This document shows, piece by piece, positions 1 to 64,000 of a stretch of 64,000 nt of DNA. The DNA lies in assembly GCA_009103225.1 (NCBI GenBank), contig RHPI01002836.1:1-64000 (forward strand). Direction: 5' to 3'. Numbering within the stretch: position 1 is the stretch's first letter; the number at the start of each line of letters is the position of its first letter. The DNA is from Chlorokybus atmophyticus. Its lineage: Eukaryota; Plantae; Mesostigma and Chlorokybus algae. A model generated the notes under the pieces. The model was not told where the DNA came from, made no database searches, and was given only the letters and a program-made list of their open reading frames with translations. The position numbers and the translations under genes were made by a program.

Positions 1-52
1 TGTGTATACATATATGTATATATATATATATATGTATGTATATATATGTATA
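1..52. repeat. (TA)n/TATG microsatellite
   Basis: Directly visible alternating TA run with occasional TG. Confidence 0.9.
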
Positions 53-3000
53 CGTGTATTTATGTATACAAAAGGGCTGTCATTGACAGCCTCCAACAAG
101 ATTATCGGCATGCCGTGCACATCTGGACAGCCCCCCCGCCCGAATGTCGTAATCAAATTACCCTAACACCCGCCGAGTTGCGGCTCCATTCATTTTCAGA
201 TTTACAGCCTATGGGCATAACAATGAACAGGCGCCAAGCGGCCGTCAGCACACAAAGACCATATGATCCAACTATTTCGCCGTCCCTACCGGTACGTGCA
301 CTTGTAGCTTAGTGGTTGGGGTGTTCATTTGTATACTAAAGGTACAGTGTACACTACCGCCTTTAAGAGCATTCTGTTTATCCTCCGCTATCTTATACTC
401 TCGGCGGGGTAATTCTTTTGACATCTAAGATCATATCATGCTCTTGGGTGTCAAGAGTATAAATATGCTATTGGAGCGATTCTATCACGCCCATCACGCT
501 CATTGCGTCATGCAAATCACATCGCGCTATTTCGCTCATCACGTTCATTGCGCGTCACACCTTGGCCATCACGCCTTCGTTAGCACGCGCGTCACGCGCT
601 ACTCCTCCGACCTTGAGATATCGCTTATTAAAACCTGCGAGAATTAGTGAAATAAAGTTATTCTCTTCGCGGTTAAGCATATTCTCTAAGACACCAATAT
701 TTGCATGTATTCCGTTTAATAATCTTAAAGTCTATGCTGTTAGCCGGGTTATTCGCTTGGAGCGAAGTCTGTTTGAGTTCTTGACTAATCATTGTAAAAG
801 CGCCGCGGCCTCGTGCGCCATAGGGGTGTGGCCGATGCTCTCAGTTTGTGGTCAAGCCACTTTTTATGCATTCACTCTTGAATCTGTTTGTCAATTATAA
901 TAATAATTACGGTTGATGGTCCGCTTGCCGGACCAGTGATGGTTGAATTTCGTTATATTATGGTTTAGTCCCTGGTCCGCTTCTCGGACGGTACTTGGCC
1001 CGGACACCATAAAATTAATCGGGCCGTACGTGGTGCGACCCATGGGAAACTTGGTACTGTTCACGTGAGGTTTGGACCATGCATGGTCCAACTGTCAATG
1101 ACAGTCCGACCATAAACGGTCACGGATTTCACTTAGCATGGGAGACTCCCGCTCCGAGGGTACAGACCATTCATGGTTCTTTGACATCAATTGGTGTGAC
1201 CAACTGGTGTAGCAAGTGTAGATACACCTGGCACCACTTTGGCCCCAGTGATGGAAAGCACTGACACAGCTGAGCTCGAAGCTGGTGAACCCATTGGTGA
1301 TGAAGGCACCACACAGGCCGCCATTGCAGCCCTTGCACCAATCACAATTGCCGCTGCACTCACAGCAGCTACTTCGGTCACAATGACTGCTGCAGGTGCC
1401 ACAACCATCAATGCCGTGGATGCCGCAGCACCCTCTGCAGTCGGCACACTTTTTGCGGAAGCCATTGTCGCTACACCAGCAAAGGTTCGACTAGCCCCTC
1501 CACCACACCTCAATGTCACTCAGCAAGTGCCGCGCGGACCACAAGCAAAGCGCGCCTAGGTGTCCGTCCTCTGCAACATTGAACCAACAACGACTTCGTA
1601 CGGTCCGTGGGGGCAACGCACAACACGCATGGCGCGAGATGATCGCATTATGCCACTACCACCTCCGGAGTACCACACACTCCCGGAGCCCACACAGCAA
1701 CAGTTGGAGGATGAGATTTTACAGGCACTGCGCCGGAGATGCGCGACCGTTTTTTTGGGGTCACCTATCGGTAATCTGCATATGTTAAAGTTTATAATTC
1801 AGCTGTTCCTGGCATTGCTTGCAAGGCTCCAATTGGCACCCACTCGATCACGACAGCCAATGCCTGCTTAGCAGATTGACTTTGAGCCCTCACTTTTGGA
1901 CTTACTTGAACTGCGGCGTTGCTCGGTGCAAGACCTCGTGGTGACCACATCAGATACCGCTCGGCACTGACCCAACACTTCGTGGGCTTGTCCAAGGGAG
2001 CCGACAAGACAGGTTCTCGGCCCTCGAGCATGCATACCGCTATCAACTGGATCAAGGGCCACAAGTAGATGCGCGACGGCAAGCATATGAAGCATCACGC
2101 GCTGCTGCTAGCCAACCCGCAGGGGCATCTGGCATCGCCGGTGCCTCCACCACACTCGCGTCATGCCACCTTCCGCAACCGCGGTCACTCCGCAATGGCA
2201 CGCAACCGCTGCTGACCAAGCGAGGGCATTGGCGCAACAATTGAAGAGGGTAATCGCCCCGCTGCTTTGTTTCCTGGTCGAGGATGCCCGAAGACCAGCG
2301 TGATGCACGGCGAGGTTACCTCACCCTACAAGGGGACACCACACAATGAGGTGGAGCCGGTATGGTGGGAGAGCAACAACTCCGTACCGCGCTCATACGA
2401 CAAGCAGTCATGCTGCACAGGCCGGAGGTCAGTGCATTAAGACAAATGACAGGGTTGCGAGAGAGCGGCGCAGCTCGAGCACGGCTAGTGACATGGCTCG
2501 TCGCCAATCACCCTACCGTCCCCATGTTTGCCTTTCGCAACGGAGCATCATGGTTGGGGGCGTTTATCCGTTTGCTGCAAGCTGCGACAAGCGTATGATG
2601 AAGCTGCCACCACTACTCCCAACACCTTGGACGGAGTGCAGGAGGCAATGCTACGGCTGCCAGGAGTAAAAGCAGCACGACAGCGTTGGAGCAATTGCTC
2701 ATGAGCTACATGCGTGACCGACCTTCCACGCACCATACGTGCACGCATCATCACGGTGCTCGAAGTGGGTGTGGTGCAAAACAGGTGGGATGCCTACATG
2801 GCAGGGATCTTGCGGGTCCCCACCATCACCCACGACATGCGGCGACATCTGCTACGCGCAGTACACCTGCAGCCCATGCCGCTATATTATACGGGATCGA
2901 TGTGGACACAGAGCCCACGGCCACATGGGAAGGGACATTCGTCAGAGAGGCAGCTCATGCTGACCGATGGACCTACCCCGCAAAGCAAGCTGAACGAGAG

Positions 3001-4012
3001 GCAGGCCCACCTGGTCCACCGGCTTCCCTCCCCAACCATTGGGGACACCCGCATGCATGATCGCATCCTCACAAAGGCGGCATCCGCCATTACCTCCACC
3101 ACAGCCAGTTCCAGGACCCCCAGCTCCAAGGCGGTGTCCCCGCTTTTATCAACCCCTACGACAGGGTCGGTTCGGCAGAGGGAGAGGAAGAGGAGGAGAT
3201 CCTTAGGGCTCAACAGGCAAAGGAGCACTGGCTGCAATGCTGTAACAGTCGAGGCCAAGTTTCGTGATTTTATGACCTTTTTTGGCCCATTTATCGAGCA
3301 CCACGTTTTCATAACTTGTGGCAGATATCGGCGAGTTATGAGTTTGCCGCGGATATCGACCGCGGCCCCATGACCACTCCGGAAGGTGCCAGAAAACGGA
3401 GGGCCAGTCGAGAAGGGCTCGACCAGATTTCCGGAAGGGCCTGGCGCCAAGTAGTATAACTTGACCATATGAGCACCTAATCAGGAGATCTTTGGTGCGT
3501 AAGAAAGGTTTAAAAGTATACAAGGTCCTATAATAACATCTTAGCATCTAATTCTGTGTAGCACGGGGATCGTCTAGACAGTAGCATGTGCAGACTGGTA
3601 GGTATAAAGCCGACATTCTACAATGTGCAATACATTCTTTAGCTCCCTAGTTTCTTGTGTGCAAGCCTGGTGGTGGTTAGCAGGGGTTGCTAACATGTGT
3701 CCAGTGGTGTGTACCTGTGTGACGATCCAAGGCGCTACACAAGTTGGTATGTAGCTTCGAGCGCGTGCGCGTGCGCACGCAAGTGGCGGGGCGCGCGTGT
3801 GTGCTTGGCAGAGGGGGCAAGGTTCGGGTGTGAATATCGTGCCTTGGTGATAGGGTTGATTGGACCAACTCACAGGTGACAAGGCATGAGCACCGTCACA
3901 AATGCGCTCAGCACCCTCAACCAAGAGACATGAGGCACAGGTGCCGGCAGTCCGCATTAAGAGGCTGCGTATCAACGTCAACGCTGCCATGGTCGCCAAT
4001 TAAGGCAAGCAC

Positions 4013-4440
4013 ATGACCATCAACGGCCAGGCACCCAAGCATGTGATCCTGGACACCGGAGCACAGCCTGTCATCTTCGAGCATTTCCTCGCTCAAGCCC
4101 TCGGCATCACGAGGTTAAACCTGATGCCTTGTTTGTATGTGTTGGACACTATAGGCAGTCGCGACAAGCTGATGAGGGTCACCAAGGAGGCCTTCTGCAT
4201 TCGGTTGACCGGGCTGGATCCAACCCACAGAGATTGTACAACAATGTGTGGTCATCAATGCCGACTCCTTCGATTTTTTGCTTGGGCAGGACTTCAACTC
4301 CCCCATTGGCATGGGCCTTAATTGCTGGATCGAGCGGGCTTGGTTCCGACCACATTGGGACGAAGATGACGGAGAGGTGCAGAGCTACCCACCTCTCAAG
4401 TTGATATCGCATATACGCATACATACGCACGCCCGACGCA
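4013..4440 (+). pseudogene. Retroviral-type aspartic protease remnant
   Basis: VILDTGAQPVI (DTG active site); C-terminal DSFDFLLGQDF in another frame; frameshifted. Confidence 0.8.
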
Positions 4441-4769
4441 AATTAATTGCATCAGCCACTTTCAACCATGTGTGCATCAGGGAAGCTGCATCAGCCACAT
4501 ACAACAGCGCCCGATGCCGACTCCTTCGATTTTTTGCTTGGGCAGGACTTCAACTCCCCCATTGGCATGGGCCTTAATTGCTGGATCGAGCGGGCTTGGT
4601 TCCAACCACATTGGGACAAAGATGACGGAGAGGTGCAGAGCTACCCGCCTCTCAAGTTGATATCGCATATACGCATACATACGCGCGCCCGACGCAAATT
4701 AATTGCATCAGCCACTTTCAACCATGTGTGCATCAGGGAGGCTGCATCAGCCACATACAACAGCGCCCG
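4258..4769 (+). repeat. 256-bp tandem duplication inside the retroelement
   Basis: ATGCCGACTCCTTCGATTTT starts at both 4258 and 4514; the two units are nearly identical. Confidence 0.95.
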
Positions 4770-5019
4770 AGTTGCTGCCGTTGCTGCAGCTCCTTGCAGC
4801 ACAGAAGCCTCCCCCATCCCTTACCATGAGGAGCACAAGAATGCCATTGTCGAGGTGGCATTACATGATTCGGTCAAACGCCGCTGGTGTGCACATGTGG
4901 ACGCGAGTCTCTTGCTGACCCAACCAGAAGTTACCTCGCGCTTCCACAATAATAAGAGACATGGCAAGATTCAAGATCAACACATGGTGGCCACCGGGAT
5001 GGTGGAGTTCCACACCTTT

Positions 5020-6010
5020 CGGCGATAGCATGGTGTTGGAGCTGTTGCGGGGCTTGGCAGTGGCCTTGCCGCTGTCCTCAACACAGGGGTCAAGGTCACC
5101 AAATACTACTACTGTGACCACGACCCGCACGCACAAACAGCCCTTGAACATCACTACGCCAACCGCACAAGCGCTATCGACAGCAGTTGCCCCTGTCGGC
5201 ATTGCAAGGCAGCCTTAAGACATTGCCACAAAACATCCGGCTGATTACTCAGGACTATTTGCTGTCCCTGGGGAACATTGATATGTTGTTAGCTGGGTTG
5301 GAGTGCGAAGGGCACTCTTGAGCAGGAAAAGGTCAAGGCCTTGACGACCCTCGCTCGGGACTGTTTTAGGAGTTGATGAGAGTCGTTCTTCTCCTCCAAT
5401 AGCACTAGATTACCAAGCCGCTGAGGTACATCATTAAGATTAGGCACTCAGAGGTCAACAAGCGTTCACACGTGGCCTCCAGCTATCGACAAGTGTGCTC
5501 CATTCTTGGGCATGCACTCAAGGTAATGCAACACGCCATGGCTCGCGTGCACATCGTGTACGCACCAAGTGGACAAATTTGGTCACCATACACAAGCTCA
5601 TCACCGCGGAGTACGCGCGCAGCGCACGATCACGAGGCCTCTTGGTCGACGACATCTTTGAACCGGGTCGAAAAGCGGAGCCTGTCACGCGTCACGATTA
5701 CAACCAATTCCACCAGTGCGATCAACCTTGTCCACAGCATCGGGCACTTCCCACTTTGATGTCCTACCCGGGCTCCTATGCATTTCGCAATGGAGGTGAC
5801 AGCATGGTGTGCCACGAGACAACAGGCAAGCTGAAAGAACCCAATGCATGCGAGCGCGAAGCAAACTCGCCATGGGCTTTTTTCCCAACAGTATCATAAG
5901 GGCACCGTTGATAGACCGACAGCAATGCCAGCTGCTCGGCCGGGCCATGAATCAAAACAGCATGATCTGGTTGCTGGAGTTGAGCTTCGCATTGCAGGAC
6001 TGCCATGTGT
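5020..6010 (+). pseudogene. Retrotransposon-borne C5-cytosine DNA methyltransferase, frameshifted
   Basis: Motif I VLEL(F)-GLGSGLAAVLNTG (~5030); motif IV DMLLAGLECEGHS*AGKGQGLDDPRSGLF (5280-5370); motif VIII ATRHGSRAHRVRTKWTNL; motifs IX/X EPNACER..LAMGF...QQCQLLGRAMNQ. Confidence 0.85.
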
Positions 6011-6129
6011 CCGTTGAGGTTCTCAAACACCTGGCTGGGGGCGTGGTGCTGACATAGCCATCAAGGTGGCATACGTGGAGGAGCAAGCGGCAGTGACGGT
6101 GAAAGACATTCCTGTGGTTGCCGACGCAA

Positions 6130-6910
6130 TCTCATGGGACCATGCCATTAACCCTCTTGCTACAGAGGACACGCGAGAGAAGTTGAAGGCTCTCTACAAC
6201 AAATTGAGGAGCTAGTTCAGCTTCAACGTGAAGGAGTTACATGTAGTTGTGCCCCATGGTGTATATGTGCAACAGGCAAAAGTAGAGGCTCTGGCAGATA
6301 TCCCTGTCCCAACGGACCTCACATGCTTGCACGCCTTCTTGGGCCTTGCCACTACTATCGCCGGCTCGTGAAGGACTTCGCTAAGATCGCGAGGCCCCTC
6401 AACGAGCATTGAAGAAGGAAGTGGAGTTCACGTGGAAGAAGCCACAACAGCAGGCTCCCAAGAAACTGAAGAGCAGGCATACCACATTTTCCATCTTTTG
6501 TCCTGACTACACCAAGCCTTTCATTCTTCACACCAACTGTAGCAAGCTCCTGGGAGCCATGCTGGTACAGCACAATGAGAACAATAACGAGCGGGTGGTG
6601 TTATACGCCAGCCGAAGCAACAACAGCGTCAAAGCCTACTACAGCAGCTACGAGGGAGAGTGCCTTGCTGTCGCTTAGGCTATCTCCTTCTTTCGGCCTT
6701 CCTCTTCAGCCAACAGTTTAAATTGATCGCCGATCATCAGCCACTCAGGTGGTTTATGACCAACCAACATCCAACAGGGAAACTTGCCCGTCGGGCCTTG
6801 CTACTGCAGGAGTATGACTTTGAGATCGACCATCGCGCTGGCCTCATCAATCAAGATGCCGATGGACTCAGTTGCAGCCCTCAATTCAGCACCAATGATG
6901 CAAACCAAGC
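6130..6910 (+). pseudogene. Gypsy RT thumb/connection and RNase H remnant
   Basis: KVEALADIPVPTDLTCLHAFLGL..YYRRLVKDFAKIARPL; PDYTKPFILHT; YASRSNN..YSSYEGECLAV; ADHQPLRW..LLLQEYDFEIDHRAG..DADGLS. No YxDD core is present upstream. Confidence 0.9.
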
Positions 6911-7109
6911 TTGAAACAAGCTCGGCCCTGCAGCAGCAGCTCCTATAGTGGCTGCCATGTTCGCTGCCGCCGCGTTACGCTCAGGGCTTACGACCGACAT
7001 CACTGCTAGCAACGGCTGAGGAGATGCCTGCTCTTGAGCCAACCTGCCCCGCAGTAAACACACCCGTAGGGGACACCCACACTGTTGACATCGAGGTCGA
7101 TGACATAGA

Positions 7110-7656
7110 TGTTGAGGATATTTTTGTATCCGGTCAGCTTGCCCTATGTGTCACAGCCCACTCGACCACAAAAGACTTGGTGCTTTTATGGTCGATTTGT
7201 GGTAATGTAATGTACCTTCCCGTTACACTGTGGATAAGAATAGCCGCGAGAAGATTCAGGCGCGAGAAGGTGCTCATCGAGAAAGGTCCAGGCGAGGACT
7301 TCAGTCGAGACGGTTTCAGGCGCGGATTCGAGTCCGGAGACTTTCAGGCGCTATTGAAGAAACGTTGTAGCTCGGTAATTACATCATTGTATGGCACGTG
7401 TCATAGCTTGTTGGAAGGCTCTTAAAATTAGCTACGTGTTGCATTTTGGAGCGCAAAAATCGGTTGAGTGTAGAAGTGATGGTGACTTTTAGCGTAGACA
7501 GGTGCAGAACTGGCGGGTATAAAAGCCCGCGGTGTGACTTTGTTGTCATCCTTAAAACGCCTTTTTGGATCAGCCTTGTGTGTATGCTTTGGTAGAGTGT
7601 GTGTGCTTGTGCTTGCATTAACTCCATGCATGATTAGTAGTGTCCAAATCTCAACA
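7110..7656 (+). mobile_element. Solo LTR (Copia-like family also at 60203-62130) inserted into the Gypsy element
   Basis: Starts TGTTGAGGATATTT, ends CTCAACA, and is flanked by a perfect 5-bp TSD ATAGA (7105-7109, 7657-7661). Homologous to 61702-62130. Confidence 0.9.
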
Positions 7657-7889
7657 ATAGAGCTGACACCTTCCGAAACCAGGCAGGACATATGGCTGAA
7701 CAAGCCATCCCTCTCCTTCCTTCAAAGTGGCCAGTTTCCCGCCGGCACGACTGCGCGCGAGAAGGACCTCGTCAGTCAACGCACTCAGCACTATCACTCG
7801 GCAGATGACAAGCTGTATCGCCGCCTTCATGTGTGGAAAAAAAGAAATTGGACAAGGAGGTGCCGACACCAGCCACACGCGAGGGCATC

Positions 7890-9125
7890 ATCGCTGCCCT
7901 TCACGCGGAGCTTGGAAACTTGGTGTTAAACGAATGAGAAGCCTTGTCAGGGCACAATATTGGTGGCATGGGTTGTACAAGCAAGTGCAAGAGCTCGAAA
8001 GTCACTGCCAGTAGTGTGACATGGTGCGCGCCAGCCTTAACACGCGCAGCGCCACGTTGCACCCTCTCCCCATCTCCGGTCTTTTCTATCGGTGGGGGCT
8101 CGACAATATGGGAGACTTGTCACCCTCGGCAGGCGGTAACTACTACATCCTTGTGATGATCGAGCACTTCTTCAAGTGGGTGGAGTTGGTGCCACTGCCG
8201 GACAAGAGCAGCAGGGGGATGTCTCAAGCTTTCCTCTTTCATGTTCTCAGCCGGTTCAGCAGCGGAGGTCATCACCGACCAAGGCACTGAGTTTAGCGGG
8301 GAGTTTGACCCCCTTGGACATGTGCTACATCGATCATCGCCGTACGTTGCGTGACCACCCCCAACCGCCGGGCTCGCGGAGCGCACGGTGCAGTCCATCA
8401 AGAAGGCACTCCGCAAGTATGTGCTGGAGTACGAGAAGAACACCTGGGATGACCTCCTCCCATGGGTGGCCCTAGGATACCGGCTTCCAAAGCAAGCAGC
8501 TTTGCGTGAGTGTAGCCCTTATTATTTGCTGTTGGAGCGACCGCCGCTGCTTCCCTTTCGTGCACAGCAGGAGGTGGATCATGTGGTGAACAACCTCGAC
8601 GACCCCGACTATGCACCACGACTTTACCACGCGCGCAGCACTGTTTGAGTGCACCATCCCCGTGGCCTTCAACACTGCATCGCGCAGCAACGCGACACGC
8701 TGCGCTACGAGCGCGTGCGCAGTAGTTTTTACAAACAGCGTCAACGTCGGCTCCAAGCAGGGAATTTTGCCTACCGCATGGAGGCCACCAGGGACACGCT
8801 CAACACCTCCGTAGGCTGCACTGTCTACAAGGTACTTAAGGTGTACCGCACAGGGGTGCTGGACCTCCTCGGCTGGAATGGCAAGAGGTTGAAGGACAAC
8901 ATGGTGAACTGCGCGCCATGCCACCTCCCTTACAGGGCTGGCTTCGGGCGTTTCAAGCACCCACGCCCCGCCCGCAGCATATGTTGTGAGCGCTGTCGCA
9001 ATGACGACGACGACCCACTCATGATACTTTACGATGGTTGTAAAAAGGGCTGGACTGCTACTGTCTAGAGCCCTTTGATAAGGTATCAATGGAGAAGTAT
9101 TGCTGCGATGACTGCCGCGCCAACG
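7890..9125 (+). pseudogene. Gypsy integrase with C-terminal PHD finger, frameshifted
   Basis: H(F)GVKR..YWW..C..C zinc-binding region; FYRWGLD..YILVMIEHFFKWVELVPL; (ER)TVQSIKKALRK; WDDLLPWVALGYR; PHD CERC..LMILYDGCKKGW..C..YCCDDC at ~8982-9118. Confidence 0.88.
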
Positions 9126-9197
9126 GACCTTCACACTTGCGTTCGAAGCTAAGCTCTGCAGCTGTAGGACCTTCTCAGAAGCTCAGGGGGGGTGGCT

Positions 9198-9451
9198 TGT
9201 TGACTATGTGCCCTACATCACAGCCTGTATACTATGGTGAAGCACAACTCCCCAAGTCTGTATTACTCAGCAGTGGACAAGCTCCACTAAGCACTTGTCC
9301 CATGAAAGCTAGGTTATCTTTTGCTTTTGCCGACATGCTATGGTGCAGTAGCATGTCTAGTGGGCATGTCTTCTCCAGCGGCTGTTTGAGACAGCATGAC
9401 CCTCAACTCTCCTCGGCCCGACAAGTGACTGTACTTACCGTATGCACAACA
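9198..9451 (+). repeat. 3' LTR of the Gypsy-DNMT element
   Basis: TGTTGA...CAACA immediately after the PPT. The 3' end (CTTACC...TGCACAACA) resembles the LTR ends at 59197 and 60065 on the minus strand. Confidence 0.65.
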
Positions 9452-11543
9452 TTAACATGTCTGCTTTTTATACGCTATGTATTAGCTTAGCACATGTAAT
9501 GCTATCGGGGATATTGCATGTCAGGTTCACAAATTACAGGAATTGCATGTGCTTGTACTGCATTGAGCTTATTAATCGGTATGTGTAATGTTGTACTTTG
9601 TAGTTGTAGTAATGTTAATATGAATCCAATGTACCAGGACGGTACATTAAATAACTATAAATCGACCATAAAAGCATCAAGTCTTTTATGGTCGAGTGGG
9701 CTGTGACAACCAAGATTATAGTAATATAATATAATATAATAGTACAATATTCAAAAAATATTGCAGCCAAAAGTTCAACGACACACCTTGTTAATGAAGT
9801 TGATTAGAAGTGTACGTGTGTTAATATGATTATATGTAGCTATCATCGAATTGATATTCATTTGTGATTGCTTTAATTATTATCATGCAACATGTGCAGC
9901 AATTATTAGATTTAGGCTTTATGCACGCATATAAAGCCGTGCTTGGGCTTCTACAAAAAGACCATCCGATAGTGATAGTGGGCAGATAACTTGCCCGGCA
10001 GAATGCATTTATTCTAGGCATCTCTCAATGGGGGAGTGGCGAAAAGCATGTGGGCGGCCAATAAGCATGGTATGCTAAAGAATTGAATCTGCATATTAAT
10101 ACTCAACTTTTCTCCTCGCCTTGCAATTTTCTCAAGCCCCAACCTTCAATTTCCCCCCTATCTTACACCTTGTATGTCCCCAACTGACTTTTTGTCTTCA
10201 TGCGTTTTGCATACCAATAGTCTGCAAAACACATGGGTAGTACCAATGCAAATTTGAAAACATACGGTTAAACACAACCCACAAACACACGCACACGCAC
10301 ATACATGCATCGCATGTGCACGCACGCACACACACAAACACAAACATCACGCAAGTGGAATAATTACGGCACATGCAAGGGCATGCTTCAGCACGTGAAG
10401 GGCATGTTTAAGCACGTTCAGTGCAGTCATTTTAGCAATGCACGTCGCGTATTACATGAGTGAATGCTGCATCCATTGCGGCAATGGATGATGGTGGTAG
10501 GGCAGGTAGGCAAGTAGCCCTTAAAGTAGGGGAGAGTACCATCAAGCAAGCTGATCTTAGCAACAGGGGTCGATTACATCAACGCTTTGTGTAAACTTGA
10601 CATAAAGAAACAAGCAGCAGCAGCAACAAAGTGAGGGGTGAGAGGCGGGTGTGTTGTGCTTATGCAAAACGCGCAGCTATGACAGCTGCCATCTTTTTGT
10701 ATACGTCATGTGCTTTAATCGTACAAGGCCCGCCATTGCTTTACAACGGCTCTTGGTCACGGGGATGTACCACCGTTGCTAGGAGACGTGATACATGGTT
10801 CCTCTCATATACATCTTTAAAGGAAAATTGCGCGAAGCTTGCCAATGAATACCTTCATAAAATTGGCATGAGACGGCATATCGATCATATATATGGTTAT
10901 TACACATGTACTTATATATATTGCATGTGGCTCCTCTTGTGACAGCGACAATGCTGCCATAGCCTAGTAATTAAGACGCCAATAATGTCTTCAAGCGATT
11001 GCACCGCTTCAACAGCACGTAATCATTCAAAGTGCAAATGCGTGTCAAGGTCAAATGCATACATTATTGCGGCATTTTCATACCGTATGCATATCAAATT
11101 GCCTTCAAACCGTATGTGTATATCAATCCATATCGCACATCTATTCAAGGTGTTGATTCAATACAGGAAATGTTTCATGAAAACAATGACATTTGACATG
11201 GATGCAATTGGATTACAGCCCGGGGGAGGGGGGGGCTTTACACAGAGCGCTCAGCGATAGTGGGGAAGGGGCCTATCAGGTTCTCACCTCGGAAAGGTCC
11301 GCTGACCGTAAAAACTACTGACCCAACAAATATCAGATGTGGCGCCAAACAGATTACGCGGTTAGAGTCGACCACAGCTCTCGGTCGATCTAACTGAATT
11401 AGCGTTGATATCACTATGATGTCCCTGGTGAAGCCTTTGAGTGTCGGAGAAACAGTATTTCCCAACCGAGAAAAGCAAGTTGCATCTGTAGTCGTTTGCC
11501 AAAAGAGTGCTTTGCCAAAAACGCACCTTTGGTGTGGGCGGCA

Positions 11544-13778
11544 ATGGCGTCGGCGATGGCGGCGACCGCCGGCGCCGGCACCGGCGCCGGGGTGGTTGCA
11601 TGGCCAGGGTCGGCGTCATCTGGCTTAGTTTCACCGTCCTGTGTCCTAAAGAGGCGCCCCGTGGTGTTGGCTCAGCACAGGGGCCCGGTGAAGGCGGCGC
11701 TGGGTGGGCTGGGGTGTGGGCTGAGGCTGCAACCGCCTCTCCGCTTGCAGACTGCGGCGCTGGGCTTTGAGCAGCAGCGCCGTCGTTCACGTCAGTCCGT
11801 CACCGTTTGCCAGGCTAATGCCGCCCGCACCGAGGCCACCGGGGCTGGGGATGACACTGACAGGCGAGTATTGCATGGCTTACGCAAGGTGCTTGGTGGT
11901 AACGACATGTTTACCATCATGCGGCGCCGGAATGGGTTCTGTACTTGTGACAATCAATGGAGTACGCTCATATTGTGTGAACTCTGGTCCGCGCTTACAT
12001 GCAAATTAAGCACGCGACTGTTGTGGTGAGGGTGTTCTTCTATAAGACTGCTTGGTTGCGCAAGCGCTGTGCACCTTTGTGTCTCTCGACGGATTGGTGG
12101 CACGTACAGTTGACGAGGACACGACGTTGCCTGGCAGAAGAGTGATGTGCTCTGAGTCTTAGTCACTTGTAAGCGGCATGCAAGACGGGTCGCTGCGAGC
12201 TTGTCAACGCGTTACCATCATGCTCATGCCGTCATCTGTGGGTGACAGTTTCCGTTGTTGTAAGCATGTTGTGTAGTGGCATTCTTACTTTATTCTTGTC
12301 ATACGTAAGGGTGTATGAGGCAAGCAGTTGAGTACATGCACGTCTTGTTGTTTGTACCTGAGGCTGCTGTGCTGTGCCCGTTGCCTTTGCAGAACAGGGG
12401 CACCACTTACGGCGCCTGCTGATGACGATGTTATGCCCACAAGCAAGTTGGCCATATACTTTGGCTTGTGGTATGCTTTCAACATTGTATTCAACATCAT
12501 GAACAAACGAGCACTCAATGTGTACCCGGTGCCATGGCTGCTAGCCACTGTTCAGGTGAGTTGTCATGTTAGTACTCAGCCAGTGGGTGCTCATTGATTG
12601 CGTTTTGCATTTGCATGCAAATGCAGGCACGCACATACGTTGCAGTGTTTTTGCCCTGATGCTAACCAACGCTGGTGTTTCATGCAGTTGGCAGTCGGGA
12701 TGTTGTGGTGTGTTGGGATGTGGGCGTTGCGCCTACAACCTTATGTTCCTGTATCAAGGGAGTTCATTAATGCCATGGCGCCTGTGGCATTCTGGCATGC
12801 GGTTGGGCACATTTCGGCTTGTGTTAGCTTCAGCTTTGTAAGTGGTGTACTCGTATACATGCATCAGCACGATTACCGCAGGTTTCTTCTGGCAAGTTCA
12901 CTCATTGCCTCGTTCTCTCTTTAGGTGGCCATCTCATTCACACATGTCATCAAATCAGCGGAGCCAGTCTTTTCAGTATTGTTTTCAAGGTTATTCATGG
13001 GGACTGCTTTTGCTGCCCCGGTGTACCTGTCCCTTATCCCTATAGTTTTTGGATGCTCATTAGCATCTGTGACCGAGCTGTCCTTCAACTTCCCCGGCTT
13101 TGCTGGTGCTATGATATCCAATTTTGGCTTCGTCCTTCGAAATATCTACTCCAAGAAGACAATGAAGAACTTCAAGCACATCGACGGCGTCAACCTGTAT
13201 GCGTGGATTACAATTTTCTCATTGCTGTACCTTGCACCTGTAGCTGTCATTGTTGAAGGGGCAAAGTGGGGACCAGCTTGGCACGTTGCCGCTGCCAAAA
13301 TGGGTGGCGCCTCCAACCTATTCCAGCTGATTCTCGGGTAAGTGATGTGCCATGTTCCCATTGCGTGCAAGCTCTGCTTGTGAGGCACTCCATTGAATTG
13401 TTGGCACCACTTGCCTTGACTGATGTTTTGTATTCTGGCAGTGGAAGTCTGCTTTACCATCTGTACAACCAGATGTCCTACATGGTAAGGCTTAGTCTAC
13501 CTCAGTGCCGTTTGCATGCTGAGCTGCTGATGCACATGATGTACTTCTGTTGACATATCATATCATGCTTGCAGGCTTTGAAGGGCATCACCCCCCTGAC
13601 GTTCTCCGTGGGCAACACCATGAAGCGTGTTGCAGTCATCATTGCTTCAGTGCTCTGGTTCCGCACTCCTGTGAAGCCTCTGAATGCCTTGGGTTCAGCA
13701 ATTGCTGTGTTAGGCACGTTCCTCTATTCACAAGCCACGTCACCCTCGTCTAAGCCGGTCAAGGCCAAGATAGCTTAG
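11544..13778 (+). CDS. XPT: Plastid phosphate translocator, XPT/GPT clade (closest to xylulose-5-P translocator by motifs); exons 11544-11863, 12393-12555, 12688-12837, 12925-13337, 13442-13484, 13575-13778
   Basis: Transit-peptide-like N-terminus; YFGLWYAFNIVFNIMNKRAL, GHISACVSFS, FTHVIKSAEPVFSV, VLRNIYSKK, IDGVNLY, YHLYNQ, TPLTFSVGNTMKRV, GTFLYSQAT. All splice phases are consistent, and intron 1 is GC-AG. Confidence 0.9.
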
Positions 13779-14712
13779 TGGTGTACAATCGAGATGTACA
13801 CTGACGCAGTGTCTGTGTCACTGAGTTGTGCGTGGAGAGGCTAGCTTTTTGTATTATCATTTGCTCATGGGTTATTTTTGCCGCAAGCAGTAACATTGTT
13901 TGCTGCAGTGATGTCTGCACTTCACCTGCAATGGGCGCTGCACTTATTGACAATGACAGTTCACTTGCTTGCCAAGTGCCACACATAAGCCCATTGTTCA
14001 ATGGCTACAAACGTGAGGGGGTTTTTGACTCCCAAACAACAGTTCAAGGTTGACTCGTCAACAATGCTTGTAATTGTCACCATGTAATGCATCATGTCAC
14101 GTGAAGTTCAAAGAGTTCTCCTGCAATGAATCAGTTGCTAGTAGGAGTGCATGACGCCTTGTTGTCACAAGGAGTGATCAATCGTACACTCCTCTCAATG
14201 CATCTTGTCAATGACAATATGTCTTGAACCTTGAATGAATGAATATCAAACATTGCATCTTAGATCTCTATAACATGTATGAAAGCGATCGCGATTGTGC
14301 GACATTGTTATATCAATTGCCTCATTGTTAAAGCCAATAATAAACTCGGGATGCAATCAACATTAATATGGTATCATGTACTGATGTGAAAGTTCAAGCA
14401 TTCTATTGCAAAGTTACACCCTCATAAGCAAATCCACAAGGTGGTCAGCGCAGCCTATAGTTGAATTATGTGTAACACTTTCATGCAACTTATACATCAG
14501 AGAATGTTTGCTTGCTGAGACGCCTTGGATAAGTATTTATTGCTTTTGATGTATACAAAGAGTGTTATGTACGGCTATGCATTCTGCATATGCCTTCCAC
14601 ATGCTGATGCACGCTCACATGCAGACAACATTCGCAGTCATAATATATTCTGTTTTATCACCCGGGTAGCCAACTACAGCACTGCCCCTACCTGCACTAG
14701 TATTCATACCCC

Positions 14713-14932
14713 GATAGTGCAAGGAGGCCTCGACTGCAGGGTGTGTCTCGCAACGGGAGTATGTACACGAATGTGTATAAGTGTCAAAAACGAGTAAAGG
14801 TACCGGGCAACCTGAAGGTGGCCAAGTAGAGGACACCGAAGCTGCAGTGTAGTAGCGGGTACAGGAGACAGTGAGGAGGAAAAATAACGGTGTGGTCCCC
14901 TTAGCTTGATGGCGAGTGGTAATCACTCAACA
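14713..14932 (-). repeat. LTR-like repeat of the Gypsy-DNMT family
   Basis: Homologous to 59197-59432 and the split LTR at 60065-62235; shared motifs CCCC(T)AAGCTTG...CTCAACA|AGCTC. Confidence 0.6.
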
Positions 14933-15293
14933 AGCTCATGAACAAGGACGCTTGGGGAACGCATACATCAGTCATCATGTAGTGTATGTGTGCGGGAATG
15001 GGCAGCTAAGTGAGACGAGATCACACACTGCAAGCACCAAGTGTGCATGTACAAGCAAGCACAATCATTACTGAACAGTGAATGGGGTGCGAGCAAGCAC
15101 TGCAGCAGTGTAGGAATGATGCAGTGTGCAGGTAGCAAATGTGACGGCCACAAGCATGAGAGCAAAAGTGTACACTTACAACTATATGGACAAAGGCAAG
15201 TCTGGGGGTAAAGAACTATCGACCGGAATAGCTGGTCCACTAACAGCATGCACACAACTATTACTGAATTACTCGTACTGCTGGGCTCTACTC
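14930..15293. repeat. ~360-bp direct repeat, copy 1 (copy 2 at 17763-18126)
   Basis: Alignable from AACAAGCTC..GAACA to CTGCTGGGCTCTACTC in both places; the two copies bracket the second DNMT remnant. Confidence 0.9.
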
Positions 15294-15404
15294 ACTTTTG
15301 CTCTAGTTCATCTATGTGAGGATGTTCAATGCTTCCTTAAGAGCTCCAAGTTCAGCGCCGTGGACAGCCATGAAGACAAATGATAGGTCTCTGATATCTG
15401 CGCC

Positions 15405-15491
15405 NNNNNNNNNNNNNNNNNNNNNNNNNNNNNNNNNNNNNNNNNNNNNNNNNNNNNNNNNNNNNNNNNNNNNNNNNNNNNNNNNNNNNNN
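15405..15491. other. Assembly gap (N run)
   Basis: Run of N. Confidence 1.
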
Positions 15492-15527
15492 GCCCCCCCC
15501 CGCGGATGGCGTGGGGTTGAGATTTGG

Positions 15528-16560
15528 TCAGTGGTTGTGTTGCAGGGCCAAGCATGCCTCTGAAAGCCAAACCATGCTAATATGATCCATTGCACAGCTA
15601 AGCAAGGCGCGACAGTCGTGCTCCGCAAGCTTGGGTGCCTGTGTAACGAATCCGGGCAAAAAGCCCATGGCCAACTTGCGCTCAGTGGCGAGTGGTTCTT
15701 GAAAGCAGTGCAAGCTGTCATCCCAAACCATGCCAATGATGCCGTTGCGGAAGGAGTGAGAGCCAAAAAAGGCCACAAAGTGGGCAAGGCAGCCATAGGC
15801 TAACCCACCTGGTTGCTCGGGTTGAATGATTTGTGGTCTGGCTGAGCACTGGTTGCGGGGTGATTTCAGCAGCCCAGATGTCAATGACCAAGAGACCTGA
15901 CGTGCGAATGTACAAAGACTACGCTGTGAAGTCTTGTAAATTGGCGAGGTTGGTCCGCTTGCTGCGTAAGCAGTGGACACGGGATCTATGAGCAGCTGCG
16001 TCAATAACCAGTGCATCGCCAAGGACTGTGCAGACCCGTTTGTAGTCAGCACGAACGTTGACGCAGTAACCATCCTTCGAACATACATGTTGCAGTATGT
16101 ATGCGGGTGGCCTGTCAGGTTGCTGGTGCTGGAGTGTGCGGATGGTGCGAACCAACTCCAAGAACACAGTAAAGATCATGGGTCTTAAAGGCCAAGGCGC
16201 TTGTCGGCACGAGAATGCCCTTTATACTCCCATTCAGCAACAACAGTGTCGACGCCACCAAATGCTTTGAAGTGTTCTCTTGTGACAAGTTGCATGTATT
16301 GAGGCAATGCGCGCAGACTGCCGGCAGTGGCGGATGGCTTCAGCGGGTATCGTTTGCAAAGCTGCGCGAGGTGGTGAGACACCGCTGTTTGTGCTTGATA
16401 ACCGGGGTTACAAATGAAATACTTGCCAATTGGCAGGCCGACATTCCGAATGGCTACCAAGCCGCTATTGACGCCGTCAAACAGCTCCACAACAGTGAGA
16501 CCTTGGCGACAACATTGCGGCGATAGGTAAACAGTGGACAGATTCAGTGTGCGAAGGGGA
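15528..16560 (-). pseudogene. Second retrotransposon-borne C5-DNA methyltransferase
   Basis: TVVELFDGVNSGL (I); VDTVVAEWEYKGHSRADKRLGL (IV); PPAYILQHV (VI); IDAAAHRSRVHCLRSKRTNL (VIII); EPLATERKLAMGF..RALLSCAMD (IX/X). Collinear with 5020-6010. Confidence 0.88.
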
Positions 16561-17762
16561 TTGTCAATGTCAGGTGACAGTGTCAGTGGTGTGGTTGCCG
16601 CGCGTGTTACCATGGCTTGTGCAAACCGCTGGCGAAAGTCAAGGTCCTGTTCAGCCACTTCGCACGAACTGGTGAATAATGGAGGTAGGCTTGCCACAGC
16701 GAATTGCCCAGAATGCCAACCAGGTCGGTTTTCTTTTGCGGAGGTTCTTTGAAGTTTTCCACATACACTACGACCAGGTGCTGAACACTGACAACGGGCA
16801 TGCCCAAGGTGGTCTCGTCGACCAGCCTGACGACACGCTCATGAATTTAGACAGTGGTTTCACGGGGGTTCCGCCTGAGCCGTATGAGCTCCTGGGCCTT
16901 CTCTGCGATGTAAGTGGGGAACCAATGGTTTAGCCGTATGATGAGATCCTCCCATTCTGACGGTGGTAACACTTTCTCAATCACGTCCTCATCAACAGGT
17001 GTTGATGTGCTGCTGGAGGAGCGGGAGTGGTAACTGCTGTTGTCAATGCGAGGGCGTAGGCCACGCATGCTGCTCTCAACCTATTGGCTTAATTTGCTGA
17101 GGTCCCATCGTCATCGCCAGCGCCATGGGTGCCACGAAGGGTGTGGTGACGGCGGTGGTAGTGTCCCCGATGCGCTGCTCCTGGTGTCCGTGACCTCGGT
17201 TTGAGCGGGGGTGGTTTCCCGTAGGGCGCACGACCACTCTTGGCACCATGGACAGCACGCGAGGGGCCCCCAATCTTTCCGCAGTTGGGATGGCCGTACC
17301 AGGGCTAGGGCTGGAGCGGAGAAGTTTCTCGTCTTTAAAAAGGTCGTGTGCGGTGGCGACGATTTAAGCCATTCGCTCAAAGAGATCGAGTTTCGGCTCC
17401 AGTATGACGAGCTTCCTGTTGCCACTGCTGCTTTCGCTGTTGTTGCCGTCTGAGGCGGCCATGTCTCCTTCGCTGTCAGAACTGAGGTCGACGGGGGAAG
17501 GAAGACAGTACCTCGCAGTTGCAAGTGGGTTGTCGTCACCCACTTTGTTAGTTATCGAAGAGGAAGAATCTTGAGCGACGTCTGCTAGGGATGCAGCAGC
17601 CTTAGCCCGCCTCAAGCCTCTGATTGACCTTGCTTTGCATGAATCCCAGCTGAGTCCTTGACTCCTGTGAGGCATGCACACCGCACGCAACGGGCACGGG
17701 CAAGGCAAATGCAAGTGCACACAACCAAAGCAATGACTGAGCGGTGTGGATTGAGTTGCAAG

Positions 17763-18126
17763 TTAACAAGCTCCTGAACAGGAACGCTTGGGGAATGCAC
17801 ACAGCCGTCACGCAGTGTATGTGTGCGGGAATGGGCAGCTCAATGAGACGAGATCACACATTGCAAGCAGCAAGTGTGCATGTGCGAGCAAGCACAGTCA
17901 CTACTGAACAGTGAATGGGGTGCGAGCAAGCACTGCAGCAGTGTAAGAATGATGCAGTGTGCAGGTAGCAAATGCAATGGCCATAAGCATGAGAGCAAAA
18001 GTGTTCACTTACAATTGTATGGGCAAAGACAAGTCTTAAGTAAACAACTGTCGGCTGGAATAACTGGTCCACCAACAGCATGTACACAACTATTACTGAA
18101 TTACTCGTACTGCTGGGCTCTACTCC
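17763..18126. repeat. ~360-bp direct repeat, copy 2
   Basis: See 14930-15293. Confidence 0.9.
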
Positions 18127-20484
18127 GCTGAGCCTCAGTTAACCATCGACTCCAAGATGGGCCAATGTGGTTATCTCGAGCAGTATCACCACCATTTCTG
18201 CTCCAATCCGTCTCCTTGCAACTCACTCACTACCGACGCTTTCGGTGGGAATTGCCTAAGCTCCATGTCAACGCGGCCCGCCGCCATAGAGACTGCGTCC
18301 CCAATGGTGGAGGCCAATGCTGGCAGTCAACTGTCACGCGGCTTGGCGTCGTAAGGACTGCAACCCAGTTTGCGGGCTTGGGGCCCGCAGTTTGAGCACG
18401 GGTTGATTGATCTGGATGCTATTATGGCAATGCTGATGTGTTTATAGGGTGCGAGGGGAAACTGTGTGTCGAGGGTCAACGCCGTGACACCCCGTTGAAT
18501 ATGCAAGCATGCAAACGAAATGTTATATAACTCTACACATCATCACCTGCCCACATCAATCGCCGACGAAAATATGCTCTATTGATAAAACACATGTGAT
18601 TTGTGTAACTAGCTTAGCTGCTTGTTTCACAATTGCAATTACACAAACACTAGCTTGATGCATAAAAGTGCAATTCGAAGACAATACACTGTGAATGCAT
18701 TCTGCTAACATTATTTTAGTAAAGATGGTGCTTTGCGGCAATGATTACAATCCTTTAATATTCTTACTAGCAATGGCTCACGTAATAGAGTAAACCTTAT
18801 TTAATTGCAAGTTTGCAAAAGGATTGTGCTTGTGAGTTTGTCATGGATTACAATTATGACATGTTTTGTTGGTAAACTTTACTTTCTCAACTGGTTAATT
18901 GCTTAGCATAATGCGCAATCTTGTTGCGCCTTAAGCGACGCCAAATGTTTATGGCTTATCTGTGCGAGTTCCTCTTTGCATGTTTTGTGCGTGGCAACCC
19001 GTGTACAATAGTACATTATTAAATTGCCGGGTAATGCACGTTTGAATGCGTGCTATATATGAATATATGTCTTGGTCTTTTTCGGCTGTTGACCATGTTT
19101 GATGACGCAGTAAGTATAGCGTGTAATCAATTAGCGTTACATGGTAGAGTGGATTAGTTACAACGAGAGTGAGTAGTGGCGGCGTGTCTTTGGGGTATGG
19201 GGCCTGCCTCGATCTCGTACCGCAAAAAACGCGGCCGTTTTCACCACTAACTGTGCTGCAATTGCACCAAATCCCTAGCGATTTTGGGTCGCCGTTGGTC
19301 AGCAGTTGCCGCTGAGATAGTTTTCAGCATCTTTTACGCATCTCTGCAATGATTGCTGTTTCGCTGCCTTTTTCAGCAACGGCTGTTGTCACCGTTGCGA
19401 TCCCATTTGATCAATTTCATGCGTGACCAAATGATGGCCTAACAATGCATTTTTTTGGTTCAATTGAATCTTAACGTTAAGGTAATTCAGGTTAGCATTA
19501 TTTTGATGGTTGTAACCTCGGCATTACTTACTGAATATTGCAGCACGTACCGTGGTGTAAACGTTACGTTGAATATTTAAAATCAGTTAACTGCAAGTTG
19601 CTAACCAAATTGCACCATATTGCACCATATTGCAGCATATGTATTCATATCGCAACATATGTGCTTCATATTGCAACACATCAGAGATATTGTTTTGCCA
19701 CCTTAGATGAGTGTGTTACATCTCAAATCACATGGGCCATGCAACAATATGCCGGCATGTGCATCGTGCACGTTGTGCTCATTATTGATATTGATTCGCA
19801 TATATTTTGAGCAGTTGCATGAAGTGGGGATGTGCTTTGGACGGTCGAGATTTATAAATTGTACAAATCGAACGGCTGATAGTTGATGAACGCCGCCTAG
19901 CCAATGAGCGGCATGCGGGCCGCGCAGCCCGGCAGTCGCGGGTGAGGTTTGCGTGTGCCCTAATGCCGGCCGCCCCGCCCAATCAGCCGCACCGCTCGTT
20001 CTGTAATACACTATCATACACAAGTATGTCGCTAATTCACGAACCATTTATATATACCGTATTCGCTCTGATAAAAGCACCCGTTTGATAAAAGACCCCT
20101 CAGCAATAAGGGGGGTGGGGGCGTAACACAAATACGGTACTTACTTAACAATGACAATGGCTCCCCAGTCAACAGGAGTCTAAGAGTTCGGAGTCCCACC
20201 CAAAACTGGCCCAAGCAAACGGGAGCACAAAGGGCCGGACGCAGCGCCAGATTTTGGCGCGAAAACGCCGGTCTGAACTGCAGTGCACTATACTGTTGCA
20301 GCGGGACAATAGGCTGAGCTGGCTTCAGGGTCAAGGGCGGCGGCAGGGTGGTTGGTATGCTCGTTCGAGGCGCTGTGGCTGAGGAGAAGCGTGCCAGGAA
20401 GGTGGCTGTGAGCAACGCCTGAGCGTGCATTGTCCGTCTCTGAGACGCCCTGTGCTGCTGTTGCTGCTCCCCACCCTACCGGCC

Positions 20485-23239
20485 ATGGCGGCCTTAGCGC
20501 TGGGGTCCTGGGCGCGGACGTGCTTGTCGTCGTCCTCCTCCTCTTCCTCTTCCTCGTCTGCGCCGTCGTCGTCAGCTTCTCCGTCGCCGTCGTGGTCGCC
20601 CGTCGCCCGCCGCACCCACTCTCCTTGGGAGAGCGAGCGCCAGGCTGGGCCGGCCACCCCTGCCCGCCTAACCATCACCAGGGCGTCCCGCAGCCCGGCC
20701 CGGCCGTCCACGTCGTCGCAGCGGTACGGCGTCAATGCCGCCGCCATCAACGACGACACCCTCGTCAGAGATCAGCAGCCCAGCGCCAGCGCCACAGCCT
20801 CCGGTTACGACGATCACCCCAGCAAGCCTGCTACCACGCCCGCCGCAGCTGGGAGCCTCACCTTTGACGCCTTTAATGAGGCCAACATCAAGGCAAGACA
20901 AGCTCGCTCTTTTGCCTGTTGCATGTCGGTTGGTGTGAAGCTGAACACAACCCAATGCATGCAACTGTCAAGTCAGCATGCCACTGCTGTTGCTGTGTTG
21001 CAAGCATCATGGGCGTTGTGATGCATGGTCTGTCAGCCCGTCTATCCCGCATGCATTGACGCCTTGGCCACTAGGGTTTAAGCTTAACCACAACATAGCC
21101 AAGACTAGGCGACTTGCTGGTAGCGCGCAGCCATGACTGCGTGTCGGAAATCAAGAGAGCTTGAGCAGCGTAATGGCATTCACAGTGGATCCCCCTATGA
21201 TTGCGTCCTTCAAACAGTACACAGTAATAAGAATGAGTCATTTGTCACATCAACGTCGTTGCTGCATGTATTAAGATCTTGCGTGTTGCATGGCAGGTGA
21301 TTGGCGTCGGAGGCGGTGGTTCCAACGCAGTAAACCGCATGATTCAGAGCGGCATGCAGGGGGTTGAATTTTGGATTGTCAACACAGATGCACAGGTAAA
21401 TACTTCTTTCTTTCTTGTTGATTGTGATGCATGCATGCTAGTCTCATGCACTTGCTGTCAATCATTGCGCGATGCTGAAACATCAACAAATTTGTTCAGT
21501 TTAATGCATGATCAATGCTTGACTTGTGCACAGGCACTCCGGCATTCGCCGGTGAAGTCAAACCATCAGATGCAAATTGGTGAGAAGCTTACACGGGGTC
21601 TGGGTGCTGGAGGTAATCCTGAGATTGGGCAACGCGCAGCTGAAGAAAGCCGGGCGCAGGTAACCATTTCCTTATGCTCACGTTATTCAACCAGGCATGT
21701 AGCCTTACTTGGTTTAGGCAAGCTGTCCCATCTATGCGTTTTGGTCGGTAAGGTATTTTGTGTCACAATGGGGCCGTTTGCAGGTTGAGGCGCTGGTTGC
21801 CGGAGCGGATATGGTGTTTGTCACAGTAAGAGCAAGCTTTCGGTTGAGCTTTGTAGAGCCTGTTTGGCTTACAATACTTACCAACGGCTTTCAAAATGAC
21901 AGTTGCGTGCTTATGTGCAGGCTGGGATGGGTGGCGGTACAGGCAGTGGCGCAGCTCCAGTTATTGCTGGTGTGGCTAAATCCATGGGTGTGCTCACAGT
22001 TGGTATTGTGACCACGCCGTTTTCTTTTGAGGGGCGGAGGAGAAGTGTACAGGTAGCTGTTGCCATTGCAAATCACAAGAGGCTTGTGACCCACTCACAT
22101 TCATGACACGCTGATTTGTGTTTGTATGTAGGCAGCTGAAGCAATTTCCGAGCTACGCAACGCCGTTGATACTCTCATCATCATTCCGAACGACAAGCTC
22201 TTGTCGGCTGTTGCTGAGAACACGCCGGTCACGGAGGCTTTCAACCTGGCAGATGACATCTTGCGGCAAGGTGTTCGGGGAATATCGGACATCATTACGG
22301 TATGCTCCTTGTGCAGTAACACACTATGCAGACATGCAACATGCGTTCGCAGGCAGGCTTCTATGCATATAATATGCTCTTGCAGGTGCCTGGCCTGGTG
22401 AATGTCGACTTTGCTGATGTCCGAGCTATCATGGCGAATGCCGGGTCATCACTGATGGGCATTGGAACTGGCACAGGTCCGATTGCAAACCACATGCATG
22501 TGCGCGTGTCCATATGAGCGCGCATTTGCTCGCGCCCTGTGAATATGTTACATACAAGTTACGTGCAGGGAAGACTCGAGCACGTGATGCGGCCATCGCA
22601 GCTATTTCGTCCCCTCTGCTGGATGTTGGAATCGAGCGGGCCACAGGCATTGTTTGGAACATCACAGGAGGCAAAGACATGACGCTCTTTGAGGTATGAC
22701 GTAAAACTGTGACTTAGCAAGCCAGGGTCAGGTAATCTTGCACTGTGGCATGCTGATATTGTGCGGACAGGTCAACCAAGCTGCGGAGATTATTTATGAC
22801 TTGGTTGATCCCAATGCAAACCTGATCTTTGGGGCTGTTGTTGATGACAAAACCAATGGGGAGGTAAGTTACTATTGACGTATTCTAGGCTGGTTGCAAC
22901 GCAACTCTTACTACACAACCATTGTTACCTGCACAGGTGTCAATTACGCTGATAGCCACAGGCTTCCGGCCAACGGAAGGAGAGGTGAGACAAACAGCAG
23001 GCATGCGTGCGTGCAAGTTGGACTGTAGTGTCTTATGCAAATTAGCCATTTTATGTTAGCACCAGCATAATGGCATTGGATGTTTGGCGAAGGTGCCGTT
23101 GCTTGGGAAGCAACAAGTGCGACCGAGCAGTGTCGATGTGCTCGGGCGCAGCGCACGACCAGCGGACAGAAGTGGAGGTGGAGGCCCTGTTGTGGATATC
23201 CCAGCGTTCTTGAAAAAACGCAGCAGACCAAGATTCTAG
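20485..23239 (+). CDS. FTSZ2: Plastid division protein FtsZ2; exons 20485-20892, 21297-21395, 21534-21659, 21784-21825, 21921-22052, 22132-22299, 22386-22476, 22569-22693, 22771-22863, 22937-22984, 23060-23239
   Basis: EANIK|[30 protein letters not shown] tubulin signature, [12 protein letters not shown], and C-terminal core motif [10 protein letters not shown] typical of FtsZ2. Intron 1 is GC-AG. Confidence 0.95.
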
Positions 23240-24109
23240 TCCATTGACCTGTATACATAAACCCACTGTGAGTACAATCTATACTTGGCTTGGGTCGGCG
23301 CTTACACGCATTGAATTATTACTTGTCTACAGTTGCCCTGAACAAGACCAGCTTTGCCATGACGTGTCCAATGCTGCCTTGGCTGCAGCAGCGTAGTGGC
23401 GTAATGAGTTGTGATTGCATTGTTGTAGTCCGCTCCTGTCGCAATTGGTTTTCTTAGTAGCGATATTACAATTGTCTTGATATGTTGTCAGCTCAGTGAC
23501 AGCTCTGTGTTGTTAACACTTGTATATTCCCTACTGTTGCCTGCAGATGTATCAAAACTAACAGCAAAATCGTCACACCAAGGTATGATGCAGATACGTA
23601 GGCGCACATCACTGCACCTATATGCGCAGTGATATGCACATAGGCGATTGGTTGGTGATTGATTGTGACTGTTGGTGAGTAGGGTGCTTGACCGGGGGCA
23701 CAATGCATGCGTAGACATGAGTATAGCATAGCTAGGCAGGACTCATCGGCCATGCATCTCCTCGCCTCCTGCATGTTGTTCGCCTGCCCCATCTTGCTTG
23801 CCGCTACCAGCACTTGCACACATACGCATTCACATAGCTAATCGGGTTGTGTAGTAGTGTTGGTGTTAGTGAGCTATACGGTATAGCCTATACCCCCTGG
23901 CCAAACTGTGTATGGTTGGCTTTGTTTGCCTACTTGGCGTGCTTGCGATGTAAGTTGTCTTTGCATGTCTGTGATACCGCATGCAGGCAGTGCTTGGCCG
24001 GCCGCGACAATTTCGCCCTCAGACCGTGCAAGGAGCACCCGAGCAGGACTATTACGGCAAATTGCAGTACATGGGGAGCAGCGAGGTCTGCCCGTGTCAT
24101 CACGGTGGA

Positions 24110-24455
24110 GTACACAGCACTGCAGAAGGGAGTGCGCCAATCAGCGGAAACCCTAAAGATGAGTTACAGCAGGGTGTATGATGTAGTTGTGGGTGGAGGC
24201 GGTGATGTGGGCGGAGGAGGAGAGGGAGTCCGTTGGGTCTGCTGGTGCTGCTGCCTCGGCAAAGACTGAGCCGCTGACCAACGGCCGTTGTGTAGGTGAA
24301 CGCATGTGCATGCTTACATGGCTAATGGGGTAGTAGGGGTAGTGTAGTGTGTTAGGTAGTGAATGCACCCGGTGGTCAACCTTACAATGGTGTTGTTGGT
24401 ATGCGCTACGTCACTCTGCATGCTGCTGACTATGAATGCCACTATGCATGTGCAT
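24110..24455 (+). repeat. Dispersed ~350-bp repeat; inverted copy at 55520-55900
   Basis: Alignable blocks ACAGCACTGC..AAGGGAGTGC, AAACCCTAA, GTGGGTGGAGG..GATGTGGGCGGAGG, CAACGGCCGTTGTG, CCCGGTGGTCAACC. Confidence 0.85.
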
Positions 24456-25033
24456 CTCTCTCTCCGTTTCGCATTGTTTGTTCATCAATCAAGGTCGCAT
24501 AATATTGTGACGACCGTACTTACCTCTTGGCTAGTGCATGAGCGGGAATCCCGCGTGCATGAGCAGGGTACGGATTGCGCTAGCTAACGCCAGCTGACGC
24601 CTGAACAAGCCGCGAGGCCCGTGCAGGCGCAGCGGCGCCTGTATAGGTTTTTATTTAGTCTTTCAGGCTCAATTTCGAGTAACCAGCGGTGATGCTCACT
24701 GCCCGCCTGTACATGTGTTTGTTAACCGCGGTCATGCACATTAGCATCGATCGCGTTTAGTTGGTACGGTTATCGGCATATTCTTGTTGACAAATGACAC
24801 TTTTAGGGTTAGGGTGGTGACGGCTCCACAGGCTGTTTCGTAGGCCAATTGGCAGCCGATTGCGTAGGCGAAAGTGCCTCGACGTTTCGGCGGCTCATAT
24901 GTGTCTGTTTTGGGTCGTGTGGCGCATTCGTATTTCTGAAACGTCTTTGTGCTCCTTGGTTGTTGTTGCCGCTGGTGTTGTGTATTATCGTGCTTGAGTG
25001 TAGTTTGGGGTAGGTTTGGGGTAGGTGTTGGCG

Positions 25034-26110
25034 ATGGCCCGCACAAAGCAGTGCAGTCGTCGCGTCGATGGTGCTTACCCGCGTCCTCGGGGTCCTGGTG
25101 GGCGGTTTGTTGTTGGCGCCGCTGCACCTGCTGGCGAAGGTGCAATTGTTGCACATGAGCAAGCCTTGCCGGCTGCGCCCCCCGCACGTCCTCGCCGCAA
25201 GTAAGGAGTTGTCCTAGCATATGTCTTGATATATACTTGTTGGTGATTTGGGTGTTCATGTAGGCCACGCGTTACGCAACCCCTGCGCGAAATCCGGCGG
25301 ATGCAGAAGAGCACCGCTCCGATTATCCCCAGGTTGTCTTTTTGCAAAGTTGTGCGCGGATGTGTTAACGCTCTTCTCGCTGACGAGAAATACGGTATGC
25401 AATTTGTAATTGAATTGTTTGTATTGCATATATACTGAAGCGGTGTTGCAGCTGACGTGTTTCACACACCCACCTTTTGCTGGAGGGCTGAAGCCCTGAG
25501 TGCACTTCAGGAAGCTGGGGAGATGTTTGTTACCGAATACATGCAGGACATGTAAGTTGCGTTGTGTGCTTGTTCATGGTGGCAGGCTTTTGATGATTGA
25601 TGTTTGACATGTTGTGTCAATGATAATCCATAATGATGCAGGAACCTGCTTGCCCTTCATGGTCGTCGGGTCACAATCATAAAGAAGGACAGTGACCTGA
25701 GCAAGGTCTTCCGCGGGGATGCCCTGAACCCCGGCACCGTCGATTTTCACGAGTGGCAAGCCCATGACCCGCGGTACACCAACACTGTCGTCAACCGCCG
25801 TCGCATCATGAAGGCGAAGCTCAAGGACAAGCGCCGCATCCGCAAAGAGCGTCAGCGTGTTGCGAAAGCACGTCGCCGGCAGCGGGCGCTTGACCGCGGC
25901 CAAGAGCCCCCCGAAGAAGTAGCGACGTCTGAGTCTCCGCCTTCATCGGAGGACGATGAAGCAGCATGGCGTCGTAGGCGACGAGGAGTGCAGCGGCGGC
26001 AGGAAGAGATAGAGGAGATCCTGGAGGAGGTGGATCCGCCGGATGCGGAGGTAGACTCTTCGGAGCCGGAGCATGAGGAGCAGTCGGAGGAGGGTAGTCC
26101 TCCGCCTTAG
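25034..26110 (+). CDS. Divergent histone H3/CENH3-like protein, 288 aa, with 130-aa C-terminal extension; exons 25034-25200, 25264-25394, 25452-25551, 25642-26110
   Basis: Spliced translation MARTKQCSRR...PRRKPRVTQPLREIRRMQKSTAPIIPRLSFCKVVR...FCWRAEALSALQEAGEMFVTEYMQDMNLLALHGRRVTIIKKDSDLSKVFRG matches H3 alphaN-alpha3. Three GT-AG introns with consistent phases (2,1,2); 867 nt open to TAG. Confidence 0.9.
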
Positions 26111-26403
26111 TAGCGTGGTTACTGTAGATTACTTTAGAGATTACTATCAATTTTAATTGTTATTAGTTGTAGTCGTGTGGTTGTGCGGCAGTTGTAATTA
26201 CAGATGACGTTTTTGGCTTTTAATGTTATATGTCGCACATATTGTTACTATATTTTTGGCTTTGTGTTGGGCAGGCGCTTTTTACAAATGCGCTTTTATT
26301 TGCAAAACATGCATGAATCATACACCTATCCGGGTTGATGCTGGGGAACCTAGTTGCCACTAATACAGCAAATGCAATGCGTTGTCTAATGAGGAGGCGA
26401 CAT

Positions 26404-27594
26404 TTACTTCATGATGTCGTTTCGCTTGAACATCCACCCTTGGCGAGTCTTCGGTGGTGCTCCTACCAAGGTATTCAAGTTGGGCACTCCTTGACGACGC
26501 AGCTTCAGTGTCAGCGTGGTTTCTGCCGCATCAATTTCTGCTTGCAAGTCGTAGGAACCCATCACCTCCATGGTGACTTGTTTTTTAAACGGGGCATCTA
26601 TCAACACATCTTTCATTGTTTTGGGCGGTTTACATGCGTGTTGGGTGAACCGTTGGTGGGGATGAATGGATTGCCCCACGTACACACCACCTGACAATTC
26701 GTGATTATTGTTTGTGTTGTAGCAGGGTATGTTCAAGTTGCACATGCGTATTGTACCTATTGGTGTATGCGTCAGTTTGTAAAGGTGGTACTGCTGGCTC
26801 CCACGCTGGATCTGGTGTGTGTTTTTTTGGTGGCGGGCTCTGCGGTAGTTGGTGTTACCGTGGACATGCTTGATTGCGTTGGGACGGTAGATGGCGAAGC
26901 AATGTCGCAGCAGTCCTGGAGATAAGTCCTCATTTGTCTCTGACGTTGTGGTGTCAGCGTTGATCCTTCCTTTTCAGCGACTTTCTCCAGTGCGTCAATG
27001 ATCTTGGCTGCCTCTTCTTGAGTCAAATGCTTGCACTTTTCCCACGTTGCCGCTTTGTACTCAGATAATTTCCAACAGCTGCACTGACTGGATGACCCTT
27101 GTCTTTCCGTCGCGCTCGAGTTCCCGGTTCATGATCTCGCTGAGCGCCTTGAACGCGTCGTACCTATTCATGTTGGGGCCGAATTGCTTGCCAAACTTGG
27201 CGAAGAAGTATTTGGCGGATCCTGATGCACGACCTTGTTAGATCATCACTGGGGTGTTACCAAGAGCAGTAGCAATTTGCAACTTTGTAGTTATCACAAA
27301 CTTGGTATGAACGTGTGGTTTATTACCTGTAGGTGCGCCGACTTCCTGTTGATTTTTGCGCTTCCAATCCTTTTCGTTCTGTCTTGCTTTTGTGATCATG
27401 CGGTCGATGTCGGTGTAGGAACTGTCGTAGCGATCATAGTATTCCTCCGGTAAGTACCCAAGGCTGTCCAGCAACCGCCGCTGGTTGACAGTCAAAGGTA
27501 GCGGCTCGTCCCTCAACGGAGTGTCCGTTGCCGGATCAGGGTCGTCGAGCTGCTTGACCGCAGCCTCGAACGCAGCGCTGAAGAGGTCAGCCAT
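26404..27594 (-). pseudogene. Helitron-associated gene: short helical repeats followed by a GIY-YIG endonuclease (spliced, with frameshifts)
   Basis: ATG at 27594 (MADLFSAAF) follows a 5'UTR intron. Splicing ATAG|GT..CAG|GT gives YHLYKLTHTPIG-GVYVGQSIHPHQRFTQH...AAE...PNLN (GIY/YIG, Arg, Glu, Asn). Confidence 0.7.
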
Positions 27595-27989
27595 CTGTGT
27601 CGCACAGGAAGTTAATGCTCTGCCACAAATGGCACGCGACGTTTCAAAACACTTACTGCTTCTCGACGGCGCCGCTGCCTGGCCTGTCTGTTCTAAAATG
27701 GTGGTGGTTTCGCTGCCGCCGCCGCCGCCGCCAAAGCCGCGGCCTACCACAATTGCTGCGACTGGAGTGGTCGATTGCTTTATGCGATTGTCCGCGCCGC
27801 CGCGCCAATCCGCGGCCTATTACAACGGTGTGATAGGTCGATGGCCTTATCCATTCATGGCGTTACGCATAACGTTAGGTCATGTAGTTAGCGTTATATA
27901 TACGTTCTTCGATCTTTCTGCGTATATGCATATTGGCATATTTACATGTATGAACGTTTCGCAGCAGGCCACGCGCATCTTGCAACGTG

Positions 27990-30900
27990 TTAGACGCGTT
28001 CGTTGCTCTGAAACGTCTGTGTCGGTGTTAAATCTTGCGGTGCGGGCAATTCTTTCAACTTGAGGTAGGATCTGTGTGTCACCCTTGACAGCGCTACATA
28101 CCACATGCCAGAGCAGAAAGCGTGCTGAATGTCGACGAATGCGGTATGTGCAATGGTCATTCCTTGACATTTGTGAGCGATGACAGCATAGGCCAGTTGC
28201 ATAGGGAATGTACATTTGAAGTACGTTTGCCTTGTGTCATAGCAGTATTTTCGGTCGCTGCGGGTGACCCGGACTATGCGATCAATGTCATGCAATTGCA
28301 CGTGGATTGCCTTCATGTCAGCTAGCAACGAATCTGGATCTAATTCAATGGCGGTGACAGTACCGGTGGAGCCGTTTGTGATGCCCCGACGGGTATCTGA
28401 TTTCATGAACAGTACACGTGCACCAATGCACACCGATTGCATGTGGTGGAAGTTAGGTTCTTCCAAAAACTGCAGAATTCTTGTGTCTATTGTGTTGTCA
28501 GGGCAGTTGTGTTTGATGTTAACTTTTGTAATGACCGCATCAGGGCATATTTTTTGCAATATGAGATGGTTGTATACCATTGTGTGTCGACAACATGGGA
28601 ACAAATGACCATGATTTCTCCTGGAGTCTGTAAGACGGTTTGGAAATCACAGACGCACGATGCTAAGACTTCTCTTATTTGTTCGCTCGAAGGAATAGCG
28701 TGCCGGATTTGCGAAAGAAATTGCGCGAAGTGCGGATCCTGTTCTTGTTGGATAGAACTTGTCAGATGCATAACTTTTGCATCAGTCCACCAATGACTGG
28801 TCGTGATTTGACATTGTAGGCATGGTTTAACTCGATGATGGCATACGGCTGGCAGCTGGTGCATGTCACCGACTAGAATCACTGTGACCATTTCCAGTAT
28901 AGTCATAAATGCATGCACGGTTTGCATGCGATGCATAATCAGAACGTTCTGCTTGTGAGCATCGAGAATTCGTCTATAATCAGCACGTCCATAGTTGCAA
29001 TGCCCAAGTACGCTGCATCGGTCGGGTACAATGTGCTCATAAAGCCATCATTGCGAAAAGGCAATTTAAAGGCGCTATGAACTGTGGTGGCTGCAGGATG
29101 TATTCTTTTTGCTGCAGCTCCGGTGCTAGCGGTCGGGAACACATGTTTTCCGTGGCGTGCATAATGTGATGCGAGTGTTTTAATCATATGTGTTTTGCCA
29201 CTACCCGGAGTGCCGCTAAGAACATACAATCCTTCACCACTATTGATTATGTCGTTGAATATTGACCGTTGTGAGCCCATCAAGTTGTCGGCAGTGTACA
29301 TATTAAAGTCACGTTCAAACATGTTTGTATCATCGGTATCTGTGATTACGTCAATCGAAGATGGTATAGGTGTCGTATGCATGTTGTGCATTCTTTGTTG
29401 AATGATGTTCGACAACAATTCGCCATCGACCTCTTTTTGCAGATGCCTTTGTGTATACTGATGCAAGTGCTCATCAATGTTGTCGACATCCACTATTCCT
29501 CGAGTAATGCATTCTTGTAAACAATCAGCGTTTTCAGATGGTTGTGTTTGATTCTCCGTTCGAAATGGAACCTTTTGCAATAGCACATTGTAAAAATACG
29601 CTTGCATGTGATGTGTTGGATGATAATCGGTAAACCTGATTATTTTGGGCTGGCATAAGCGATACACATATTTCGTGGTGGTGTGTATGGTGACACCCAT
29701 GAAGTCAATGTACTTGTTTGTGGAATGGTCAGATTGGATCGTAGCATGCGTTTTGCTGTCGACACAACCGTATTCTCGAAAATAATCATAAAACGTAACG
29801 TGTTTAAGTGAGGCTGGCCGTGCGCAATACTTGTCTACGTTATGTTGATTGGCGCCACGACCTATGTTTATCACGCGGAATTGTCTGGGTCTTGAATCCA
29901 AGTATTCCACAGATGATGACATATGCACTATTGGTATATTGAGTAATACCAAAGCTGCTTCCGCAGGGCTCACAGGTTTCGACATGTACAGCGCTGACGT
30001 AACGCGCAGTTCGGCGTCGATCATTTCTTTTAAACCCAAACACCGTGCAGCATCAGGATTGAGATTGAGTTTACCAAATGGTTCAGACTTAACTGCGTAT
30101 TTCAACACGTAATATGACCATGCCTCATGGCATATGCGTTGTAAATTGACGTGCGCGCCCCATAATAACGCGATAGCGGGGTGGCATGGTACTACATTGC
30201 GATCGCAATGGCGGGGACGATAATATAAATAGCGACGTTGATGCGCATCGTACTTACAAGTGTCGGTGTGTACAGCAAATGGAAACCCATATTGGCATGG
30301 CCCTTGTTTCCGACAACCATCTTCGCGACATGTATGCCTCCATTTTGTTATGATATGGTCAAACAACTTTTGTTGTATCAGATCTTGCGGACGTATGAAT
30401 CTGTTTGTTGCTGAGTCTACATCTGCAGGAACCATTGCTGTAATCTCGTTGCTTACGCGGTTGACATCTTGTGGAGCGACCCACAGCATAATATGTGCAT
30501 GTACAGATCCGCGGTGCTGTACCTCATAACGCAACACGTGATGCTGCACTTCGCCCAAAATACCTTTGCCCAATATGAATTGTTTTAAAAACTTTGTGCA
30601 TCTTTCCTGAAATAGTATCGCTCCTTCTACGGGACAATCACGCCATGTCATGTTCGAATTGATCGATTGCACAACATTTTTGAGATGATCAAACTCTGCC
30701 CAGCGTGACGACGACACCTCGTAAGCCGTTAAAGTCAGGAATAATGAAGGTAGACCCCAATGATTGACTAACGTCACAACATCCATCAATTGATTCTTGT
30801 GCCATAATGGCGACTGTGGCACTGTACTGGGTATATGATACTTAATAATATTTTGGTACGCCATGTCATCTGTACTGAAGGGATGTTGTTTTTTGTATTT

Positions 30901-32118
30901 GTTAAACTCTTTCTCAATACATACTGTATAGCGCATACTCATAACGCGGCATGCTTGCCGAACTTGATACATCAATAACAAGTATGGTTTGTACAATGTG
31001 TACACCGAAAATAAACAAGAGAGACGATATGACAAATATGTTCCAATGTTGCACGTACCGCTGAAGTCATGCCCGCCAGATGGATATAAGAACGGGAATA
31101 ACGCCATTTCTACGGACATGTTAGCGCTGCGTGTGGTCATGGGAGAAATGAAGAACTCAACTTCTTCTTGCGTATCGCGTTGCATCAAATTTCCAGCAAA
31201 AAGCTTTCCATTGTATTTCAGCGTATTGCGCGATTTTGACATGCTACCCGCTTCAACGGGTACGCATGTAGATATTGCACGATGCATTTCGGTTCCAAGA
31301 TCAACAGCATTGGGGTTACGCACAATATAATGACTTACTAAGCTTGCGATCACATCTACAGTCAACACAACCACTCCGAGATTACGTCGTGGCTGTTCCA
31401 TCATTGTGCGATAGTATTTAACATACACATTCTGCGCTAGCATTTCGCATAAGATATCTTGCAAAACTGTGGCATGCCCATCTAATAGCAAACTATTATC
31501 TGACCATTGTATTAACGGACCAGTAAAGACGGATTCAACGTCAATGCCACCATGCGTGTAACCATAATTGTGGTATTGTTTTTGCAGACTTAGTCTCGTG
31601 TTTAATAAAGATAACATCTTGATGTGCAAGGGCTCTGAAATTTACAGGCGTTTGATATGTCGGGGCGTAAATGCGCTTAAAAACTCTGTTTTGCAATCAT
31701 GTTTACGATGATTGCAAAACACGAGACTAAGTCTGCAAAAACTTAGTCTCGTGTTTTGCCGTATATATCTATCCATATACAGATTGACTAACAAATACGG
31801 AGGGTGTGTAAGGTTGGCAAACGGTCGCACCTTGGTGTGCGTGCCATCATTGCTGATTTGCACACGCCCGCAACACCAGCAACACAACATCAACACGAAA
31901 GTTTGGTTACAAACGGCCGTCCACGACTTTAATTGCATGGAAAACAACGCATGTGATACAGTTGCCATACACTGCAACAATAACGTACTCATAGTTCTGA
32001 CGTGCAAGAAACACCGTCGTTTCGGACGATACAGGGCCTTCAAGTTTCTCTCCCAAGCGCCATACAGCTTCCGAATCGTCTGCGCCACCGCCGCGCTCAA
32101 TCCGCGCCAGGCGCACAA
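27990..32118 (-). pseudogene. Helitron RepHel (HUH Rep plus PIF1 helicase), with stop/frameshift
   Basis: 896-aa ORF 28939-31629: PSLFLTLT (Rep1), YEVQHRGSVHAHIMLW (Rep2), YVLKYAVK (Rep3), GTPGSGKT, STGAAA, IIDEFSM. Downstream ORFs: VGDMHQLPAV, NGSTG, FPMQLAYAVIAHKCQG, YVALSRV. Confidence 0.95.
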
Positions 32119-32625
32119 GGGTTAGGCAATCAAATCAGCGGCTGACAGCGATGTCTACTGGTATATATTGCTGTTCTGTACCGTCATTAGATGTAGTGCG
32201 ATAGTTTTTGTTAATCTACGACTGTGGGGCCGCCACGCGCCTACCTATACGCGCGTCACGTCCAGACTCAATGTATGACGTATCACGTGTTCCCTACACG
32301 GTAAACAACAAATGGCAAGGCATTAGCGATACCGTCAGCCATTAACGGCACGGGGCCATCGTACTGGAATATAGTTGTACATCACGTACACGGCAAACGG
32401 TAAATGCATTCCTGGTTGAGTTTGTTGCCATTACCGTTCAAGGCACAGTACCATCGTATGGGAGTACAGTCGTACATGGGGTCAACGGCAAACGGTGAAT
32501 ACATTGATGGCTAAGACTAGTGAATTTCGTCGTTTACAGTTAACACGGACGTTCCAGAACAGCAGCCTGCTTGTGCGCGTAATATAAGGCCACTAGTACA
32601 TTTTGAAACGTTACTAGACCCCTAA

Positions 32626-34945
32626 TCAGTCATCACTACATTCTAGTAAACCTTTGCGATACACACGCCGCACAATGTTAATAAATTCTTCTTCGCTCAA
32701 AGTCTTAGTGTAGTCTAACACAAAAGAAGCCACCTGCGCGTTGATGAGATCTTCAGCGGTGTCATCGCGCTTCACAGGCCGTGAGCTCGGTCCACCTTCC
32801 TCTGTCTTGCCTGCGCTTGGCCCAGTAACCACTGTGATGTGTACATTGTGTAATTTAAAACAAACTGGCAATGACTGCCAAAAGCAATAACGCACACACA
32901 CGTTCCATTACAAATACCTTTGAGTGAAGGCGAGGGCAACCTAGGTCTTTTGCGGCAACTTTCAGCAGGAGTGATATGTGGTCGAGGAGTGGGCAACGCC
33001 AGCGAAACCGACCGTGCCTCCAATGTGACGTCTGTAGGCGCGGGCAGGGCCAGGGCAGCTGCATGTGCTCTGGCTGTAGCGGGCAACGTTAGCGTGACCG
33101 GCGGTGCCTCCAATGTGAGGTTTGTAGGGGCGGGCAGGGCCAGGGCAGCTGCATGTGCTTGGGGCTGTAGCGAAGCTCGCTTGCATGATGGCCTGAATGT
33201 CTGGCAACCGCATAGTAGTGCCGTAGTTGCCGGTGTTGCCATGGCAATACAAGAAGTGACCACGTCTAATGAATACCTCGGTCTCCTGTTGCAACCGACT
33301 GACGCGGCAGTCTTGTGCAGCCATACTCCAGACCCAAACTACCCACCGAGCCTCGAATAACTGGAATCAACGATCAACATTACATCTTCAGAACCTTGCT
33401 GAAGGGGGGCGTGCAAGTCGTCATCGCCCGGGACTTCGGCTCGCTGAGGAGCGGCTTCGTCTTCCTAATCGGACTGATCGCTTTCGTCATGAAAAAGATT
33501 CTCTTCTGAGTCGGAGCCAGGGTCAGGAGGGGCGCAAGGTGGTGCTGTCGGCGCCAAGGACATAGCGACATCTGAGGTATACACTAACACTGGAAGACCA
33601 GCGCGTTGGCGACCTACCTGCGAAACATTACTGACAGCAATTATGCCTGCTTCAGCATGCTGTAACAATGTCTACTGTACACAAACTGCGTACCTTCAGC
33701 CACGTCCCACATGCTGGTCTCATCGTGTATGTCTTCGGTGACATCCACACCATCTGCGTCCATGTCGAAAAGCGCACTGAGGCAAGATTTCTTCTTCATG
33801 CCCACCACACAAGCAGCGTTCTCTAAACGCACAAATAGACGCTGATCGCTTTCGCGAAAAAACACCGGAATGGCATTCAAAAACATCTCCGGCGCTTGTG
33901 CTGCGATCAGACAAAATATATAAATTGAACATTCATCGTGACGATGCCCACAATGCTCAACTAGCTGACATGGTGATGCTGTGTCGTCGTCGGTGAAAAT
34001 GTCCCATTGCCCGATCAATGGCTCCATGGCTGCCGGGCAACGCGACCGCCACCAATTAAAGCGGAAAAAAATAATATATTGTGCATAATATGCGTGCAAC
34101 TCTTCACCAACTATTGGTACCTGGCGCATGGAGTGAACTCAGTTGCTACCACAGCATCCATGCTCACATATATCCCTACCTCGCGGCTAGTCAACTGGTT
34201 GCGGATCAGTCGACGAGACACATCAACTCGCTGCTCCTTGAACCATTCCCTCTCATCAGGATCTTCAAAAGGCTTTGAACCACCACGACACCATGTGATG
34301 GCATGGTCACAAAACCTCAGTACAAAAGAAAGATCAATGGTGCGGTTTTCAGGCGCACGCCCTTCCATGACGTTCAAGCAGCGTGTTCATGGCAAAATGT
34401 GTCGTCACATCAGATGACATGAGAACAGCTAGCAAAGCTTTCTCCTCATCAACCCAATGTTTCGCCGCAGGGTGATCACCATAAGCGCTTTCCGCATTCA
34501 CAGCGTTGGCAGCTTGCAAAACGTCAGCAGGTGGCATAAAGGGGAACAACGTACCGTCCACCTACCGAACATGTCATGATGACCAATTGTCATGCATTAT
34601 CACTATGCATTGAATACCCACACAATGTAATTTACCTTGAGGTAATGGTTCACTTCATCGGGTGTCCACCAACGCTCAACAGAAACCCCGACATCCCCCA
34701 CAGCACTTGCGCTTCCATCAACACCTGACATTATTACAAGAACAGGCCTACTCACAACCACCGCAAATATAGCAGTGCATCCAAGCGCCACCACGCCACC
34801 ACCACACTAACGTCCGCCGCCAGATGCACGTTTCGCAAACAACAACACGCCGCACAAGGCATGCTGAGGCCATATACGTTTCCGAAACGTCGAAGCAGAT
34901 TAGGCTGCGACATCGGCTGTGAAATCGACTGCACAACTCGCCCAA
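32626..34945 (-). other. Uncharacterised multi-exon ORF cluster upstream of RepHel (probable Helitron cargo gene)
   Basis: Chain of same-strand ORFs (34603-34794, 34349-34561, 34111-34377, 33641-34129, 32772-33263, 32626-32901) with protein-like composition, an acidic stretch and a 90-bp internal repeat (ALALPAPT x2). No family recognised. Confidence 0.45.
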
Positions 34946-35343
34946 TCGTGACGCGTAACGGTATCCGACACAAAGTCACGCGCGCTTCATAACTGCGTTG
35001 CGTCCAACGTTTCAGAAACGATGACACGCCGCACAAGGCATGCTGAGACGATATGCGTATCCGAAACGTCGAAGCGATTAGGCTGCAGAAAGCGGCTGCG
35101 AAATCGACAGCACACCTCGCCTAATCGTGACGCGTGACGGAATCCGACACAAAGTCACGCGCGCTTCATAATTGCGTTGCGTCCAACAGTTCGAAAACGA
35201 CAACACGCCGCACAAGGCATGCTGAGACGATATGCGTGTCCGAAACGTTGAGGCGATTAGGCTGCAGAAATCGGCTACGAAATCGACTGCACCACTCGCC
35301 TTATCGTGACGCGTGACGGTATCCGACACCAAGTCACGCGTGT
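34846..35343. repeat. 179-bp tandem repeat, ~2.8 copies
   Basis: CACGCCGCACAAGGCATGCTGAG starts at 34846, 35025 and 35204. Confidence 0.95.
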
Positions 35344-35815
35344 TTAATGACTAAATAACATCCAACGGCCCACATATACTAAACGACGCCACGTGCTCTC
35401 CGCTAACGACGTTGATATCCTGGGGGGCGTCCGACAATACACCCAACCTATGCATCTATGCTGAAGTTCGCGGGCGTTAAGATAGGGTGCTTCACGGCGG
35501 CAATCAATACATACACGAGCGATCATAGAATAAAAATCACGTACCACAAATCGTGACGAGTAACGGTATCAGACACAAAGTCACGCGTGTTTAATATCTA
35601 AATAACATCCAACGGTAAACATATATTGAACAATGCCACGTGCGCTCCGCTGACTCCGTTGATTTTTTGGTGGGCGTCCGACTACACACTCAAGCTGTGC
35701 ATCTATGCTTAAGTTCGCGGGCATTAAGATAAGGTGCTTTGCCGCGTGCTACGCCGCGGCGATCAGTACATACACGACATTCATAGCGCGAAATACAAAT
35801 CACGTGCCACGCGTT
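35315..35815. repeat. ~247-bp tandem repeat, 2 copies
   Basis: AAGTCACGCGTGTTTAAT..CTAAATAACATCCAACGG recurs, with GTTTAAT at 35342 and 35589. Confidence 0.85.
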
Positions 35816-37291
35816 GTACTATACACGGCGGCGTACTACGCATCACGTGCATCACGCGGCGCGGAAAACTGCGAAATGAAACTGGCAGTGAGCATAATTA
35901 CAGCGTTGGGCCCCAAAGTTCCGAGGAAAACAAGCAATTTTGCAAAGAAGCTCGTAATTCATCAAGTGCACTTCGGGTCACCGATTGCAAGGTTTCCAGG
36001 AAAAAGTAAACAAGTTTAAATTGTCCGGCTAATGATTGCAAATAAACCATGGCTGTCGCTTTAGATAACAACAACACACATTGTTAATGACTGATGGATG
36101 TCACGTTGACACTTTCAAGTGAACACAATAACTTGTCATGGCAGCAAGTCGCGATCAAGTTTCTTCTCAATAAAACATGCATTATAAGCATGCTTGCCAA
36201 GTAGAGCAGCCAATGTAAAAAGAAAATCTAATGCATCTCGATTTTTACGATGCGCAAATGCTTGCGCGTTTCTTGCACATTTAAATATACATAATATCGT
36301 CTTTCCATACATCGCCGATGTCGCTTGTGTACTTACGTATCCTTAAGTAAAGCTGCTTTCTTAAATGAACGCAATAGCAATACGATCGATGGAGAATGTA
36401 TGATATAATACAACTTTGTATATGTTAGCAAGTTGCGGTCTCTTGCAACATCATGCATGTATTTCATCAACACACATTTTTGAAAAAAACATATAAGAAT
36501 CAAACAAATCAAAAGTAAATATGATGCATTTGGGTATATGAGATATGATAGGCTTGCGCGTTTCGCGCATAAGAACAAAACGCTCTCTTGTTGATCTTTT
36601 TAATTAAAACAAGCAGCCAATGTAAAAAATAGATGTGATGTATTTATGCATGTGAGATGTAAAATAGGCTTGCAAGCTACGCGCGCATATATGATGTGTT
36701 CAATTAAGATTGATGCTTATGCATCATAATCTATATACGACTCGAGCGTACAATACCATTATTGTGCCATTAAACGCGGCACATTGATGGTCCGGCTGAT
36801 GTATAGCCCGGCGGCTAAACGAAATCGGTTACGACAGCATAAGTCTCATTATTACGGACAGGGTGTGATTGCTGTTGGTAAGATAGTTTTAAAGATTCTT
36901 TGGGGGTATGGGGTGCCGTCAAACCACGTGCCACCAATGGATACGCGTTTTGTAGGATGCGTTTTGACGCGTAACTACGTTGCTGTGTAACAACGCACAC
37001 GACATTTAAGTCACCGTTTTCGTTCGCCGTTGCCACGTCGCGCCAAAGATTTTCGCGCGGTTTACGTAGCGCTCGGCAACTGCGTTTTCAACGATGCTAC
37101 CGTACAGTTTGTATACAATGTATACAACACGCATTGCGGCATAACTTTTGCGCCATTTTTTGTGTATGGTACCATGTCAACCGACTTTAAAGCATTCTTA
37201 TGACTTTACAAACAGAGTTCAAACCGTTTCAAGTAATGTGCTTATTAAACAAGGTCTTTTAAGACATTTTTGGGCGGTGCAATAGGAGGAT

Positions 37292-38259
37292 TGTAACGAT
37301 ACCACTCACTTACTTGCTGGGCGGCTTGGCAAACGTATGCACAAGCACAAGGACTTACTACTGGAAGCCCTACCAGCGTCACTGGTGCAGTACCTTGCAG
37401 AGGAAGTCACAGCACCGCACCAAGGAAGGAGAGGATGACACCAACCTCTCTACTCAGCTGCCACGGACATCACACCCCACATGGGATGAGAGGGAGAGCC
37501 CCTTGAACAACTAAACTAGGCACCCGACACACAAGAGTCGAGTATGCACATGCTGAGCTGCCTCAACACCTGTTGAGGCCGTTCATATACCCTCTCTTGC
37601 TGCTCTCCGACCTAGAACATCCAAGTCCAAGGCTACATGCCTTGTCATGGCTGCGTTGACCACAACTCATGTCTAGGGCTGCCACATCAGCCCTTGGACC
37701 TCTTTCAACGCCCAAGACTGATCACACATCAGCCTCGGACATTGTAAACGTCCCTAGGCTGGTCACATCAGCCTAGGACATCACACACATCATCCTTGGA
37801 CATTGTGAACGTCCTTGGCTGGTCACATCAGCCTAGGACATCATACTCATGCATACATATGCATCCTTATGCATACATATGCACGCATATGCACACACAT
37901 GCGCATGCATGCATATACATGCATACATTTAGTACATACCTCTCATGCACGCTTATGCACTCATATGCGTACATGTGCACACATATGCAAACACATGCAT
38001 ACACATGCGGACATATGCACACATATGTCTCTGTACATCACATGATGTCTCATCGGCTATGATCAGCCCTGTGCTTGCCATCATGCCTTGTGTAGTTCAT
38101 CATGCTCAAGGCCGCACAGGCTCTAGAGCAGACCTACATGAGAGCACACCCACAAGCACTACACACGCTTGCGTAGTGTGGGTCCCCACTTGGTCTCATC
38201 TTACTTACCACATAAGTAAGGGACAGAGAATGACTTTTGCCTGCCCTGTGGGCGTCACA
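37292..38259 (-). repeat. 3' LTR (968 bp)
   Basis: Highly similar to 43234-44250, which has an extra ~48-bp CA-rich segment. Confidence 0.97.
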
Positions 38260-38511
38260 TTCCTCCCCACTTGCATTGCAACGACCGCGTTGCAAAAGGG
38301 TGGGACACTAGTCCCGCACAAACCACAGCCAGGCTGGCCAGGCCTAACTGAGTGGCAGTGCTTCACGTGAAAGTAGTGCAAGTCGTGGGAGTGACAACCA
38401 ACTCTGATACTGTGTACCAGTGCATGCGGTGTTGGTATGTCACATGAAGATGCTGTGGGCATGTGCACATGCTCCTACAAGCTGAGCATTAGTAGCTCTA
38501 AGCACACGCTC

Positions 38512-41500
38512 TCAAGTGGCACCTGTGGAATTGAGCTCATTATCAAACTCCTCCAACAAGGCAGCACAGTTTGCCAAGTTGGTTTTCGGCTCCCAGGTGT
38601 TATGCTCTTCACCATAACCAAGCCACTTCACCAAGTATTGGATCCGAAAGTTCTTCTTGTACTTTCTGAACCGTTTGCCAACAATGGCCTCGACCTCATA
38701 CTCGAGATCGCACTCAGCCTCAACTGGAGGGGGAGGGGGTTGCACTGGACCGTCACTGTTGTACTGTTTCAGCAGTGCTACATGACACACATTATGTACT
38801 CGCATGCTCTTCGGCAAGTCAAGCCGAAAGGCACGGTCACCAACACTGTCGGTGATGCGGAATGGACCCAGCCATCTTGGTAGCAACTTGCGTACCTCGC
38901 TTGTTTTGAGTCGAATGTTCTTCGAGCTTAACAACACTTGATCTCCAACTTGGAGCTCATCTCCAGGCCTACGTTGCATGCTGGCATACATCTTTTGCCT
39001 GTCTGATGCTGCTCTCGAGCAGTCTTTTGCATGTGCCAACGAGGCATGCATGCTCTTTATGAAGTCTTTAGCCATCGGCACTTTGCTGAATGGCTCGACA
39101 TGCAGAGACATGGGTGTCAACACATGACGACCATAGTTCAGATAGAAAGGAGTGCTTCTTAACGACTCATGCCATGCATTGTTCACAGCGAACTCAGTAA
39201 GTGGCAGATACACATCCCAATCATCGAACCTGGGTGACGTGTAGTGGCGTAGCACATCTTTCAACACCTGATTGACGCGCTCCGTCTGTCCGTCACTCTG
39301 TGGATGGTAAGCAGTGCTCAAGCTCTGCTTAGTCCCCAAGTACCGGCACACAGCCTGCCAGAACTGGCTCACAAACTTGGGGTCACGGTCAGACACCAAC
39401 TCTTTGGGTACACCGTGTGATCTGAACACCGAGTCCACAAAGACAAACGCAAACTCTTGCGCATCAATGTCTGTGCGACAGGGCTCAAATCTGACCATCT
39501 TGGTCAAGCGATCAACAAAGACAACGACAGCACTGTGTCCCTTCTTTGTCACAAGTGGATCTGTGATCAGATCCATGCTCACACTCTCCCATTGATAGTT
39601 AGGAATAGCCAAGGGCTTCAGCAACCCTGCTGGCTTCCTGTGCGAGGCCTTGTCTCTTTGACAATTGTCACAACACGCGACATATTTAGATACATCAGCA
39701 CCCAAGCTTGGCCGCTAATATTGTCGCTGCAGCTGCTTGATGGTCTTTGCCATTCCCATGTGCCCACTGTACACGGAATTGTGTGCCTCAAATAGACACT
39801 CTTGCCTCAAGCCGAGTGCATTTGGCACTATAAACTTGCCCTCACGGTACCGTAAGCCCTTGTGACAAGTGACCTTGTCGTCTGCCTGCTTCAGCAACTC
39901 AACAAACCATGTGTCAAGTGCATAAGCACTAGGCAAACGCTGTATGATGTTTTCCACATCAACGGCCATTGGGTCCTCCCCACTTGGCTCGTGCACTATC
40001 AATGGTGCTTCACTGTCTGCTCTCTCGAGCTCAGTTGGCATCTCGCTGGTCTGTTGCCATTGGTGTCTAAGTGACAGCTTGCTCATGCACAGATGGCAAC
40101 TCGAAAATACTGGCACTAGCATCACCTGCTTGTGCCCACCCTTAGCTTCATGCACGTGCACGTGTTGTCACTGCCAACAGCAATGGCGAACGGCTCAAAG
40201 GGTCTGCCACATTCACTCTCCCTGGTCTGTAAACCCAGGTAAAGTGAATTTAGACAAATACTCAGCCCACCTCGCTTGTCTTCTCGATAAGGTTGGTTGG
40301 GTCTAAAAGAAAACAAGGGGGTTGTGGTCCGTGATCACACTAAACCCGCCTTCCACCCCCTCTAGATAGCAACGCCACTCTTGTAGCGCATGGACTACCC
40401 CCAACAACTCTTGCTCAGTTGTTGTATAGTTTCTCTCAGCAGGAGAGAACTTCTTGCTAGCATAAGCAAGGGGGTGCCCANTCTCTCAGCAGGAGAGAAC
40501 TTCTTGCTAGCATAAGCAAGGGGTGGCCCACTCTGGAGCAACACAGCACCAGTGCCTTTACCAGATGCATCACACTTTACCTCAAAGGGCTTGGTGAAGT
40601 CCGGCAGCTGTAGCACAGGCGCTGTCACCATAGCCTCTTTAATGGACGCAAAGGCTTCTTGCTGCCTCTGTGACCACCTCCACACGACCTTGTCACGCAA
40701 CAAATCAGTGAGAGGGGCAACACGCGATGAGTAACCCCGAATGTACTTGCGGAAGTAGTTGCTCAAGCCTAAGAATGCGCGCAGCTCGTGCACATTCTTG
40801 GGACTAGGCCAATCCTTGACCTTGGCAACCTTCCTTGGGTCAGGGCGCACGCCCTCCTTGCTCACAATGTGCCCGAGGAACTCCAGTTTATTCTTGCCAA
40901 ACTCGCACTTGGGCATGTAAGCATAGAAACGGTGCGCACGCAGCGTTTTCAACACCTCGCGCACTTGCGCGACGTGCATGTTAGCATCCTTGCTGAACAC
41001 AAGTATATCATCAAAATATACAGCACTGTTTTCCCGATCAGCTTGTGAAACACACCGTTCATCATAGCTTGAAAGGTGGCTGGCGCATTCGTCAGACCAA
41101 AAGGCAGCACTTTGTACTGAAAGTGTCCCACACGCGTTCTGAACGCTGTCTTGGGCACATCTTCCGGTGTGATCCGGATCTGATGGTACCCACTGAGTAG
41201 ATCCAAGGAGCTGAACACTGAGGCACCGCTTAGTTGATTAAGCAAATCATCTATCCTTGGCAGCGGATACCTGTTCTTGATGGTCAGCTTGTTCAAGGCC
41301 CTATAGTCTACGCACATGCGTAGCCTGCCGTCCTTCTTAGGTACGAAAAGAATGGGTGCTCCGAAAAGAGAGCTACTTGGCTCAATCAATCCCTTCTCAA
41401 GCAAGGCCTTGATCTGCCCCTCCATGTCCGCATACTCAGCTGGACTTAGCCTATACACAAGTCTGAACGCAGGCTGCGCATCAGACTCTAGAGGGATCGT

Positions 41501-42139
41501 ATGCTAGACGTCCCTCTCAGGTGGCAATGCAGGCAGTTCAGCTTGAAACACATCAGCAAATTCGGACAACAGACCTTCAAGGGCCGTGTCTGGTGGCTTG
41601 CCACCGGTCTCACCAACTGAGGTGGAAGTGTCGTCGTTGCCGACCGGCCGGACGAGCACTAGAAGAGGTTGAGCTCCATGGCGAACAGCCCTCTTCACCT
41701 GCATGGCACTCAACAAAGAACATAAGACATCTGTACTTGATGCATCATCAACAAAGCTAACAGTGGGCGCAACATTGTGCCCATATGCATGCAAGGTCAC
41801 ACGACCTCGACCTTTGCGTACACTGCAAAGTTTTGTGTCCGCGTCTGTGCGCAAGCCACATGTTTGCTCCCAGTGGCTGCCAACAATGACATCCACGCCT
41901 GACACCTCTACTGGGATGACCAAGAACTTGAGCTGAGCATGATAGCCTTGCACACGCACAGACAAGCGTACAACTCCCCGCACGGGGATCTCAAGCTTGT
42001 TCAAGGCAACAACCGTGTCATCACACTTGCTGGCACGAATGCCTAAGCGTCGCACAAGAGATTCACTCACGAAGTTCTCAGGTGTGCCCATGTCTATCAT
42101 CAAGATGCACGGCACATGCGCAACAGAAGCCTTGAACAA
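38512..42139 (-). pseudogene. Chromovirus pol: PR-RT-RNase H-IN-chromodomain, with stops and frameshifts
   Basis: IDMGTPENFVS (PR); [34 protein letters not shown] (RT); DASGKGTGAVLLQ (RH); VFVDRLTKM, SDRDPKF, HPQSDGQTER (IN); YEVEAIV..YLVKWLGYGEEHNTWEP (chromodomain). Confidence 0.95.
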
Positions 42140-42586
42140 TCAAGTCAAGTCCAGAGTACTTACCTCATGGATGGCAGGGGGGTCATACAACACACGCATC
42201 TGCCCCTTACCTAGCTTGACCTCTCCCAGGACCTGCATGCCTTTAACAAAGCGGGTCCACAACCCAGGACGCTTGGGTACAACCACGCATGCACTTGTGT
42301 TGTGCGCACTCTTGCTCTTGCAATCCACATAGTGCTTGAGCATGTTTGACAACTCGTCCACGGGTGCATTGAGCAAGACACACTTGCCTGCACATACGTG
42401 CTGCATAAATTTAGTATCTACCTGTGCACCCAACTCGTTCTCCCACACAGCGACATTGCATGGTTGGGGAAGGCGTGACATCAAGTCATTGAAAGCACAA
42501 TGCGTATCAACGTCCACAGAGCAGCTAGCCATTGGCAATCCCTGTTGTATACATGGCTTCTTGCTCTCTTCATGTCCCTCATACAT
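42140..42586 (-). pseudogene. Dam-like (N6-adenine methyltransferase-like) domain upstream of, and in frame with, the protease
   Basis: FMQHVCAGKCVLLNAPVDELSNMLKHYVDCKSKSAHNTSACVVVP resembles the NPPF-type motif IV region of retroelement Dam-like domains. One stop separates it from PR. Confidence 0.55.
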
Positions 42587-43233
42587 GAGAGCATGGCCCC
42601 GAGCAGCATCAGCTTCAGCTTTACTGAGCTGTGCTTCACGGCTACGCTTACGCTCTCGGTGGTTCTGTACACTTGCATTAACAGATGCACCAACATGTCC
42701 CTTACTTGGGATTGCACAGTCAACGATGTCACTTGACCGTTGCCATTGAGCTATGTTGGCCTCATGCTATTGCTATAACTCTGTTACCTGCTCACGCAAC
42801 GTGGCAACCAAAGTGGTAAGCTGTCGGATGGTCTTAGCAACATCATTGCCCCAAGATACCTCCTCTCTTGCTGTATGCTCTTGCTAAGCCATTGCCACAA
42901 AGGTTAGGGCCAATACCACAAGGTGAGGTCTTTGTAACAGATGCACTCACGCGCACACGCGCGCACACGCGCAGCTGGTGCAGCAACAAGCCAATGCGTG
43001 TGTAATGCTGTGTATGTGCAGCAAGAACACACAACCAATGCTCAGCGTGTAGAACGACCCACACCGTGCATGCAAGTGTGCACGCAGCTGGACGCACCAA
43101 CTAGCATGCACAATCAGCTCAAAACCCTGCCATATAGTGCGTGCAAGCAAAGAATGCAACGCACGCACGGTGCAGCAAGTGCATGAGCTGATGGGCAAGC
43201 ATGCAAGGCTTGGAATGCAAGCTCCGAGTCCAC

Positions 43234-44250
43234 TGTAACGATACCACTCACTTACTTACTGGGCGGCTTGGCAAACTTATGCACAAGCACAAGGACTTAC
43301 TACTAGAAGCCCTACCAGCGTCACTGGTGCAGTACCTTGCAGAGGAAGTCACAGCACCGCACCAAGGAAGGAAAGGATGACACCAACCTCTCTACTCAGC
43401 TCCCACACACTCACACACTCAAGCACACCTCACACACATGTGCAAAGCTGCCACGGACATCACACCCCACATGGAATGAGAGGGAGAGCCCCTTGAACAA
43501 CTAAACTAGGCACCCCACACACAAGAGTCGAGTATGCACATGCTGAGCTGCCTCAACACATGTTGAGGCCGTTCATATACCCTCTCTTTGCTGCTCTCCG
43601 ACCTAGAACATCCAAGTCCAAGGCTACATGCCTTGTCATGGCTGCGTTGACCGCAACTCATGTCTAGGGCTGCCACATCAGCCCTTGGACCTCTTTCAAC
43701 GCCTAAGACTGATCACACATCAGCCTCGGACATTGTAAACGTCCCTAGGCTGGTCACATCAGCCTAGGACATCACACACGTCATCCTTGGACATTGTGAA
43801 CGTCCTTGGCTGGTCACATCAGCCTAGGACATCATACTCATGCGTACATATGCATCCTTATGCATACATATGCGCGCATATGCACACATATGCGCATGCA
43901 TGCATATACATGCATACATTTAGTACATACCTCTCATGCACGCTTATGCACTCATATGTGTACATGTGCACACATATGCAAACACATGCATACACATGCG
44001 GACATATGCACACATATGTCTCTGTACATCACATGATGTCTCATCGGCTATGATCAGCCTTGTGCTTGCCATCATGCCTTGTGTAGTTCATCATGCTCAA
44101 GGCCGCACACGCTCTAGAGCAGACCTACATGGGAGCACACCCACAAGCACTACACACGCTTGCGTAGTGTGGGTCCCCACTTGGTCTCATCTTACTTACT
44201 ACATAAGTAAGGGACAGAGACTGATTTTTGCCTGCCCTGTGGGCGTGACA
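43234..44250 (-). repeat. 5' LTR (1017 bp)
   Basis: TGTAACG...GTGACA followed by TSD AGGAT. Confidence 0.97.
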
Positions 44251-46094
44251 AGGATATAGTTATTTAGTTGGTTATTGTGAGAGGGGTAGGTTTGTACGGT
44301 GACGACTAATAGTATGAGAATGCAGACTGAGTAAGCGATTTTATTTCATTCAACAACTGAAGATTAGATGTAACATATCCTTTATATACATTTATATGCG
44401 GCCATGTGTAATAGACAATCATTTGCTGCTATTTCACCAAATACTTACCATTATAAGATAATGATTATGAGATAACCTTAAAACATATCCAACCAAAAAC
44501 ATGCCGTCACATGTGGCCATTGCATGCACACGGTGTGCATACTGTGCTCATTATTGTTTATAAATGGGGATATATGAGCTAATGCGTGACATGGAGATGT
44601 GCTTTGAACGGTCACGACCTTGTCTTTGGCAAAACCAATGGTTCCATGCTAGTACTCGCCGCCCAGCCAATAAGAGGCAGCAAGTCGCGCACACTACCGC
44701 GCAGCCCGGTCGTCAGTGCCATGTGTGATGGCCCGTCATCACTAATGGCCCTAGCGCGTGTGACCTTGCTTGCGTGTCGGCCGGCCGGACCAAACAGCCG
44801 CACCACTAGGGTAAATTTGGACACCTAATTAAGGATAGGTTATAAGCTATGATGCCTATATACGATGTGGGGTTGTGATGGCTTGGTGTCAAGCCTGTCG
44901 TGTCCACTGTCTGACACACTCGACGGCAAATTTGTAGCGTATCTAGTGCGCTTGCAGCAGTCAGTGAAGTGGAGAGGTGGCTGTGACCGGTCTAAAAAGG
45001 CTGATGGGCTTAGTTCGGACGACTGAAACTGGCTGCTTTCAGCCTGTTCTGGCGGGTTGTTGGCCTTTGATAGCCCTGAGCCTGTGCTAATGTGCTGTCC
45101 TTGCCATTTGTGGCCTGAGACGTGCCTCTCAACCTCGCCGCCATCGCCGCAGCGGTTGGCGGTGAGGTTGTTGTTATTGTTGGGTGCCCGAACTTAGGGG
45201 AGGTGGTAGGCGCCCACTGCCTTGTTGCCTTGCTAGCCGTTTTGTGGGGTCGAAGCGCTCGGCCCGCAAGTCCCGCCGCCACCATGGTGCGTCCTACTGT
45301 CCCTGCTTGCGCCAGGGGTTTATTGAAACCCTCAAATTGCCGTTGCCCTTGCCTTGCAACCACTGCTGGTTTGTGGTGATTGTCTTGTTGTGTGTGCTGT
45401 TGTGGTGACTGTTTGTGTTAGTCTTGCCTATGGGTCTGTGGTGGGCAACGTGATGAAGGCTGGGGACATTGTGGAGCAGTTCAGCGGAGATTGGCCCATG
45501 GACCTGCCTCTAAGCGACTAAGTGCTGACTTAGTTGGCCTTCGGGCCACTCACTATGTGTGTGTGTGTGCGCATGCTTGGCATGTGCAGTGTCATCAGGT
45601 GTGCTAGCCACTGTGCTAGCCATGCAGTCCTAGCTGGTGTGCTGTGATGCCCCGGCCCCAATGACCCCTGTATATAGCCACTCTGGTAATGTACCTCCCC
45701 ACCCTGATCATCTTGTGTCCAATGCATGCATGCTGCCAATTGTCTGTACGCATTGTCTGTATGCATGCCCCTTTGTGCACAGCATTTACACACACTAGGT
45801 GCATTCACATTCAAGTTGTGCACTATATTCATTGTCCCTCGGCAAAGCACTAGTAATGCATGGAAGCTATGTACATGGCAGTATATGTCCGATACTAACA
45901 GAAACTAGCGGAGACCCCTAGCTGCCTGCTTAAGGTGAAGCAAGGTTTGGGCTGGAGTTGTGTTTGCAATCGCAGCATCAACCACTGCATTGGCCTGCTG
46001 CATGTGTGTTGCTATTGGAGACATTGACAGATAGCGCGCACGGTGCGGCCTTCATGTGGGGCTTGGCTGTGGTGTGAGGTTGCGCAGAGGGTGG

Positions 46095-48480
46095 TCAAAG
46101 TAGACTGCACCCTGGGCCTTGCATCATCGACGCCAAGTCTATGATGCAAGGCTTCGCGCCAGCAGGTGTGTTGATGTGGGTTGGACCTGCTCTTGCCACC
46201 GCGGCTGCTATGCTAGCAGCTTGGCCTGCTTGGCAGTCTCCTTCTCTGCCTTGGCAGCTTCCCTCTCTGCCCTGGCAGCTTCCTTCTCGATTCTCACCTG
46301 CTGCTTCTACCATGCCAACACCTCTCGCTGGGCTGCCTTCTCCACACGGAGTGCTGCAGTCAACTCCTTCACCCAGGCCAATTCCTGCTTGTTGTTGGCT
46401 GCCGCCAGCTTGCGCGCCTCAACAGCAGCCTTCTTCCCTGCAAGCTCAGCCTTCTTTGCTTGCAGGGCCTTGATGTATCCCTCTGATGTCAGGCACAAAG
46501 AGCCCTGGATCTGTGGAGCCTTGGTCTTCTTCTGTTGCCAAGCAGAAGGTTCTGCCTGATTCTGCATGACCCCGAAGTTGATTTTGGTGGTGTTGGCACC
46601 AGCAGCAGCAGCAGCCCCCACTGCAGGTGGATCCGTGTTTACGTTGATGTTGTAGTTGTTGTTGTTGTTGGCGATGTTGACATTGTTGTGGTTGACAATG
46701 CTTGGCATCACAGGCTCAGGAGGATCATTCTCCTTGTCGCTGGTGCTCTCCTCATCTTCTGTGGCATCTGCGTCAGCCTCCTCGTCAACAGGCATAGGCA
46801 CTCCTTGACTATCCAACACTGGGCCTCCAAAATTCATGCTGCATTTGCGCGTGCGCCAGGTCAGGTGTGATGTCCTTAGCTGCTGGTTTGGGAAGCTGTG
46901 GCACCTTGTCGTCCAAGGCATGCGTGTTTACTAGCTATATGCCTGCCAAACCCACACATGGTTAGGTGGGCCACTTCTTACAATGCATGTAACACTTGCA
47001 TGTTGCTCTACCTGTCTTTTTGAAGCCACTGATGATGTTGGCAGGTGTCATGGCGAGGTAAAAGGGCTTTGCTGTTAGCTCAATGAGCTTCAGCTTGGTG
47101 ATTGGGCAGGTGGGATGCTCTACTCGCCACTTGAGGAACTCTGATCGGTAGTGCTGCTTGAGCGCTTTGAAGCATCTCACATCCAGTACCTAAAAGGTAA
47201 GAGACACAGCAGCATCAGCATACAACCACTCAGCCACCTTAGTTGACAACTCTCACTGCATTGCACCCACTTACCTGCATAAGGTGTGTCATATGCGCTG
47301 GGAAAGTATGGTGACCCCATTGTCCCGTGCCATCTCCAGCAACTCATGATTCATGCGTAACGAACGGCCGTCCAGCAGCAGAAGGACAAGCCTGGAGATG
47401 CTGGCGCCACTAGGTATGTGTTCCAAGAACCTTTTAAACCAGTCAACAAACAACTCGAGTGTCATGTACGCATTCTCTTGCATACGCATGAAGGCACCTA
47501 GTGGGCCAGCCTGCACATAATTCGCAGTGAAGCGTGCCCCCTTGAGGATGTACATGGGAGGCATCCAGTTGCCAGCAGCGCTCACGCACGCCATCATGCT
47601 AATGTGTTCGCGACTGCCAAACTGGTTGTAATAGAAATTTTTGTACCCCTTCTTGCAAATCACCTTGACAGCTCCTGCCATGCAGCCTGTTGTCATCACC
47701 ACCCTACTGAAACTAACAGCAAAACGTGATTGTGTACAGCAACATACCAAGGTTATCTGGCTCAAAGCCAGTCTCGTCCGCATTGAAGATGCGTGAGGGA
47801 TCATCAATGCCCAACTCCTCCAAAGTCCTGACGTACAAGTCGAAGAAACCCTCCACATTCTCCCTTGTGCAAGCTTGCCACCTCCTCCTATCCAGACCCT
47901 CAGCAACTCTGCATGCCAGCTGGTGTCTTGTCATGAGCAAGCGCAGCCACTTGTAGCCAGGGCAGCCAGCGACACCAAACCTCTTCAGCCGCTTCTTAGG
48001 ATCAGCCTTCAGCATATATTTACCACCTGTGGCCACCACATCCTGGTGAGACACATGCACACTGCACATACACACACACTTGCACTTGCACTTGCACACA
48101 CACATGCGCACACACAGACTTCACCTTCTGAAACAAGGCTGGGCAAGTAACACCAAAGTTGTTGTCAGCACACCAGTTGATCCACCTCACCAGCTCCGTC
48201 TCTTCTGCACCAGTCATCACCGGTGGACGCCCACTAGGAGTGCGAAGCTGCAGCTTCTCAGGAAAGTGCATGTAGTCATAAGGGTGGACTTCGCAACGCC
48301 ATGGGTGGCAGCAGATATTATAAGCCCCATCCCAGCCTTGACGTCATCTACAGCAATTGCCATCTTCAACAGATGGCTCTGGCCCTTGGCCCCCCAGTTG
48401 ATGTAACGTATACCCTTGCGCCTGGTTGTGCCCAAGCAGCTGCGTATAGCAGCTTTGCTGCGCCCCCTGAAGCGTTTACA
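46095..48480 (-). pseudogene. pogo/Fot1-like (DDE_1) transposase with spliceosomal introns, frameshifted
   Basis: psq-like HTH (MAI..DVKAGMG..SAATHGVAKSTL), CENP-B HTH (GRPPVMTGAEETELVRWI), IFNADETG, HISMMACVSAAG..PPMYILKG, LLLLDG, PAHMTHLMQ|VLDVRCFKALK, IISGFKKTG. TIRs not found. Confidence 0.85.
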
Positions 48481-49364
48481 AGGGCCAGGAGCTGAGGGTG
48501 TACTACATGGTCTCTTGCTGCCAGCTGCAAGAGTAGTCTCCTGCAGCATAAGCATAGTTTGACGCAGTGCAGCAGCAGCCTCAACACACACACTTGCATA
48601 GCAACTACCCTCCATGTTATGCTGAGCACCACAACCTCACCTCGTCCCCTTGTGTGCTCTGTGTGTCTTGACTTGCGCACACACACATGCGAGTGCGCTT
48701 GTGTTGCATGTGTCATGCATGTGCACAATGCAATGGGGTCACATGCATAGCATTGCATATACGCTACACACACACACACACACACACACACAGCAATCCC
48801 ACGTCGTAGCCATGCGTCGTTGCACGCCATGCCGATAACACGGGCAAACTTCGTTACTTCCTATGCACTTGCAGTTCGTTGCGACCTTAAGCATCACTCT
48901 GTATGGCTACCAGGGATCCTACGACTTCTCACATGCACGGTACCCCCGGTCAAACATGTGGCAACCATGTGCATGTCACACCGCAACACACACTTCATCA
49001 GCATGTATCGCATGTCAATCAACATGCATCCACTGCCAACACCTTCTCAGGAACGCTACACTCAAAGTTGCGATTTACAATAGGGCATGCGTTACATAGG
49101 GTAGAGCCACACCGCTTAACAACAGCACAAGCGGACATGGCTTGCGTCTGACCTTATACGATTCAAGAACTGCCAAGGCATAGTGTATGAAGATGTGACA
49201 CTATTCATCACATAGCATAAATGCTTCAAATACTTTCAGCATGTTATTGAATACCCACATACATGAACACTTGACACACACATGCCTTTGGCAGACCACC
49301 ATTGGGCACAATTACCTACATCAGCACTGCCTTCACGCCTCGGAGCCGGCAACACCCCCCCCAC

Positions 49365-49573
49365 NNNNNNNNNNNNNNNNNNNNNNNNNNNNNNNNNNNN
49401 NNNNNNNNNNNNNNNNNNNNNNNNNNNNNNNNNNNNNNNNNNNNNNNNNNNNNNNNNNNNNNNNNNNNNNNNNNNNNNNNNNNNNNNNNNNNNNNNNNNN
49501 NNNNNNNNNNNNNNNNNNNNNNNNNNNNNNNNNNNNNNNNNNNNNNNNNNNNNNNNNNNNNNNNNNNNNNNNN
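49365..49573. other. Assembly gap (N run)
   Basis: Run of N. Confidence 1.
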
Positions 49574-49925
49574 CCCCGCCCCTTTCGCCAAAACCCTTCA
49601 CCGCCAACCACAGCGCAACTGCTCAACTGCCATTTGATTAGGGTTTTATCAGCCAGCCACATGCATGCTTACGCACGCACAGCACTCCCTGCATCATTGC
49701 AGCCATGTGTACGCCATGCTCTGGGCTTGCTGGCAGACTAACGTATCACAGGAGGCACAGTCTCAAACACAACCAATAACCATGTTATTGGTACTTGTAA
49801 CTGTTGCTGACATTACAAAAACTACACATTTATGTGACCCCAAAACCTTGTGTGCTACTCTAGCACTATGTACAGACATGAACACCATGACCGCCACTGC
49901 TACTGCCACAATAATCCCTGCTAGG

Positions 49926-52341
49926 CTATTGCGCCATACCTTCCTCAGCCTCTTTGAGTGCTTTCTGCATTGACATGCCATCTGGGTTGGCCAATCGACA
50001 TGGGTAGACAGCATGACAACGATTCAAATGCACAGCTGGATTACTAACCTGTGCCAGACGTGTAATGTACGCTGTTGCCACCGCTGTGGCTGCCAGACCA
50101 AGCCCCAAAGTCCAACCATGATTGACACTGGACTCGAGTGCTGCGCCAGCTACATGGTTCTTCTGCAAGTGCACGTAATGCCTCAGTGAACACCCAGACC
50201 AAGAGTCAACAAGAAGTTGACAAGCACTGATATTGCTTGGTGTAAATCTTACCAGGAGCTGTTTGCTGACATTGCCAGCGCTGACAAAAGCCCATGTTCC
50301 TGGCAACATTCCCAACCAACTGGCTGCAACATACGGCCCGAGCTCCACCGATGTCAGACCATATAGGTAGTTTGACAGCGACAGCGGCAAAAGTGGAGAT
50401 AATCTCAGCAGAGTTATGACCCGAAATGAATCCTATAATACACGACTGTTCAGATTCTCATGTTCGAAAGTGCAATCAGCCATTTCAAGAATCGCTGCCT
50501 TCACCCAATACATACCTTTCCGACTGCTTTGTCAATGGCTTGGAACTTTGGACTGTTCCGTGCCATCTTGACCACTTTATCCCGCGCAACGTATCGAGCA
50601 ATCGTGAAGGAGATGGTTGCTGCAATCTGCGGGAGAAACAGGTGGTTAAGTGGTTGGAAACCGTTCTTGTGCAACAAAGCAGCGTCAATCTGTGGCTCGC
50701 AATTGTAAAATATACCATGTGCTTACCGTTCCAGCAACGGAGGCAAGAATTGTGCCTGGCAGCACTCCAAACAAGACGCCGGCAGACATTGTCAATGGCA
50801 ACGCGGGAATCGCCAACACTTCCAAGCCAACGTAAGATACCACATACGCTACGTACCCCAAAGGTCCAAGATCTGTGCTTAACAGTAACACAAAGTAAGC
50901 CGACATAAACCTCAACACCAACCCATCCAAGCCATCCATATTACCGCACACACGTATGCACACATTTGTGCGGATACGTACACTACATACCGTCTAAATA
51001 GCCAGCCAACTGCTCCACAGCTACGTTGATAGGTTCCCTGAAGTAATACGTCAAAAACCCAAGTGCGGCAATGCCCCCTAACAGAGCACCACCCAGCAGC
51101 AGACCAGCTCCACCCATGCCACCACCGGAACCCTGCAGCAAACATGGGGTTTGTGCACAGTATGTTGGCAGGGCAGGGCGAAATAGTACCAGCGTAGAGC
51201 ATGCATGCAGCAGAAGGGCTGCTATGGTGCCAACAAAGTACCTCCGATGCGTCGGAGGTTGTCTCCTTCAGAGCCTCAACAACATGGTCGCCGTCTGCAG
51301 GTGTCGAGGCTGCGGGCTCATCCTCAGTTATTTCATACCCGTCCTCATCAAAGATTATACTTCCATCATCTCGCTTCTGCCACACAAGCATGCATCACAT
51401 CAATCACACTAAGGACTTGACATTGCGTGACAGCAGGCTGCGCTCAAGCCATTGGCGTCTAACGGCTGCTTCAACGTGTCAACTTCCTACATGCAAGCGA
51501 CATTCACTGTGCCATCAGGCTATACCGGCAGAGGCTTTGGTCATCTCAATGAACACAGCTCATGAGTATCAGAACCGTGAGTTCTGAAGCTTCATGTACA
51601 AGTAAACCAATACAGGTTGCAATAAACCACAGATGTCGACCGTGCAATGTGCGCTATGAGGCATGCAACTGTATGACGAATCTAGGACTGCATGAACGCA
51701 CAACGTTGTAAACGCTTGCGTTCGCAAACTTAAAGGCAACGCAAGTATGAGTACCAAGAAATCGAGAGGCAGCAGAAATTGCATGCATAATTTTTTTGAC
51801 ATGAAATGAGACGCAAACGTAGAAGAAAGCGTAGACGTGCCAACATGCAATACAACCAGTGTGTCATGTCTCTGCCTTATGTATGTGCTATGGGTGATGC
51901 TACGCAGCAACCCAACAATATAAAATATAGACAAGCTTGTACACAGTGTCCACTACATGATGACCAGGTTAGCTGCTTGCAATCACAAACGAGAGTGATT
52001 TAGAACAAGCTTCCATGGGCACAACACACTGTAATAGCGGTGAACAAGATGAAGGAGAAGAAAAACGAAGTTGTGTAAACAGGACGGCAAAGCTACTTAG
52101 GGAGGAGCACCTTGATCACGCTGCTGTTACTGCTGTGATGAGTGGCTTGGAGTGGCCCAACTGACCGCCTGCGAGTGGATTCAGGTTGGTTGAACTGCGA
52201 GGCCTGGCATCGTTGCCTGCAAGATGACAGCAGCCTGGGACATAGACTGGGCCGCCTGACCGAGGTAGACGCGGCGGATGATGCTCCGGCCCTCAGCAGG
52301 CACGCCGCCCCGCCAGCCGTAGCTGCAGCCGCCGCAGCCAT
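49926..52341 (-). CDS. TVP38/TMEM64 (SNARE-associated/DedA family) membrane protein, probably plastid-targeted, multi-exon
   Basis: Ala/Ser-rich N-terminus; DLGPLGYVAYVVSYVGLEVLAIPALPLTMSAGVLFG, FQAIDKAVG, LLRLSPLLPLSLSNYLYGLTSV, SWLGMLPGTWAFVSAG. Exon structure between 51380 and 52100 is uncertain. Confidence 0.88.
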
Positions 52342-53082
52342 AGCTGCAAGCTCCAGGCCACAGCCCCTGCTTATTCAAGCACCCAAGAAACACCGACTAT
52401 GTCCGAGGCCAAGCCACGCTCCGACAAGCGCTTACGCCGCCTCCAGTTTCGCCACCACCGCCGCCGCCACGCCCACAAGCGCCCGCTCAAACCCTAAGCT
52501 CCACGCAGCACGCCACGTGGGCGCCAGAGCAATCCGCCTAGCGGCTGATCCGGGTCAGGAAATTCCGGTCGCACCTCCGGATACGCATGCTTGAAGTTTT
52601 CACCCTGACCGTCTTTGGGTCTCGTAACCGCGATTCGGATTCAATCCTGAGCGCATACAAGTAACTGAGGATGTTGGTTTCAGGTTTAGATGCTGTGTTG
52701 AGGAAGATTGACTGCGATACGTGCGGTCAGATCTGACGGGAATCGGCTCTCGTGCCAACTTAAGATGCCCGCCCGCTCTAGACCTGAGCCTGCGCGCGGC
52801 GCGCGACTCGCGTGCCACCACAAACACGCGCGAGCGGCACGACCTGGATCCGCAAGCTGTTGTAGTTATCGACCCGGATCGTGTTACTGAATTTAGGGTT
52901 TGAAAGAAGGAATTGAGTTAATAACTTCAGCAGTGAGCTCAGGAGTGGTGCAGGCGGTATGCGTGCGCACGTCTTCTGCTGGGTAGTCCTCGCTGCTTAA
53001 AGCAGGCATGCATGATCTGCAGCACCAAGAGCTGCGCTGAGAGCTTGCGCAGATTTTGGGCTTTGTACTGGTCCCTGTGGTC

Positions 53083-55234
53083 ATGGCGCTGCTGGCTGCG
53101 CATGCACGTCGCATGTGCACGGCAAGGTAGACGCTATGCATAATAACGCTTGCATAACACTCCAACAGGTGTTGAGGAATGTGCTTGACCTTGCACGCGT
53201 GCCCGTTGATTGTCGCTGTTAACTGCCCTGTATTGTTTGGGAAGGTCGACATGCTGCATGCCTGTTACGAGAGCATGCGTGCCTTTATCTCTGTGCTGAT
53301 TAGCACTTGCCGTGTAGCATCTCAGCGCAAACTTGTTTCTGCTCTCCGTCGTTGGTGTGCATTAACTGCGTGCAGGGTGATTCCTGCGGCCGCAGCTGCT
53401 GTGCGGAGCTATGTTTCTCCCTCTGCAGATGCTGAGGAGATGAGGAAGTTTGCAAAGATGGCGGACTCCTGGTGAGTTACAGCGGTGTTTGGCACTTCAA
53501 TGATAATGATTGTTTACGCACGTTGCGCACTGCATGTGCCATGGCTGTGTTGTCTTCTATCACTAGTGTATGGACTTAACAACTCTAACCATACAACGCC
53601 CCTGTGCCTGTGAGTACATTACAGGTCACATAATTTAGTGTACAGCTTGCACAAGTGAAAGCAGTCATTTTGCAGCTTGTATTACAAATGCAAGTTTGCT
53701 TAAGCTGTCAAAACTGTTTGCATTGCTGCATTGCTTGCTAACGAGTTTAATATTAATAAGCAGTTGTTGGTGGAGTCGTAAGTACTTTGGATTGCCAGTT
53801 GCTATCACGTGGTGTGCGTGCTTTATCCTTGGCTATGCCGTGTGCAGCAGGCATTGTTGTTTGCTTCAGTTGCAGCTTGTGTGCGCAGGGCTCAGAGTAA
53901 TACATGTGCTTGCAGGTGGGATCCGAAAGGACCATATGCTGCACTGCACGCTATGAACCCCACACGCGTATCATTCATTCGCAAAGTGCTTTCACGACAT
54001 TTTGGGTATGTTGAGGAAATGCAAAGCTGAGAAGGGGGCTGTGTTTTGTCAACTGATTATTCAAATGACAACATTGTGTGTCCTGTACATGCCCAGGCGA
54101 GATTCTTTTGCCTCAGAACCATTGAAGGACCTGAGGTTGTTGGATGTTGGATGCGGAGGTGGACTTCTCTCCGAGGCAAGGCGCTGGTACATACAACAAG
54201 CTTTTGCCACCACATCTTCCTGCATGCTGCACTCATGCTTCCGCCATGCTGGCTCAGCGTGAACTCATGTCTGGCAGTCACTCGCGCGGCTTGGGGCCAA
54301 TGTGACAGGCATTGACTTGACGGCTGAGAGCGTGAAGGTTGCACAAACGCATGCGTTGAGGAATACGCACACTCCACGGATACGGTACATGGCTACCAGT
54401 GCTGAGAATCTTTTGGCCCGAGGAGAAACATTTGATGCCGTGCTGGCATTGGAGGTACAGGACTCTTCTGGTGATCTTTTGTTCACCATTTCTTGCATTC
54501 AAGTGTGCAATGTTCAGCTTTGCTACCTTGAACTTCGCTGAGGCATGTCGTAGTGTGGATGGAGGCATGTGCAGGTTACTTCTCATTGATGCAAGTCTCT
54601 CTGTGTGACCGTCTGAGCCTGTTGTACAGGTCATTGAACATACTGCAAGCCCTGCACAGTTCGTCAAGACATTAGTGCGTCTCACCAACTATGATGGCGC
54701 TCTGTGCATCTCAACAATCAACAGGACTCCACGCTCGTACGCGCTCGCAATACTTGGTGCTGAGTACATTCTCCGCTGGGTATATTGCTATAAAGCTGTT
54801 ACGCTGACTGCCTTGGCAAAATCTTTGCTTTGGTTTATTGTATTGTCGGTTTTCAGGTCCCCAAGGGCACACACGACTGGAATCGTTTTGTCACCCCGGA
54901 GGAGTTGGCACTGATGCTGCAGAGATCTGGTGCTGAGGTATGTATGAAGGTTCTTAATTGTGAGCACTGCATTAAGACAGTCAGATGGTCCATTGCTAAG
55001 GTGGTAGTTAGGTTGTTGCGGCTGCTGTGTGCCTGCCATGTGCAGCAGCCCACAAGCTGATGACATGATTCTATCCAGATGGAGTCTTTGGCTGGGATGG
55101 TGTACAACCCACTCAGCAGAGAATGGAGCCTTGTGAGTGACGACGGTGTGAACTACATTGCAGCGGCACGCAGAACCTTTCGCGGTGGCGGTCGGCCGCC
55201 GCAGCATATTGATGTACGGGCATCAGTCTTGTAG
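53083..55234 (+). CDS. COQ3: Ubiquinone biosynthesis O-methyltransferase COQ3/UbiG; exon 1 tentative
   Basis: EMRKFAKMADSW|WDPKGPYAALHAMNPTR, LDVGCGGGLLSE|SLARLGANVTGID, FDAVLALE|VIEH, STINRT, GAEYILRW|VPKGTHDW, GMVYNPL. One GC-AG intron (54176-54277). Confidence 0.93.
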
Positions 55235-55519
55235 ACCAGTCGTTCAGGCAATTAGGGATGCAGGTGAATGTGTGCATGTGTTTCCGTGCAGGAGGCATGG
55301 AAGCTTGGTTGCAACTGCACCCAATTCCAATGCGTAGCAGATTGCAGTAGCAAGACCCGACGTGCACGATATGTACAGATTGATATTGATTTCTCACAGA
55401 ATGAGATGGTGCGCATTTCTGAACTGTGATTGCTAGATTGTTATAACAGCGACCATGATTAGCTTATGGAAACCAACCAGCAGGCGACATATGTGTATGT
55501 ACATACAATTCAAAACGGC

Positions 55520-55900
55520 AATGCACATGCATAGTGGCATGCACAGTCAGCAGCATGCAGAGTGACATAGTGCATACCAGCAACACCATTGTCAGGTTGA
55601 CCACCGGGTTCATTCACTACCTCACACGCTGCACTATCCCTACCACCTCGCCATGTAAGCACGCACATGCATTTGCGTTCACCTGCACAACGGCCGTTGG
55701 TTAGCGGCCCAATCTTAAAGCCGAGGCAGCAGCAGCAGCAGCAGCAGACCCAACGGACTCCCCCTCCTCCGCCCACATCACCACCTCCACCCACAACTGC
55801 GTCATACGCCCTGCTGTGGCTGCGACGTTAGGGTTTGCGCCCATTGGCGCGCAGCAAGCATACGCACAGCACGTAGCACTCCCTTTTCGCAGTGCTGTGT
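55520..55900 (-). repeat. Inverted copy of the dispersed repeat at 24110-24455
   Basis: See 24110-24455; contains a (CAG)n run. Confidence 0.85.
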
Positions 55901-56325
55901 GCTGTGGTGGAGTGTTAGTGAGGGTCTGAATGTGTCTGTGCGCTTTTGTGTCCTTGACAAGCATGTATGGATCAAACCCAACCAGTATCTTGCCTTCCAA
56001 GGACGTTGTAACTTCAGTGCACAGACTTTCAGTGTGCTTGTGGGCGTTCAACATGCAAGTGCGTACACGCATATGATCCAGCACCAACACAAATGCGCAC
56101 GCACGCACCCAGTACGCACGTGCACTTGCGCACAGAAAGACACAAGTGCACGTGCAAGCACATGCCGGCACATGTGCATGCACTAAAGCAGATACGCACA
56201 AAACTGTGCTGAACATGGGTGAGGTTGACCAGACTCACATCAGAGTGCGCTCACTTGGCGGAATAAGCATAGACCTACAATACTGTTGAGTGTTTAGTTC
56301 GTGTTTCTGGCACGCACGCGTGTGC

Positions 56326-57150
56326 TTACGTGCCAGAAACAAGGCACGCCCCATTCCACTGAACACACTCATCTTCGCAGTACTGCTTGCCAGCGAGCGT
56401 AATGTCGTGCGTGCTGGGGGCGGTGGGATTAGTTTCAAAGGCGATAACCGACCTGAACTGCCCGTACTTCATCATTTTGTCCTTCATGTCGAAACATGCG
56501 GAGAACTCGCTGCACCCGCACAATTTGCCTGATCTTTGTAGGGGGCAACACGTGGCGAGGATGCGCCACGAGACGCAACCAGTGTTACTAATGTCATGCA
56601 GCCAGTTGATGGGTTGGCTTCTCAGCTGGACTCGAGCGAATTTGTAGTCACACGTACACACAATGAACACCTCTGGTCTCGCATTCTTCCCCACTTCATA
56701 AACGGAACCAATGCCGGACCAATGTCGGGTTGCTAACTTGAGCCTCCTCACGCCTTTCGGGTGCACGTGCGGGACCACATTGCGCCCTTTCTCCCCATGT
56801 GCCTTTCTCTTCTCGTTCATCTCATCCTCCTGCAAACTAGGAACAAGAATAACCTCCTCCCCTTTCTCAATACGCAAAAGGCCACCTATGCATCCTTTGA
56901 AACATGAGCTATAGCACCCGCGCACAACATCCTTGATGCCACCTGCCTGGTACGAAGGCCACGTTGTGTCATAGTATCTCTCTTTCACCTCATCAGCAAG
57001 CTGCATCCATGTTGTGTTCACGCAGTTCAAGGATGCCAAGCCCCGTGGACACAACTTGTCGATGACCAGAGCCAGGAAGTGAGGATTGTCAGGGACTGCA
57101 GGGTGGGCGCTCGCGGTGTGAAGACGGCGAGACAACGACCTTGTGCGCAT
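56326..57150 (-). CDS. Intronless 274-aa ORF with an N-terminal F-box-like motif
   Basis: PDNPHFLALVIDKLCPRGLASLNCVNTTWMQLAD fits F-box spacing (LA...CV...W..LA). The ORF is open to a stop at 56326; the rest is unrecognised. Confidence 0.5.
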   Translation of the reverse strand: MRTRSLSRRLHTASAHPAVPDNPHFLALVIDKLCPRGLASLNCVNTTWMQLADEVKERYYDTTWPSYQAGGIKDVVRGCYSSCFKGCIGGLLRIEKGEEVILVPSLQEDEMNEKRKAHGEKGRNVVPHVHPKGVRRLKLATRHWSGIGSVYEVGKNARPEVFIVCTCDYKFARVQLRSQPINWLHDISNTGCVSWRILATCCPLQRSGKLCGCSEFSACFDMKDKMMKYGQFRSVIAFETNPTAPSTHDITLAGKQYCEDECVQWNGACLVSGT

Positions 57151-57314
57151 GGCTGAAGAGAATGTGTTAAGACAACGAATCAGAAGTGTACGTGCGTGCG
57201 TGAGCATGTGTGTGGGCAGGTGGGGAGAGGGGCGTGAGGGTGTGGGGGAGCTTGCGTGTGAGGAACGCGCGCACACACACGCATGCACGAGACGCAGTTG
57301 CGAAGGCACACGCG

Positions 57315-57616
<302 letters not shown>

Positions 57617-59196
57617 AGGTGGAAACAAGGTTGCAAAAGCCGCTTTAGCAAACTCTGGCCACCTGAGGAGGGTATTTCTCAAAGTGCATAGCTGACGGCC
57701 TTCTTACTGCCACCGCCGCCGCAAAGCAGGCGGCAGAAGTGTCGCATCAGTGGAATTTTCATACAGATTGAAGCTTAGAAACTCTGAAGGGAAGTTTCTG
57801 TTTGGTAAGATCGTGTTCCTGGGCCAGCACACGCTGGAAATGTTGTTTGCTGAGCTCTCATCATGTCATGTGTCCCACAGACTGTGGGACTCCCACTGGG
57901 CTATGCCAAGTGCGAGAGTGAGTTTTTCCCTTCCGGCTTGACCTCATTGACCTTGGGCAAGACACATCAATGCAGTCACAAGGACTTGATGAACTGCGTA
58001 GTTGCAGTTGAGTAGGGTGCTGTGTGTCAGTGTTCGTCATGCTACTAATGAAGCTTGTTTGTTTACCCTATGTATAGACAATGCTTACCGTTACGCATTT
58101 GCAATGCCCTCATTTTTCATAGTGCCTTTCGGATTTGTACCAAAGATCATTATGTGTTTGCGCATTTAAAGATGGGGGCATGGTGTCGTGGTTGGATTAC
58201 TCTAATTACATTTGCTTAATTGCATAACTTGCATTTATGATAAACATGTAGCATAATTCGGATTCAAATGTTACATATTGTGAATTTGTGTGTGTCTGTG
58301 TTTGTGTTCCTATACATATGGGAACTATGTACAAGAATGGAGCATAGTGTAGCTTGATGTGCCCCCTTTGATGTAACACGTGTTGTATACGGGAGTAAAT
58401 GTAATGGAGGTTATTATAAACGGGCAAATACGGTATGCATATATAGAGATCTTGTTAATGTGCATAAGTACATCATTATATTTTTAAATCGCAATAAGAT
58501 GCGAAAGAAAGTGTACTAGACATGCACAAGTCAGTTGATGAGCGAGCTCACATGCAGCAAATGAAAGCTTTAGAGGAATAAAACACACACATGCTACATG
58601 TTAGCTGTAACACTGGCGCCAGAACCACTAGGCTACGGGAGCAAAATACGCTACTTTGGGAGAACATAGCATGTATGCAGCCATAGCATGTATGCAGCCA
58701 CATATATGTTATATAAGCGACACAACGTGAGTAAGTGCGTCACTATGAGGCAACGACTCAGGTGGTCAGAGCGATTCAATTATCGCATCAGCGTACAGAA
58801 CGGTGCACAAGTCATGCTTTGCGGACAGTGGTTAACTAGCACAGCCCACGTGGCAACATTATATTGTCACGTAATAACATTGGAAAGCCTCACGAAACAC
58901 GTGATATACAACCACTCGCCATTTAATGCTGCACCCACTTAATAACAAATACACAATAAAATCTTTTGCCAGTCTGATCCTTATGTATGTAAGCACTGTC
59001 TGTGCATGTTCAGCACAGATTGTGTCATATTTAAGTAATTAATATGAGTATGAGTATTGTCGTGCAAGCGAGGTGACAAGGTTACCTTGTTCACGCATTA
59101 ATTTTATATTTAGTGTGTACTACAAGAACGGTAGAAAGTCCACTGAAGACTCGACGAACATCAAGAGATTATATCAAGAAAGATTTTCAACATTAC

Positions 59197-59432
59197 TGTC
59201 GTGCAGGTAAGCCTCGGCTGCGAGTTATGTCTCGTAGGTAGAAAACATACAATGTGGCGTGTAATTGCGCAGAGCAAGTGGTGCTGCGGTACAGCTTGCG
59301 GGGTGATAAGTAAAGGAGCCTGAGGGCTGCAGTACTTGTAGTGATGGAGTAGTAAGTGCAGGGAGAGAGTGGTAAGGGAAAAACAAACTGTGCAGTCCCC
59401 TAAGCTTGGTATGAGGTCGTGGTTACTCAACA
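59197..59432 (-). repeat. LTR of the Gypsy-DNMT/PHD family
   Basis: TGTCGTGCAGG...CTCAACA, homologous to 60065-60202 joined to 62131-62235. Confidence 0.75.
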
Positions 59433-60202
59433 AGCTCCTTGACCAAGGATGCATGTGAACAAGCACACAGCAGTCGTGCAAGTGTGTTCATGTGTGACTC
59501 AAGTTTGCTAAGTGAAGCGAGTTCACGTGATGCAAGCACTCACTCAAAAGCAATCTAGTGGATGCCTACAACCGCGGCTGAGGCACCCCGCGGTTGTGGT
59601 GCAAGGCACGCAAAGTATCGTGTTAGACAGGGGAGGATGCAGCTCGCATGCAATGGGGCAATGGCCACGCCAGGAGGTTAACACAGTAATGCAAGAGACA
59701 GATACAGCACCATGGGCAGGGCAACAGCAGGGAAAAAGGTGTACAGCAAGGAATTCGGGCAACAGCTATTACAAGTTTAACTCTTACACAAAACAGTGTG
59801 CACGCACGCAGATCGCCTAGTCTGATGGTGACTTTTGAAAGTTTTGACAGAGACGACCAATTCCTTAGGATTTGCTTAAGAAAGCTGTTGATGTTGGCCA
59901 CCGCCACTACCCTGCTTCCTATTAGCTGACACCCAAAGAGGTGTCAATGGGTCTTGTCACGCTATCCAACACCTGGTGAACCGGTTTTACCAATTCTGAT
60001 GCTTGTGGGGGCGCACAAGGGGTGCAAGGGAGAAGTGCGTGCCGAAGGTTATCATTGTGACAGCTGTCGTGCAGGTAAGCCTCAACTGCGGGTTATGTCT
60101 TGCAGGGAGAACACATACAGTGTGGGGTGTAAGTGCGCAGAGCAAGTGCTGCTGTGTACATCTTGCGGGGTGATAAGTGAAGGAGCGTGAGGACTGCAGT
60201 AC

Positions 60203-62130
60203 TATTGAGGATACTCCTACATCTAGATCAATAGGTCAATCGGTCAGTTTCCCCTCTACGTAAAAATAGCAGCCTGAAGGTTCCAAGCAAAGACTCCCAA
60301 AGGTTCAGACGCGGAATTGAGTTAAGAGAAGCTTCCAAGCCTGGACTTGTACACTCTCTAGCACTTTGAAACTCTCTTATCGGTATAGAGTCGCTAGTCA
60401 CGATGTAGCATGTGCACATGCTAAGATCCTGTAATGCATGGTTTCCTTCACGTTGGTGTTGCTGTCGGCGTGCGTACATGTGTATGTGTATGCTTCTCAT
60501 CGTCCATCACAATAGGTTATGGCCAAACGCACTACAACCCACACATGCTTGTGTGGGTTGTAATGCATTTGATTGTGTATAGCTGTAGTTGCTTGATGGG
60601 GCGAAGGTTGCAAGGTTTGCAAGTAGCAAGGGGCGATAAGGCCATCATGGACGATTTTGAAAGTCGCGATAAAAACATTGGACTGGACGTTGGAGGAGAG
60701 AACACAAGCAACGTGAAGATGCAGATGCACGAGTACATGAACCAAGAGAAGGGGATGGTGGCAATCTCCTGGTAACCAAAGAGAAGTACGTGAAGTACTT
60801 GGAAAAGGGGGCATCCTTTGTACGAAGCTGAACTAGCTTAAGTTGCTGAGCGTGAGAAGTACTTGGTGGAAGAGGCGTCTTTAATACGTGGGAGCTGAAG
60901 ATGTCAACTCGTGTTGCTGAGTGCGAGAAATACTTGGTGGAGCTTGGTGAAGCGCTTGAAGGAATGAGAGAGGCAACCCGTGGTAAGCACGTTGATGTGC
61001 TTGGTGGAAGAAAGGGGAGCAGCTGGCAACCCTTGAGGTCAAGCACGGTGAAGTGTTTGACGGATCTTCCGGGAAGGGGAGCGAGGGCAGTCCTTGATGG
61101 AGCACGGTAAAGTGCTTGGTACTTAGGTTGAAGCACGTGGAGTGCCACCAAGGCTTAGCTGAAGGTGCATGTGAGGGAGCATGACAAGCATCCTGGAAGC
61201 GTGAACGTTTTGAAGCTTGACATGGAACATCTTGGAGGCGTGAACCCTGGAAGCTGGACGAAGAAGCATATGGACGTGGACATGGAGATGTTCATGGTGT
61301 GCAAGGTTGCTGCAATGACAAGGGTTGAGGATGGAGCTTTCAAGATACCACAAGGAAATGAGCAATAAGGAGGCACAAGGAGATTGCAATTGCGAAGCCC
61401 ATGGGAGCTGCAAGAGGTGGAGAGCAAGATGGCTTAAAGAGTTATGGGGCTAATACCATAGGCGGAGGCGCTGTCAACGAGGATAGGTGCAACGGGTGCA
61501 TAAAGGCAACGAGTATGTTGAGCACGAGAGCAAGAGGTTAAAGGTCAAAACCATGAGGCTCGAGTTGCTGTGGAGGTGAAGAACTTCAAGATCATCTTTG
61601 AGAAGCATGGAGGTGCGAGAAGAAGTGAAGGCTTGCGTGAGAGCAAGTGGTGTGCGTGAGTAGCGGAGCTAATGTTGAAGGTCAAGCTGCTCGCGTGGGA
61701 GTGTTGAGGATATTTCTACATCTAGGTCAATAAATCAGTTGGTCAGCTTGCCCTCTACATAGGAATAGCAACAAAAAGGATCAAAGCGAAGACTCGGGAA
61801 GGTCCAAGCGCGAACATCAGTCAAGAAAAGGTTTTAGGCGCGGCGCGGACATGAGTTTGGAAGTTCAGGCGCGATCGAAGAATGATGACAGCTTGGTGGT
61901 TACTTGGCCACATGGCATGTTTCGCAGCATGTTGGAAAGCTTTTTGAGTTTGCTACGTGGAGCAACCTTGAGCGCATTCAGTTGAGTGTGCTAGATGCAA
62001 TAGCTTTGGGAGTAGAAGCATGTGTAGTTGGCGGGTAAAGAAGCCTGTAATGCAAGGTTTCCTACGCGTTGGTGTTGATGTTGGCGTGCACACATATATA
62101 TGTATATGCTTCTCATCGTCCATCTCAACC
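60203..62130 (+). mobile_element. Internally deleted Copia-like element nested inside a Gypsy LTR
   Basis: LTRs ~60203-60512 and 61702-62130; near-TSD AGTAC/GGTAC; AGGTTATGGCC after the 5' LTR resembles the copia-type PBS; remnant KHMDV...VEDG...NEQ resembles Copia RNase H. Removing it rejoins the host LTR. Confidence 0.7.
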
Positions 62131-62235
62131 GGTACTTGTGGTGATGGAGTAGTAGTGGATTCAGCGAGAGAGTCGTAAGGGATAATCAAATTATGTAGTC
62201 CCCTAAGCTTGGTACGAGGTCGCGGTTACTCAACA

Positions 62236-64000
62236 AGCTCCCCCCCTGCCTGGTCATCGGCGTCCCCGTGATGAGCTTGGCACCTGTGACAGCGCCAATG
62301 CTGGCTGGTAGAGGAAGACGCCGCATTGAGATCGCTAATAATAGGGGCGGCGCCCAGACTACAAGTCTCATGCCAGCATTACCAGCAGGTGTCACATTCC
62401 AACAAAGGTGATAATCTGAGCCACGGCCGGTGCGTATCACATTCCGAGCTCGTGGGTGAGGTTTGCTGAGCCCTTCAATGTATGGCAGACGATACGGGAA
62501 GCAGTTTTGTACATGGTCAACTTCAATTTTATCGGAGGGATATCGACAAGACATGGTGCTTTGTGCGAGTACTTGCATCACCTTGTCTATGGTGCCGTAG
62601 TTGGCCTTGTCCAAGGTGTTGGTGGTTTGCTTCTTGCGGAAGACATAGTCACCGCTATAAAACTTGCGTGTCTGTGTAATGTAGCCCCCGCTACGCACGT
62701 TTTGGTAGCGCCGCTGGTCTCGTAGTTGCGCAGTTTTGAGGTTGGCAAACGCCATGGCACAGAGGCTTTGAGTACGGTGGCGCGAGCTGTCAACACCTCC
62801 ATTATGTGAGTGGGTTTATTGATGAGATCCTCTGTTGCTTGTGTTGCGTGATAGATGTGAAAGGGAAGCAGAGTTTCCCTCCCGAACATGAAGAAATATG
62901 GGTTCAAAGAATGCAAGGTTGTTTGCCTCGTGCAGTACCTGAGTGCGAGCCAAGGCAGGAAGTCGTCCCACTCTTCCTGCCGGTGGGTTACACAATAGCA
63001 ACGGAGAGCTTTCTTGAAAGTCTGCACCATCCTCTCTGCCCGGCCATTGGCCTGCGGACGATCACCGCTGGTGCGGCGGTAGTCAATGGATGAGCGGTTG
63101 AGCAGAGTGTCGAATTCCCCATGATATTCGGTGCCGTTGTCAGTAAGCAGCTCTGCGCGAGCGGCGAATCTCCTGAGGATGTAATCCAGGTATGCCCGCG
63201 TTATAATGGATGCTGTTTTGTTTGGTAGAGGTATCAGCTTTACCCACTTGCTGAAGTGTTCAATGCCAACAAGTCTGTATACATTGCCGCAACGAGTAAT
63301 AAGCAGTTTGCTTGCTAGGTCCATGCTTTAGCGGTAACCAAGCCCCATATTGGACAAGGTATGCAAGTGAGGGTGGGGATGTGAGAAGCTTGCTCGAATG
63401 CGATAGCAGGTCTTGCACTCTTTCCGCAACGTTGCGTGACAATCCGTCCCACCAGCACCATGTTGGCGGTGCGCTTCATGCCATGGTGCCAAAGCTAGTG
63501 ATGCAAGTTGGCAATGAGGGACGCCCGGCGGTTGGGGGGACCTCCTAGCGCTAGCCATCGCTTATGATGCGCTACAGCACGCCGTTGTCTCAAATGTGGT
63601 TCGTGGCGCGGTGCTGCGCGCGGTCAGTTGTTTTGTAACCCAGCACAGCAGGCAGGGCTCCTGTTGTGCTCAGCTGCAAGGTGAGCTCGTATGTCCAAAT
63701 GTCTCCTTCTCCTAAATGGGGTATAGTGGCCTTGAGCCCTGAGTTGCGGGCCTCGGCGCATATGCCGGCTGATTTTTTTTTAACCAATATGGCGTGCTTG
63801 CAGGGCATGTCGCCATTGTATCTGGCTTCAGTGGCATCCACCATGTCGGGGTTGGGATTGCGATTCAAGCCATCAGCATCAATGCTGACGATGCTTGCCT
63901 TGTAAGTAACAGTGTCATATTCTTGCAGCAGCAAAGCCCAACGCACGTGCTCGCAAGTAAGTTTGTTGCTGGTGAGAAGCCATCGCAAGGGCTGATGGTC
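62236..64000 (-). pseudogene. 3' part of another Gypsy (RNase H - IN - PHD - PPT), running off the window
   Basis: LRWLLTSNKL..RWALLLQEYD..DADGL (RH); IEHFSKWVKLIPL, LTDNGTEY, QANGRAERMVQTFKKAL (IN); ECDTCW*CWHETC...WRCHRC (PHD, ~62270-62440); PPT AGGGGGGGAGCT then LTR TGTTGAG at 62235. Confidence 0.9.

Follow-up and report, generated by a model that had tools for sequence, protein, structure and literature searches.

A probable CenH3-type histone H3 variant gene adjoining a Helitron-like element in Chlorokybus atmophyticus

Virus-encoded histones are intron-less, are often fused into doublets and package viral DNA. Transposons, for their part, are known to acquire chromatin readers and enzymes, and in Dothideomycete fungi hAT transposons have captured and amplified canonical histone H3 (PMC6710886). 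Captured domains have also been described for Helitron-like elements of the HLE2 type, among them GIY-YIG in HelenSM92 of Sphagnum and SET in a proto-Helentron of Phytophthora, and the main text of that survey names no histone among the captured domains (PMC11417382). In the literature searched we found neither a Helitron-borne nor a CenH3-type transposon histone. Precisely such a gene, a CENH3-like histone apparently carried by a Helitron, had been proposed for the present locus in an earlier, sequence-only reading, which regarded it as undescribed. The claim of novelty holds for the CenH3 type and the Helitron-like carrier, for which we found no precedent, but not for a transposon-borne H3 as such, as this is already known from the fungal hAT elements.

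The locus resides in a 64-kb window, by which we mean the entire stretch of 64,000 nucleotides that was analysed. Here, a four-exon gene for a probable CenH3-type H3 variant sits tail-to-tail with the GIY-YIG gene of an element encoding a Rep-helicase (RepHel), surrounded by further transposons. Below we describe the gene, its neighbourhood and its other copies, and weigh how it may have come to be there.

A four-exon gene with an H3 fold

The H3-like gene is composed of the following parts:

25034-25200, plus strand: exon 1, coding for the N-terminal tail
25264-25394, plus strand: exon 2, coding for alphaN, alpha1 and the first part of loop 1 (Pfam Histone positions 36-66)
25452-25551, plus strand: exon 3, coding for the remainder of the lengthened loop 1 together with alpha2 (equivalent to the CATD), with W at the F84 position (Pfam Histone positions 74-97)
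25642-26110, plus strand: exon 4, coding for alpha3, alphaC and a 130-aa extension (basic helix followed by acidic tail), with the stop codon

Joined, the exons make up 867 nt and an open frame of 288 aa, which begins with MARTKQ and terminates at the TAG of 26108-26110. The introns, of 63, 57 and 90 nt, follow the GT..AG rule in all three cases, with GTAAGG, GTATGC and GTAAGT as donors, and have a GC content of 33-40% versus 52-66% in the exons. Joining and splice sites thus bear out the uninterrupted MARTKQ protein that had been read from a four-exon GT-AG join, and the gene is confirmed as real and intact. A chance open frame was also considered and rejected, because H3 matches run colinearly over three exons, splicing signals are canonical and GC content differs between exons and introns. 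None of the RNA runs that were searched for the gene contains it. Exact look-ups of the exon 4 frame and of the neighbouring GIY-YIG frame retrieved no record from the protein collections, indicating that this genome is absent from them.

The complete H3 fold claimed earlier is upheld by several comparisons. The Pfam Histone family (PF00125), a search with which had been suggested as a check, matches the exon pieces colinearly at the profile positions given above, and Pfam, PDB matches and H3 alignment place alphaN, alpha1, alpha2 and alpha3 in H3-type order across exons 2-4. Canonical H3, used as a tblastn query against the 64-kb window, finds this locus alone (E 7e-8) and no second H3-like copy, while the spliced protein aligns to canonical H3 over 127 columns, 35% of them identical (E 2e-19). 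The ESM Atlas provided weak histone-fold leads alone, with a best score of 0.78. Residues of the H3-H3' four-helix bundle are retained in the alignment (H113, D123, L126 and the RG near the end). The N-terminal tail keeps K4 and is devoid of equivalents of K9, K14, K18, K23 and K27.

The deviations from H3 are concentrated at positions of relevance for centromeric variants. The alignment to H3 contains one insertion, of 11 residues, placed in loop 1 between alpha1 and W84, which is far longer than usual in CenH3. Moreover, Q68 is replaced by C, F84 by W and T107 by M, and HRYRPGT of H3 has become KPRVTQ. The alignment hence reproduces what the sequence-only reading had singled out, namely the Trp in place of F84, the lost Q68, a loop 1 that exceeds that of H3 by 11 aa and the KPRVTQ substitution. 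The RVT motif retains its Thr (T118), as does that of CENP-A, and for this reason we take the '118' printed in the published CenH3 criteria as the 107/108 position. Read in this way, these criteria demand that the H3 residues Gln68, Phe84 and Thr107 (printed as positions 69, 85 and 118) are absent (PMC4359364). In the protein described here all three are lost, and loop 1 is longer than that of H3, as is also demanded of CenH3. Both MARTK at the start and the W-x-AEAL-x-ALQEA motif are likewise found in plant CENH3.

To which H3 type the fold is closest was judged from the ranking of PDB matches piece by piece, exon by exon. For exon 2 (alphaN, alpha1) the best match is H3.2 with 23 bits, next to 21 bits for Cnp1. 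For exon 3 (loop 1, alpha2) CENP-A reaches 17-18.5 bits versus 12.9 bits for H3.3, and the best ten PDB matches all contain CENP-A, two of them as H3.1/CENP-A chimeras. For exon 4 (alpha3) Cse4 attains 17-22 bits and H3 13.7-14.4 bits. Residues, loop length and these rankings support the assignment of the gene as a putative CenH3-type histone H3 variant.

Beyond alphaC the protein continues for 130 aa, and composition as well as modelling agree with the basic helix and subsequent acidic tail that had been described. The basic stretch spans residues 183-219, with 19 K+R in 37 residues, and is followed by an acidic, Ser-rich tail at residues 220-288 with 24 D+E. Single-sequence AlphaFold predicts two helices, a long one at residues of approximately 176-217 with a pLDDT of up to 92, and another at approximately 236-262. 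Relatives of the extension and exon 4 were sought by word-indexed search, yielding none; among 1.84 billion protein representatives no relative of the extension was detected, a histone concatemer matching exon 4 through alpha3 only, and the JGI metagenome contigs likewise contained no relative of the extension or exon 4.

The Helitron-like neighbourhood

Several of the features surrounding the gene are best understood together with a run of reads from another sample, here called X1, which behaves as low-coverage DNA, its contigs running through intron 1. From left to right the neighbourhood comprises:

24134-24485: unrelated dispersed repeat, with an inverted copy at 55497-55850 and high depth in X1
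24831-24947, plus strand: promoter-like module, ending 90 nt short of the H3-like start codon, about 110 nt of it homologous to the units at 34766-35303
26193-26202: palindrome TGTAATTACA, reading TGTAA on both strands, inside the 293-nt spacer
26404-26973 (ORF also given as 26404-26745), minus strand: last exon or ORF of a GIY-YIG nuclease gene (Pfam E 3e-4)
27993-32121, minus strand: RepHel gene (Helitron_like_N and PIF1-type helicase), with two frameshifts
32600-34731, minus strand: gene X, in several open segments, likely ATG near 34731, no Pfam match
34766-35303, minus strand: 179-nt unit repeated three times in tandem, partial units following up to 35616

The RepHel gene displays the arrangement of a Helitron-type protein, a Rep (HUH) part followed by a helicase, as judged from Pfam matches to Helitron_like_N (E 2.5e-19) and then PIF1/AAA_30. 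It is interrupted near 28942 and near 28581. Relative to the window, X1 contigs of 95-96% identity have 4 extra nt behind 28942 and lack 2 nt at 28581, and when both changes are applied the open frame grows from 900 to 1217 codons. As both frameshifts coincide with X1 indels, the RepHel copy in the window is, judged by its reading frame, dead, with sister copies that are open at both sites and may still be functional. RepHel relatives elsewhere share the same domains at no more than 40% identity (32-40%). In one of these distant relatives, L001, a homologous GIY-YIG ORF (E 8e-12) lies downstream of RepHel, so that the order RepHel-then-GIY-YIG is conserved. Pfam found no match in the L001 ORFs past GIY-YIG, and within 10 kb of the four relatives L001-L004 there is no H3-like sequence, which fits a lineage-specific acquisition.

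The H3-like and GIY-YIG genes converge, and their stops are separated by 293 nt, in keeping with the roughly 290 bp of tail-to-tail spacing that had been estimated. The palindrome TGTAATTACA in this spacer lies downstream of both genes, 83 nt from the stop of the H3-like one and some 200 nt from that of the GIY-YIG one, and its TGTAA (UGUAA) matches the green-algal poly(A) signal. The two convergent genes share this palindrome as a putative signal.

At the outer ends, the 179-nt units before gene X have an inverted homologue in the module before the H3-like gene, and the last unit ends approximately 97 nt upstream of the likely gene X ATG. A profile HMM built from the three right-hand units alone recovers the H3-side module (E 6.2e-8) and nothing else outside the repeat region. 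Blastn gives E 5e-8 for module against units, and their local alignment scores 37 compared to 21.3 +/- 2.2 in shuffles, about 7 SD. The inverted modules therefore bracket the H3-like, GIY-YIG, RepHel and X genes over approximately 10.5 kb, meaning that the two outermost genes are read inward from related promoter-like sequences.

To the left the region is limited by the unrelated dispersed repeat of 24134-24485, and to the right by an LTR element, likewise unrelated, that starts at 37292. Since the former ends at 24485, the left end of the H3-like unit falls between 24486 and 24830. Helitron termini were sought by hairpin and inverted-repeat searches, which returned chance-level 11-12-mers alone. 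The sole candidate for such a terminus, a 12-mer inverted pair at 24692-24703 and 35884-35895, itself lies within chance expectation (about 0.7) and has no T-T flanks.

The rest of the window consists of transposons, namely a chromovirus, a DDE_1 ORF and another integrase. The chromovirus-type Gypsy LTR retrotransposon occupies 37292-43990, with LTRs approximately 92% alike and ORFs for protease, RNase H, integrase and chromodomain on the minus strand, while the DDE_1 (pogo/Tigger-type) transposase fragment is located at 47289-47906 on the minus strand. A microsatellite-like array with a period of 8 nt (57239-57630) is found inside a 441-codon minus-strand frame at 56326-57651, which has no Pfam match. 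Gene X contains a 90-nt tandem repeat (32988-33172) that codes for a repeated Pro/Gly/Ala-rich peptide. The 5' region of RepHel contains, shortly before the long ORF, two perfect hairpins with 14-bp and 19-bp stems (31687-31759), and a 26-nt inverted match (31578-31603 with 31717-31742).

Other copies and the origin of the gene

In X1, exon 1 with intron 1 and exon 4 are each present in versions of approximately 99% and approximately 91% identity, and the 3' flank, as far as about 26282, in a version of approximately 93%. The H3-like gene, introns included, is consequently multi-copy. One of the approximately 91% copies has suffered a 1-nt deletion, and hence a frameshift, in exon 1. Coverage at 95-100% extends over the H3-like block to about 26357 and resumes with RepHel from about 27737; across the eight consecutive depth bins between, no X1 contig of at least 85% identity matches 26358-27736, the GIY-YIG gene. 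X1 thus holds other copies of the H3-like and RepHel blocks, and no contig joins the two. The GIY-YIG segment may have been replaced, or be much more divergent, in other copies, and the gap also allows that H3-like and RepHel blocks are separate units there.

How did the gene arrive at this position? The account we favour, with a probability of roughly 0.55, is transduplication: a CenH3-type gene, introns included, would have been copied at the DNA level into the cargo position of a Helitron-like element, some 11 kb in size, and amplified along with it. On the minus strand the element would read gene X, RepHel and GIY-YIG, with the H3-like gene beyond GIY-YIG, transcribed convergently from a promoter-like module of its own that is an inverted relative of the gene X repeats. 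The present copy of the element is dead on account of the RepHel frameshifts, with the histone frame still open. Capture from the host, membership of the element, expression and a function of whatever kind are what we infer. In favour of cargo speak the direct adjacency to the GIY-YIG gene of the RepHel element and the inverted modules, absent elsewhere in the 64 kb. The proposal that a Helitron carries the gene is accordingly plausible and partly supported, by adjacency, by the inverted modules, by the palindrome in the spacer and by the further copies, but termini were not found and no X1 contig links the H3-like and RepHel blocks.

These same gaps feed a rival view, in which the H3-like gene merely adjoins a dead Helitron and forms a unit of its own, be it a different mobile cassette or one of a dispersed family of host H3 variants residing in DNA rich in transposons. 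No termini were found that would enclose the gene, X1 covers the H3-like and RepHel blocks without the GIY-YIG segment between them, and the distant RepHel relatives are without an H3-like gene. The composition also differs, with a GC of 61% in the H3-like coding sequence versus 43% in RepHel, which counts against proof of cargo. What such a unit would leave unaccounted for is the homologous module in inverted orientation before gene X, beyond RepHel and nowhere else in the window, as well as the spacer of 293 nt to GIY-YIG with its common palindromic TGTAA, and we consider this view possible although doubtful. It is very improbable that the gene instead represents the working single-copy CENH3 of the host, situated in a nest of transposons. 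Such a gene would be expected to have the intact frame, diagnostic CenH3 residues and clean splice sites observed, but X1 contains more than one version of it, the 130-aa extension and the 11-residue insert in loop 1 are atypical for CENH3, and the surroundings are transposons throughout the 64 kb.

A further objection disputes function alone and is compatible with capture, and its probability is hence not to be added to those of the other readings. According to this objection, the gene is a decaying, inactive passenger, a transduplicated pseudogene that is open by chance, as for the H3 of hAT elements in fungi (PMC6710886). The dead RepHel and the frameshifted copy of approximately 91% in X1 are congruent with such decay, as is the published precedent. 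An open frame of 867 nt is moreover of no significance when about 3.7 kb of RepHel contains two indels. Against decay, all fold-critical motifs, the splice sites and the 288 codons are intact. We place the passenger slightly below an even chance, decay and function being about equally likely.

If the cargo gene of the favoured account is expressed, its protein would be predicted to pair with H4 through the H3 fold and to replace H3 in nucleosomes. As the tail is without K9 and K27 while loop 1 and alpha2 are of centromeric type, the likeliest benefit would be a changed chromatin state on or near the element, permitting escape from silencing based on H3K9 and H3K27. Alternatively, the protein might steer the element to centromeric or heterochromatic DNA. 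Nucleosomes of its own, targeting of centromeric chromatin and an acidic tail acting as built-in chaperone, all raised in the sequence-only reading, may be envisaged on the same footing. In a bolder and, to our judgement, unlikely version, the Helitron-like family would have a modular cargo position for chromatin proteins, often occupied by a working CenH3-derived histone, the outcome being variant nucleosomes on the element or in its vicinity that could not be methylated at K9 or K27, or centromere targeting.

Relation to known systems

Should the favoured account hold, and rolling-circle elements carry and diversify an H3 variant of centromere type with a novel tail, a selfish element would act on chromatin in a new way, by supplying a nucleosome subunit itself. 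This would bear on the origin of CenH3 duplicates and on the links between transposons and centromeres. Were the copies merely decaying passengers, the locus would represent one more case of gene capture by a Helitron.

Compared with CenH3/CENP-A, the protein is alike in its H3 fold, in the longer loop 1, in the loss of Q68, F84 (to W) and T107, and in alpha2 and alpha3 that resemble CENP-A and Cse4 more closely than H3. It departs from them in the C-terminal region, where a short tail is the rule and an extension of 130 aa is found here, in a loop 1 that is 11 residues longer than that of H3, and in its genomic setting, since CenH3, which sits at centromeres and recruits the kinetochore, is normally one essential gene while the gene described here is multi-copy among transposons. 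The Helitron-like elements of the HLE2 type agree in having RepHel with a downstream GIY-YIG and, if the H3-like gene is cargo, also in carrying chromatin-related genes.

Virus-encoded histones, as of the Marseilleviridae and other giant viruses, offer the parallel of a selfish element that encodes a nucleosome protein (PMC9145170). In contrast to them, the present gene has three spliceosomal introns and CenH3 features of host type, and an origin from a giant virus was rejected as unlikely on these grounds. Closest in kind are the H3 genes of hAT transposons in fungi, where a DNA transposon has multiplied a gene of the H3 family and many copies are inactivated (PMC6710886). In that system the cargo is a canonical H3 coding sequence, the carrier a hAT element, and copies have been destroyed by RIP. 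In the present one the probable cargo is of CenH3 type, has introns and an additional tail, and adjoins a Helitron-like element, and at least this copy is intact.
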